Source: Asterias rubens (Eukaryota). From it: DNA of 64,000 bases. Each line of letters starts with the position of its first letter. Position 1 is the stretch's first letter. The notes below the pieces were generated by a model. That model had not been told where the DNA came from. It searched no databases and saw only the letters and a program-made list of their open reading frames with translations. The translations under genes were made by a program, and so were the position numbers. Shown piece after piece: positions 1 through 64,000 of this stretch. The stretch covers positions 10,168,001 through 10,232,000 of the forward strand of contig NC_047079.1 in the NCBI RefSeq assembly GCF_902459465.1, given 5' to 3'.

Positions 1-540
1 TGCGCACTACTGTGAAATAGGGCCGTCTAAAAGTCTCCCATTGGCTAGGATGAAAAACATGATTGTGTAATTTCAGTCTGAAAGCTGACTGATTATGAAG
101 TTCATACTGGAACAATTTTTTTCTGAGGATTTTGTCCACAAAGAATGATGGCAGGGTTTTGTCCTTCCCCCTCCTAACCAAATTACTGACCCCTGTTGAT
201 TGACACCCCTTCTAGGGTGTGTGGTATGGTCCCGCTTAGGATATCATGGCATATGAGCCGACCAGTGGGTTGGACGTGGTTAACCCTTTCTTTAGTGCAC
301 AGATTAATTTTGTAAAAAGCAACAACAAAAACATGTTCAACCTTGTTTTTCTTTAAAATGTTTCAATAGCACCCCCTGTTGAACATCACACCAAACGAAA
401 GCTCAACAATTGCTCTAAACAACCGAATGAGAGCGATATTTATGGGGGGTTGTAGTTTTTAAGTTATGACTGGTTATAAAAATCAAATTTGACGTGTTCT
501 TCGAGGTCACTAGCGACCGCCTTGTGCACCAAAGGGTTAG

Positions 541-544
<4 letters not shown>

Positions 545-573
<29 letters not shown>

Positions 574-790
574 AGTTGACCGAGGTTCGCCCATCCCTGT
601 CTATCTCGCATTAGGTTGGGAAGATTAGCTGGAAGCACCCCGATGTGCCGAGCAACTACATCTGTATAGCTGAGCTTCTGTCTTCCCCTGTTTCTCCTTC
701 CATGTTTTGGTGACCAGTTGATAAGCTGAGAGACAGGTTCCGGGTTAGACAATGGAAATATTAAAATATGGCAGCTTGTCCTAACAAGCG
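545..790 (-). mobile_element. 3' end of an RTE-like non-LTR retrotransposon with (GA)n tail
   Basis: Minus frame LINWSPKHGRRNRGRQKLSYTDVVARHIGV..LPNLMRDRQGW resembles the RTE ORF2 C-terminal W.P..GKR.RGRP...DR..W motif; (TC)n at 545-573. Confidence 0.65.
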
Positions 791-821
791 CCTCACTGAA
801 GGTTGTGAAACAAGGAAATAC

Positions 822-990
822 CTGTGTATTCCGGTGGGCACGTGCATAAGTACTCATCGTCCAACGTGGTACACGTGGCTCCATTCTTGCACTGGTTACG
901 AGAGCAGAGTTGTTCCTCGATGCATTGCTCTACGTTAATATTCTCCTTAGCGTCACTAATCAGGCCAATACCAGCTCCGTCAATCTCAAT
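822..990 (-). CDS. HSPG2: Exon 62: LamG2 end + EGF
   Basis: IEIDGAGIGLISDAKENINVEQCIEEQLCSRNQCKNGATCTTLDDEYLCTCPPEYT; gene continues beyond position 1. Confidence 0.93.
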
Positions 991-1398
991 CTGAAAAAAA
1001 TCACAAAAAGATTAAATCATGAAATCAGTTATCCAGAGTATAAAGTTAGTGGCAAATTGGTGGGAGTGGTCATAAACAAATATATATCAAGTAATAAATC
1101 AAAGGGAAACTAAATTTTTAATAATGTTGGGTTGGACAAAGAAACATTGAAACAGGATTTGAACCTTCGATCTCTGGATTCTGAAGTCTCGAAATCAAAT
1201 TTGTGGAAAATTACTTCTTTCTCAAAAACTACGTTACTTCAGAGGGAGCCGTTTCTCGCAATGATGTATTCTATCAACAGCTCTCCATTACTCATTTCCA
1301 AGTAAGGTTTTAGGCTAATTATTATTTTTGAGTAATTACCAACAGTGTCCAGTGTCCGGGCAAGTACGCCAAAGATAGTACTAAGGGTCAACTCTTAC

Positions 1399-1643
1399 CT
1401 CTGCAATACAGCCCTTGAAGCCCTTTTCTACTCCGAGGTCGGCAGGCACCTCGTACATGGGATCGAGCCCTCCAAGGTACATCAACATCTTAAGGTTCAA
1501 GCCGCGGCTCGATCCGGGAGACCGACCCTTCACCGCCTCTCCAGAATCGATCACGAGGGAGCCCTCTCTGGAGTTACGCTCAGCAACGAGAGAGTACCAT
1601 TGGCCGGCCGTCAGGTTCTTAGTGCTCTCGATGATTGCAGGTC
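1399..1643 (-). CDS. HSPG2: Exon 61: LamG2 C-half
   Basis: PAIIESTKNLTAGQWYSLVAERNSREGSLVID...LMYLGGLDPMYEVPADLGVEKGFKGCIAE. Confidence 0.94.
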
Positions 1644-2087
1644 CTGGTGGAGAATTGAAAAAATAACTTTAAAATAATTCTGAGATGTACAGCAATTTGG
1701 GGGTAAACAGACATTTTCCTAAGTTTGGAGATCTTACTCCAGTATTTGTGGTACATGACATGCAACCTTGGTTTGCAATATTCCCACACTCCTGATTAAG
1801 GGTGATAAAGTTACATTAACTCTTAAAGAAAATCTACCACCATAATACCTTTGTAGTACTTGTAGCTTGATAACATTTGTTGAATTCTACAGAGTTGGTA
1901 AGTTTAAAAACAGCATTTTTTCATTTTAGTCTGAAAGCTCAAATGTTTATGGTCGATCAAAAAAACCATGAACACTGTCTGCGACTATTTGTCTACCAAT
2001 CGTGTAGTACCTTTACAGAAACATATCCGAACAAACAACCAAACAAACAAACAAACAAGGAGAAGACACAATATTATAAGACTGAAC

Positions 2088-2309
2088 CTGTTCCGCTGTC
2101 ATACTGGAACACCACACGTCCGCTGCGGACCACCAAAGTGATGTAGTCGCCTTTGCCCTTTGCATTCTGTCCGTTAAACATAAGAATGCCGTCTTCCGTC
2201 GTTGTGGGTTTGAACATCATCGCAATCTGAACTTTCCGAAGGGACTCTTGAAGGCCGGGGTAAGCGATGAAGGAGTTACCGGAGAAAGACGGCTCATAAA
2301 CAGATGCAC
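2088..2309 (-). CDS. HSPG2: Exon 60: LamG2 N-half
   Basis: ASVYEPSFSGNSFIAYPGL...DGILMFNGQNAKGKGDYITLVVRSGRVVFQYDSGT. Confidence 0.94.
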
Positions 2310-2960
2310 CTACGAGAGATTTCAATTTTTCAAAGCGTTAAGCGATCATCTGTTTATTAAGAAAGAAATGGTGTTACCAAATAGCCATCACCATGGGGGG
2401 AAAGGTCAAGGGGTCAATGGGATGTGCATAATTAGGATTCACCAAGGGTGGGAATGGGGTTACCATGCAGTGACTTTTATTTTAATTGGCCAATTGATAA
2501 AATGCCAGATGTTTCACCGAATTCTGATCATGAAAATGAACAAATGAATCAATGTGAAATGATTTAGGAAACAACGATGCTTCAACCATGTTTGTTATAA
2601 ATGAATGTTTTTTTTGTTTTGTTAAAACAAACAATCCTGTTTTGGATTGATACTTGCGCCTGATTGGATGACATGTTTTGATTGACAGTAATCAATTGGC
2701 CAATGGGATGCAGTGTTTTGGCCTTGTACAAAGCTAGGCCACTCCCACCTTAAAAACTACATCCTTGCTGTTAATATATTTATCATGCAAAAAAAAACCA
2801 TGCTGTGACGTGCAGAAGTGGTGCATGCCAAAACCGGTTAGATCCCCCAACGTGCATTAAGGTGAAACAACTTAGAAGTTATAAGGGTGCAGCTAAAGTC
2901 CACCGAGTTAGAATAAGTACAGCATTGGTTGTCTTTTATAAGGGGTACTGTTGTCATGAT

Positions 2961-3233
2961 AGGGTGTCATGGCTGAGCGGATTAGAGCACCAAACTCAAG
3001 CTCTTGTGATTCTGTTCAGCAGAGTGTGGGTTCGGCAGTGTCCCCGAGCAAGACACTTAACCATTAGCTTCTCTACACCCAGGGGTAAATGGGTACCTGT
3101 GAGGGCAGAGCGGCTGTGTACTCCCCAGGGAGCTGAGATGGTTTAAGGCTCAGTAACCTGGGGTAATAATGTTGGAAGAGCTTTGAGACGCCCTTCGGGT
3201 GTGAAAAGCGGGATATAAAAACTGGTTATTATT
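2961..3233 (+). mobile_element. tRNA-derived SINE, family 1
   Basis: A-box TGGCTGAGCGG, degenerate B-box, central cttctctacacccaggggtaaatgggtacc, LINE-like tail. Related pieces at ~10900-10985, 11395-11500, 15004-15190, 16840-16925, 22790-23020, 28700-28870, 43395-43500, 51340-51480. Confidence 0.75.
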
Positions 3234-6200
3234 GGGGTATTACTATTATAATAGCCCTGTGGTCGTTCATGGAAGTATAAACTTCAGAGCTTTGTTTGGA
3301 ATAGTTGGACAGCATTTTGACTGGTCCTCAGATATTTTCACTGTCATTTTAGTGGCTGGGGACCACTGTTATGGGAGGACACTGTACTCAATGCTGTACT
3401 TATAACGTTAAATCAACATTTTGTTTAGATATTGAAAACATTAAGAGCCCAAATAAAGAACAATTTTTTAAAAGTTACTTCCAAGATGAAACTCTGGCGT
3501 CAGGAGTACAGAAATTATTCTTGTCATAAACAAATATATAAATGCACTTTAACAACGATTACTTATTTCCCCGAGACACATTACTAGTCCAGACTTCATT
3601 TTATGCACAAATTATTTCCCAATTTCATGGAGCGCAGCTCAAGCAAAATTTTAAAAACCAAAACATTTTCTGCTGAATTAAAAGTTGCGGGAACCAGTCA
3701 CACAGTATAGCAGGGTATTTTGGCTGGTTAACATTTTCCGCTAAGCAAATTGCTTGTGTTTAAGAAGCTGCACTATGAAACTGGGCACATGGTCCAATTT
3801 CATGGAACTGCTTACCACAACATTCTGCGGCTACTGATACCTCTTAACAAAGTCACAAGCTCTAACTAAGCGCAGACTTCCCGTGGTAAGCAGTTCGCAT
3901 GAAATTCGGCAAGGATCTCTCTAAATTTCTCTTGTCCAAATGCAATTAGATTGGCAACAAAATGTTAAAAAAACAAAGGGCAGCGACATGAAATATTTTA
4001 CCGGCTCCACCACCCAAGGCAATTCAACAACTCTTCCATCTATATCACTAACAATATACAAATAGCACTCCGCACTTTAGAACCCAAGTACCCTGATCTC
4101 AAACAAATGAATCAAATTTCACTGACGCCTAAGTGTCCTATGTTTACTCGCGTGTCCTGACTATACTGCAAGTGCGACTTGGTGCGTCGGTGATGCGGTG
4201 ATTGCAGAAGCGTGGAATACCGGGCATTTTGAGCAAAAGTGATGATATAAGTGCGAAATGCTATTGGAATGTAATGTTAAGTACTGAGCAATCGGGCAAT
4301 ACTTGGATGATAGTAACTGAAAAATAACACTATATGCGCAAACTACCAGGCAAGAGGGCGGCGCAAGACACAACCATTGCACTTAAGGCTGTCGAGGTAC
4401 AAGATGCATGCGTCACATGTCACATCTTGACTATATGATTGGTTTAGAGCGCAACACATGATATGTCTTAGTTTTACTAGAAAGCCGCGCGAAAGAACTA
4501 TACCCGTGGTGCAACAAGAGTACTTCATGTATTCCCATAGTAACAGCAGCTTCTTGGTACATTACCTTGATGCTAGGCACAGTACATGTATATCTTTGGG
4601 GTGTTACATGTATGAAATAAATAGTAACTGCTTTTACTCGTGATTTGGTTAAATCTACGACTCCCGTTTTGCCGTTGATCCTCGGCGCTTTCTACTTTCC
4701 CTCGGCGGAACGGGCAGAGGATCACCTTGGGCGTTGTAGTTTTAAATATAGATAGGACTTGAAGCAGTCAATATTTGTTTAGACCTTATGCACATGATGT
4801 CATATCAGTTGGGCGCCCTCACCTAGAGGTAAAAAAACGATCGTTCATATTGGCCAAACCTGTGCGCCGCGCAGACAAATCTGTGCGCCGCGCAGACAAA
4901 TCTGTACGTTTGGATTGTTTCATCATCGTTTTACCTCTAAGATGGCGGCTGGATGACATCAATTCATAAGGTCCATATTCAATATTGCACACACACACAC
5001 ACACACACGCACCCATGCGGACAATTCTATAGCATAACCACTACATACATTCTACTTCTTCAATGCTTGGGAAAAAGCCGAAATAGTTTTGCAGTTTCTT
5101 TGAAAATAAAATTGTTTACTAGAGGAAAAAAACACTAAATCTCTAGTCTATTTAAGCATAAATCATATAGCATGCATTTCTATGAAGGGCTTTTAAAGAA
5201 CTTGTTGGCAAAGTGAGTGACAGGAAATAGTTTCATCAAATGATGACAAATATTTCACAGCAGGTAAAATATCTTAAAATGGTTTTGTTCAACTCCACCA
5301 TCTAATGAAATATTTTGAGGGGCATTTGGTTGACAAATTTATGAAAAATAGGTAAACCATTGTTTTCATTATTATAGAGCTTGGTTGGGATCATTTCTGA
5401 GGAAAAATTGTCCTTTCTTAAGATAGCATGACACACATGCCAACACCATCCACCAAACAATAACAAAATGTTGCTAAATTGCCTTTTTTGTTGTCCTTTT
5501 ACAAGGAAAAACAAGCCATGGCAAATATTTCAGCTGTGCTACTGTTGAAGATAATGTACGGCATAAAATGACTTCTGACAACAACAAAATATTGAAACTT
5601 TGAAAGCTGAAATTTCCCTCCTTGTTTTCTGCGAAGTTTTTCTTTATACAAAAACTCCCTCACTTATACCACCTTTAAAAGATAAGACTACTTGTAACTT
5701 CTTCAATGTTCTCACAATCTTGGCTTTCAACTGAAGCAGTAGACTACATAATTTACACATTTGTGTTGTCATTTTAGCCTTTGAGTAAGTATGTTTTGCA
5801 CTATATACCATGTGTCCTTTTGGTTGGTGCAGTTCTCAATAGCTAATTTTTCTCACGCTTCACACATGCCGTACATCAGCTTTCTGGAAAAATAATCTTG
5901 ATGTGAAAGTGCGTGAAGAAACCCCTCATTTATGATTGGCAGTGAAACATGTGAAAAGTGGCCTGATTTGCAACAATCGTGTTTGATTCTAGAAGACGTG
6001 CTGACTTGCACGATATTTTTCTGCTAGGATGAGCGTCAACTTCTGAAAGGTACATGTACATGTACTACATGTATACAGGATTGAAAACATTTGGCCGCCA
6101 TTTTTTGTGCAGAAAAAAACTACTAAAAATAATGGCCACTCGAATATTCATAATTTAGGACTGAGTTTTAGAAAATTAGTTTTTAGAAAAGACGTTACAG

Positions 6201-8090
6201 ATTTGCCAAAATTAATCAGTGTTAATTTTCATTAGAGACACACTATTAATAGATTATATAAATGTAAAAACAAATCAAACAAAAATGAGAAAACTTGTTT
6301 TTTGTCAGGCATGTGTTTGAACTTAATGATTTGAATTTGATTTCAATGTGATTTTAGTGGCAAATGACTTTTGACGACAACAAAAATGCTTCAATGTAAA
6401 CTTTGGGCAATGCTGATTCAAAAATAATAAGTTGGAATGCACTTGGGAGATGGTATAAAAGTCAAGGGGTGATTTACAATGAAAAACTTTTTAAGGGGTT
6501 GAAAGAGCTGCACACAAGTTAGCATAGTTCTAATCAGCCAAAACCACCCATCCCTATAACTCATTAATGGACTGTTCCGCATCAATGTACAGTTAAGAAG
6601 AAACCCTTGCTAAAAAGGTAGAGCGTTTTGATCAAAACAAAATGTGTTAATCAAAGATCATTTTGTCTTCAAAAGTTTAAGGTATTTTTTTGTACAGATT
6701 TTTAAATTGGAAATTGGAAAACTTTTCAAACTTGTTCTTGATTTCTTTTAATGTTTCTCATCTAGTTAAAGAAATATAAAGTTATCAAACTCTACCCTTC
6801 TTTGAAGTGTTTGATTCTCAACTGTGTCATTACTTCTGGACTATTCCATTTGACTTTTAGGGGATTACTGTTGCGCAGCAAACAAAAATTTGAAAATGTT
6901 TTGGGAATAATTTTATAAAAAAATACCATTGTCTCCCTGAGCTCCGTGCTGACCACTACCCATGTTGATATCGCTGTCATCGTCAACTGGTAAACATAGC
7001 ATGCAAAGTACCAGTTAAATATCAGTGCTGGTTAAATTACATTCAACTGACACGTTGAGGAGAGAATTCACCCCTCCCAAAGAATGGACTCTCCCACAAC
7101 GGTGGTAAGTCTGGGTCAAAGTTGACACAGGCTTTCAACAAGATAATTAATATTTCATGTACATTGTACGAAGTACCGGTTAACCTGGGGAAAATTTTCA
7201 AATTAAGTTAGAAATGTATGAAAAAATTTCATTAAACCTCTTAAAGATCAGTCATTTGTTTATAATTATCTCCATTCACCATGCGTTGAGAAATGCTTGT
7301 ATTGTTTTGTTTTAATTAACTTAATTTTCAGGAGAAAATGTTGAATAAACAAATATAGGATTTGAACTGCCTCTAACCAGAACATTTACATGTATCATAG
7401 AAGAGTAGGGATTAACCCTGGTGTTTCTGGTTCACATAGCAAGCTTTCTGAACATGTTTGTTAATTAAACTTTGTGGATACACTAATAAAACTGTGCTCG
7501 CACAAAATGAAGTTTTGTAAAAAAAAAAAAAAAAAAAAAATGAATGACGATCCATGCAAACAAATAAAAAACAGTCATCAACAATTTCACTGAATGAATT
7601 ATCCCCATTTGGGCAAATATGCAAATGAATTATCCCTATTTGGGCAAATATGCAAACGATTGCAGTCCTGTGAACATAAAATAGAGCAAGACAGTTACAT
7701 ATTCATGACTTATGCAAATTTGTGTGGCAAACAATTCTGAATGGTGTAACAACAAATCTTGTAAATCATTCCTGCATGCTATATTAAATAAAAGAATTGC
7801 CCAACAATCAATTCAACTCACACCCAAAAGTGCTCATATCCGAAATGTCTTCTTTTTAACAGCATTTGAGGATCAAAAAATTGCTAAATTATGGAAGGTA
7901 TTAACCTTCAAAGCATTTTTGATTTGAATATTCATTCATATGCAAATGAGGCAAACTTGTCGATTATCATGCCTGAAAGTTTGTGTGTATAACAAACCAT
8001 GATGCAAATTTGAATCAAACAAAGAAATTGAACGAAGTTTAAAGACATTTTCCTGCGTGAATTGAAAACATTTCCTTTAAATTAACTTAA

Positions 8091-8194
8091 AGGGGCTGTC
8101 TCATCATGATCAAAGTCACTCCCCTTGCATCATATCTAGAATGTGCTGTAGATGGGTGAGAGTTTATAACTCCATGTATAGCCACACAACCCCT
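8091..8194. mobile_element. Short TTAA-flanked MITE
   Basis: TTAA|AGGGGCTGT ... ACAACCCCT|TTAA. Confidence 0.55.
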
Positions 8195-8362
8195 TTAAAC
8201 TAAAATAACTTACATGAAAATTACAAATAGGTCAACATATTTGCAAATTTAATACAATTTATGATAGTCGAATTAAGCAAGTATGTCCAGATAATCCAAA
8301 AAAAAATCTGATCTCTATCAAGGATTCATGAAATTGTCGTTTTTTAAATTTTTATTTCTTAC

Positions 8363-8458
8363 CTAAGTCACAGTGGTTCCCGCTTCGTCCTGGTGGACAG
8401 ATGCACCGGTAACCAACAGGTCCAGGGTCCTCCTCACAGTAACCTAAGTTGCACAGAC
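8363..8458 (-). CDS. HSPG2: Exon 59: EGF
   Basis: LCNLGYCEEDPGPVGYRCICPPGRSGNHCDL. Confidence 0.92.
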
Positions 8459-8506
8459 CTGAGTACCAACCAAACAAATGAAAGTCAGTAACAGTCAGGG
8501 CTTTAA

Positions 8507-8858
8507 AGGCAGTGGACACTATTGGTGATTACTCAAAATAATTAACAGCATATAAACCTTTCTTGATTACCAGTAATGGGGAGAGGCTTATAGTATGAAA
8601 GAATGTGAGAAACGGCTCCCTCTGAAGTGGAGTAGTTTTCGAGAAAGAAGTAATTTTCCACGAATTTGATTTCAAGACCTCAAATTTAGAATTTAGTAAA
8701 TTAGATTTGGAGGTCTCGAAATCAAGCATCTGAAAGCACACAATTTCATGTGACAAGGGTGTTTTTTCTTTCATTATTAACTCACAACTTCATGCATATG
8801 TTGAGATACACCAAGTGATAAGACTGCTCTTTGACAATTACCAATAGTGTCCAGTGTC
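8507..8858. mobile_element. TTAA-flanked MITE (Kolobok/T2-like), family A
   Basis: TTAA|AGGCAGTGGACACTATTGG ... CCAATAGTGTCCAGTGTC(T)|TTAA; AG-start TIR plus TTAA target is Kolobok/T2-like. Confidence 0.8.
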
Positions 8859-8890
8859 TTAAATAGTAATAACTTAATAAAAGTATACAC

Positions 8891-9173
8891 ATTTGGTTTT
8901 GGTAATGCCATGTGGGTATCTACTTGCCAGGTAGAGTTTGTTTCTGTCTTGCTTAATTCTACTACTGCGGAGTAGATTGTTCAGGTGTTGGAGAGACTTC
9001 TCAGTTCTGAAAAGAACTGCCCTGCTTTTAACTACTACCCGGTCAGAAGGTATAGAAAATTGGCGTGACTACTGCTTCAGCTTATAGGATCGTAATTGAC
9101 TGCACTGCCGCGGAGTCAGTTCTTGAATTGGTCTCAACGTTTCGTCTAGCTTGCTTTAGTCATCGTCAGCAGA
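8891..9173 (-). mobile_element. ~290-bp repeat family G ending in a minimal hammerhead motif (Penelope-derived / retrozyme-like)
   Basis: Homologous copies at 37072-37372 (+), 42871-43157 (-), partial 14591-14670 and ~49100-49270; one end carries CTGACGA-stem-GAAA-CGTT-GAGAC. Confidence 0.7.
9130..9173 (-). ncRNA. Minimal type I hammerhead ribozyme motif
   Basis: tctg CTGACGA t gactaa agcaag ctagac GAAA cgtt gagacc; core intact, stems I and II partly mismatched. Confidence 0.55.
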
Positions 9174-9257
9174 TTGATAAAAGTAATTGTAGAAAATTGT
9201 AAATTAAAAGATAACTTTCTCAGAACATTTCAAAAACTGAAAGAGAAAATGTTTTAC

Positions 9258-9473
9258 CGTCTCTACAGCGTTCCACATAGTCACACTGCATTCCCGTGAA
9301 GCCAGCTCGGCACTGGCACTGGAAGCCAAACTCTGTACTGGCTTCTTGGCAGAGTCCCTCATTCCTGCAAGGGTTGATGTCGCACGTCGGACAGGCATCG
9401 ATGCCGACCCTTGACCCCAACTCGCTGGCGAGGTAAACCTTCTGGCCGCTGATGATAAACTGACTGATGCATC
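9258..9473 (-). CDS. HSPG2: Exon 58: LamG1 end + EGF
   Basis: CISQFIISGQKVYL...CPTCDINPCRNEGLCQEASTEFGFQCQCRAGFTGMQCDYVERCRD. Confidence 0.94.
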
Positions 9474-9893
9474 CTGGGATTTTAAAAACAATGTGAAAAT
9501 GAAAAAAAAGGCCAAGTGATAACGAAGGGGGGGAACTGCCTCATTAGATATTGAGGAGAACATCACACTTGGATAAAATTTGTTATTTTTGTACCACATG
9601 TTCTTAGCTTAGGCTTAGGTTTCAACTTTGGTTAATGTACACAGGTGTATGTTATTGTTTGTACAACATGTATGTGTTTAGCATGAGCACTTTGATGGGT
9701 TTGTTATTGTTATTATTATGCCCGACCCAAAGCAGTGTGACAAGTGATTGACAATTGGGCCTTCAGTCCTCAATCCTTAACAATCCGACAACTTCATGAA
9801 CAGGATTTTAAAAACTTTTTGCTAAAAAAAAAAGTTTTGGCTTTCTCCAAGAGTATTGTTTATTATCACGAGTGTCGCTGGTCTTTCACTTAC

Positions 9894-10229
9894 CAATAAA
9901 TCCATTCTCAAAATGCACTGCTTTCGGGACCATATCGAAGTCTCTCACACCACCGAGGAACAACTTCTGGATGAGGTCAAGTCCAAGGAACCCTCCGCTA
10001 GAGTTACCGGTCACCTCCGGCTGGTCATCCACCTGCATTGAGCCGAAGCGTTTCCTGCGGTACAGACGGACCGTGTGCCACTGACCTAGCTCCAACGGTT
10101 CCTGACTGGTGAGGGTTGCGGGGCCGGAGCCGAGTTCGTATTGGAACTCTGCGAGGTTATCGCGCATGCCAAAGGCGATGTAGTCTCCCATGTCGCCCTC
10201 CATTGTCTGACCGTTGTAGAGAATCAAAC
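9894..10229 (-). CDS. HSPG2: Exon 57: LamG1
   Basis: LILYNGQTMEGDMGDYIAFGMRDNLAEFQYELGSG...KLFLGGVRDFDMVPKAVHFENGFI. Confidence 0.94.
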
Positions 10230-10296
10230 CTGTTGGTTGAATGGAGAGACAAGGGGCATGGGGAATTACATGTAGTACTAATTGTCTGCTCAGCAG

Positions 10297-10476
10297 GGGT
10301 GGATTTCACAAAGGTAGTCCTAACTTAGGACTAGTCCTAGGCAGTGCTAAGAGATTGGACCAGTCCTAAGTTAGGATGAGTTACTGGAGTTACTGGTCCT
10401 AACTTAGGACTGGTCCTATCTCTTAGCATTGCCTAGGACTAGTCCTAAGTTAGGACTACCTTTGTGAAATCCACCC
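10297..10476. mobile_element. Foldback MITE with CAG target-site duplication (Harbinger-like)
   Basis: CAG|GGGTGGATTTCACAAAGGTAGTCCTAACTTAGG... with ~80-bp near-perfect inverted arms, |CAG; relatives at 28291-28457, ~30870-30992, 51711-51868, ~11740-11880. Confidence 0.8.
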
Positions 10477-11522
10477 CAGAACTGTATAAGGTCCTTAGTG
10501 TGATTTGTTATGGAGTTTGTAAAACTGCTTTTGCATATATTTGAGCTCCTGGTAAACAGAGTTTCTTGAGCAAGAGTGGTCTTCAAAGTATTTGTTTGGC
10601 AAAAGGAAACATTCATTTTGTAGGTTAAACACTCATGCCTAGTAATGAGGAGTACAAACACGCACAAGCAAAAAATCCCTGCTAACCTGTGAAACACGCT
10701 AGAAGTAAAAGCACGGAATTCCCCGCTTTCGTAACTGCTGACTCTTTGCTAAGGTAAGTAGAGCCATGAAACTGAGCAATGGATAGTGTCTGGGGCTTAC
10801 ATTTTAAAGAAAAAAGGAAGTTCTCATTTGTTTTTGACAATCAGCTTCGTTTGTAAAAGAATACCAGACAAATTGAAGGACTGAACAAGATAATAATAAT
10901 AAAAAATAATAATATTAAGTTTTTATATAGCGCTTTTTCAAAGGGAGTCCCAAAGTGCTTCAAAATATTACCCCTGGTCAATGGGTATGTTCAGACAGCG
11001 TACTAAGTTAGACCCGAACCGGTTTAACTTTTACAAGCAGACAGCACTGAGTTAAACCCGATCCGGTTTATCTTTGGCTTTAAGAGGTCAAAGAAAACGG
11101 GACCCGTTACTCTAACATCCTGTTTATTGTCCTGTTCATTGGTCACCGCGTGTTTACGTAATGATTACGGAGGTCAATGGGTCACCTGTTGTGAGTTAAA
11201 CCGGATGGGTTTTTTTTTATTCTGTCCACACACAGTGTTAAAAGATAAACCCGATCTAAAGATAAACCCCCTCCCTGGACGGTTTATCTTTTGTGGGTTG
11301 AACTCAATTCGGACTAACTTTAGATCTGTTCAGACACACTGAGTTGAACTCGATCAAGTTGAACCATGAGTTAAACCAACTTTAGCACCCTATGGGCGTT
11401 AAATCATTTTTAAAACTATCTCAGCTCCCTGGAAAGTATACAGCCTTGTGCAACAAATATGCCCTACTCAATCACAAGAACCGTCTCTGCCTGCTGAGGG
11501 ACACAAAATGACAATGACCAAC

Positions 11523-11636
11523 CTTGAGAGCTCTCTGGTTTGAAGGATATGGTGATGTCAAACTCCTGATAAGAGTTGTGGAGCGGAGGGAAAGAGATGT
11601 AGGACACGGGCATCTGGGTGAAATACGGGATCAACT
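11523..11636 (-). CDS. HSPG2: Exon 56: LamG1 start (domain V)
   Basis: LIPYFTQMPVSYISFPPLHNSYQEFDITISFKPESSQ. Confidence 0.93.
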
Positions 11637-12148
11637 CTGCAAGAAGAATAACACAAAATCAAAAATACTTGTCACACACAATTATAACCAAGTACAATTA
11701 CATGTACTACCAGCCGCAGATTTCAAGACACGCTAGAACTAATCCTATCTTGTTTTAGGACTAGTACATGTACCCCGTCCTAACTTAGGATGGGTTCAAT
11801 GCGTCCTAACGTCTTTGGATACAGTATTTAACTCGTTAAATCCAAAGTTAGGAAGACTTTGGTGAAAACGACCACAGCAATTGCCGTGGTGCCCTGTGCT
11901 TTTGCTGTGGTGCCCTTTGCAAAGTTACAACACAAATTTACATTTTCCTCATAGAACTGCCCCTTACCGGAGGAAAATGGCTGTGCCCCTTCAAGAACAA
12001 AATTCAAGGCATGTTCATTTGATATGGAGGGGCAACGAGTACTACAGGCCTTAAACTGCGTTCTTTAGTAAGGCCTGACATACTTTTTATTTCATTTTGG
12101 TATAACTTTCAAGAAAAGTACTCAGTCTATTGAAAGAAGAAGTCATAC

Positions 12149-12409
12149 CTCCAACTGTGAGTGTAACAGGGAACTCCGAAGTTCCACGTTGATTCGTCGA
12201 GCTACATATGTACACCCCTTCGTCATCCTCGGTCACCGACGGGATCGTCAGTTTACCATTCTCAATACTGTAGCGTAGAGGCAGCTCACCAGACTGCTTG
12301 TACCATGTGGTCTGCGGTGGTGGGAAACCGGTCGCAACGCATGTGAACTCAACCAGGGTACCGACCGGGGCGTTGCGCTCCTCTGGGATGACCAGTATCT
12401 GTGGCTTAG
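12149..12409 (-). CDS. HSPG2: Exon 55: Ig12
   Basis: KPQILVIPEERNAPVGTLVEFTCVATGFPPPQTTW...DEGVYICSSTNQRGTSEFPVTLTVG. Confidence 0.93.
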
Positions 12410-13554
12410 CTAAAATTTACGAAGAATATTTCGTTTACATTTTTAAATTATCTCTGCCACATTGTCTAAACAGTTGCTCTAAGTAAGTCCCAAAACCCTG
12501 TGCAGCAATCTTCCCCATGATGGTGCGGCCATCTTGATTTTTTCCCATTCAACTCAATGTAACCAAACCGAGGCTGGAAGGAAGAATAGTCTGGTTCCTT
12601 TTTGTGCAATTATTATTATCATCCAGTACTGTTATTGGATACAGGGAACATGACCAAAATGGCCACAGCGTGGTAAAGGTCTAACAATACACATGGGTTG
12701 AAAGTGAGGCTTGAGGTAACAAACATAATCTTGCCCCTATGCATCAATGTTAATGATTATGACCACAAAAAAAGGTCGCTGTTGAGATGAAGTTTGCTAA
12801 TACTTAAAGGACAGCTGGGCCCAATCTCACAGAGCAGATTGCTTAACCTTTTTCTGCTAAGCAAAACTAAGCAGGATACCAGTAACTTTGTACACTTTTA
12901 GTAAGCATAATTATGTTGTGCTTAGCAACTTTTTATGCCTAAGCAGCTCTATGAAATTGAGCCCCCGCTATCAGAAAGATGACTAAATTGCAACTTCAAC
13001 TACAAGTGTTTACCACTCTACTACAAAAAAATGTACAATGGGTATATGCAAATCGCTTACCAAATTTGCAAATTACCTAACAGTATAGAATTGCGCAATC
13101 AACTCTGAATTCTCAATCAGTGTTTCCCCTGCCCATTGAAATATCTCATAAGTACGATGAATTCAAACTTAAGTGGTAAATCGTGACTAAGGAAAAAGTC
13201 ATTGTACCAGACATTGTTCAAATCCAACTCAAAAATTGCTTCTTAAAAAAAATTTTGTGGGGGAAGATTTTTGCTTCAACTCACATTTAGGATGTAGATA
13301 GAATTTGTGCGAGTGTTAAATTTTTTCAATTTGTAGACCGTTAAATTTGCTTCTACTATCACTTCAAATTTGAACAATTTTGCTCCGTCCATTAAGCAGG
13401 GAAAACACTGATTTACGCATTGTTAAGCCACCGAAAGTTGTCTAAGAATTCAACTCACTGATTCTAACTAAGCAAGTACCTAAAGGCTTGATATTTTACT
13501 TAATGTCTTTGGGAAGAAGAAGGCAGGATCAGAGTTGGATTATGAGAAAGGTGT

Positions 13555-13915
13555 GGGGAGAAGGTTAGGGTGGGGGCAAGGGTAGGGGGTGAGGGGTTAG
13601 GGTGAGGGTTAGAGTGAGAGTTGGAGGAGGGAAAGGGGTTATAGTGGGGGGGAGGGGTTAGGGCGAGGGTTGGGGGTGAGGGTTAGGGTGGGAGTGGGGG
13701 TTAGGTTAGGGGGTGTGGGGTTGGGTGGGGGTGGGGGTGAGGGTGAGGGGTTAGGGCGAGGGTTAGGGTGAGGGGTAGGGTGAGGGCGAGGGTAGAGGTT
13801 AGAGTGGGGGTTAGGGCGAGGGTTAGGGTGAGGGGTAGGGTGAGGGCGAGGGTAGAGGTTAGGGTGGGGGTTAGGGTGGGGGTTAGGGTGGGGGTTAGGG
13901 TAGAAGTGGGGCGAG
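13555..13915 (+). repeat. G-rich, telomere-like (TTAGGG-containing) degenerate repeat; G-quadruplex potential
   Basis: Many GGGTTAGGG / GGGTGAGGG units; two near-identical 60-bp blocks at ~13741-13860. Confidence 0.85.
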
Positions 13916-14038
13916 GTTGGGCTGGAATTTTCGCTTCATTCACCTTTTCTTTTTGAGAGATGAGGATGGTGTGGGCTGGGGTTCCAGGGTGGGGGAGGGG
14001 CTTGATGATGGAGGGGGTTCAATAACGACCCAACTGAC

Positions 14039-14305
14039 CTTGTACATACAGAATCACCTTAGAAGACTGCGACCCAACAATATTCGTGGCCGTACACAAG
14101 TACGTTCCCGCGTCCTGAAGCTGCACCTGAGGGATCGTCATCATCCCTCCTTGAACGACCACCGTGATCGGCAGCTCTCCGTTCTCCCGACTCCATTGGA
14201 TGACGGGTTCCGGATCGCCGCGTGCTTTGCACTCGAACGTGACGGACTCGCCGATGGCGATGAACTGCACTGTCGTGTGGATGCTTATTTTGACAGAAGG
14301 AGCGG
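14039..14305 (-). CDS. HSPG2: Exon 54: Ig11
   Basis: APSVKISIHTTVQFIAIGESVTFECKARGDPEPVIQW...DAGTYLCTATNIVGSQSSKVILYVQ. Confidence 0.93.
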
Positions 14306-14804
14306 CTAAAAGCAAAAAGGTTTTGTAAGCTTTCTACTAGCTAGCTAAAATGGATCGAACGACCCATGCTGTTTATAACTAAGCAAAGTCTGGAACACCG
14401 ACTCCAGTTACTGCAAAATGCTCACTAAAACATTATAATCCCCAGACTAAAGCAAAAGACCTTTTAGTAAATTCTGCATAGAAATATCTAACAGCTCAAT
14501 AAACTTGAAATTGATAGAATAATTGAAATTAATAAAAAAAAAATTAAAAATTGTACTAATTTTATGCAGCTCGATAAAATTGGATAAAATTGCGGTAACA
14601 CCATGTGTGTACAAATGTACTTGCCAGGTAGAGTTTGTTCTTAGAGAACTGTCTTGCTTTATTAGTAGAATAAAGTAGAATAAAGCAAGACACTTCTCTA
14701 CGAACAAACTCTACTGAAGAAATACTGAAGAACTGTCAAATCTATGAGCACAAAAAAGACAGAAGATACGTTTGACCTTACTCTAGACCACAACATTAAG
14801 TTAC

Positions 14805-14902
14805 CTTGAAGAGATAGTCTGGTATACGCTTTGGAGGAACCAGCAGTGCTGTTGGCTGTACAGATGTAGCGACCCTCGTCCCCAATCTGTAAATTCTTGA
14901 TG
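14805..14902 (-). CDS. HSPG2: Exon 53: Ig10 C-part
   Basis: IKNLQIGDEGRYICTANSTAGSSKAYTRLSLQ; phase 2-1. Confidence 0.92.
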
Positions 14903-15337
14903 CTGGAAACAAAGATGTCAAAAACAAATTACCAATCAACAATCCATGTCTCTTTGACGATTTTGATTCTAGTTTTAATTTTCTTTCAACACAAGTTTGG
15001 AACAGGCTGCCAAGTGGTTAAGAGCATCAGAATCAAGCTTTGGTGTATCTGATCAGCTGAGTGTCGATTTGAATCCCAGTCTTGACACCTGTGTCCTTAA
15101 GCAAGACACTTAACCATTATGCTTCGTCCTCGGATTGGGCGTGAAGTCCTGTACGTCATGTAACACATGTTAAAGAACCCAGTGCAGTCACTGCAACAAA
15201 TCTGCAAGAGTTCCAGAGATCGAGCAGCACTGCCAGCTATAAGAGGGATGGAGCTTCCAATCTCTCTCAGGACATATTGAAAACATCACATTCTATTAAG
15301 CAAAATCTAAACCCTCAAAAAATCTAAAACTTTATAC

Positions 15338-15500
15338 CTCAGAAGTCCGCTCTGTATGCTGTGCTGTACTGGCAGGAACCCTTCTTCTTTCTCCCAGATG
15401 ATCACCGGTGGAGGACTACCAGTTGCTTGACACATGAACTCTACCGATGCTCCAATAGCCCTGGTTTCGCTAGCTGGGTGGACTACAACAGTTGGTGGAA
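15338..15500 (-). CDS. HSPG2: Exon 52: Ig10 N-part
   Basis: PPTVVVHPASETRAIGASVEFMCQATGSPPPVIIWEKEEGFLPVQHSIQSGLL; phase 1-2. Confidence 0.92.
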
Positions 15501-15863
15501 CTGGTATCATAAAAAAGTAAAGAAATAAAAATTTAAATTAGTTATATTTCAAAGGGAGGGGGTACGTTCATTATCAAGTGGCTTAGCATTTTTTGTCATG
15601 GAAAAGCTCCATTGAAGAAAAAGGCTAGAACAAAACATCCTTTTCTTCTGACAACTAACACCTGTTATCTTTATGTAACTCCTTTTCCAAACACTGGACT
15701 TAATTGGATCATGCACACACCAGTAGGGCTGCTGACTGCCCCAGGCAGCTTAGCTGCTCATCTTAGGCATGATACTGGGAAAAGGGATGAGTTAGCTTCC
15801 AAGTTTTAAGGAAAAAGTTGGACTAGAGCTTTGCGGTGGGATTGTAGTTCTGTAGATCATTAC

Positions 15864-16011
15864 CTTGGACATATACGTTAGCTGAGGTCTGTCTGTAACC
15901 GGCACTGTTGGACGCTGAGCAGACGTACTGTCCAGCATCGGCCGCCGTTGCCAAGGTGATCTGAATCATCCCATGAGCATCCGAGGCAGTGGGAGGAAGA
16001 GGACCACCAAC
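15864..16011 (-). CDS. HSPG2: Exon 51: Ig9 C-part
   Basis: VGGPLPPTASDAHGMIQITLATAADAGQYVCSASNSAGYRQTSANVYVQ. Confidence 0.92.
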
Positions 16012-16609
16012 CTTAAGAGAAGAAACATTCAAAACCATTGTTAATGTAAAAAAAAAAAATGAACAATTAAAAGTTCTGTCCAGAGGCTCTCCTCTTCAGC
16101 TGGTTGTATAAGAAGGAAAAGACATATATGTATATTTAAAATTTTAGATTAAAAATCTCAAAGTCTCTGAAAAATGTGTATCTTTTTAAACATGACCTGA
16201 AAAAAAAAAACAGCAAACAGGTAGTGAGAAAAGAAAGAAAAACAAAAATAAATGGTTAAGCTGATTATGTATTCTTTAAAAACAGGATGCTGGGTCTCAT
16301 CAAAAGTTATCAAGCTTCAGTACTGGATGGTTTAGAGTTACCCACGACATATTATTATGTCAAATATGGGAAAAATTACACAATAGTTCAGTGAGAGTAA
16401 ATGAGGAGCCCAATCAAATAACATAAATAATAATTTGTAGTTTTGTTCCCAGAAGCATCCTAATTTGCTCCTCTTTTTGTTTTATCTCTTGGCTTGTTGT
16501 TGGGTCTGTTTTTGTTTTGCTTTTGTTCTTGCGTTGCCCTCCCTTTGTTCGGCGCTCTGTCCTTTGTATAGTGCCTTATAAATGCTTTGTATTCTTAATT
16601 GCATTTTAC

Positions 16610-16722
16610 CTTCTGCCATTCATACGTCATTGGGAGTGTTCCTTCAGCAATGCACTGAATCCGAATCATTTCACCAGCACGGACCGTTTGGGAAGCCGGT
16701 GACACCATTGGCCTTGGTGGAA
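16610..16722 (-). CDS. HSPG2: Exon 50: Ig9 N-part
   Basis: PPRPMVSPASQTVRAGEMIRIQCIAEGTLPMTYEWQK. Confidence 0.92.
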
Positions 16723-16946
16723 CTACAGAAAGAAATCACATCAACTTAATTACTGATTAGACCCCCCAGATTATTATGAATGTTTTCATCTGGAACTTTA
16801 AGTGGGTAATGGCAATACCAACACCAAATTTCTCCATCTTTACATTTGTGCCCTGGTCTTTGGGCCAATAACATCTTTCTCAGCTCCCTGGGGAATATAC
16901 ACAGCCCGGGCTACCATGGCACTGCAAACACTTTTTCAAACACACT

Positions 16947-17197
16947 GGGTGCGTTCGATTAGCTTCCCCGTGTCGTCCCCGCGATGCTCACCCAAGTCCC
17001 CCCTGACTAGAGCTAATCCAACGATCACTCACACTTTCGTGGTGACGTCATGCACCCGGGGCCAGCCCCAAAGTCACCCACTCCACAAGCAGGACACTTG
17101 GGGCTGACCCGGGTGAGCCCCTGGAATGACGTCAAAGCTATTTGAATGTACCGGGGGTAGATCGGGGACGACCCAGGGAAGCGAATTGAACGCACCC
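16947..17197. mobile_element. TIR element (MITE)
   Basis: ~34-bp imperfect TIR GGGTGCGTTCGATTAGCTTCCC.. / ..GGGAAGCGAATTGAACGCACCC. Confidence 0.65.
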
Positions 17198-17254
17198 AAT
17201 ATCAACCTCTACCCTCGCAGGTACCCATTTATGCCCCCAGGTGAAGAAACATAC

Positions 17255-17449
17255 CCAGAACGACTAGCGTAACTGCCTGCTGCACTCCGTACTCCACTCC
17301 GAAGGATGTCCTGATGATGCAGTAGTATTGGCCAGAGTATTCCTCTCGCGTCTGGGGGAAGATGAGCAAGCCGTTGTTGACTCTGACCATCGGTGGCATC
17401 ATGCCGATCAGACGACGCCATGTGATGGTGTAAGCACCCTCCACTAAAT
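17255..17449 (-). CDS. HSPG2: Exon 49: Ig8 C-part
   Basis: LVEGAYTITWRRLIGMMPPMVRVNNGLLIFPQTREEYSGQYYCIIRTSFGVEYGVQQAVTLVVL; alternative in-frame AG 6 nt inside. Confidence 0.9.
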
Positions 17450-17539
17450 CTAAAGAGAAAACAAAACAAAAACAATTGTACTAGAACCAGTTTTTTTTTT
17501 AACATTCTCTTTTTGACCCTTCATGTGATAGGTGCTTAA

Positions 17540-17912
17540 AGGCAGTGGACATTATTGGTAACTACTCAAAATAATTATTAGCATAAAACCTTACTTGGTA
17601 ACGAGTAATGCGGAGCTGTTGATAGTATAAAACATTGTGAGAAACAGCTCCCTCTGAAGTGGAGCAGTTTTCAAGAAAAAAAGTAATTTTCCACGAATTT
17701 GATTTCAGATTTAGAACTTGAGGTCTCGAAATCAGGCATCTGAAAGCACACAACTCCATGTTACAAGGGTATTTTTTCTTTCATTATTATTTCGCAACTT
17801 CGATGACCGATTGCGAGCTCAAATTTTCACAGGTTTGTTATTTTATGCATATGTTGAAATACACCAAGTGAGAAGACTGGTCTTTGACAATTACCAATAG
17901 TGTCCAGTGTCT
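17540..17912. mobile_element. TTAA-flanked MITE, family A
   Basis: Same TIRs, TTAA on both sides, same internal sequence. Confidence 0.82.
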
Positions 17913-17962
17913 TTAAACCTCCCATATGAGGAGGGTTAATATTTAAGAGCAAACATTCTTAC

Positions 17963-18064
17963 TTGTTGCGCGGCAGCTGAACTGAGCAGATTCACCCTCG
18001 ACGACTTCCAGTTCATCGATAGATACTTCAATTCGAGGAGTTACTGGCTCGTTTCCTTCAACAA
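17963..18064 (-). CDS. HSPG2: Exon 48: Ig8 N-part
   Basis: VEGNEPVTPRIEVSIDELEVVEGESAQFSCRAT. Confidence 0.9.
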
Positions 18065-18460
18065 CTGCAAAACAAAGAGGAAATTATTTAACCATTTACA
18101 AATAAATCAGAGACCTCTCTCCATCCAGATGAATACTCATGTCTATTAGTGCCTTTTTTTTTTTTTTTTTTTTTGCAAGTCGCCAGAGACACACAAGGCC
18201 TGAAGGCCACTTCAAGGTGTGGGCTACAATTATTTGTTTCCAGAGGCCATTGCCACCTACTCCTAGGGCTGAAACAGGGTTACCCCTTTCACAGTCCATA
18301 CGAATGTAGGCTTGGGTATCATCAGTCTGAAGCCTGGCCGGTAGAGCAGAAAGCACTACCTCCCCAATTTTGTCCTGTGTGCACTGTTGTACTGCAGCGA
18401 GTCATCAACCACATACCGTCGCCAAGAGCGTCATCTTAACTCCTTTCACTTCCAATCCTT

Positions 18461-18686
18461 GGAGCCAATTTCATAGAGCTGCTTAAGCAAAACATTTGGT
18501 TAAGCACGAAAATAGCTTGATTATTTTACACATGTTACTGGCAAAAATTTCATGCCATATACATTGCTTGTGACTTGTATTTAGCTATTGTTTACTGAGC
18601 ACAACAATTGAGTGGAGTCTTGGCCGGTATTCTGATTTTACTAAGCATGGATTATTTTGCTTAAGCAGCTCTATGAAATTGGGCCC
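18461..18686. mobile_element. MITE family with GGGCCCAATTTCAT TIR (Harbinger/Tourist-like)
   Basis: GGAGCCAATTTCATAGAGCTGCTTAAGC ... GCTTAAGCAGCTCTATGAAATTGGGCCC; copies at ~12818-12965, 19954-20125, 21319-21450, 23094-23328, 31669-31911, 52271-52465. Confidence 0.75.
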
Positions 18687-19144
18687 TGCTCACTGTCCTT
18701 GGTATCTCAAACCAATAGACCTCTTTATATAATGTCAAACAGTCCCCCCTCTCTCGGGTCAATGAAGGGCTATCATTGGCTGAGAGTCGTGCGGAGCACA
18801 GACACACATGCACGTTGCCATTGTTTATCATCAAAGTAGCGGCCGAAAAAAGTTTACTAACAAACTTGAAAAAACTTCTTCTTTTTTTCTTTTTTTTTCA
18901 AAGGAGCTGAAGCTCATTAATTTTGGTTTTACCCTTCATCTGCCGATGTGTGTTAGTACTGTATACTCAGTACTTTCCTGAGTTCTGTGCAAACAAAATT
19001 CACAGGCATATTACTCAAGTGGGATTCCAACCCACATCCTTTGAAAATCTAGAGCAAACTAGGCCACCATGTTTTTTTTATCCCTGATGCAAATCATTCT
19101 ACTAAAACGGAGGTGAAGCCACTGAATATTTTTCAAGAACTTAC

Positions 19145-19450
19145 CGTCCACCCTCAGTTCCTTCTCATGGAACCCGACGGCGTTCTCAGCACGGCACATA
19201 TAGCTCCCGGCATCGCCCATGTCAACACCGTTTATCCTATAGATGACGCTTCCTTCATTCTCCGACGCTATTTCAAGCCCGTCGCCTGCAAGCTCGTTGC
19301 GTGTTACAGGCTCGTAGACTCTCGTTGGGCCCATCTTCATCCATTGGACAGAGGGCATGGGTTGCCCTGTGGCTACACATTCCAAGATGGCGGTCTCCCC
19401 AACTCGATACTCCGCTGGGCTGGCCGGGCTAATATCAACTCGAGGTGGTC
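19145..19450 (-). CDS. HSPG2: Exon 47: Ig7
   Basis: PPRVDISPASPAEYRVGETAILECVATGQPMPSVQW...DAGSYMCRAENAVGFHEKELRVD. Confidence 0.93.
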
Positions 19451-20139
19451 CTGTAGTTCATGAACAAAAAATTGTATCTTTTTTAAGGCCCAGTAAAAAA
19501 AAAAACATGTTTCACGTCCCGGTTTTTCAAAAAAAGGAGGAAGAGGGAGATTTTTTATTTCAAGATGGCCGCCATTCTTTGTTAAAATGTAAAATATCCA
19601 TTGTTTTTTCTACTGCTGAAATACACAAAACATAACTGAAACAATTTAGTCGAGGCATTCAGACAAGACATTCAGATTGTTTTTGCTGAGATCATTTAAA
19701 ATAACCCTATTTAAATAAATACCAAAAAAAAAAAAATAAAAAGAAAAAGGAGGCGGCCTGTAAAAAGGAAGCGGGCAGGGACGCTAAACATGTTTCTTTT
19801 TTTTTACTTGGCCTAAAGTATATTTTAAACAAATAATAGTAGCCATTTATAATTTTGTTACAGCGATAAAACAGAGCCTTACCAGTGTTCTTCATTTTTT
19901 GAATAGACTACCCTAGGTTTTCATAGCACCATGTTAGCGTTATTACGACATCTGGGCCCAATTTCATAAAGCTGTTAAGCAGAAAACTAAGCAAGAAATG
20001 ACTAAGGTACCACTCGCAGCAGTGCTAGCTGTATGGTTTTCAGGCTGGTAACCCAATTTTGCTAGGCAAATGTTTTTGTGCTAAACAAGTTTTTGTGCTT
20101 ACATGCTTAATATGAAACTGGACCCAGTATTCTTGTCTT

Positions 20140-20452
20140 ATAGCCTCGTCAATATCTTCTGACTGATCCGAGATCTTATCGCTCCTGGGGAGACGGATCT
20201 TTCATTAATGCTGTCCCTCGTCTTTGGAACAACCTTCCTCAAAACATTCACTCTATTTCAACCATCAACTCCTTCAAAACTTCTCTTAAAACTCACCTCA
20301 TGTTAATTGCCTACAACGACAGAGTTTAATTATGTCTTGTTTTTCAGTCAATTGTTCCTTTTTGTCGCGCATTGAGCGCCTACTTGTTAGGCGGCTATGT
20401 TGCGCATTAAAAGTTCTTATATTATTATTATCTTTGATATTATTATTATCCT
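20140..20452 (+). mobile_element. 3' end of an L2/CR1-group LINE
   Basis: GDGSFINAVPRLWNNLPQNIHSISTINSFKTSLKTHL, then a UTR ending in (ATT)n. Confidence 0.8.
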
Positions 20453-20464
20453 GTTTGATCTTAC

Positions 20465-20582
20465 CATGGACTGTTAGGGTGACTGTTTGCTGAACTGAAC
20501 CAGCTGTGCTGTTAGCTGTACAGATGTATGAACCTTGTTCTTGAGTTGTAGCAGATATGAATGTAAGGGTTCCCTGAAGATC
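20465..20582 (-). CDS. HSPG2: Exon 46: Ig6 C-half
   Basis: DLQGTLTFISATTQEQGSYICTANSTAGSVQQTVTLTVH. Confidence 0.92.
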
Positions 20583-21111
20583 CTGTGGAAGGAATATGAT
20601 CAACACAATTGAATCATTAGAAAATGTACTTTATACATGTAAGTCTAAAGCTATGTCCTATTGGACTTTTTTTTATTAAAGTACCGCGACTTTTCTTTAG
20701 AATGACAACAAAAAATCCAATCGGGAAGCATGGTAAACCGACCTCCCTGTCAACTTATTGCAACCATGATGTAAAACTAAAGGGCCAAATGAGGTCACGG
20801 AAGATTTCCCCGCAGTCAACCTACCCTAACCATGCTGTAAAACACTATTCAAACTTCGCGGAATACATGTAGGCCTAAAAGTCCACGTGGTTTTGCGCAG
20901 TAGAATTACACTAAAGCCAGTCAGTAACTTTCCGTGGGGGATCCTTCTTCAAAATAGTTTATACTATCAACACCTGCAGTGCTTCTCAACAAATAAGTTT
21001 TTATGGATTTTCTTTTTTTTTTTGGGGAAGTATTTCCCATTCTATGACTCTACCTTTAAGATTCGACAATCAAATCTTACATTCCTTAGGTCAAGTCACA
21101 AATCAACTTAC

Positions 21112-21272
21112 ATTAGAGTACGTCTGGCCGGTGAAGCCTTCACTTCCGACTCTGCTCCAGTAGACATTGGGTGGAGGAAGACCCGTCGCACGACACTGAA
21201 ACTGAATACCGTCGCCTTCGCTGATAACGGAGGAAGACGAAGGGTATATCTGGATCACTGGTGACTCACGGC
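21112..21272 (-). CDS. HSPG2: Exon 45: Ig6 N-half
   Basis: RESPVIQIYPSSSSVISEGDGIQFQCRATGLPPPNVYWSRVGSEGFTGQTYSN. Confidence 0.92.
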
Positions 21273-21799
21273 CTGCAATAAAAACATTCAAAATTACTCA
21301 AGAGAAATAAACCACAAGGGCCCCTTGTTTATAGCTTTAACAGAAAACTATTGCTTGACAATTTTCTGCTAAGCAAAAAGAAGCAGGACACCAGTCGCAG
21401 ATGGTACATGTGGTAATGGTGTTTTGGCTGGCTACTCTATGAAATTGGGCGCTCTCTGGTAGTTCTGGAATATGTGCCGGGACAATAGCCTAATTACCAT
21501 ATTTGAATCAATATAAGGTACTTCATCAATAATGACTGTATCTAAAAATGTCTCAAAGCCTTCATCATTATTTATTTTCAGACAGGTTACCTTCTTAGTG
21601 TAACAAGGAGGTGGGCGCAGAACACCCCAAGAAATATTCAAGAAAAAACCCATGCAAGCTGGTAGGGACTGTAAAACCAAATCCACAGAGTGTCCCTGGT
21701 AGGATTCAAACCAGGGTTCTAGAGGTGTGAAGGCGAAGAAAGATACCGCTACGCCAAACGCCCCCCCCCCACCCCCATAGTTGATGAAGCTCTACTTAC

Positions 21800-21917
21800 G
21801 TTCTATAATGATCTCAACACTGTACTCAAAGTAGCCTCTGACATTATCGGCACGGCAGGTGTAAAAATCGGCGTCCAACTGAGAAGCGTCGCGAATCTGC
21901 AACATGTTGCCAGATAC
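21800..21917 (-). CDS. HSPG2: Exon 44: Ig5 C-half
   Basis: VSGNMLQIRDASQLDADFYTCRADNVRGYFEYSVEIIIE; a second in-frame AG lies 21 nt inside (start 21896). Confidence 0.88.
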
Positions 21918-22439
21918 CTGAACCCCAAAAATAATAATTGATAAAAAAATTCACAAATATTCGTTACAGTTAAACTATTTTGACTGGTCAAGAGGAGATC
22001 ACGTGGTCATGTTCAAACATGCGATACGAACACGGTAAGGAGTGTTTAAACCAACTTGTAGCACAGTTTAAATAACAAAAACAAGGAAATCAGCTTTTCA
22101 GCTAGTGGGAAATAAAGCAAAATTGAAAACAACTAAAACTGTGAGAAATGTGTCTAATTTAGTGAAAACACAACAAACATTCATCCAATTTTAAAGATTT
22201 TATGCATTTTCATGTCGCGACAATTAAAATCATTTGCAATAAAAACCATCTTCAATAAATCTTGAACCCACGATTCTAATTGGTCAATCAATGGCAACAA
22301 CAGTGTAACATTTTAGTATTGCACAATCCACATCATATGTAATGTGTTCGAACTTGCATATTGCGCTATTTCAAGCTGCGCGTCAAGTTTGCTCGATGAT
22401 AAACTCTACAATAACAAGGAGCAATTGTTTACAACATAC

Positions 22440-22591
22440 CACATGGTTTGCTCGGAGAGGTCCCCCGCGTCGAGACCATGTGACAGTCGGTGCTGGGGTA
22501 CCACTGACAATGCAACGTAGGACCTGGGTCGTCCCGTACCGGATAATGGCACCTTGAGGTTCAATCCGGGCAGTTGGTGCAATTGTATTGT
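22440..22591 (-). CDS. HSPG2: Exon 43: Ig5 N-half
   Basis: NTIAPTARIEPQGAIIRYGTTQVLRCIVSGTPAPTVTWSRRGGPLRANHV. Confidence 0.92.
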
Positions 22592-23340
22592 CTGTGAAAC
22601 GATGAAAAGAGAAAAGGTAGTATCAAACGTTTCGTAAATCATCCATTCAAATCCTACCAGAGTTTGTCAATGACAAACTTGGGGGTGGGTACTCACCAGT
22701 TAGAGAGTGAGCAGTTTTACATACACTAGCACCATATATTGGTTTACAAGATGCTGTGGTACAATATGCAGCCAATCAAACCAGGAACACCGGGGGTGAA
22801 CCTCTTTTCTTACAATGAGTGCACTCAGTTCTTTTATATGCATTGCATTACACAACACACAGGACCTAAGGCTCTACATCCCATCTGAAGGACGAAGCAA
22901 TAGTGATTATTAAGTGTATTGTTTCAGATTAAAAGTGTCTAGACCGGGACTCAAACCCACACTCGGCTGATCAGAAACCACAGAGTTTAATCTGGTGCTC
23001 TAACCACTCGGCCACGACACAAAACAAAAAGTGAAGATACAAAAGAGCAAATCATCGCTGATCCGCTAAAAAGTTGCATGGCCATAAGACAAGGGGCCCA
23101 ATTTCATGGCTCCGAACTGCGCGCTTATGATCACGCATTCGCCGTTTACCTGCAAGCGCCAAATTTCTGCGTTAGCTGTGTATGAGTAGAATGCCAAGTA
23201 ACATGAAGTACGCACGCACACAAGCCAAAATTCCCTGCTAACTCGTGAAATACGCTTGATATAAGGACGGAATTCTGTGCTAAGCGCCGATTCTGTGCTT
23301 ACAGTAAGCAGACCCATGAGATTGGGCCTGGTATTCTCAC

Positions 23341-23616
23341 CTCGGTTGACCCTTATATCAATCTCTCCACTCTGTGAACCGATGGGGTTAGTAGCAGTGC
23401 AGATATACACCCCTTGGTCCTCATATCGGACATCTGGGATGATCAGGTATCCATTCTCCTGCCTTGACTGCGATGGTAGGGGGAAGCCGCCCTGGCGGGT
23501 CCACCTCACAACTGGTGGTGGATCCCCGGATGCTGTACAGTACAGGACGGCTCTGGCGCCCTCCGTCAGCTCTTGTTGTTCCAGCGTATCTATGTTGACT
23601 TTGGGAAGGCGAGAGG
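23341..23616 (-). CDS. HSPG2: Exon 42: Ig4
   Basis: LPKVNIDTLEQQELTEGARAVLYCTASGDPPPVVRW...DQGVYICTATNPIGSQSGEIDIRVNR. Confidence 0.93.
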
Positions 23617-23951
23617 CTGAAAATAGAATCAGAAGTGAGTTGTGATTTTTTTTAAAGGACAAATGAAAATACTTCAGGGAACAAATGTTATAATGTCAGC
23701 CTTAGAACTCACTGATTACAAATGTTCATGTCAATCTTGCAAATAAACTGTAGCGAGCTTTAGTCAGTCAATTTGGGCACTGCCTTACTGTACATGGGAT
23801 TATTTTTTAGGAACCATGTCAAAAGAAGTCCAGGATAACCAATTGTTAATGGCCTGATCTTTCGGCTCTAGAAGAGTCTTTCTTACAGCTAAATCAATTG
23901 GTCAATTTGTGAAAAGCTCAAGTGAGACTGCAAAATGTACACTGTACTCAC

Positions 23952-24224
23952 CTCTGACGTACAGAACAACGCGATAGCTCGCTGAGCCCTCAGAGTTAAC
24001 AGCTTCACAGAAATACTCAGCCTCGTCAGAGCGTTCAACATTTTCGATTCGGAACACCCCGTCGGTGAAGGAGGCCCTCGGGCTCAGTATTCCACCGGTG
24101 CCACCTCTCCAAGACAATTCCGGTGAGGGGTTGCCGTCGGCGATGCAGGAGAACTCGATACTGTCTCCTTCTTCTGCCTCGATGAACCGTGGCTCGATGC
24201 GAACGGTGGGTGAACGGAAAGAAG
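23952..24224 (-). CDS. HSPG2: Exon 41: Ig3
   Basis: SPTVRIEPRFIEAEEGDSIEFSCIADGNPSPELSW...DEAEYFCEAVNSEGSASYRVVLYVR. Confidence 0.93.
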
Positions 24225-24479
24225 CTTAAAAGGGGTGCAAGTATTTGAAAAAAGGTTTTCAACATTTTATCACCTTTGTCCGGATTTTGTGGTGACAGGT
24301 TGAATCTTAATGTGATCAGAGACGAAAAATATTCAAAGAGCTCAGGTTGAGCTGAGACTAGTTCTGTACTAAGAAACATGGATGTGCTGAAGCTACTGGC
24401 TGAATCTGAGCAAGATCGGATTCGAACAATCTTCAAAGTGTAAAGTTAGCAAGAATGAAAATGAACAGTATCGACTTAC

Positions 24480-24654
24480 AAATCACACGAAGTCTGGCGT
24501 TGGCCTGGTCTGTGTCATGCATGTTTGAGCCAGTACAGACGTAAATTCCCTGGTCCTCTTCAGTCACCAATGGAATAGTGAGCTTGCCCATGATGTCTCT
24601 TGCATTAGGTGGGAGGTTACCACCTTGTCTGTTCCAAGCTAGTGTGTATGCAAC
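24480..24654 (-). CDS. HSPG2: Exon 40: Ig2 C-part
   Basis: VAYTLAWNRQGGNLPPNARDIMGKLTIPLVTEEDQGIYVCTGSNMHDTDQANARLRVI. Confidence 0.92.
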
Positions 24655-25825
24655 CTACAAGGGTAGAAAGAGGGTTGAATGTATAAGTAGGATTTGAAGC
24701 ACTGAAGCAGCGCATGGTAGGAATACAATCAAGTTACATGTAGGTTGATGACAGACCTCTATGTGGGTTTCCAAAGGTTTTCCTTCCGTTCCCAGCCTAG
24801 GTGTTTTTATTCTGGGGGCATAGAACCCAGTCGTCTCTCCCAAGGACGATGCCAACACTCCACTTCATGAGGCAGAGCACTTAGCTATAAATAGACCTGA
24901 ATGGGGACGGTTTTCCAAGGAGGCCAAGGGACACCTAGTCTTAAGCAGCTGATGAAGTAAGTATACAACGATGTGTGTTTAACACACATCGGTGTACACT
25001 TACTTTTTAGCACTGTACACTAAGTAATTTCCCAAGTTGACCGGTTCTTAATTTTCTTTATTAGCCATGGTGGTTCTGAGATGAGAAGAACTGGTGCCTT
25101 CTTCTCCAAACCAAACAGCTAATAAAGAGAACTATTTGCATGGTGTCTCCGTAAACAACACCTGACCAAAATATACAAGGGCCAAGAACAAGTCCGTGTG
25201 GCACCATCTAAACATCTTTTAAATAAACTGTATGGCTAGTAACAATAAAACACACAGAGGACACAAAACAAACATTCTCAAAATTAGGAAAGTTAAACAA
25301 AAAATCTTAATAGATTCCAAGATGCTATTATTTCATTGCAATCATCAAAATAAGATGAGGGCCAAATAGGGAGCCTTGTGAAACCCTTTTATAATGTAAA
25401 CCGTGCACCTCTCTGTAGCATTCAATTATGAGAAGATAAAAAGGAAAGATGTTTAAGAAAGTAAGAAAGACAGGTATCAGTAAACATTAACTTATCAGCA
25501 AAGAAAGAATTACATGTACATGGAAGATGGAGAAGTAAAAGGAGGAAGGAGGAAGTCAAAGAGAAATAAAAATAAAGGAAGGAAAGAAAAAAGTAGGAAG
25601 AAAAAAGAAAGAAAGGTGATAAATTTTGACAAGCTTTCAAAGACTGTTGACCAGCCAGTTTAAAAAGGATAATACAGGATGAGATCCAGGCCCACTGACG
25701 AAGCCATGTGGAACCTCACTTAAACAAAATACATGCGTTTATTGAGTCTAATAAGAATAAGAAAATCAAGTTCAATCCAAGATGCTGTTGACAAATCCTG
25801 TTTGTACGTGTAAACAGAGAAATGA

Positions 25826-26035
25826 TAAGGGCTTATAGTAGACCCTTGAGGAACCCTGATGCAAGATTAACATGCATTTTGACCCTTAGCACTGAGACAT
25901 CACACGCAGCTACAAAATGTGCATGGTCGGCCATTTTTGGAGTTCAAATGCAAGATGTGCGCAACAATCAGGGCTTATAGTAGACCCTTGAGGAACTCTG
26001 TCGTATGACTAAGATGCATATTGACTCTAAGCAGC
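25826..26035. repeat. Local direct duplication
   Basis: agggcttatagtagacccttgaggaac occurs at ~25828 and ~25971, followed by similar sequence. Confidence 0.7.
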
Positions 26036-26206
26036 TACATGTACCATATGAGCATGGAGTCCAAACGCATGGTGTGCATGTACAGGCAAGCGTGTCGCCT
26101 AAATTGCGCACTGCACAGAAATACAAGGATAATCTGAACCTCAAATTGTCCGGATTTGTTTAGAGATGGCATCACGTGAATTGGGTCAACACTTAGTCCG
26201 TGTCTG

Positions 26207-26334
26207 AATTGGCGGCTACAGCTGCGGCTATAGCTGCGGCTATGGCTGGATCTCGCCATCATCATGCATTGAAGTATAGGACATCCTTAGCAACACCCCT
26301 AGCAACAGCCATAGCCGTAGCTGACCCACCAATT
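26207..26334. repeat. Foldback family with (GCTACG/GCTATA)n subrepeats
   Basis: aattggcggctac ... gtagc..ccaccaatt; relatives at ~36700-36790 and 59460-59535. Confidence 0.55.
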
Positions 26335-27903
26335 CCGATATATAAAGAAAGTTAAGTAAATAGAGCATTCCTAAAAAGATTCCAAAATGCTAGGCAGCCG
26401 ACTCAAAGTCAACACTTTAGAGAGAAGGATTGGCTGTCGTTTTTATTAAAAGCAAAGAAATGTTTATTGAGGAGAACGCATCCACGGTCCGACATGCAGT
26501 GCGAGCATCACCTGTGATGAATCATTCCCAGAGAAGGACAAGGTGGAGCAGAACTCTCCGGAGCAAGAATCGAGCCACTCCCCAAACTGTCGACGTTTGT
26601 CAGTAAAGACGGCAAAATGATATCAAACAATCAAAATAATATTTCTTTTTGATTTTTTTTTTAACAAAGACTCTGTCTGCTAGGGTCCAAACATCATGCC
26701 ATTAACTATTTGTTGCATTTATACCATGGGTCCTTTTGGTTGGTAAAAGCAGTTTGCAACAGCTAATTCTATGTTCTCTTTTTTTTTATCATTCAGTAGT
26801 AAACCACGAGGGAAACTGACTGGGCAAGATTGGAATAATTTGGGGATTGAACAAAGACAAAATTACTGTAGGGGGACTTAGACCTGTGTGACCTCCAGAT
26901 TAACATAATGACACTCTACCAACTGAGCTATCTAGCCATATGTTGGCACTCGTTGTCATATTCACACATGCATACATACAGGACTAGCGCCCTCTAGAGT
27001 CTAACCCTCACTCATGTACCTTTCCATCAACATGGCTGCCAAGTGTTAACGTGATTAAAACTACCAAAGTTCATGATACAAGCCGAGTCCCTCTCTCTCT
27101 CTAAATGCCAGCAGGAGGCATTACACTTGTCCTATTTTTTTCAATATTTTTGATTACATGTAGGGTGCCAGTCAGAAGCAATTCATACTGTAACTACCGT
27201 ATAGCCTTGGAAAACACCCGAGTTAATCTGGAGGTCAGTGGTTCAAATCCTGCTCTAGTCAATTTTTCTTTGTTCAACCCAAGATCATTTCTAAATGAAA
27301 ATGCCACGTTGAACAAACCTATGAGAACAAACCTATGAGATTTCATTTCAATTGTGGCTCTTTTTTAAAGATGTTACATTATGTCAGATTTTTGGCCCAT
27401 TTGACCAAAAAAATTTGATTTAAATATCAATAGGTATTTTGATGGGGGTCAAAAAGTTACAAGCTTTCATTTGAGCTATTACTCGAAAAAGTCCGCCAAT
27501 TATTAGTAGCAGTGAAATAAAGTGCTCAAAATTAGTTTTTGTCGGGATCCCGACAATATATCACGTGACCAATTCTTATGTGTTTGATAAGAAAGGTTTT
27601 TAATTTTGTGTCAAGGTTCCTGACCATTAAAAATAAAAGTTAAACTTTTTTTCGTTAGAGTGGGTGATACTCTTTGTAATACCATTCACTAAAAAAAATC
27701 TATTTTTCAATGTTTGGGGCCAAAAATCTGACATAGCATCTTTACATGTAACACTATGTCTATGCAAAACATTAGGCCTTTTAAGCATTGCTTAATATGA
27801 AGGGGGGGGACGGGAAAAGGGTATATAATTTTGATGATGTTGTTTGATAAAAACATAGAATGCAGCGACAGTGCATCAGTGATTATAATCAAGCAATGCT
27901 TAC

Positions 27904-27995
27904 CTGACTGATTCCGCGACAGATAAATTCAACTGTAGATCCAGATTCTACTTCTAGATCAACCGGTTGCTCAACGATTACTCTCATGCTCGGCC
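27904..27995 (-). CDS. HSPG2: Exon 39: Ig2 N-part
   Basis: PSMRVIVEQPVDLEVESGSTVEFICRGISQ. Confidence 0.9.
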
Positions 27996-28290
27996 CTGGA
28001 AAAAAATAAACGTGTAATTAATATTTTCGAGATGATTTATGTCAATTTATTGCCACTTATGTATGCTAAACGATACCCGCATGAGGGGATAAAACAAGAG
28101 GGCATTAAATTTTCCACCGATAAAAATATAGCCACAAGATCAACGTTACAACTTGTTTCCCATCATACATGTAGGTCTGCATAGCCTCCGTCTTTCTTTT
28201 TCTCTATGGATATTTTCATTGTAAATGGTAAATGGTTGCCAGTTTTTCTGACCTAGTTCCTCCTATCAGGATATTTTTATAAGAAACCAG

Positions 28291-28457
28291 CCGTCGATTT
28301 CACAAAGAGTTAGGACTCGTCTTATCTCAAGTTAGGACGAGTGACTCGCCCTAACTTAGTATTCATCTTAGGGTCTGCATGCTACAGTGCTGGGTTGGGA
28401 CTCGTCCGAAGTCCTAAGACTAGTCTTAAGATAGGAAGAGTTTTGTGAAATCGATGG
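28291..28457. mobile_element. Foldback MITE, CAG TSD
   Basis: CAG|CCGTCGATTTCACAAA ... TTTGTGAAATCGATGG|CAG. Confidence 0.75.
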
Positions 28458-28461
28458 CAGG

Positions 28462-28680
28462 CTTTCTGCTTCTTCTCACACATACAAGGTACACTCTTGC
28501 TTTGCCGCTGAGATGTAGCACAAAATGCGTTCCAACAGCTTTATTCCAACGACTGCATCTCTTTGGAACTCCTTCCTTGGTGCATGTTTCCCTCCATCCT
28601 ACAATCTAGACTGGTTTATTAGAGGAATATCGATTCCTACCTTCAGCTCCCCCGAGTTATTTCCATCTTAAATGTGTTCT
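28462..28680 (+). mobile_element. 3' fragment of a CR1/Jockey-group LINE
   Basis: RSNSFIPTTASLWNSFLGACFPPSYNLDWF matches the SFIPRT..LWNSLP..VFP..YNL..FK motif. Confidence 0.65.
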
Positions 28681-28940
28681 TCTTGTAGCGCATTAATAAT
28701 CATAATAATAACTAGTTCTTAAAAAAACGCATTTCACAATTAATATCTCAATGCGCTTTACATCATTGCCCTGGTCATTGGGCAAATAACATTCATTAAA
28801 TCTTTCTCAGCTCCCTGGGGAGTATAAAACCCTGAGCTGCTATGGCGCTCCAGTGACTTTACCATTACAAAGAGTGGCTTTTGCCTTCTTTGCTGTTAGT
28901 TCGCTTTTTTTTGCAAATTACAAAGAAAGTTCTGACTTAC

Positions 28941-29037
28941 CAACGACTGTAATAGTGACTTGGGACTGACTGGTACCGTATTGGTTTCTGGCCACAAAGA
29001 TATAGATGCCTGCATCACTGGCTTGGAGATTGGTAAT
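28941..29037 (-). CDS. HSPG2: Exon 38: domain IV Ig1 C-half (no Cys)
   Basis: ITNLQASDAGIYIFVARNQYGTSQSQVTITVV; phase 0-1. Confidence 0.88.
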
Positions 29038-29434
29038 CTGACGGAGAAAAAGAAAAGAATCATGAAGAATTTCTGGAAAATTACTGCCAAGAAAATAAAC
29101 ATTTCTGCCAAAGACATGTACATGTAGAACACTAAAATGTATATATATTGTTGGCGCTTTCTTGTTAATCAGTTGGGCTGCTTTTAAGTGGTAGGGTGGT
29201 CGATCTGCATGTTTATAGCCCAGTGGTGGCAGTTTGTGCAGTGTTGAAAAGACAAAACAAGGGAGCTAGAAGAATGGGCCTAGTATCCAGAATTAGGGCC
29301 AAGAATAGAGCCCTGTGGTACTTGTACTGTATTATCAAAAAGTTGGACTGTATTTTGTGTTCGACAATACAAGGGTGCTTGAAGATTGACTCCATTAACC
29401 ATAATTTAGGACTGAAAATAGAGCCTTGTGGTAC

Positions 29435-29607
29435 CTGTAACGTGTTGTCGGAGAGTTGGACTGCATTTTGTGGTAGAGGGCGCCCATCAGCACGGATCCA
29501 ATAGCCAGATGAGAAGGAGTTCTGGATAGACACTCTGATGTATATGGTTGAAGACAGGACACCAGACACCTCCGACGGAGAGATCGTTATGATTGGCTCT
29601 CTCTCTT
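29435..29607 (-). CDS. HSPG2: Exon 37: domain IV Ig1 N-half (no Cys)
   Basis: EREPIITISPSEVSGVLSSTIYIRVSIQNSFSSGYWIRADGRPLPQNAVQLSDNTLQ; phase 1-0. Confidence 0.85.
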
Positions 29608-30250
29608 CTGTAGTTAGAAAAACATAAATTCTGCTGAGCTCTGGAAAATCTGACCAAGAAAACAATCTGACCAACAAAACAAAATCGAGTAACCAGCCAA
29701 CAGAAAGTGTGGCCGGTACTCGAAACTCAGCCGAGCACTATTAAATCTCACTAAAAAACATCAAGTTACCAGCCAACTGTAGCTGGTACGCCAACATTTC
29801 TTGCTTCATAAACATTTTTGAGGCAAAACTTTACGTTTGGCAGAACCTATGGAATGGCTGCTTAATGCTCAGAAGCACCTCGTAAACCCTTGAAAAGTGC
29901 TACATAAATCACTCTCATAGATCAACAAACTCTAAAACCTGTCTAAAAATGTTTCTCTTCGTTCAAGCGCTTTTTAATATAGTACTTTATTTTAATAGAA
30001 AATAGGTGCGCTATATAAGATCATAACACCCTTTTGCTTGATCTGTATTCTGGTTGGCTGAAACACGGTCACGTGGGCTGAACCAATATAGTCTAGTGCA
30101 TGAGGTTTAAAAGTGACCAGAAGAGGGACCTATTTCCAGAGGTTGAATAACTAGCCAATATTTGTATACTATACATTTATTATTTTATTATTTAGTAGTA
30201 AGTTCAGAAAGCAGCAGACTACAGTCGTCCTCTGACTGGTCAATACTTAC

Positions 30251-30315
30251 GTTGGCCCAAAGGACTGCAGCTTCCTCCTGGAACCCTTGGATTGCCCTCA
30301 AATCCTGGAGCGCAA
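30251..30315 (-). CDS. HSPG2: Exon 36: end of domain III (65 nt)
   Basis: CAPGFEGNPRVPGGSCSPLGQ; phase 2-1. Confidence 0.9.
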
Positions 30316-30569
30316 CTGATGAAAAAAATATATGACAACAAAATAAACAAGGAGAAACTGTGGACAAGGCGCCTCCAGACCATTCACCCATGGGCTGAAA
30401 ATTGAATGATTAACAACTTTTCCTAATTGCCTTCTACTTTTTCAGTTTGGTTTGGTCAGTCATTCAGTTTTGTTGGCGTGAGGCCAATCACAGTGTTTTT
30501 TTACTTTTTTAAAACAGCATATCAACCAATTATTATGTGCATCCACAGAGACAAGAAGATGTGACTTAC

Positions 30570-30656
30570 GTTCCACAGTCTCGACCGACGTATCCTCGTC
30601 GGCAGGCATTACATGTTGGCCGACCATCTGTATCAAGAACGCAGGTGGGCGAAAAC
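30570..30656 (-). CDS. HSPG2: Exon 35: laminin-EGF
   Basis: FSPTCVLDTDGRPTCNACRRGYVGRDCG. Confidence 0.92.
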
Positions 30657-31177
30657 CTGGAGAAGAAAAAAATACATATAGTTACATATGCCAAAGGCTA
30701 TTGAATGCACCCCAACATGGTTAACATAAAACTGTATTTAACGCAATTAACAAAAAAGTACTCATGATTGTACACAGTCAACCTAATCTGCATAGACTAA
30801 GCCCTATCACAAGATCAAAGAAGAACGAGAGGGAAACTGGGGTGGATTAAAATAAAAAAAATAAAAAAGGAGTTAGACCAGTCTTATCTCGAGTTACGAC
30901 AAGTTACTCATCCTAAGTTAGGACTAGCCTTTAGTTTGTAAGAGTCCTAGGACTAGTTCTACAATAGGACTATCTTTGTGAAATCGACCCAAGTTGCTCT
31001 TTGAAATGATGCCTCTTTTGCAGGCCACCAAACTTGAGCATGCACTTAGAGTCGATGTGCCACTACTAGCGCATTTCACTAACACCATGGGCTAAGAGCC
31101 AGCAGCGAATGCTGAATAAAATGGCACGGCGAGATCGATTAATCCCGGGGAACAAAGTTGGAACTGAAGGTTCTTAC

Positions 31178-31305
31178 TGGTTTGAAGGGTTGCTCAGAGG
31201 ACATGCACAGGGTCGGCAGTCACCAGGGGTGCCTGACGTTGTGTCACCAAAGAACCCATCAGCACATGTCTCGCAGTGCTCACCAACCGTGTTGTGAAGA
31301 CAGTC
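31178..31305 (-). CDS. HSPG2: Exon 34: laminin-EGF
   Basis: DCLHNTVGEHCETCADGFFGDTTSGTPGDCRPCACPLSNPSN. Confidence 0.93.
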
Positions 31306-32052
31306 CTGTAATAAAAAAACACTTAAACTGATGACTGAAGAAAAGACAAATTTACAGGAGCTCGAACCCCTGACCTCCAGATTCATACGCAAGTGCTCTA
31401 CCAACTGGGATATGTAGCCCTATAGACCTTCATCATGGTGCAGCCGTCTTCATTTTCTCCATTTCAAATCAATGTAATCAAACCAAAGCCGGAAGAAGAA
31501 ATAGTCTGGTTCCTTTTTGCGAAATGATTATTAGCATTCGTTATTGTTATTCGATACAAGGAACATGACCAAGATGGCGATCTCCAGTTTGTTTAGGGGG
31601 CCAGTCAGAAGCCATCAACCTCCTACTCCCGTGTAGCCAGGGATCACACACAAGCTTACGATACAACCTGGGCCCAATTTCATAGGACTGCTCAGCGTAA
31701 AAATTTGCTTAGCATGAAATTTCTTCCTTGATAAAAACAGGATTACCAACCAAATTTCAATTTGTTGCCTATTGCTTGTTACTGGTATTCAGCTGTTGTT
31801 TGCTTATCCTGAAAATCACGTGGAAATTGGGTTGGTAATCCTGTTTTTATCAAGGAAAAAATGTCATGCTTAGCAAACTTTTTGTGCTTAGCAGTTCTAT
31901 GAAATTGGGCCATGGATCACACCCAAGTTTACGATACAACCTGGGAAGCGGCAGCAGAGGGATCACTTCAAGGGAATGCGACTTTTTGTTTCAAATATGT
32001 CCAGTACATGTAATGAATCATATCTATGAGAAATTATATCTCGAATACTTAC

Positions 32053-32166
32053 GATACAGACACCGGTTTCGGAGTTGCAGGAGCTAGCGTGACCATTACA
32101 CTGACACGGTATACAGACACCAAGGTAGAGACCTTGACCCATACGAGAATAACCAGTAGCACAGTC
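32053..32166 (-). CDS. HSPG2: Exon 33: laminin-EGF
   Basis: DCATGYSRMGQGLYLGVCIPCQCNGHASSCNSETGVCI. Confidence 0.93.
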
Positions 32167-32477
32167 CTGAAAAACAGGCCAAATAACAAATTATCATTTA
32201 AAGGCCCTGGACACTATTGGTAATTACTCAAAATAATTGTTAGCATAAAACCTTACTTGGTAATGAGCAATGGAGAGATGTTGATACATTGTAGTATAAA
32301 ACATTGTGAGAAACGGCTCCCTCTGAAGTTACATAGTTTTTGAGAAAGAAGTAATTTTTAACTAAAATATTTGAATTGAATTTGAGACCTCAGCTAAGGT
32401 CTCAAAATAAAGCATCTGAAAGCACAAATTCTGTTTAACCGTTTAGGAAAATAAGCGTAAATGCACAAGCAACTTAC

Positions 32478-32560
32478 CTCACATGACAATCCTCTGTACC
32501 CATTGGGGCACTGACAGTCCTCAACGGCCATGGCTTGCGGTTGACCGGTGTTCTGGGGAA
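32478..32560 (-). CDS. HSPG2: Exon 32: LE
   Basis: PQNTGQPQAMAVEDCQCPNGYRGLSCE. Confidence 0.92.
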
Positions 32561-32861
32561 CTGGAATCAAACACATCAAAATATGAAACTAAAATCTAAA
32601 ATTGATGAAGGAATGTTGAAATGTAATAGATATTAAATTTGCCTCGGGATAAAGATTATTAATTTTTGTTTTCAATGTGTGGTACAGTGCTAAAGACCGA
32701 GTCACACCGCAGCGATAACAAAAACGATAACGATCGCAACGCAAACAAAACGCATTCTATTGGTTGAATTGCTCTGCGTAGAATACACGCACAATTATTC
32801 AACCAATCGAGGGCGTGCATTGTTAATGCTTTGTTCTCAGGCCTTAACACACAACGGTGTA

Positions 32862-33140
32862 GGGCTGAATGACTCCATCGTGGTCCAGTAGTTAGACAAC
32901 AGGATTGCAACAACAAGGTCGTGGGTTCGAAACCCCCAAGCCGCTGATTTCACAATAACTAGAATAAGTATTGTCGTCTAGTTACTGAATCACAATTTCT
33001 TGATTTGTGCAACTCATAATCAAAGAGGCTAAAGCAATGTTTGTATGAGAGAGATTGGCTGGTGCATGTATATCCCCTTAGTGGGAGTTTGACGAGTTCC
33101 CTCGATGGGAAGATCATCTAAACAAACAAACAAACAAACA
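32862..33140 (+). mobile_element. tRNA-derived SINE, family 2, (CAAA)n tail
   Basis: TGGTCCAGTAG A-box, GGTTCGAAACC B-box, ctagaataagtattgtcg body; copies at 47415-47652 and ~56690-56905. Confidence 0.75.
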
Positions 33141-33147
33141 GACTAAC

Positions 33148-33295
33148 CTGCTATATCCATAGAGATGTCTCGAATCCTGGAGCTTGCCATTTCCTGGTGG
33201 TACGTGGCGCGGATGAAAATGTACTCTACGTCGGCAAGCGCCATTAAGAAGAACTCCCTCGTTATTGGGCCTTGATCAGGACGCCTGAAGTTATC
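33148..33295 (-). CDS. HSPG2: Exon 31: LamB 3 part d
   Basis: DNFRRPDQGPITREFFLMALADVEYIFIRATYHQEMASSRIRDISMDIA. Confidence 0.92.
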
Positions 33296-33607
33296 CTACG
33301 GTTCAGACAAGTCAATAAAGATGTTTTGCAATAATAATTTAAATTTGGGTTACTTAAAGGCACTGGGGCCGAGTTCACAAATTTTGCAAATCAATCAGAG
33401 TTGCTTAGTAAAGTGTGTCACAATGCAAGTCACTATGGTGATCTGACAATTTGTCTTACGATGGGTTTTATTGCTCTGTGAAATCGAGCCCAGGACACCT
33501 TTGGTAATTGTCAAAAGCCAGTCTTCTTACTTGGTGTATCTCAACACACGCACAAAATAACAAACCTGTGAAAATTTTAACATCAATGGGAGACTTTTGG
33601 GCTGTTT

Positions 33608-33696
33608 GGTGGCAGCAGACTTACCAGGTAAAATCCATTGTTCTTGGTCAGAAATACGTAAACAATGGAAATTTACCTGGCAAGTCTGCTGCCACC
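33608..33696. repeat. Foldback hairpin element
   Basis: ggtggcagcagacttaccaggtaaa..ccattgtt / aacaatgg..tttacctggcaagtctgctgccacc. Confidence 0.75.
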
Positions 33697-33779
33697 TAGC
33701 GTCCAAAGGTCCCCAATTGGTCATCGTACTTGCACACTGACTATGATGGGATGGCCTATCTATCATTATTATACCGTAC

Positions 33780-33860
33780 CTCAATCAATTGTATACTGTT
33801 AGTTCTTGTCTCTCCGGGCTGTAGAGGTCTATCCTGGTAGATGAGACGGATGTTGTTTCC
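33780..33860 (-). CDS. HSPG2: Exon 30: LamB 3 part c
   Basis: GNNIRLIYQDRPLQPGETRTNSIQLIE. Confidence 0.88.
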
Positions 33861-34221
33861 CTAAATAATCAAATAAAAAAACAATAAGATTAAATTTAGG
33901 ATTTGAAACTTTGCATGGTGGAAAACCAATATACATGTACATGTAGTAAAGGTTTGATAATACCCTAAATGGGTTTGGGTGGTTCTGCAAATAACCATTG
34001 GTTTCGACTCAACGTTTCAGATCAGTATGCTCTGATCGTCTTCTGGAAAAAAAAGATTCAATTTCAAAACTTCACTTCTTTTTTGTTTACATCTGTCATC
34101 GACATCTGATTCATCCACAAATGATGATTATCAGATTCTAGCATCGACAAAATAAAAAATTAATCACAGCCCACTTCTTTAACTGTTTAAGTGTTCCATG
34201 TTTTTTGTTTCATTCACTTAC

Positions 34222-34314
34222 AAATATTTCCACGTCACTCTCGCTGTACTGTTGACCAAAGCTTGCTGCACTGTAACTGATGGTGTAGCGAAGGAAACCG
34301 CCGTATGCTGTTAC
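34222..34314 (-). CDS. HSPG2: Exon 29: LamB 3 part b
   Basis: VTAYGGFLRYTISYSAASFGQQYSESDVEIF. Confidence 0.92.
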
Positions 34315-34322
34315 CTGGTGAA

Positions 34323-34377
34323 AGGTCAAAGATGGAAGGTCAATGGTGGAAGGTCAATGGTGGAAGGTCAAAGGTCA
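34323..34377 (+). repeat. 14-bp microrepeat giving five AGGTCA hexamers next to the exon 29 acceptor
   Basis: AGGTCA at 34323, 34337, 34351, 34365 and 34372. Confidence 0.8.
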
Positions 34378-34769
34378 GTACTTTCTATTTGTCTGATATC
34401 AGAAATAAATTTTCTTTCTAACCATTAAGGAAAAATTGTCTGACGTTTCGACCCTAGCAGAGTCTTTCTCAAAAGCTTAGGCTATGGGTCAAAACGTTAG
34501 GCCAAAGTGTTTTTTCGCATTGGTTGGTAAGCAGTTTGCAACAGCTGGTTCCAGATTCTCGTTTAGGAAAAAAAACCGTAAATGCACCACTCCATTCAGC
34601 CAAGTATGTTACAAGGGTAGAAGAATACATAAACCCACTCAAATAATACACAGAAAACAATTATGGAATTTCTGAGGTTTAAACTGTAGCGAACGAAAAG
34701 GGAAAGGTAGTGGGACCAACCTGACCAGGTGCAACTTGATATAATTTGTTTCCCCTCAATGATGGTTAC

Positions 34770-34958
34770 CTGATCTCCCCTGAACTTCGGTGGAAGACTC
34801 CAGAAGTAGGCTTGACGCTGGAGCTGATCAAAGTCTCTGAATGCGATCTCATTGGTCGGAACGTTTATGTTGAATCCGCTAGAGTAGAGGGAGTCGCCGC
34901 CGCGGTTACGGAGAACCATACTCCGGGAGTCTGTCGGAGACAGAAACTCAACTCTCAA
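34770..34958 (-). CDS. HSPG2: Exon 28: LamB 3 part a
   Basis: LRVEFLSPTDSRSMVL...QAYFWSLPPKFRGDQ. Confidence 0.92.
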
Positions 34959-35089
34959 CTGCAGGTAAACAACAACAACAAACAGTTATTGACAAACAAT
35001 TTATGAATCAGATAAGAATTGGTTATAAGTAGGAAACTTGCGGGTAAAATCTCTTCTGAATGAGTGTTGGCTCTGAAAAGAACCGGTGT

Positions 35090-35134
35090 GGTCTCAATGT
35101 TTCAAACAGTATACTCTGCTCATCTTCAGGAGAA
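35090..35134 (-). ncRNA. Minimal type I hammerhead ribozyme motif
   Basis: tctc CTGAAGA t GAGCAG agtata CTGTTT GAAA catt gaga; stem I 4 bp, stem II 6 bp with G-U wobbles. Confidence 0.6.
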
Positions 35135-35533
35135 GTTAGACACTTACTCGATTTATTGTAAAATTTCATAGCTAGAAAATATCGCTCAGCAAAAAATTTG
35201 CAGAATACCAGTCATAGATAGTAAATAATGCATGGTACATGTACTTTGGCTGGTGACCTAATTCTGGTAAGCACAGGGTGTCAACAAGACATCCATCCTA
35301 CTCAAAAAAGAACAATGGGTTAGATCTTGGTCGGACGGTGCACAATCTTTAGAACAAGAGTGTAAGAGTGAACATTTTTTTCAGCCCTCAAAAAAAACCT
35401 ACACAACTCTGGGACCTGAACCCCCCTCTCAGATATGTGGAATGGTCCAATCTAGGGTATCAAGGACTTTGAGACCCAAGGGAAAACTTTAAACAAAATG
35501 TGCCACAATTTTAAGTTACAAGCGCTCACTTAA

Positions 35534-35914
35534 AGGCAGTGGACACTATTGGTAATTACTCAAAAAAATTATTAGCATAAAACCTTTCTTGGTGACGAGT
35601 AATGTGGAAAGGCTGATGGTATAAAACATTGTAAGAAACGGCTCCCTCTGAAGTGCTATAGTTTCCGAGAAAGAAGTAATTTTCCACGAATTTGATTTCG
35701 AGACCTCAGATTTAGAACTTGAGGTCTCAAAATCAACCATCTAAACGCATACAACTTCGTGTGACAAGGGTGTTTTTTTCTTTCATTATTATCTCGCAAG
35801 TTCGATGACCGATTGAGCTCAAATTTTCACAGGTTAGTTATTTTATGCATATATGTTGAGATACACCAACTGTGAAGGCTAGTCTTTGACAATTACCAAT
35901 AGTGTTCGCTGCCT
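35534..35914. mobile_element. TTAA-flanked MITE, family A
   Basis: AGGCAGTGGACACTATTGGTAATT ... AATTACCAATAGTGTTCGCTGCCT; partial copies at ~1179-1352, 32202-32430, 33510-33590, 47915-48002. Confidence 0.82.
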
Positions 35915-35947
35915 TTAAGGGTTGGAGAGAAGCTTTTTTGCACTGAC

Positions 35948-36088
35948 CTGTTGACGATAGTAATTAGAGCTGCCACATCTCTCTGTGATTCCCATGCAGA
36001 AGCATTTGGTGCATCCGTCAGAGTTGCTGGCCTCCAGATTGAAGTAACCGTAGTTACAGACATTACAACGAGAACCCTCTGTGTAGGC
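35948..36088 (-). CDS. HSPG2: Exon 27: laminin-EGF
   Basis: [47 protein letters not shown]. Confidence 0.93.
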
Positions 36089-36129
36089 CTGTTAGAAAAT
36101 AAGGGAATCAAGGTGTGGTGAAGAGGTTC

Positions 36130-36240
36130 TCAACTAGTGGTTTTATCCCAACGAGGCCTGGTTCTTGATAATTTTAACCGAGACGAAGTCGAGGTAAATT
36201 ATCAAGAACCAGGCCTCGGCGGGTTTAAACCACTAGTTGA
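36130..36240. repeat. Foldback palindrome with GAGACGAAGTCGAG in the spacer
   Basis: Arms tcaactagtggttt..gaggcctggttcttgataattt / aaattatcaagaaccaggcctc..aaaccactagttga. Confidence 0.75.
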
Positions 36241-36588
36241 AAACCGATTCAAATTGTTCAATGATTTCTTTCAACACAACACCCCTCCAGCTATGAAATG
36301 GTAAAGCCCTCCGCCGCTTTAGGGTTGATTTGTCATTTCTTTTATTCGGGTATCAATCTTTAAGACAATGTTAAATTGCAGATTGAATTGGACCTTGTTT
36401 TAAAGATGCTATATTTGCATCGGAGATAAAGAATATGCATTTTGGTTTTTACCCATATACACTGATGTGTGTTAAAACTGTATACTTAGTACTTACCCGA
36501 GTTCTGTGAAAACAAAAATCACAGGCATATTACTCGGGTGGGATTCAAACCCAAGACCTTTGGATCTTTTTTGACGCTGCTATCTTAC

Positions 36589-36659
36589 CTTGCAGCTGCA
36601 ATCTCCTCTTTGATCACAACCTTGCTGCCTGATCCCTCTAGGGTCACACTGACAGGCAC
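36589..36659 (-). CDS. HSPG2: Exon 26: laminin-EGF
   Basis: ACQCDPRGIRQQGCDQRGDCSCK. Confidence 0.9.
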
Positions 36660-36964
36660 CTGGGGGTCAAGACAATATTTCAGAGGTTAGGCTGTATCGT
36701 AATTGGCGGCTTCGGCTACGACTGTTACTCAGGGTGTTGTAACAAAAAATGAGGAGACGATCGGTAGCCATAGCCATGGGGCAATTTCGTGCAACAGCTA
36801 TCGATGACCATAGTTCCTCTAGGTTAGCCCAAACTCTGTCTAGTCGATTTAGTTGGACTACACAAGTCGACTATTTGAATCCAGCCTACTGGGCACGAAC
36901 ACATCGCTGGTTATCAATAGCAAGGATGATTGTAGAGCCGGATGATTGTAATAAAATCACTCAC

Positions 36965-37023
36965 CATTTATTTGGCAGCTTCCACCAGGGCGTGTTGGAT
37001 CTCCAAAATAGGGAGCCTCACAT
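36965..37023 (-). CDS. HSPG2: Exon 25: laminin-EGF (59 nt)
   Basis: CEAPYFGDPTRPGGSCQIN; required to restore phase. Confidence 0.9.
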
Positions 37024-37071
37024 CTGTTGAAACAAGTTCAATAAATAATAATAATAAAATAATAAATAATC

Positions 37072-37115
37072 GTCTCCTGACGATGCTTAGAGCAAGCTAG
37101 TCGATACCTTGAGAC
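37072..37115 (+). ncRNA. Degenerate minimal hammerhead motif
   Basis: gtctc CTGACGA t gcttag agcaag ctagtc GATA cctt gagac; stem I perfect, core GAAA mutated to GATA. Confidence 0.5.
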
Positions 37116-37545
37116 CAATTCAGAACTGACTCCGCGGCAGTACAGTTAATTACAATGTACAATCCTATAAGCTAAAGTAGTAGTCCAGTCTATTTTCTAT
37201 ACCATCCGCCCTGGTAATAGTTAAAAAGCAGGACAGTTCTTTTCAGTACTGAGAAGTCTCCCAAACCTCCGATTATCTTCTCCGCGGCAGTAGAATAAAG
37301 CAAGACAGTTCTCTAAAAACAAATCTACCTGGCAAGTAGATACACACCTGGTGTTACCGCAAACCAAATATACAATAAAAAAGGATTTAAAAAAAATTAC
37401 AAATCTGATTTTGTAAGGATAATTCTTCCTGGGTGGGCATGACCGCTCCAGTATTGCGGTGATATATAGGACACGCCACTGCCTTTGGCAATGAAATGAA
37501 ACCACTGAGCCAACCTGCGATGCCCAAACGGATTGATGAACTTAC

Positions 37546-37632
37546 CGTTCACAGTTGTCTCCTACGTGACCCACCGGGCAGTTGTCACATGTTGCATAGC
37601 CTTCGTTATTCAGGTAACAGGTTGAGGAGAAT
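37546..37632 (-). CDS. HSPG2: Exon 24: laminin-EGF
   Basis: FSSTCYLNNEGYATCDNCPVGHVGDNCE; phase 2-2. Confidence 0.92.
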
Positions 37633-37691
37633 CTGAGAACAGAAAATAAATAAATACCATCTTAGTGCTTTGAACTGTAAGTCTTTGTTAA

Positions 37692-38060
37692 AGGGAAGGT
37701 ACACGTTTTGTAGTTACTCAAAACGAATATTAACTTAAAAACTGACTTGGTAACGAGCATTGGAGAGCTGTTGATAGTATAAAACATTGTGGGAAATGAC
37801 TCCCTCTGAAGTAACTTAGTTTTTGAGAAAGAGGTATTTTCTCACTAAAATAACAAAAGACTTCTAGCTAGAAGTCTTTTCTTCTTATCTGACAGCACAC
37901 AAATTCGTCCAACAAGGGTGTTTTTTCTTTCATCATTTCCTCGCAACTTCGATGACCAATTGAGCCCAAATTTTCACAGGCTTGTTATTTTGTGGTTATG
38001 ATGGGATACACCAAGTGAGAAGACTGGTCTTTGACAAATTACCAAACGTGTACCTTCCCT
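37692..38060. mobile_element. TTAA-flanked MITE, family A body with different TIR (subfamily B)
   Basis: Perfect 17-bp TIR AGGGAAGGTACACGTTT, TTAA on both sides, interior homologous to family A. Confidence 0.82.
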
Positions 38061-38957
38061 TTAAAAACTCAATTGTTTGAAGCTACTTATTTGTAATCTG
38101 CTTATGTAATTGTATCTTTCACTCATTGTGCATTGTATTGTTCTCTTTATGCGCTTAGAGGTTTTTCTGTTTTACGCTTTACAAATGTCTTTAGTCTTAT
38201 TGTTATTAGTATTAGTACGAGGACATTGTAATTCAATTACGCAGAACTATGATGCCTCGAGGTGTCCCTGGGGAAGATCCAGTCCTCCCAATTTACGAGA
38301 ATTACTCAGTCTTCACTTCAAAACTTTAATCAAAGTTATCAAACCCAACTCTTTGTGTTCTTTACTTTATTTATTTTTCAACTTAGAGAAATTTTCAAAG
38401 CAATCAGCTAGCAAAAGACGACAAATCATGGAGCTTGAATATGGTGCGCCTGTCATGTGGTGAAGGGGTAAAAAAAGACACTAGCATGGCACGCATGTCA
38501 CAGGGCGCTGTGGGTAGGACAGCAGAGGGCGCTGTTGTGTGTGTGTAATCCTAAGCAATTTGCCTGCCAGCACACAGATTTAAATGCAAATCTGGTATTC
38601 ACTCTACGGATATGTAGAGCAGGGATGAGAGTCATTACTAACCAAAAAGTCTGAAACTTGGATACAAATTCAAAGGTATGTTGAAATGATGGCATTTCTA
38701 CTGTTTTGTATTCCCCTGGAGTTATAGATTCCAAGGAGCTTTTGGAAAAAGTATCCAAAGCACTAGAGAAGTAGACCAATGAGCAGGATTTCTTTATTTG
38801 TGGAAAAAAATATAGTCTGATTTTTCACCAGGCCGACATAAAAAGTCTGAATTCAGCCAAAAGTCTGAACAATCTCATCCCTGGTAGTAGGGCTGACTGG
38901 AAGGCGGTGTCAAACATACATACAACGAAAAAGGATCTATTGAGAAAAGAGACTTAC

Positions 38958-39085
38958 TGGTTGGGTGCTGCCGTTAGCGGACATGGGCATGGCTTGCAGT
39001 CGTCACGCGTACCAATTAATGCGTTGCCATAGAAACCAGGTAAACATTGGTCACATCGGTCACCATAGGTATTGTGTTGACATGC
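38958..39085 (-). CDS. HSPG2: Exon 23: laminin-EGF
   Basis: [42 protein letters not shown]. Confidence 0.93.
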
Positions 39086-39487
39086 CTGGCAAAAAATCAA
39101 ATTAAATATATTACAATTTCATGACCTGATTTTTTGAAATTAAAAAAAATATTTCGTTCTGTGAACAAACTTTGATAGGTGATGCTGTTTTAAAAGGAAC
39201 ATATAATATACTTTTGCATTACAAATGTGAATGCATTGTTGCAAACTACAAATTACATACATGGCAAAATAAAGGATGACATGTGACAACTGTTCCACTA
39301 ATCACAAGGATCAACGTATGAGTTACATAAAACTAGGTTTTGATGAAAATGATATTAAATCAATAGTAGGGTTATACATGTACTTTACCTTGGGTCCTAC
39401 TGTTTGAAAGCATGTTTAGCAGGAAAAAGACAAATTAATTTGAGAAATGTTAATTCATTTAAAAAGTCAACAGAGTAGGAAGTTTAA

Positions 39488-39586
39488 AGACACTGGACAC
39501 TATTAGTAATTGTCAAAGACTAGCCTTCTGATTTGGTGTATCTCAACATATGCATAAAAGTAACAAACCTGCAGTGTCTACTGCCT
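39488..39586. mobile_element. Internally deleted 99-bp family A MITE
   Basis: TTAA|AGACACTGGACAC ... GTGTCTACTGCCT|TTAA. Confidence 0.75.
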
Positions 39587-39758
39587 TTAAAGGTTTTATA
39601 CAGGATTGGTACGGACAAAAAAAATCAATGTTTAATTTTAGTGTGAAAGCTTACTCATTATGAAAATCATACTACAACCATGTTTTATGTGAACTTGAAA
39701 CTTTTTGCTGCCGCTATGGTCCCAAAAGAATTCCATCCCGTCGCAATTTTCTACTCAC

Positions 39759-39872
39759 CCTACAAGCCCCCGTTTCTGGATCACAGTCCGTGGCGTGACG
39801 ATTACACTGGCATTGCTCGCACACACCGAGGTAAAGGCCGCCCCCACTGCGGGTGAAGCCAACATCGCAATC
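39759..39872 (-). CDS. HSPG2: Exon 22: laminin-EGF
   Basis: DCDVGFTRSGGGLYLGVCEQCQCNRHATDCDPETGACR. Confidence 0.93.
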
Positions 39873-40130
39873 CTGCATAAACAAGAAATCATCTTTCATT
39901 TTCACAAACAGTAGAACACTTCATCAGTAAACAGGAGAGTTTTCAAGAGAGTAAAAACTGTTCTCCAGCAAAATTTCTGAAGAGCTCACCAAAATTTCTG
40001 ATGAAAAAAAAATTTGCAAGCAAAGTTTCACTGTAGGGAGAATGCCAGTTAGTGTAAATAATTTAGAATTAGAAAAGCAACAAAAAATTTAAAATACAAA
40101 AATGTACATAAATATTTTTTTTTTACAAAA

Positions 40131-40520
40131 TTCTAAAGATAATTTTGGGTCCAGAATGACCACAGCTTTGTAAAAAGAACCCTGACATCCCTATGTGAAG
40201 AGTAATATGTTGTGGGGTAAGAACTTGGGTAAATTATATAGACCACCCTTAATTATTTTTTCAAAACAAAATATAATTTGTTACAAAGTTCTAGAGATAA
40301 ATTTGGGTCCAGAATGAGCTTTGTAGAAAGAACCCTCACATCCCTATTTGAAGAGTAATTTGATGTGGAGGTAAGAACATTAGTAAATTATACATTACAC
40401 CCTTATTTTGTGAAAACAAAATACGATTTTTTTAACAAAGTTCCAGAGATAAATTTGGGTCCAGAATCCCGACATCCCTTAGTGAAGAGTAATTTGGCGT
40501 GGAGGTAAGAACTTGGGTAA
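40131..40520. repeat. Tandem repeat, ~155-bp unit x2.5, abutting the exon 21 donor
   Basis: ttc(t/c)a(g/a)agataa(a/t)tttgggtccagaat ... acatccct ... gaagagtaat ... ggtaagaac repeated three times. Confidence 0.85.
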
Positions 40521-40525
40521 CGCAC

Positions 40526-40637
40526 CTCACATGAAAGCCCAGTGTACCCCACGGGGCATATGCACTGTTCGACGGCATACGCTCTCTCTCTACCAGTGTT
40601 CCTCGGCTCAGCAATGTCAAGGGTCACATCCTTAATC
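40526..40637 (-). CDS. HSPG2: Exon 21: LamB 2 end / LE
   Basis: IKDVTLDIAEPRNTGRERAYAVEQCICPVGYTGLSCE. Confidence 0.93.
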
Positions 40638-40939
40638 CTGCGAAAGTGAAAAGTAGCCGATTAATCCTTTCGTCTAGTTCCCTTTTTGGAATATTAATGA
40701 ATACTTACCCTCACTGCTTAAGTTGCCAGTCTACTTTTGATTCTAGTTTCTGTTTGCGTTCTACTGGGGCGTGTTTTGGCGACCCTGATCACAAATTTAT
40801 TTTATAAATTTATTTTGTTTTTTTACGAGCTTCTGCTCATCAAAACGACCCCATACTCTATGTATTACATTTATGTTTACTTTTACTTAATGATGTTTTA
40901 GTTAAATTAATTTTAATTTTGTTTTTTATTGTTTTTTTT

Positions 40940-41190
40940 ACCCATACACCGATGTGTGTTAGCACTGTATACTCAGTGCTTTCCTGAGTCTTGTGAGCAA
41001 AATACCACAGGTAAGTTGGTAAGACACTGCTCTAGAATTGCAGGGGTCATGGGTTCGAATCCTTCCGAGTAACATGCCTGTGAATTTTTTTACAGGACTC
41101 AGGAAAGTACTGAGTATACAGTGCTAACACACATCTGTGTATCTTATGGGTAAACAAAACAAAAAAATTAATATTCTTTATCTCGATGCA
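40940..41190. mobile_element. Repeat family H (cccatacaccgatgtgtgttagcactgtatactcagtactttcc), inverted arrangement with a central tRNA-like B-box
   Basis: Two inverted halves around GGGTTCGAATCC; single arms at ~18925-19060, 24960-25040, 36400-36560, 52770-52890, 55430-55600. Confidence 0.65.
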
Positions 41191-41305
41191 AATTTAACGT
41201 CTATGATATTTTAGTTGTCAATATTTTTTATGGAAGTATGGAAATAAATGTGTCTTTGAATTGAATTGAATTGAATTCAAACATTGAGGGCGCAATATAA
41301 CTTAC

Positions 41306-41424
41306 ACAGCGTAGGTGGTTGGATAACTATACACGGCTCTGATTAGAATCAGATCAAGGTCGGCCAACATCATCATCAGGAACTCTCTGGTCAGGGGTTG
41401 ATCGTCCAATCTCGTCCAGTAAGT
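41306..41424 (-). CDS. HSPG2: Exon 20: LamB 2 part d
   Basis: TYWTRLDDQPLTREFLMMMLADLDLILIRAVYSYPTTYA. Confidence 0.92.
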
Positions 41425-41838
41425 CTGCAAAAAAAAACCCCAGTAAAACACACATTTATTTGCAGAGTTGCAAATATTTGTATCAACAATAATAATAATC
41501 ACCAATCACCAATAATAATAATAACTGGCATTTATAAAGTAGTTTTTCAAGCCATTGCAAAGCGCTATGATGTGTCTAACGCAGATCAATAATCTAAAAT
41601 AAAAAGATGGGGAGATTTGCAAATTTGTTCATCAGAACAAAAGGAAAGATTGGTTCAATTTCAAGACGAGGGAGAGTTGGTTGCTCTGTTATAAGAAAAG
41701 AAAAGAAATTATAATATTATTTCCACAGGTAAACATGATGTGCCCATCGAAACGTTCCACTATAAAAAAAAATTACAATTTCCTCATAGATTTCTTTTTT
41801 AGCATATAAGTTTGAAAGCAAGTATTTGTGAAACGTAC

Positions 41839-41922
41839 CTCGATGATTGGAACAGAATAAGTCTTGTAGCTGCTGGCAATTGGTCTCTCTTGATGAACAA
41901 TCTTACCTGTGATTCCATTACC
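41839..41922 (-). CDS. HSPG2: Exon 19: LamB 2 part c
   Basis: GNGITGKIVHQERPIASSYKTYSVPIIE. Confidence 0.88.
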
Positions 41923-42500
41923 CTGTTGGCAGGCAGAACAAAAAGTATATTAACATAAAAATAATAATAAGGTTATCTATTAAAAAAACAAACAAATTGA
42001 TAAGGGAACAAAGTTCCTGACATGTTCGAAACAGTAAAATAGAGGAAATGGAGGTGGGCAGAACACATGAGGTTTAGAACAGATAACTTGGCAATCAAAC
42101 ACTGGATGCCATATGAAAACAAACAACAAAGAGGGCACCTGAGGAAAAGATGCATAAATAGGGGAGAGTCAGTTGGTACAAAATATAGACATTTGGAGGC
42201 ATCCTCCTGAAGGCTCGACATGACTTGAGTTCCCAGAAGCGCCGGGTTGCGATAACAGTGTTCTGGAAATGTTAGTCTTTCTGCACGGTTTTTGTCTTTA
42301 AGCCTGGGGAACCCGAGACCGAGATCTGAGGTTGTATATGTGTTCATCCCTCCCGACACCAAGCACCTGGCATAGCATTCTGGGGTAGCAACCACCAACC
42401 AAGTCAAACACTGTGCATAGAATGTATATGGAATGATCGGTCAACTCACTGAAAAAAAAAATTGCAACCTCGTGAGAGGTTTAGTAACAAAAACACTTAC

Positions 42501-42596
42501 AATCAGCAGGATATCCGGTTCCTGGTTGGTGAAAGTTGCTCCAGCGCCGTGTTGGTAAGTAATAGTGTACCGAAGATTACCACCATACGAAGACAC
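42501..42596 (-). CDS. HSPG2: Exon 18: LamB 2 part b
   Basis: VSSYGGNLRYTITYQHGAGATFTNQEPDILLI. Confidence 0.92.
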
Positions 42597-43123
42597 CTGC
42601 ACATACATTCAATGAAACCTATTAATGTATTGTACAAATATTGGGTCAAACTGATTGGGTAAATTCTAAGAAATTCTGGCTTGAACAAAGAAAAAGGGAC
42701 ATGATCGGGATTTGAACCTGCTCTATAAACTGAGATATCTCATCCTATAGTCGTCCATCATTTCAATCATTTCGGGAGTAAGATCCTTCGAGCACATTTT
42801 TACTCCCAAAACGGCGGACAAGGATGCGTGTTACTGCGCTGCGCATTGTGCAAGGGTAGAATGCTATTATATATTTGGTTTGCAGTAACACCATGTATGT
42901 ATCCACTTGCCAGGTTTGTTCTTTAGAGAACTGTCTTGCTATATAGTCTCCTACCGCAGAGGAGATTTATCGGATTGTTCGGGAGACTTCGCGGCTCTGA
43001 AAAGAACTGTCCTGCTTTTGAATTACTATACCTGGGCGGGAGGTATAGAAAACTGGCTGGGACTACTACTTAAGCTAATAGGATCGTAATTTACTGCACT
43101 ACCACAGAGTGAGTTCTTAAATT

Positions 43124-43157
43124 GGTCTTAACGTTTCGACTAGTCATCGTCAGGGGG
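43124..43157 (-). ncRNA. Degenerate minimal hammerhead motif (stem II collapsed)
   Basis: CTGACGA t GACTAGTC GAAA cgtt aagacc. Confidence 0.45.
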
Positions 43158-43188
43158 CCTATATTGGGTAGAATGCTTAGTTACTTAC

Positions 43189-43371
43189 TTTGTCACCAGT
43201 GAAGGTTTCAGGTAGGCTCCAGTAATAAGTCTGTGGTTCGAAGGATCGGAAGTTACTGAAGGTGAGCTCTCTTGAGAGAGGGCTGACGGCCAGTCCCTGG
43301 TCGATGACTGTGGTCCCTAGGCTATCAGACAGGACGAAACCTTGGTTGTTCTGGGTGAACACGGCTGAAAC
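43189..43371 (-). CDS. HSPG2: Exon 17: LamB 2 part a
   Basis: VSAVFTQNNQGFVLSD...FEPQTYYWSLPETFTGDK. Confidence 0.92.
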
Positions 43372-43517
43372 CTGACAACAAAAATGGGATCAAGAACCCT
43401 GTCAATTACTGACAAAAAAAGGACATTAGCTAGATTGCACACTCTGCTGATCAGAAACACCAGAGTTTGAATCAAGTGCCCTTAACCGCTCTGCCATGAC
43501 ATCTTATCCGTCCCTAC

Positions 43518-43658
43518 CTGTGATCTGTACTGGGTGGTGCTGGAACAGTCTCGGGTGACGCCCATGCAGAAGCAAGATACACACCCATCGGGCGTGTTGC
43601 TGTTAAGATGGAATGTGAACGGCTGACAACGGTCGCATTCCTCGCCATGTACATTGTC
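43518..43658 (-). CDS. HSPG2: Exon 16: laminin-EGF
   Basis: DNVHGEECDRCQPFTFHLNSNTPDGCVSCFCMGVTRDCSSTTQYRSQ. Confidence 0.93.
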
Positions 43659-44106
43659 CTGCAGGAATGGAATCAGAACTAAAGTTTAGTTGATGCTGTG
43701 GATATTACTCTGTATCCACAGCTGATAAGCCCGGTTCATACTTCCTGCGAATGCGATACAAATTTTGACGTCACAAGATCGCAACAAGAAAATTCGCGCC
43801 AGTTAACTTGTGTTCAACTCCTGCGAAACATTCGCGGCGAAAACAGGGCTGTGATTTCAAAATTCACTTCGCATTCGCAATTGGGATTAAGAGATTTGAC
43901 ATTAGGATGCAGACGCACTCTCTTTAACAAGTTCATCAGCTAAAAAAGTTTAGTGGATATTTGTGGATGTGTGTGGATACACTTTTTCAATCTGTGGATA
44001 CTGAATTTTTTCTTGGGAAATAGGCAGATCGCTCTTATCAATTGGATTTAAAGTAGCATTAAGGCTGATAGGGAACTAGACGAAAGTTCTAAGGGTCAGT
44101 GTTTAC

Positions 44107-44311
44107 CTTGCAGGCACACTCTGCACCAACCAGCTCCACTGTTCCATCCGAGTTGCAATTTTTGTCGTCCGGCACACAAGAGCTTCCGAAGTTCATCGGG
44201 TCTCCAGTATACGTTGGTGCGCACGTCTGGCACTGTCTACCATCGTACCCTTGAGGGCAGGCGTCGCAGGTGACCAAGCCATCATTGTCAAGGTAGCAAG
44301 TAGGGGAAAAT
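44107..44311 (-). CDS. HSPG2: Exon 15: laminin-EGF
   Basis: FSPTCYLDNDGLVTCDACPQGYDGRQCQTCAPTYTGDPMNFGSSCVPDDKNCNSDGTVELVGAECACK. Confidence 0.93.
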
Positions 44312-44611
44312 CTGGGCGGAAAATTTTAAAGGTTATTTCAAAGACCTTGATGTTCCTACTCGTCAGTTAGGTATTTTTCTCAAAAAATTATTCGTTTGTA
44401 GGAATACTGAAATCCCATCATTTCATAGTGAACGAAAACACAAGTGGAACATACGTGCAGACGTGCGCCTTAGAATATAAGTAAATTTCCTTGTTTTTGT
44501 GATAAAGAAAACAACTTATTACAGGAAGGGTCATACAGATTGTTTTTTTTTGTCAGTGTAAGGGTAATTGATAGATAAAAACACAAAAGATACACAGAGC
44601 TTTAGACTTAC

Positions 44612-44847
44612 TGGTTTGGGTCGATTGTGAGTGGGCAGGGGCAAGGCATGCACGGGATGGACGATAACGGATCACCAAAGTAACCCTCAGCGCACTGGTC
44701 ACATCTGTTGCCCGCTGTGTTGGCACGGCAGTTCAGGCAGGCGCCCGTCTCTGCGTCACACTGGACGGAGTAACCATTACACTCACACGGCTGGCAGGAA
44801 CCGAGGTAACGGTTGTCACGGACGCGGTAGTAACCCGAGTCACAATA
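44612..44847 (-). CDS. HSPG2: Exon 14: laminin-EGF
   Basis: YCDSGYYRVRDNRYLGSCQPCECNGYSVQCDAETGACLNCRANTAGNRCDQCAEGYFGDPLSSIPCMPCPCPLTIDPN. Confidence 0.93.
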
Positions 44848-45146
44848 CTAGTAGGAAAAAAAAAAACAGTGGAAATTGAGTCATTGTGAAGTTTTGACGT
44901 TTGTACTTTGGATATTTTCAGGAAACTCTACGAACAATTTTTGTGTGAAAATGTTTTACTCACTTCTCAAAAACTACAGCACCTCAGCAAGTAATATTTT
45001 AAGGTAAGGTTTCTATCATTATTATCTTTAAATCGTGTACTTGTAAGTTTAATGTAAATATGTGGACAGTTGAGTTTTGTGTCCTACAAAAAGTACCCTT
45101 ACCCTTTAGAGAAAACCTCATCCCTCGACATTTTAAATCTACATAC

Positions 45147-45258
45147 CTCACAAGATTGACCTGTGTAACCCAGAGGACACTCACACTTCTCCAACGAGAA
45201 GGCTTCGTCTCTCCCGTTGTTCTCTGCTTGAGCGCCATCAAGGTAAACATTGGAAAGA
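45147..45258 (-). CDS. HSPG2: Exon 13: LamB 1 end / LE
   Basis: LSNVYLDGAQAENNGRDEAFSLEKCECPLGYTGQSCE. Confidence 0.92.
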
Positions 45259-45820
45259 CTAAAAGAGGGGACAAATTGTTTCAAATGTTAATCAAAAATG
45301 AAAATTGCATCCCTTAAAGGAACACTTTGCCTTGGACCAGTCTAGTTGGTCTTTGAGCAAGATTGTTACCGTTTGTTATAAAATGCATATGGGTAGAAAG
45401 ATGTTGTAAAAGTAGAATACAATGATCCACACAAACATGCCTCGAAATTGAACAGTTTTACTTTTACCTCGTCGACTAACACGGTCGGCCATTTTGGGAG
45501 TCAAATTTAAAAAAAAAAAAACAATAAAAAAACACACAGATATTTACAAAATAGGGAGATTGCCAATAAACATGTACGGTTAGATAGCACAGGTAGTAGA
45601 GTGCCAGCACATTCATCTTGAGGTCGCGGGTTGAAATGCTACTCTATTCACTTTTTTATGTTTAACCCTAAATAATTTCTCAATGAAAATATCATGCTGA
45701 ACAAACCTATGAGATTTCATTCCAATTGTGGCTCTTCTTTTTTAACACACTCCAAAAATGCGTTTTATTAGGCCTTTAAAGATTCAGGTCCTAGTTTTAC
45801 TCTAAATTTACTCTAGCCCG

Positions 45821-45970
45821 CTGAAGGTGTTATGGCACTATATAAATACAGTTCTTTTATATTTTACTCTAGCCAGCTTTGTCATAATACCTTGTGTCCC
45901 GAGTGTTAGTGTTATACCAAGCTCTGATCAGGAATTTCTGGACGTTTTGAAGCGCCATCATTATTTCAAG
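45821..45970 (-). pseudogene. Duplicated 3' half of exon 12 plus donor and proximal intron (pseudo-exon)
   Basis: 45891-45970 reads LEIMMALQNVQKFLIRAWYNTNTRDT versus MEVMMVLQNVEKFLIRASYNTNTRET; identical ag|gtattatgacaaagc donor. Confidence 0.85.
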
Positions 45971-46105
45971 CTACCACCGTCTCACATTTCAAGACTACCT
46001 TATTTTCTTTGTGTTCTCCTAAGCGCTTACAGACTTTCCTCTGAAGGTGTTAGGCACTAAATACAGTTCTTTTTTATTTTACTCTAGCCCGCTTTGTCAT
46101 AATAC

Positions 46106-46233
46106 CTTGTCTCCCGAGTGTTGGTGTTATACGAAGCTCTGATCAGGAACTTCTCGACGTTTTGAAGCACCATCATTACTTCCATTCTTGTTGCTGGAGT
46201 CATTTGACTTCCTTCCTCTCTGATCCAACCATC
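46106..46233 (-). CDS. HSPG2: Exon 12: LamB 1 part c
   Basis: DGWIREEGSQMTPATRMEVMMVLQNVEKFLIRASYNTNTRET; phase 0-2. Confidence 0.9.
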
Positions 46234-46841
46234 CTAAACACAACATTTATTCAAAATTTTCAATAGAAAAACATCATTTTTAATATTCTTTTATTTACAA
46301 GCATGATATTTGGTCCTTGTAGTGAAAAGGAGGAACACATTGTTGAGCACAAGAGCTGACATACATGTTTTAACATGAGGTAAGTTTAAGTAGACCTCAG
46401 GCTATTTAAAGACAGTTTTTTTCTGATTTTTACAATGGCAGACAAATCAGAAATCAGACCAAGGAAGAAGGACATTTTGTCTGGATTTAATTGGGTTTTT
46501 TTTCTTTCGGGCACACAAAAAGGCTTCCTTGTGCGCAAATCCCAAAGGATTAACTAGCTCCTAGCACTTCTTATCAGCTTTCCATAAATTTCAAGACCAA
46601 ACTTTGAAATGTGAGCATAGCTGATTTAAACAAAAAAGTACTGACATTTCGACCCACACTCAGTCTTTCTCAAAGGAATTAAAGATTCTGCTATAGTCGA
46701 TACGTCAGGCTATTAGCTATTTTTATACATTTATACCATACATGTATAACATGTATAGATCCTTTTCGTTGGTAGCATGCAGTTCGAACAGCTAATTCAA
46801 TTTTTATTAGAAACACACTTTCTTTTTTAAAGATTTATCAC

Positions 46842-47027
46842 CTCGACAATTTTGACGCTGACTTCGTTGAATCGTGATTCTTCCATGCTCCGTCCGACTA
46901 CATAATTCAATCTCATCCCATTACCCTCTAGGATGACATCAGGGGTCAGGTCCGCCGCGATTGGTCGGCCACCGGATTCAGCGTTGAACCGAACGCGATA
47001 TTGCAATTCACCTCCATAGCTGGTCAG
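46842..47027 (-). CDS. HSPG2: Exon 11: LamB 1 part b
   Basis: LTSYGGELQYRVRFNAESGG...PDVILEGNGMRLNY...VSVKIVE. Confidence 0.93.
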
Positions 47028-47414
47028 CTGCAGAGAGAGACCAATATATATTGATAATAAATTTATTTCAGTGGACAGAAATTGTTTTATTTGGGGTGAG
47101 AAAGCACGGGGAATTGATAATATTGTGACTCGTTTCTCCTTATTCAAATAACCAATGCATGATCCCAACCTTCAAAACAATGTTGGCTTTGTTTGGTTTA
47201 AGGGTTTTAATCATAACTTATTTAAGAGATGTTAAATTTGCATCGGGGATAAAGAATATTAAAATTTAACCAAAATTAATATAACTTATTTATTTATCGT
47301 ATTATTTGTTTTAATTTTCATTATTTTTTTATTTTTTTAATTTTTTATTTTTTTTTGGGGGGGAGCTATTTAGAAGTAACTACAAATACACCCACCCCTA
47401 GAAACAAGAAATAT

Positions 47415-47652
47415 GTCAACGTGGTCAAGTGGTTGGACTGCAGGACTTGCAATCACAAGGTTGTGGGTTCGAATCCTACCAAGCTAACCGCTGGTTTCAC
47501 AATGACTAGAATAAGTATTGTCGCCTAGTTTCAGAATCACAATTTCTTGATTTATGTAAGAACCAACTGTTCTTTTGAGAGCCAACACTTCTCAAATGAG
47601 ATTTGCACACGGGTGCTACGCCAAACTCCATCTAAACAAACAAACAAACAAA
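47415..47652 (+). mobile_element. tRNA-derived SINE, family 2
   Basis: TGGTCAAGTGG ... GGTTCGAATCC ... atctaaacaaacaaacaaac. Confidence 0.75.
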
Positions 47653-47657
47653 TGTAC

Positions 47658-47861
47658 CCTATTTCCTAGCAGGGCATCAGGTAGCACCCAGTAGTACTCT
47701 CCGTTCGGTAGTCTGCGGTTCATATCCAACACAGTGACTTCATCTGTGCTGGGGTTGACCTGAACGAGGCTCTCGTCCACAGTGGTGATCGAACCGTCCA
47801 AACGAGACCGGGATCCGAGAAGAGTTCCTTGCGTATCGTCGTTTGAATAGATAAGTCCCAA
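47658..47861 (-). CDS. HSPG2: Exon 10: LamB 1 part a
   Basis: LGLIYSNDD...NRRLPNGEYYWVLPDALLGNR; phase 0-0. Confidence 0.9.
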
Positions 47862-48071
47862 CTACAAAAACAAAATTCAAAGAAGAAAACAAATTCTTTG
47901 ACTTTCTCTGAATAAAGGCACTGGACACTATTAGTGGTTACTCAAAATAATGTTGATCATAAAAACTTACTTGAGAACTGTTGGTAGTATAAAACATTGT
48001 GATTTCTTTCAATTTAACTCGATTTGATCTGGTTAACTAATGAATTATTATTTGTCTTTTTGTATAATCAA

Positions 48072-48165
48072 ATCATTAATCACTGAATTATTCATGTACC
48101 TATGGGCGATAGCAACCACTCCCAGTACATCTTGATGTGATGATGTCAAAGCAGAAGCATTCAAT
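48072..48165 (-). pseudogene. Duplicated 3' half of exon 9 plus donor (pseudo-exon with stop)
   Basis: 48100-48165 reads IECFCFDIITSRCTGSGCYRP* followed by gtacatg; copy of 48201-48290. Confidence 0.85.
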
Positions 48166-48227
48166 TTAAGTAGTAAACTAATGAATTATTCATACTCAAG
48201 TCATTAATCACTGAATTATTCATGTAC

Positions 48228-48352
48228 CTGTGTGCGGTAGTAGCCACTCCCAGTACATCTTGATGTGATGTCAAAGCAGAAGCATTCAATGCAGTCTTCA
48301 GGAAGCAGAGCTCCATTGTTGAATACATTACCGGTGCATATGCCCTCAGGTG
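48228..48352 (-). CDS. HSPG2: Exon 9: laminin-EGF start of domain III
   Basis: PEGICTGNVFNNGALLPEDCIECFCFDITSRCTGSGYYRTQ. Confidence 0.9.
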
Positions 48353-48881
48353 CTGTAGGTTATTTAGATAAATGAATATTCATGAGGTGCTGTAGGTTAT
48401 TTAAATAAATGAGTATTCATGAGCTTCATTCAAAGGATGATAAGGCTGTAGGGAATTTTTTTTTTTAAGATCACAAAAATGGGTTCCTTCAATGGAAGTC
48501 TCGATTCAAGAAACACAAAACCTATTTCACTATTTAGTTTAAGTGTCGCTACTGTTGTTGTTGTTTTTTGGGGGGTGGGGTTGGGATAAATAGGAAATTC
48601 CTTTTAGACGACAGGGGCAAAACGACCCTATCTATCCGAGTCAACTAATTTGCAAAGAAACCTTCACAACGTAAATAATGGTTTGGGGTTGAACAAAGAT
48701 ATTTTTACAAAAGCGGGATTTGAACCAACGACCTCCAAATTAACATGCCAGCACTCTACCAACTGAGCTACATGTATATCTAGCTATATTGTAGGTCTCC
48801 CTAATATAAATAATAAAACAACGTTGCAGTCCTTCCCCAAACAACCAATCTAAAGAGGAGGATGAAATGGTGTGAGCTTAC

Positions 48882-49023
48882 GGATAACAATGAGTATGGC
48901 GTCAGGAATAGCAAAGAGATATCCGATGCTGTTCATTGCTTCACATGTATAGGCTCCCTGGTCGCTCTCCTGGACGTTGTAAATAGTCAGCATACCACGG
49001 CCGTTCTCACTCACTGCTCTCGC
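48882..49023 (-). CDS. HSPG2: Exon 8: Ig C-half
   Basis: ARAVSENGRGMLTIYNVQESDQGAYTCEAMNSIGYLFAIPDAILIVI; FAIPD is typical of this perlecan Ig. Confidence 0.93.
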
Positions 49024-49367
49024 CTTGAAAAAGAAACAATCATTGTTTACAGATTGCAGTAATCTACAGCCCAAACTCAAAGGCACAAAAAAGTACCTAC
49101 CGCCAAGGTAGAAGTTAATATGTAGAACAGTTCTTTTTAGAACTGAGAAGTCTCACGAATTCCACAGAAATCTCTGCGGCGGCAGTAGAATAAATAGCAA
49201 GACAAGTTCTCAAAAGAACATAATTTACCAAGCAAGTAGATATATATGCGGTTTTACCGCAAACAAAATATCGATACCTCACCATAAAATGCCTCAAATC
49301 CCATCTATACCATGTTTGTCGTTGGTTACTATACAGAAATTCATGTCCTCAACAGAGTTACATGTTA

Positions 49368-50891
49368 GGCGCCTTGTCAAAACGTCCAAGCTGTTCCATT
49401 CCGCGTGCATTCTGCGGGAGTCCGCGGATTTTTGTAACAAAAGAACCCGTAGCAACCGGGAAGGTCCACGGCCACGACGGCTCATTTACATGTCAATAAA
49501 CATGAATATTCCGGCGGCTCTGCGGAGCGACCGGTCGGCTATTGTGAAGCCCAGCTTATTTAAATATCAATAAGCATGATCATACGGCGGCTCCGCGGAC
49601 CGGCTGCCGGCGGAACCGCGGAGGAACCCAGGTGGTGAACAATTGCTTTACCTTTGCATGGCAAAAGCAAACTAAGGGTGTGTAAAGCCATTTTCTCGTA
49701 CGAGTGATTTTTAAGGCTTGGTTACATGACCGAAACATGTGAATTGTAGAAATGGTTTGTTTAGGCAGGTCTATGGACCACATTAATTATTTTGCTTTTG
49801 TTTCTCCTAGCCCATCTGGAAGTATTTGTTGTATTTTAATCTAATGTTGAAATGGCAGAATAAGTAATAATAATAATAATAAATAATCTTAGTAATAATA
49901 GTAATAATTTCCATATTTTGGAGCAAGGTCAAAACGTCCTTTCTCTGTGACTACCACGCCGTTTCATAGTGTTTCGCTAGAATAGAAAACCTGACTTCCC
50001 AAACAATGCATCGTAGCCTCCCCCATACCCATGTATCGATCACTGTATCAATGACCCATCCACAACGTATTATGCAAAACTACCGCTAAACTGCAGTTCA
50101 TCCTAAATAAAATTTAAACACCAAACAATTACATGATGGTCCAACGTGTGTAATGCACAAATTAATGTTTTAATTCGGCCTCTGGCCGCGAAAACCTTTT
50201 ATTGTAAATAAACCATTAAAATGATCGGAATTGGCAGCCAGTGCAAACTTGTTTTTACAAAATTAAACTTTTATTAACTAGGGTGGCAAATATTTTACAT
50301 CGAATCAAACTTGTTTTTTTTATAGTAAGGGATTTATTTGGTGATGACGTACTCATAAAGTGATTAACATTTTGAGTTGTTTAGCCGGGACTCAACATAT
50401 TGTGCCTTTTCAAAAATACAAGCCTCGTGAATGCCTGTTTAATGCCTGTTGAATGCCTCTGGAATGTTGAGGTTCAAAGTCGCCGATTTGGTTGACTATC
50501 ATGTCTAAACATGTAGCTGGCGATTATCACGTGAGCAGGATGGTCGGCTGGCACTACCAACGTGCGTGGTACAATGATCTTGTCGGTGCAGCCTGTCCGC
50601 TTCCAGGACGATGGTACTCACTAGTTGCAAATGTACCATTCTGGGAGAGCACGGCCGGTCCGCGTCCAAGCCGCTGATATTCATGACCTGAAAATACAAC
50701 TTGTTTATTCATGAGACTTATTGTTATACCAACAATAGCGCCCGGCATGGATAGCTCATTAACTTCGCCGCGCTTCAACGCACATGGCCGTTCTTCCGCG
50801 GACTGTCCGAGGTCCTTAGCAACGGCGGTATTTGCTGTCCATTCCGCAGACTGTCAGCGGAGGAACGCCCGGGACGTTTTGACAAGGCGCC
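49368..50891. mobile_element. 1.5-kb non-autonomous DNA transposon, PIF/Harbinger-like
   Basis: Perfect 20-bp TIR GGCGCCTTGTCAAAACGTCC flanked by TTA and TAA; subterminal CCGCGG-rich repeats; no recognisable transposase. Confidence 0.75.
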
Positions 50892-50985
50892 TAAGTGAAT
50901 GTGCAAAAGTTTACAACTTTAGACACTCACTTTAAAAAGTACCAGTCGAAACTTGTCCATCAAACGACTAATTCTAATTTTTTAC

Positions 50986-51131
50986 CTTTGACGGGTCTGG
51001 CAATGGACCCCAGTTGAAACGCCATGAAATGATGGGAACCGGATTGCCCAGAGCAATGCAAGTGATGACTACCGTTGCACCCACGGTCACCGTCACCGGG
51101 GAACCGGGCGAAACAGTCACCTCAGGTTTGG
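50986..51131 (-). CDS. HSPG2: Exon 7: Ig (domain II/III junction), N-half
   Basis: KPEVTVSPGSPVTVTVGATVVITCIALGNPVPIISWRFNWGPLPDPSK. Confidence 0.93.
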
Positions 51132-52096
51132 CTGCAGGGAAAGAAAAAAAATGCAAACAAAAATGAGCAACACGTGTCTGAAAAGACAGTTGAAGTCAGT
51201 TTCATAAATTTAATGTTGGACTAGTCATGAAACAAAGCTGGATTTATTTGCACACATCTGAATACTAGTATGAGCCCTTTCTACAGGGACGATGTCAGCA
51301 CATGACGGCATCATTTGTGTACAAAATCGGTATTTCATGGCGGTAATTGAATGGCTCGTTGTGGCCAAGCAGTCAAGCGGCACAGGACCCTGGTGTTTCT
51401 CATCAGAAGAAGTTGGGTTTGAGTACAGGTCATGGCACTTGTATCCTGGAGTGGGACACGTCCTCTACCATAGTTACTCTGTCCTTCAGATGGGACATTA
51501 AAAAATTGCCTTGGATTTGGCGAGTTGGTCTTTGAAAAGTGTTTGAAATAGTTTACTATAAAAAGCATATGGTTGGAAAGATGTTTTAAAAGAAGAATAT
51601 AATGCTTCAAACGCTTTTCAAAGACCAACTCGCCCGATACAAGGCGACATGTCCCTTTAAGCTGTGGGTTCTCTGTATACTAGGATTGTCAGTGCATGTG
51701 AAGAACCCAACCGCCGATTTCACAAAACTCTTCCTACATTTTAACTTAAGACCAATCTTAGGACTTAGGACGAGTCCCAATCCTGCACTGTAGCATGCAG
51801 ACCTTAAGATTAATCCTAAGTTAGAAACTCGAGAAAAGACGAGTCCTTACTCTTTGTGAAATCGACGGCTGAACACTTATCATGAAAGAGTAGGGGTTAA
51901 CCCCAGTATTCCTGGTTCACATTGCAAGCACCCTTGTTTACAGGTTTCAGCCAGGCTTGCGCGCTTTAGTGATTAAGTTTACTTAGGAGGCATCTTTGAT
52001 TTCATCACCAGAACCTTTCGATAATAATAACAATAATTTCCTGTGGTCTAAGACATTGAAACTTCAATCTTATATTCCTTCCGAGGGTAAACTTAC

Positions 52097-52234
52097 AACA
52101 TCCAATCTCATCGGAGCGATCACTGCAGTCAAAGTCTTTGTCACACTGGTAAGCTTTAGGGATGCACTGCGTAGTCACTGTGTTCAAGCACTGAAACTCA
52201 GTAGAGGCACACGGGGAACCAGGCAAGGCGACCG
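52097..52234 (-). CDS. HSPG2: Exon 6: LDLa 3
   Basis: [45 protein letters not shown]. Confidence 0.92.
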
Positions 52235-52561
52235 CTGTTGATAAACCAGAAGGAGGAATGTCACTGATTTGAGCCCATTTTCTTAGGGCTGCTTAGGCAC
52301 AAAAAGTAGCTAAGCACAATACAATTTCGCTTACCAGAGTAAGGTTACCAGCCAACATACCATGTCATCTGTACAATTTGTTAACTGGTATCCTGCTATT
52401 TCAGCTAAGCAGGAAGCTATAAAGCAAAATGTTCTGCTTACAAACAGCTCTATGAACTTGAGCTATGTGCTTATTGCAATTCAACAAGTTGCTTTGCTTT
52501 TTACTTTGTCAATTGTGAACAAAATGTATACAAGAAGATTTTTGCGAAAAGGTAAACTTAC

Positions 52562-52678
52562 GACAGTTGCGTTCTTCGCTTCCGTCTTCGCAGTCATCGT
52601 CACCGTCACATACCCAGATCTTCTGGATGCAGAACCCACTGGAACACTGGTACTCATTGGGTTCACAGCCAGCGGTAG
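52562..52678 (-). CDS. HSPG2: Exon 5: LDLa 2
   Basis: [38 protein letters not shown]. Confidence 0.92.
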
Positions 52679-53084
52679 CTGTGGAGGAGAATGGGTGTTG
52701 GATGGGTTAGGGGTGAAAAGTACCCAGAAAATCGGAGAACTGTCCATATCCTGCCACCACTTTTTCATTCGAATCCCAGGTTCGAATCCCACCCGAGTAA
52801 CATGCCTGTGATTTTTTTTTCACAGGACTCGGGAAAGTACTGAGTATACAGTGCTAACACACATCGGTGTATGGGTAAAAACCAAAATTAATAATTTTTC
52901 ATTCATTATGAAATAAATTAGTATCTAATTTACTCCAATGAGATATCCTTTTGGTAAAAATGGGTGAAAAAGTGGTGGCAGGATACGGAAAGTTTCCCCC
53001 AAAAAAACAGTTAGAGGGGTATTGCTGACCATGTAGGGTGTTTTGAGGTCGAAAGCTGCCAACATTTGCGTTTGCAATCAGGGA

Positions 53085-53370
53085 TGATCTTCAAACTCAA
53101 CTCACTAAAATATTTATGCTCCTGGACCTAGGGAAGCAATATAAACTTACAGCAGCTAGATAATCTGAACCTCAAACTCAACTCTCAAAAACATTTATGC
53201 TCCTGGACGGAGGGAAGCAATATAAGGTTACGGCTCGTTACGCAGTAGCGACTTACAGCAGCTAGATTCAACTGATCCTCAAACACAACTCTCTAAAACA
53301 TATATGCTCCTAGAAGGAGGGAAGCAATATAAGGTTATAACTTACAGCAGCTTGATTCATCTGATCCGTC
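53085..53370 (-). repeat. Tandem repeat (about 3 units of 80-105 bp) including the last ~22 nt of exon 4 and its donor
   Basis: acttacagcagct(a/t)gat occurs three times, GT donors at 53149-50, 53255-56 and 53344-45; flanking gctcctgga..gggaagcaatataa is repeated. Confidence 0.85.
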
Positions 53371-53510
53371 ATCACAGTCCAGTGCCCCATCACAGCGATA
53401 CGACAACGGTATACACTGACCGCTCCTGCATGTAGCTTGGTTCTGGTTGCATTGACCGGGGGACAGAGTGGTGGTCCGAGTTGGTGCCGTGCTTGGGGAT
53501 GGGGGAAGAG
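53346..53510 (-). CDS. HSPG2: Exon 4: P/T-rich linker + LDLa 1
   Basis: [54 protein letters not shown]; phase 1-1. Confidence 0.92.
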
Positions 53511-56500
53511 CTACAAAACATACAAAACCATAAATGAATTATGACAGTGCAAATAGTTTTACGGCCCCAGCTTTTGGTATTATTAGAAGGCAAAATATTC
53601 TTCACATGGCTTCATTTTATTTGTTTATTCTGGTTGTGAAGCCACAGACTCTCCGACCAGCGAACTGAATCACTATATACCTTTATCATACTGCCTCCAT
53701 CTTGGTCATGTGCCTCGTATCGAGTAACAATAACGAATGCTAATAATCGTTTTGCTAAAAGAAACCAGACTACTGTTTTCTTCCAGCCTCGGTTTGGTAA
53801 CACTGATATAAATGGGAGAAATTCAAAGATGGCTGCACCATGATAACGGTCTATACAAGCCAAGAACCCAATGGAGAGAAAACAAGGAAGGGCGTTTCAG
53901 TTTTATAGATGTGTGAGGAAAACCCCAGAGAATTATTCAAGGGATAAGTAGGGACTGAGAAACCCAATCCACATAGTTCCCTTGGAGGAATTCGAATCAA
54001 GGTCGTAGAGGTGGAAGGCCAGACATGAAAACATTGTGCCAACCTAGCTGACATCCCCCCCCAACCCCCAGATAGAATGGAACACTGCAAAACTGCATTG
54101 TAATGTAATACTTCAGAATGAAATACTGGCCAAAATAAATTGCATTTAATCTTCATGTTCATTCTCTTCTTAAACAAAGCAAGAACAAATACTCAAATAT
54201 CATGAATAACACATTTGATTTAAAAGGTACATAAACACACATGTCAAAGCACTAGCAGTAGGTGTTTTCTGTAAGTAATTAATTTGAAACAAAATGGTGT
54301 TGAAAAGAAAAATAAGATCAAGTTAATAATCATGAACAAACAAGGATTCCCAAAGAAAACCGAAAAGACCAAAAATCCATTATAAATAGCTTATCCTGTT
54401 GGTAGGTCATTATGTCACATAAGCCGCGCATTTGACTCGTCCCGTCCAAAGTTGCGCCTAACTTCTGGCTTGTGCACGTGCCACACCACGTTACTAAGCC
54501 TTCTCCGCTTACACAGCTAGCCCATAGATTCAGCAGTTGCTCTGTAAGCGAAGAATGGTGATCGCAAGCGCAGAATTCGGCGGAGAGCAGAGCCATGAAA
54601 TTTTACCCTGACAGGCAAGTGAAAAGTTTTAATCCTGCAATGCATTTCCTATGGCTTCCGCTAATCGCCAGCTGGACAGTTTACAAGACATTTGGCGTAA
54701 GCGTGGCTTACATCGTAGTTTCATTATACTTACCAACAGAATTATCCTGTGGTCAACACACATGCATAGTTAATAGTTATATGATTCACTCAAAACAAAG
54801 AAAGCCAGGTTAAGATGGGAAGAAAAGAGAACGGATTAAATCGTATTAAGAATGTTCCTTTGTCACCTGTGAAAGTTAAAAAGAAAGTGATTAATTATTT
54901 GTTAACAAGAAATGAATCCCAAAGAATCATGCAAATACCACGCATGTTACTGGAAAGTTATTTTCAGAGAAATTATTTTGATTAATCAATCAAGAGTAGA
55001 CGGAAGAAAGGAATGCAAAAAATTACTTTTACAAATGCATAAATATAATCAAATATTTTAAAAGGCACATTAAATGGTTGTTCTAAAACGAAGCGTTTCG
55101 GGGGCAAGTAATACTATGTATAGGAGTATCTGACAATTAAAATTATAAGAAAACTAAACTTACCATGCCTAACATTAACAAATATTAATAAACATACAGC
55201 TAAGAAATCATATTAATTTTAAAGATTGCTCAACACATTATTTCTCTGTCGGCATTTGGTTAGCATACCAACCTAAAATCTGCCAGTAAGCAGCAAATAT
55301 GCTAGTTTGTGTATTGGTGAACAATTATATATTTTGGCTTGTTTCTTTATTGTAAATGTTTGCCTAGTTTCGGTTTGTTATTGTCTTTTATCCATACATT
55401 ATATGTTATACACTGTATACTTTAAGAAAGTCCTGTGAAAAAAATCCACAGGCACATTACCCTGGTGGAATTGGAACCCACGACCTTTGACATTCTAGAG
55501 CAGGTGTCTTACCACTCGACCACCGAGTTTGCCCAGTAGCTTATAGAGGCAGTTTTAACCTATATTTTAGAAGCATGTACCTCAACATGTTAAATTTGCA
55601 TCAGAAGATTGTCTTTTAGATTTAAAAGACGTGTGTTACGTTATATGTTATACCGCCCTCTTGTGTTGGTAACTATAGGCAGTTGCCATGCGAGCAGCCA
55701 TCTTGCTACACTGGAAGTGAGAAACTTTTGGAAGATTGTGCTACGACTGCAAATGATTATTGATGATCAAGATGAACTGGTCTGTAAGTAGTTCCAAAAC
55801 CTTGCTGATTCACAGGAAACGACCAAGTGAAAACCTGATGTTTGACACATCCCTTTTTGGCGCAGGAAGACCGCACAAAAACGATATCATCCACTACACC
55901 TACTGTAGTTCCATAAGTCCAGGTCTGCATGTCGTTATGAAACCTCAGGAGAATTTCACACGCTAACACCACAAGATTTTCAGGGCCAGGGAATCTGCAT
56001 GTTGGCATGCCTTCTCCTCCTCGAACAGTTCCCCCGTCTCATGCTGCCTTGTCCGAAAGAGCCAACCTTCTTCTCCTTCCATCTGCCTTCCCAAACTCCA
56101 GCCCGACATCCTGCGATGCATTTTGAACATTTGGAAAGTTCATTCGATCAAATGGCAGACAACCCTTCCCTCAAAAAAGGTGCCTGTTCTGTAGCTTTTT
56201 CCTCAGACTGTTGCTGGGCTTCCTAGTGCAGCGGAAAAAAGTCCCGGTAAAAGTTCAGTAGAGGCTGAGAGATCACACCAATTCTAGAATATCGACCACT
56301 ATTTCTGTCAAAAGTCACCAGGAAGTTTCCCCGATAGCGATAGACGTACTGATAACAGTTATTTGTCTGCTAATTGACAATCATTTTCGTCTATCAAAAC
56401 ATTGTCTAGTCTAAGACTTCCTGTTCAGCAGACGATTAGTGCATCCTAAAATAAAAACTGCACCTCTCTACAAAATGACCTTAGTACAGTGGCAGGAGAT

Positions 56501-59500
56501 TGGAAAGACAATACTTCTAAAGAGTTACGTGGCAAAAAGTTATTATCGGCGCTTTCTTTCCACCAAAAATTCCAGAGTCCCAATCCCTACCCAATCTCCC
56601 TCCTTCCAATTGTCACATTTCAAAATGATTGATTTGCAAGAAATCCAAATACAGTAAAATGACCCGAGGACCCCGACAACTGGAACTTTTTTGTTCAAGT
56701 GTAAGTTCATTGCTCCCAACTCCAAGCTAACGGCTCTAATTTCACAATGACTAGAATAAGTAATGTCGCCTAGTTACTGAATCACAATTTCTTGATTTGT
56801 GCAACTCTTAAACTTTTACGAGAGATATTGGCTGTTGCCAGCTTGATGTTTATATCCCCTTGTGGTAGAAAGCCAAGTTCCCTTTATGGGAAGATCATCT
56901 AAACAAACTTTGTAAACCACTGCCAACTCAAATTTTGTATATGACTTCTAAATAAAAAAGTTGACAGAACAAAGTGGGACGAAAAAGTGACAGAACAGTG
57001 AAACAACAAGCTAACTTGCAAGTCACCGTTACTGTTAAGGGAGAGGTGCTGTATTTCTTAGCTCTTCAAAATATAAAAACAAAATAGGTCCACGCTTTAT
57101 CTGGATGAATGCTAAGAATACACTTCTGACACTTTGTGTACAATTTTATACACTTAAAGCCTCCATGAATCTTTTGTTACCAAGGAAACGATAAAAGGTC
57201 ATGACCTGCCCATTTAAAAAAAATCATTCATCAAAAACTTGTAGAGCAAACATTTCATTCAACTATCTTGCTCAAGGATGACAAGGGAATGTTTGTGGAG
57301 TACATGAAGAACTTTTGAGTCAAAATCACAAAGTAACAATTTGTTTGCTCTGGTTTAAAGAGGGGCTCCCAGGTCAAATTGAGTTTTTTTATGCACTCAT
57401 TTTCCTATAGATAGAGTTGTCATGAAAGTGGGGGGAAAGTTACAAGTCTCTCACCTCACGTTAAAATGGTATAAATTATCGATATAGTTTCAGGACGAAA
57501 ATTGAATCACGATGTCAGACAGCAAAAACGAACTGATCTGTCGTTTCAAAGAGGAATTGTTTGCACCAGTCAGACGGTCAAATCTAATAACCTTTAGATT
57601 GAATATCATCAAAATTCAGGAACACACTAAACAATTCCCTGTAAATTTGAATTGTGACGTCATCAAATATTTTGGGATTTTGAAAAAAATTGCACTTGAA
57701 GGGTATCAAAAACAGTCGCGTTTTATACCATTTTTACCTTGAGTTCAGAGACTTGACACTATTTTTTATCATTTTTATGATGACTCTTTCTATTGGTAAA
57801 CAGGTGCATCACGAAACAGACTTTGACTTTGGAGTCACTCCTTCATGACTTTGAGTGATGTTAGGCTCATTAATTGAAACATCCTGTGACGATAAATGAG
57901 ATCATTTATTGTCCGATGACATTTATGAACAATGCACAACATGATGACAGTTTGAACTACCGTTCTTGAGCGTTTAATCGCTAACATCCAGCAAGGAAAA
58001 AGCATATGACCTAGACCTTTTTTTACTCCCTTTCATGACAATGTTATCTTCCCCATCTGGAAATTCTCGTCCTAAATGTTCACATTAATTAAATCTGTTT
58101 AATCTTAAATGTGGCATGGAATTTCTTGTGCGGGGGAATGTTAAGGCAGATTAAAAATGTTGTTTCCCGCAGAAAATTGAACGATGGTACTCAACTTCAA
58201 ATTTGCTTCATGTACTGATACAGTATGTCCAAACCAAAATAATTTGTTTTTTTAAGTCCCGTGGATTAATTTCATTGCTTGAAAAATATCAGGGTACCGT
58301 GTCGTAACTCAGGAAATATTTGTACTGACATCGAGAATGTAATTGCAGTTTTGTCAACAGAAAAAAACGAGGTACCAGGGACAACCATTTGCTAAACTGC
58401 CCTCAACTGGAGCAACCCTGCATAGCTGAAGGCCTTGAAATTCTTTTCATCTTTGGCCGAACCCTGGACAGAATAAGCACAGGCTTTGATGTCTAATTTA
58501 TATATTTACAAAAGCACAGCCAACATTTGTTTTTTAAATGATTTTAGTAAAATTTCCCCCCAAAAGGTGTTTCTTCTGATGCTTATTAAATTTAAAGTCT
58601 GTTTATTCAGCGTTTTTCCTAAACACCAAAGTCTTAACTCTTCATAAAACCAAATCGGACAACTTTGGTATCATTCAGAGCAGCTGGTGAGAGCAATTCT
58701 CCATCATTGGTTTGGATGAAATGAATTTGGTGCCTCGTTATTAAGTCTGGTGTCCCGTGTCTTGGAGCAGAACAGACATTCTTTTGCAAGAACCACAAGT
58801 TGTGAGATTTGCTGAACCTTGGTTTGTAACGTACAGCGACCTTTCCGTAAAATAAAATAAATCAATAATTGAATACGAGCGCTATAAAATTACCCGGATC
58901 TAAGATAAATCAACTGGGCTAGCCAATACAAAAAGTACAGATAATGTTTCTTTAAAAAACAAAAGTTGAAATGCTTTATTAAAAAGGTGGAATTTGTGCC
59001 AACCCAGATACTCAATTTCCCTACACAAAATAGAAGTCAATGTTTGTAAATAAAAAGAGAGGTTTATAAGACATATGTTTTTCATTTGACTTTATAAATG
59101 TGGAGCATGATAACAATTTACAAAGATATGTTGAAAAGGATTTAGGATATTTGGTTCGTGGAAAAAGATGGATTTTTATTGAGTACGTGGGCAAAGCTAC
59201 ATTTCCTTTACTGTATGTTGATTCCCTCTTGTGCGCCTTGTGCGCCTTGCGCACCTAAATTTTTGTTGGATAAATATTCTTTGTTGTTATTAGCCTACTA
59301 TTATTATTATTTAATCACAACTTTTTCAGGTTCAATAAAAATCAGACTCGAGTAGGAAGAATGCAATTCCTGATTTGGACTTCTTATTATGACGCTCACC
59401 CCTTAAGGTTTTAACATCTTTTTGTTAGCTACGGTTGATCATTATACCATGTCCGAATCCAATAAATTTGGCTACGGCTATTGCCAATGACCAAGGAACT

Positions 59501-61025
59501 AAAGAGCAACAGTCGTAGCTGTAGCCACCAATTCTACAGCACAATATTGCTGTTTCACATGGGGAACCAGACACAAAATAATGTGAGTACCTTGGGGTCC
59601 CAAAGGAGTTTTCTGCTCTGGGATGACACAGTTTAAATGACAGTTGAATAACCTAATAACTAGAATAAAACCAATGAGTCTCCACCAGCGAACACTTCAA
59701 ATAATTTGGTCACGTTCCTCTCTATGGAGACAGATTATCGTAGCGACCTCTTGACAATAAAAAAAGGTCAACACTGTGACCTCTTAAAGGCAAGGTACCT
59801 TTTAAGATAATTCAATATGAAATTGGTCTGATGGAAGTAAATTTGCTCCGTAAAGCTGGCCAAGATATAAAATATCTTTGATGTAAAACTGTCTTTTGCT
59901 GTTTCCATTTTTTTATTTTTTTTACTCTCATCTGCAGAAAATAACTGGACTTAATGTGAAGGTTGAAATTTCGTTCAAATGATTTTTGGAAACTCAGTCT
60001 GGTTCAGCGAAACTGGTAAGCACAGAAATATGCTAAGAAAGTACTGCAAACCTTTCCATATAAGAAAGTACTGGTTACCAGCCTAAAGTCTTTATAACTT
60101 CCATTGGCAACTTATTGTAAACCGTGCCAGAAGTGGGGCCTGAGTTTCATTGGTTATGTCATCAATCAAGTGACTTGTTTAAAATTTACTTTTGATGTTA
60201 AAAAAAAAATAATCTGGTTTTTGTTTTTATTATTTGTTATTGATGATATTTTGAGGTAGATTATTCCAGAGAATGAGTTTCAGAGAAAGAGAGAGCCAGA
60301 GACAGATGTTGAAGTCAAAGAAGTATTAAATATTAAAGATTTCAGAGGAAAAAAAACTGTAAGTTTGCGAAGACTGAAAAACAAATCCAGCGGAGTGTTA
60401 GGCAGGAAACTGGTTTAAACCAAGGCCCAGAAAAAAAAAACGAAAGAAAGAAAATATAACACAAATCCCAGTTGATTTAAAGAGTAAGTAAACATGTGTT
60501 ATTGGGCCCCAAATTCATGGTGCTGTTTATCAAGGAATTCTGCATTTACAGTGCCCAGGAGAGCACGTAATTGTATTATCTGTAAGCGCATAATTCCCTG
60601 GTAAGCCGAGCCATGGAATTGGGACACGGTTATAGTCTTTGTTGCGATAGACTTGTGATTGAAATATTATTATGAGCATCATTCCAAGGTATATTTTGGT
60701 TAATTTTGTTTTATTACATAAACCTTCACCTTTTAGTGATTCCAAATCCAAGTTTAAAATTGGTGTCAAATCCAACCTACAGCTGGAGCAATTCTTCAAA
60801 ATCCTTTCCCTTAAGTCTTCTAAACTTTGATTTAGGATGGACTGCGTCACATTCCAAAGGTTTGAGCGCTTCAGTTATCAGAACCCTAAAGGGTTCTATT
60901 GGATTTTGAAAGATTGCGAGCCAAAATTCTGAAGAAGATAGGGGGGGATTCAGGGTGCTAACATTTTGTTAATAGAAGACGTAGTTCCACCACAAGTTTA
61001 GGAGAGTTTCCAACAGTGTCCCTAC

Positions 61026-61280
61026 CTCTGGAGATAACAACGCGGAACATGCACGTTGCGCTATTTCCACTGTTGTCAGTGAAAGTGTACTTGACCATCG
61101 ACTCTCCAATTTGGAAAGACGTATTTGGCGTGTGAGTTCTTGATACACGCACTGGTGCCCCGTCATTGTCCATTGCGGTGGGCTCTGTCCACACAATGTC
61201 AATGTCATTCATGTTGGCTGGGGCTGTTTCTAGTATATCCGACGGGCAACCCTGAATAACTGGCGGTGTGGTGTCTCGCT
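61026..61280 (-). CDS. Exon 3: HYR domain
   Basis: Phase 1-1, 255 nt; RDTTPPVIQGCPSDILETAPANMNDIDIVWTEPTAMDNDGAPVRVSRTHTPNTSFQIGESMVKYTFTDNSGNSATCMFRVVISR. Confidence 0.88.
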
Positions 61281-61342
61281 CTGTCCAAGTTAATAAGGGT
61301 CAAGATTTTGGAGCTGGTTATCATTTTTCTGATCCTTTCTTA

Positions 61343-61521
61343 AGGCCCGGTCCCACTGCAGCGCTAACGAGAACGATAACGATAAGGACGCCAAGAGAAC
61401 GTGTTTTATTGGTTGAATTGCTCCACGCAGAATACGCACACGCTCATTCAACCAATGGAATGCGTTCTCTTTGCGTCGTGATCGGTATCGCTCTCGTTAT
61501 CGCTGCAGTGGGACCGGGCCT
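61343..61521. mobile_element. Harbinger-like MITE with TTA TSD
   Basis: TTA|AGGCCCGGTCCCACTGCAGCG ... CGCTGCAGTGGGACCGGGCCT|TTA; relative at ~32690-32847. Confidence 0.8.
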
Positions 61522-62038
61522 TTATGAAAGTATGAACTGTTTTGGTTCAAGGCTTTCAGCTGCCTTACTGCATTTTGGTTGTGGTGTAATTTAAATTCAC
61601 CTTTAAGAACTTGGTATTTTCGTCTCTTAAATAGTTTTATGCAAGGCCAATAGACAGTGCAATTTTAAGTGGGGGCTGCAACTGAAAAAATGTCTATCGC
61701 TCTCCTTAAGCTTTTAGCCTGGCAGATATGTTCCACACTCGAATTGTTTCCTCATTTTCAATACACCCATGACTTGCACAGTCTGCTCAGCAAAGAATGG
61801 AAGTTTTGTTCATGCTGATGTTTTTTAAGTTACAGAATTTGATGACTGTTCAGTTAATTTTGATACTGAATTATGAAACAAATGATGATTATCAGCTTAT
61901 GATTCAACCAATGAAATGACAAGAAAGTTAATGTTAGCGCAAAATAAATTTGTATACAAGTAAAAAGTTTTGTCTCGACCCTATATGAGTGTTTTTTTTA
62001 TGAAATCAGTTTTTTTAAACAGAGTACCACACAAGTAC

Positions 62039-62293
62039 CTTCTCGGATCAGCACGAAAAACATGCAGACAGCCACATTTTGGCTGGTGTCCGTAAATTCG
62101 TACACGACTCTAGTGTAGCCAAGCGGTAATGCGGACAAGGGGGCGTGCGTACGAGAGACACGCACAGGCTGACCGCTATCGTCAGTGGCTGTCGGCTCGT
62201 CCCAAACTGCAATACCCTGCTGGTCACCGAACCTCGCAGACCCAAGCACAGTGTCCGGGCAGCCTGTTATAACTGGTCGGGTGTTGTCGACAT
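62039..62293 (-). CDS. Exon 2: HYR domain
   Basis: Phase 1-1, 255 nt; VDNTRPVITGCPDTVLGSARFGDQQGIAVWDEPTATDDSGQPVRVSRTHAPLSALPLGYTRVVYEFTDTSQNVAVCMFFVLIRE. Confidence 0.88.
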
Positions 62294-62849
62294 CTACATG
62301 TAACGTGTTGTTAAAGGGATGGTAAAATCAAATCATCAAAAGGTTTAAACTTGGTCTTTAAAACATGATAAATCTCTTCATAAATCAAATTTGATAAACA
62401 TTACTTCATACTACATACAATAAAGGGGCATTTAAAAATGAACAAAGACTTGCTTTGTGTCTTACAAGCATACCAATTGTTGATTTTAGTTAATATGTAT
62501 TCATTGCTTTGCCTCTTTATCATCCTACATATACAGTCATTATGACAAGGTTGCTGGGACTGGCCAAATAAATTACCTCTTTATAACAGGAACCTTGTTA
62601 TAATAGGACAGCAAAACAAAGGAAAAAAAAGCAGAAATGAGATTCGGGACTTCAGATTATACTCTCCGTAAGCAGAACCTCTTTACAACAGTGCTCTCTA
62701 TAACAAAGATTGACTGTATACTATACAAACAAACGTACAAACACACTAATACAAAAATACTACAATAACAAATAAAGATCTAAAAAAAAATTATTCAAAG
62801 GCAAAATTTCTTTTGTAAGACACAGGATTACATAACTCCCATATCCTAC

Positions 62850-63107
62850 CTCTTCTTATATCAATGACGAAGCTGCATATTGCCTCATTCCCACTAGTAT
62901 CTACGAAAAAATACTGCACGGTCGTCGACCCCTCGATGAAATACGTATCTGGTTCGTGGGTTTTCCCTATGGTGACCGACTGACCACTGTCGTCAGTCGC
63001 AGTGGGCTCCTCCCACGTAACGTACGCTTGATTCGTACCAAGGGCAGCTCTCCCGACGATGTCCCTCGGGCATCCAGAGATGATCGGTGGTGTCGTGTCT
63101 CTTTCCT
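62850..63107 (-). CDS. Exon 1 in window: HYR domain
   Basis: AG/GT, phase 1-1; ERDTTPPIISGCPRDIVGRAALGTNQAYVTWEEPTATDDSGQSVTIGKTHEPDTYFIEGSTTVQYFFVDTSGNEAICSFVIDIRR fits the HYR pattern. Confidence 0.88.
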
Positions 63108-64000
63108 CTGTACCAAAAATAATCTCAAAGCTAAAGATTTTCTGAAAGGAGTTGCCGGGCCAGGTTAGTGTTTAAGAAGTTACATATGAAGTGTGGACCT
63201 GATAACAAAAGGGTGGACAAGACAAGAGTCCACAACACATGCAGCTCTGTGTTGCAGTCACTCTGTGGACATTTGTTCTGTACACTAAAGGAAAATCCTA
63301 TTCTTCAACACTGTTAAAGACACTGTATGGACAAAGGTAAGTCCACATAGTGTTTTAAGTCCCTGAATAATGTGGAAATCTTTCATTTTCAGGTCCACAA
63401 TTCGTTTGTAGCGTTAAAACAGTGTTTTTGACAGTGTTGAATAGAAGTTTTTTTCTAGAGCGCACAGAACAAAGGAATGTCCACAGAGTGTATGCAACAC
63501 ACAGCTGTATGGTGTTTTGTGGCAGATGAACCGAAAATAAACCAAAATGTATGGAAAATTTTCAAATAGCAGTGATTTGTATTTAAAATTAAAGCCAGCG
63601 AAGAAACTCTGCGATGTTCAAACTCCTTTCCTTGTTAGTGCTTTACTGCAAAGAAAGGCAGAGAAAAATATCCACGCAAAAAGAAATGCAAATAAACGTT
63701 TGGCTTGAGAAGCGATGCTAACGTTCACTGACATCAAAATTTAGGCAAATGAGAAAGAAAAGAAATCAGCAAAGCACCGAAGGCATGATTTTTTGTTTGT
63801 GGTGAATACGCCCTGAAAGAAAAATGACCATGATGATGGGCTTGATGATGATGATTAAATGATGATGGAAAAGATTCAGATCTGAGGCTTCTGCTGCTGG
63901 TTATGACGATGACAATACTGATTAAGATGATTTATAAAGATAAGAAAAAAAATCATCACAATGTACACATCTTTTTATATATAGGCCTTAATATGAGTAA

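What the first reader, a model, noticed from the sequence alone, without database searches (positions are those of the whole stretch)
53346..63107. Candidate HYR-perlecan chimera: three tandem HYR exons upstream of the LDLa domain
Seen: three symmetrical phase 1-1 HYR exons (255-258 nt) lie on the same strand, 7.5 kb upstream of the first LDLa exon, which also starts in phase 1. Splicing 61026 to 53510 gives an open frame (..[21 protein letters not shown]-LDLa). I found no terminal exon, no signal-peptide exon and no SEA domain or Ser-Gly-Asp cluster in between. Known: vertebrate perlecan starts with domain I (SGD heparan-sulfate sites plus SEA), and HYR repeats typify echinoderm hyalin of the apical hyaline layer. 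Inference: this lineage may have a perlecan with a hyalin-repeat N-terminal arm, joining apical-matrix and basement-membrane modules, probably by phase-1 exon shuffling.
Basis: partly seen in the sequence, partly recalled or inferred. Interest (0 to 1): 0.78.

Follow-up and report, generated by a model that had tools for sequence, protein, structure and literature searches.

The report
Sea-star perlecan with optional HYR cassettes
The three HYR exons are real, optional one-domain exons inside the perlecan gene of the sea star Asterias rubens; this sea-star-specific variant is already in automatic gene models but I found no paper describing it.

Summary
Observation confirmed. Three phase 1-1 HYR exons lie on the minus strand at 63107-62850, 62293-62039 and 61280-61026. 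They sit 7.5 kb upstream of a phase 1-1 linker+LDLa exon at 53510-53346.

The window lies entirely inside the ~121 kb perlecan-like gene of Asterias rubens. RefSeq isoform X1 maps residue for residue onto 62 exon blocks of the window.

Interpretation partly supported. The HYR exons do belong to perlecan, but they are not an N-terminal arm that replaces domain I. Full-length models read: signal peptide, acidic Ser-Gly stretch, weak SEA match, two LDLa, then 0-4 HYR, a Thr/Pro linker, three LDLa, Ig, and domains III-V.

The HYR exons behave as skippable cassettes:
- A. amurensis isoforms carry 4, 3, 2, 1 or 0 HYR.
- A. rubens isoforms carry 3, 2 or 0.
- Acanthaster isoforms carry 6, 5, 1 or 0.
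- Patiria isoforms carry 1 or 0.

No A. rubens isoform uses it; those use 62039 to 53510.

No HYR was found in the sea urchin, brittle star, hemichordate, amphioxus, vertebrate or mollusc perlecans retrieved.

RNA data show the LDLa exon is expressed and has no upstream partner within 53.5-59.3 kb. I did not see junction reads.

This is a lineage-specific variant of a known protein and is of moderate interest.

The parts
62850..63107 (-). HYR1 cassette exon (258 nt, phase 1-1). It is the second HYR repeat of the protein; HYR0 lies upstream of the window.
   Evidence: AG/GT flanks. Pfam HYR E = 1.2e-21. The translation is an exact substring of A. rubens isoforms X1, X2 and X3.
62039..62293 (-). 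HYR2 cassette exon (255 nt, phase 1-1).
   Evidence: AG/GT flanks. Pfam HYR E = 2.8e-15. Exact substring of A. rubens X1-X3. In those isoforms it is joined directly to the exon at 53510 (..FFVLIRE-A-LPPSPS).
61026..61280 (-). HYR3 cassette exon (255 nt, phase 1-1). It is intact but absent from every A. rubens RefSeq isoform retrieved.
   Evidence: AG/GT flanks and an open frame. Pfam HYR E = 9.5e-24. It differs at 1 of 84 residues from the orthologous repeat in A. amurensis isoforms X1, X2 and X4, where it is joined to the linker-LDLa exon.
53511..61025 (-). 7.5 kb intron between HYR3 and the linker-LDLa exon. It holds dispersed repeats.
   Evidence: No signal-peptide-like exon and no Pfam domain. 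No splice joint from 53510 into 53511-59339 in four RNA data sets. No Rfam or tRNA match.
53346..53510 (-). Thr/Pro linker plus LDLa exon (165 nt, phase 1-1). It is the third LDLa module of the protein and the common acceptor for all the alternative upstream exons.
   Evidence: Pfam Ldl_recept_a E = 7.8e-13. Expressed in runs X1, X3 and X12. Exact substring of all four A. rubens isoforms. Five different upstream partners are modelled in A. amurensis.
52562..52678 (-). Fourth LDLa exon.
   Evidence: Pfam E = 4.5e-13. Exact mapping of P0279 residues 654-691.
52097..52234 (-). Fifth LDLa exon.
   Evidence: Pfam E = 1.4e-10. Exact mapping of P0279 residues 693-737.
820..51131 (-). The rest of the perlecan gene in the window: Ig, three laminin B / laminin-EGF units, the Ig repeats, and LamG/EGF. 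The gene runs on past the left end of the window.
   Evidence: 62 exact exon blocks cover P0279 residues 427-3589 of 3828. Pfam Laminin_B, EGF_laminin, I-set, Laminin_G and EGF match window exons.

Best explanation
The window lies inside the perlecan (HSPG2-like) gene of the sea star Asterias rubens.

In sea stars, a tandem array of one-domain HYR exons sits in the intron between the second and third LDLa modules, just upstream of the conserved Thr/Pro linker exon. Asterias has four such exons, three of them in this window.

Each HYR exon is symmetrical (phase 1-1), as are the flanking LDLa exons. Any subset can therefore be skipped or included without breaking the reading frame. The donor of every upstream exon ends in G and can pair with the single acceptor at 53510, always giving Ala.

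The result is a family of perlecan isoforms with 0 to 4 HYR modules between the glycosaminoglycan-bearing N-terminal region and the rest of the protein.

Shown here: the exon anatomy, the identity with RefSeq isoforms, the domain order, and the restriction to sea stars among the proteins retrieved.

Inferred, not shown:
- The array arose by shuffling of an exon from an echinoderm hyalin-type gene, followed by tandem duplication.
- The modules add spacer length or hyalin-type adhesion sites.
- HYR3 is actually included in A. rubens transcripts.
For: - Pfam and splice anatomy of the exons.
- A. rubens isoform X1 (XP_033642061.1, P0279) maps exactly to 62 exon blocks of the window, including HYR1, HYR2 and the linker-LDLa exon.
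- The gene spans about 121 kb in both GCA_902459465.3 and GCA_032118995.1. The upstream neighbours are a Kelch/BTB gene and a pseudouridine synthase gene, not a hyalin gene.
- Isoform sets differ by whole HYR units. A. amurensis has 4/4/3/3/2/1/0, A. rubens 3/3/2/0, Acanthaster planci 6/6/5/1/1/0 and Patiria miniata 1/1/1/0.
- Junction peptides show five different upstream partners for the same acceptor.
- The domain order is SP, Ser-Gly stretch, SEA (weak), LDLa x2, HYR x n, linker, LDLa x3, Ig.
- The linker-LDLa exon is well above the intronic background in RNA contigs. Depth is 98-130 against 5-8 in run X1, and about 11 reads in run X12. There is no joint into 53511-59339.
- Contigs from two runs both end exactly at 53511. 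That fits a branch between a partner ending ..TG(T/C)-G (the upstream LDLa exon..SRC) and partners ending ..AG.
- RNA-labelled runs hold 0.18-0.27 of the sampled words of 60900-63300. I calculate 0.29 if all three exons are present and 0.19 for two.
- HYR0 groups with the first HYR of Acanthaster and Patiria (60-73% identity, support 86). HYR3 groups weakly with the last Acanthaster HYR.
Against: - I saw no junction-spanning read or contig. The loose-end table of the single read-laying run was filled by a repeat at 56.7-56.9 kb, so the letters upstream of 53510 were not shown.
- RefSeq isoforms are automatic predictions, and I could not inspect their read support.
- HYR3 is missing from all four A. 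rubens isoforms.
- Junction and HYR3 patterns were not found in JGI metagenome contigs.
- No fragment proteins spanning a junction were found.
- The SEA match is below Pfam's gathering score (22.9 against 26.4 bits).
Confidence: 0.88

Rival explanations
1. Two separate genes. An upstream hyalin-like gene ends after HYR3, and perlecan starts from its own signal-peptide exon inside the 7.5 kb gap. The joined models would then be read-through or annotation chimeras.
For: The 7.5 kb gap is longer than most introns of this gene. No junction reads were seen.
Against: - The perlecan-type N-terminus lies upstream of the HYR exons. It consists of a signal peptide, a DEGYLP motif shared with Diadema perlecan, a Ser-Gly stretch, a SEA-like region and two LDLa modules, so the HYR exons are internal to the gene.
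- There is no signal-peptide exon, stop-bearing terminal exon or joint in 53.5-59.3 kb.
- HYR-less isoforms splice across the whole array.
- Four species give the same architecture.
Confidence: 0.03
2. The HYR exons are rarely used or are splicing noise. Sea-star perlecan would then be essentially the HYR-less form, and the many isoforms reflect low-level inclusion picked up by the annotation pipeline.
For: No direct read counts for the HYR exons were obtained. HYR copy number and inclusion differ between species. HYR-less isoforms exist in all four species.
Against: - All three exons keep open frames, both cysteines and their splice sites.
- A. rubens and A. amurensis differ at 1 of 84 residues in HYR3 and 2 of 85 in HYR1 (by eye from the sequences printed), against 98.1% identity for the whole protein.
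- HYR0 is kept at 60-73% identity across two sea-star orders.
- RNA-labelled contig sets hold about as many words of the HYR region as its exons contain.
Confidence: 0.08
3. HYR3 specifically has fallen out of use in A. rubens and is only used in A. amurensis. If so, the reader's junction 61026 to 53510 does not occur in this species.
For: - None of the four A. rubens isoforms holds HYR3.
- Its acceptor has a poor pyrimidine tract (..cttattaacttggacag).
- A 77-nt-arm inverted repeat lies about 60 nt upstream of the acceptor.
Against: - The exon is intact and differs at 1 of 84 residues from the used A. amurensis exon.
- Run X1 holds 0.27 of the region's words, more than two exons can supply (0.19).
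- The A. rubens annotation is older, so it may rest on less RNA data. That last point is my inference from the accession numbers.
Confidence: 0.25

Closest known systems
Perlecan / HSPG2 (vertebrate), trol (Drosophila), UNC-52 (C. elegans)
   Same: The module order is the same: Ser-Gly/SEA region, LDLa array plus Ig, three laminin B / laminin-EGF units, an Ig repeat array, and LamG/EGF at the C-terminus. From my own knowledge, alternative splicing of repeat exons is also known in this family, for example the Ig repeats of UNC-52.
   Different: A block of 0-4 HYR modules interrupts the LDLa array (1-6 in other sea stars, depending on species). None of the non-asteroid perlecans retrieved has HYR.
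Echinoderm hyalin and hyalin-like multi-HYR proteins (for example A. rubens LOC117289582, sea urchin hyalin)
   Same: The same Pfam HYR module, with 45-48% best local identity to the perlecan HYR block. That is the same level as between the perlecan repeats themselves. Their isoform lengths also step by 84 residues (5304, 5388, 5472, 5556), which suggests the same one-exon-one-domain cassette design.
   Different: Hyalin-type proteins are made of dozens of HYR repeats with EGF modules and lack LDLa, laminin B and LamG modules. The perlecan array has at most 6 repeats and sits inside a basement-membrane proteoglycan.
Other lineage-specific insertions in the perlecan N-terminal region (amphioxus thyroglobulin type-1 repeats; expanded LDLa arrays)
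   Same: Extra modules lie between the N-terminus and the laminin-like region. Amphioxus isoform P0005 has three thyroglobulin-1 repeats. P0004, P0008, P0011 and P0033 have 8-14 LDLa modules.
   Different: The inserted module type differs. Here it is HYR, and it is used as a graded cassette series.
SVEP1/polydom and SRPX, vertebrate and cnidarian HYR-bearing matrix proteins
   Same: HYR modules embedded in a mosaic extracellular matrix protein (PMC12549020).
   Different: The partner modules differ (Sushi, EGF, pentraxin, vWFA) and there is no relation to perlecan. Only one or two HYR modules are present, and I know of no evidence that they are cassette exons.

Membership tests
Perlecan / HSPG2 | Domain II: LDLa modules followed by an Ig module | tested here: met
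   Three LDLa exons and an Ig exon lie in the window. Pfam finds five LDLa stretches plus Ig in the full-length models.
Perlecan / HSPG2 | Domain III: laminin B (domain IV type) modules alternating with laminin-EGF | tested here: met
   Pfam Laminin_B E = 6.3e-11 and EGF_laminin E = 9.5e-11 on window exons. Exact mapping of P0279.
Perlecan / HSPG2 | Domain IV Ig repeat array and domain V LamG/EGF | tested here: met
   I-set E = 7.7e-14, Laminin_G_1 E = 1.3e-21 and 1.1e-15, and EGF matches. The LamG exon's best matches are perlecan-type proteins, including ones named as basement membrane heparan sulfate proteoglycan core protein.
Perlecan / HSPG2 | Domain I: signal peptide, acidic Ser-Gly glycosaminoglycan sites and a SEA module | tested here: inconclusive
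   This region lies outside the window. In P0279 and P0270 there is a hydrophobic N-terminus, an ..EEGSGSD..EGSGTE.. stretch, and a SEA match at 135-191 with E = 9.6e-05 and 22.9 bits, below the 26.4-bit cutoff. Glycosaminoglycan attachment cannot be tested with these tools.
HYR domain (PF02494) | A module of about 81 residues matching the Pfam profile above the gathering score, with two conserved cysteines | tested here: met
   77.3, 56.8 and 84.0 bits against a cutoff of 21.7. C12 and C77 are invariant in the three exons.
Hyalin (hyaline-layer protein) | A protein built mainly of long tandem HYR arrays, located in the apical hyaline layer | tested here: not met
   Only 0-4 HYR modules, within a 3572-3916 residue perlecan. 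Hyalin-like proteins are separate genes on other contigs. Location cannot be tested here.
Alternatively spliced cassette exons | Symmetrical phase, so that skipping keeps the frame | tested here: met
   All three HYR exons and the acceptor exon are phase 1-1. The HYR-less junction ..SRC-A-LPPS is in frame.
Alternatively spliced cassette exons | Transcripts with and without the exon in the same organism | tested here: inconclusive
   RefSeq isoform models with and without each exon exist. Contigs of two runs break exactly at the shared acceptor. Junction reads themselves were not seen.

The most novel reading that the evidence does not exclude
Sea stars regulate how many HYR cassettes perlecan carries, by tissue or physiological state (for example embryo versus adult, regenerating arm, mutable connective tissue). 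The inserted HYR modules would give the basement membrane a hyalin-type cell-adhesion site that no other animal perlecan has.
Probability: 0.25. Interest if true: 0.55.

Novelty: new variant of a known kind. Interest (0 to 1): 0.36.

Why it matters
Perlecan is one of the few basement-membrane proteins shared by nearly all animals, and its module order is usually described as conserved. [quoted passage not shown]

The sea-star gene shows a clean, datable case of phase-1 exon shuffling into that conserved scaffold. It was followed by tandem duplication, and the new exons are used as a graded series of optional modules.

It offers a simple, testable system. One primer pair should give a ladder of products 255-258 bp apart. 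That could show whether module number in a matrix protein is regulated.

It does not change the picture of what perlecan is, and the isoforms are already in RefSeq as automatic predictions.

Tried and rejected
1. Searching 1.84 billion representative proteins with the LamG exon. The 150 best were perlecan-like, but none had HYR and none was close to the window. The sea-star proteins were hidden inside 50% clusters. This briefly looked like evidence against the fusion and was not.

2. Read laying on 53340-59339. It showed expression of the acceptor exon and no nearby partner. The loose-end letters at 53510 were pushed out of the table by a highly represented repeat at 56740-56939.

3. Exact junction 26-mer and a HYR3 32-mer in JGI metagenome contigs: no match.

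4. Word-index protein search with the HYR3 reading frame, looking for transcript-fragment proteins that span a junction. It found only two unrelated HYR fragments.

5. A signal-peptide exon in the gap. Seven weak candidates turned up (the best starts at 54763 with a donor at 54712). None is convincing, and no joint was listed from 53510 to any place in 53511-59339.

6. Fetching the full loci of A. rubens and A. amurensis. Ka/Ks and the upstream exon map could therefore not be computed.

7. Searching with the HYR block for other HYR-bearing perlecans. The list was swamped by hyalin-like giants.

8. Rfam and tRNA scans of 53.3-64 kb: nothing.
Full report
**What is in the sequence**

On the minus strand there are three exons with AG acceptors and GT donors: 63107-62850 (258 nt), 62293-62039 (255 nt) and 61280-61026 (255 nt). 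Each begins and ends in phase 1. Each encodes one complete HYR module, with Pfam PF02494 E-values of 1.2e-21, 2.8e-15 and 9.5e-24, all far above the gathering score.

The three exons are 48% identical to each other. Thirty columns are invariant, including both cysteines.

The next coding exon downstream is 53510-53346 (165 nt, phase 1-1). It encodes a Thr/Pro-rich linker followed by an LDLa module.

The 7.5 kb between them holds no Pfam-recognisable coding piece and no convincing signal-peptide exon. It has no Rfam or tRNA match either.

**Which gene and which organism**

The rest of the minus strand, down to about position 820, carries LDLa, Ig, laminin B, laminin-EGF, many Ig, LamG and EGF exons.

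A search with a sea-urchin perlecan-like representative (P0001) returned RefSeq proteins named 'basement membrane-specific heparan sulfate proteoglycan core protein-like'. Three of them, from Acanthaster, Patiria and Asterias, carried PF02494 among their precomputed domains.

The cluster of the Asterias protein holds isoforms from two assemblies: XP_0336420xx on GCA_902459465.3 (Asterias rubens) and XP_0718052xx on GCA_032118995.1 (Asterias amurensis).

A. rubens isoform X1 (P0279, 3828 aa) maps without a mismatch onto 62 exon blocks of the window, covering residues 427-3589. The translations of HYR1, HYR2 and the exon at 53510 are exact substrings of it.

The window is therefore a piece of the A. 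rubens perlecan-like gene. That gene spans about 121 kb and runs beyond both ends of the window. Its upstream neighbours are a Kelch/BTB gene and a pseudouridine synthase gene, not a hyalin gene.

**Where the HYR block sits**

The full-length models read as follows:
- a hydrophobic signal sequence;
- an acidic stretch with Glu/Asp-flanked Ser-Gly pairs;
- a weak SEA match (residues 135-191, E = 9.6e-05, below the Pfam cutoff);
- two LDLa modules (about 264-341);
- HYR0, which lies upstream of the window;
- HYR1, HYR2 and HYR3;
- the Thr/Pro linker, three LDLa modules and Ig;
- the laminin-like, Ig and LamG regions.

The HYR block is therefore an insertion inside the LDLa array, not an N-terminal arm. 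A domain-I-like region is present upstream.

A Thr/Pro-rich linker lies at the corresponding position between LDLa modules in the sea urchin Diadema and the brittle star Amphiura, which have no HYR. This places the insertion in the intron just upstream of the linker exon.

**The exons are optional cassettes**

Isoform lengths differ by whole HYR units. A local HYR profile counts the following:

| Species | HYR modules per isoform |
|---|---|
| A. amurensis (X1-X7) | 4, 4, 3, 3, 2, 1, 0 |
| A. rubens (X1-X4) | 3, 3, 2, 0 |
| Acanthaster planci | 6, 6, 5, 1, 1, 0 |
| Patiria miniata | 1, 1, 1, 0 |

The peptides just before ALPPSPS.. show that in A. amurensis five different upstream exons are joined to the same acceptor: the second LDLa exon, HYR0, HYR1, HYR2 and HYR3.

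This differs from the window's prediction by one Val/Ile.

In A. rubens the modelled partners are HYR2 (62039) and the second LDLa exon. HYR3 is in none of the four isoforms. HYR3 in the window is nevertheless intact and differs at only 1 of 84 residues from the A. amurensis exon. The whole proteins are 98.1% identical.

**RNA evidence obtained here**

RNA-labelled contig sets of the window's species hold both the HYR region and the LDLa region. The shares of sampled words for 60900-63300 are 0.27, 0.21 and 0.18. I calculate that three exons can supply 0.29 and two exons 0.19, so run X1 probably holds all three. This is only suggestive.

It gave four results:
- The exon at 53510-53346 is well covered: contig depth 98-130 in X1 and 16-19 in X3, and about 11 reads in X12. 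Intronic contigs in X1 have depth 5-8.
- No joint from 53510 to any place within 53511-59339 is listed. The joints table only lists joints seen in three or more reads (or in a contig), so this rules out a well-used first exon in that stretch rather than any use at all.
- Contigs of two independent runs end exactly at 53511. That is expected if the assembly graph branches there. All modelled partners end in G. The second LDLa exon ends ..TG(T/C)-G, while the HYR exons and the unspliced intron end ..AG.
- The letters upstream of 53510 were not shown, because the loose-end table was filled by a repeat at 56740-56939.

I therefore have no direct junction read. Pattern scans of JGI metagenome contigs and a search for fragment proteins found nothing.

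**Distribution and origin**

The perlecan-like proteins of the following groups have none:
- sea urchins (Lytechinus, Diadema);
- a brittle star (Amphiura);
- hemichordates;
- amphioxus;
- sharks, bony fishes, amphibians and reptiles;
- molluscs.

Sea cucumber and crinoid perlecans were not clearly among the hits, so the insertion is dated only to before the split of the lineages of Asterias and of Acanthaster/Patiria. From my own knowledge of echinoderm classification these are the orders Forcipulatida and Valvatida.

In a tree of the repeats:
- HYR0 groups with the first repeat of Acanthaster and Patiria (60-73% identity, support 86).
- HYR3 groups weakly with the last Acanthaster repeat.
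- Acanthaster repeats 3 and 4 (the fourth and fifth of its six, counting from 0) are 89% identical, which indicates a recent duplication.

The first and last members of the array therefore look old, and the middle has expanded independently.

The nearest HYR modules outside perlecan are in giant echinoderm hyalin-like proteins, at 45-48% best local identity. One is an A. rubens gene whose isoforms step by 84 residues. This is consistent with capture of a phase-1 HYR exon from that family, but no donor can be named.

**How it most likely works**

Every exon from the second LDLa to the fifth LDLa is phase 1-1, and each HYR exon encodes one self-contained, disulfide-bonded module. The spliceosome can therefore include any run of them.

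The protein gains 0-4 extra modules between the region expected to carry glycosaminoglycan chains and the rest of the molecule. This part follows from the anatomy and the models.

What the modules do is inference. From my own knowledge, HYR is an Ig-like module and the HYR repeat of sea-urchin hyalin supports cell adhesion. The likeliest effects are therefore added adhesion sites and a longer spacer.

**Comparison with what is known, and novelty**

The gene meets the perlecan architecture for domains II to V. Domain I is only weakly supported.

It is not a hyalin. It is not a chimera in the sense of a fused or read-through gene.

Perlecan N-terminal regions vary between lineages. Amphioxus has thyroglobulin repeats and several invertebrates have 8-14 LDLa modules, so an insertion here is not out of character.

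I found no paper describing HYR in perlecan. A 2023 review says echinoderm perlecan resembles the vertebrate one.

The isoforms are, however, already public as automatic RefSeq predictions. I rate the finding a new variant of a known kind, of moderate interest.

Noticed in passing
window 53084-53337 (minus-strand intron just downstream of the donor at 53346): A 107-nt unit is repeated in tandem, with 3 copies of a 66-nt core. Each copy carries a degenerate copy of the last ~20 nt of the LDLa exon plus its GTAAGT donor, so the real donor is followed by two or three look-alike donors.
   Followed up: partly
window 61342-61522: An inverted repeat with 77-nt arms (87% complementary, 27-nt loop) lies about 60 nt upstream of the HYR3 acceptor. 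A similar reading frame at about 32662-32949 suggests a dispersed MITE-like element. It could affect HYR3 inclusion; this was not tested.
   Followed up: partly
window 56740-56939 and 53540-53939: These short stretches have contig word depth in the thousands in RNA-labelled runs, and many different loose ends. They are dispersed repeats present in many transcripts. There is no Rfam or tRNA match. They crowded the loose-end table of the reads tool.
   Followed up: partly
window about 13500-14020: A long imperfect microsatellite, which reads as TPTLTP.. or PHPNPH.. in open frames, lies inside an intron between Ig exons. It coincides with the GC-skew peak in the 12001-14000 bin of the composition profile.
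   Followed up: no
P0005 (amphioxus perlecan-like isoform), residues about 700-900: Three thyroglobulin type-1 repeats sit in the N-terminal region of an amphioxus perlecan isoform. This is another lineage-specific module insertion in the same part of the protein.
   Followed up: no
A. rubens LOC117289582 (P0297-P0313, another contig): This is a giant HYR/EGF protein with isoform labels up to X36 (13 listed). Their lengths step by 84 residues (5304, 5388, 5472, 5556), which suggests that one-domain HYR cassette splicing is common in echinoderm HYR genes.
   Followed up: no
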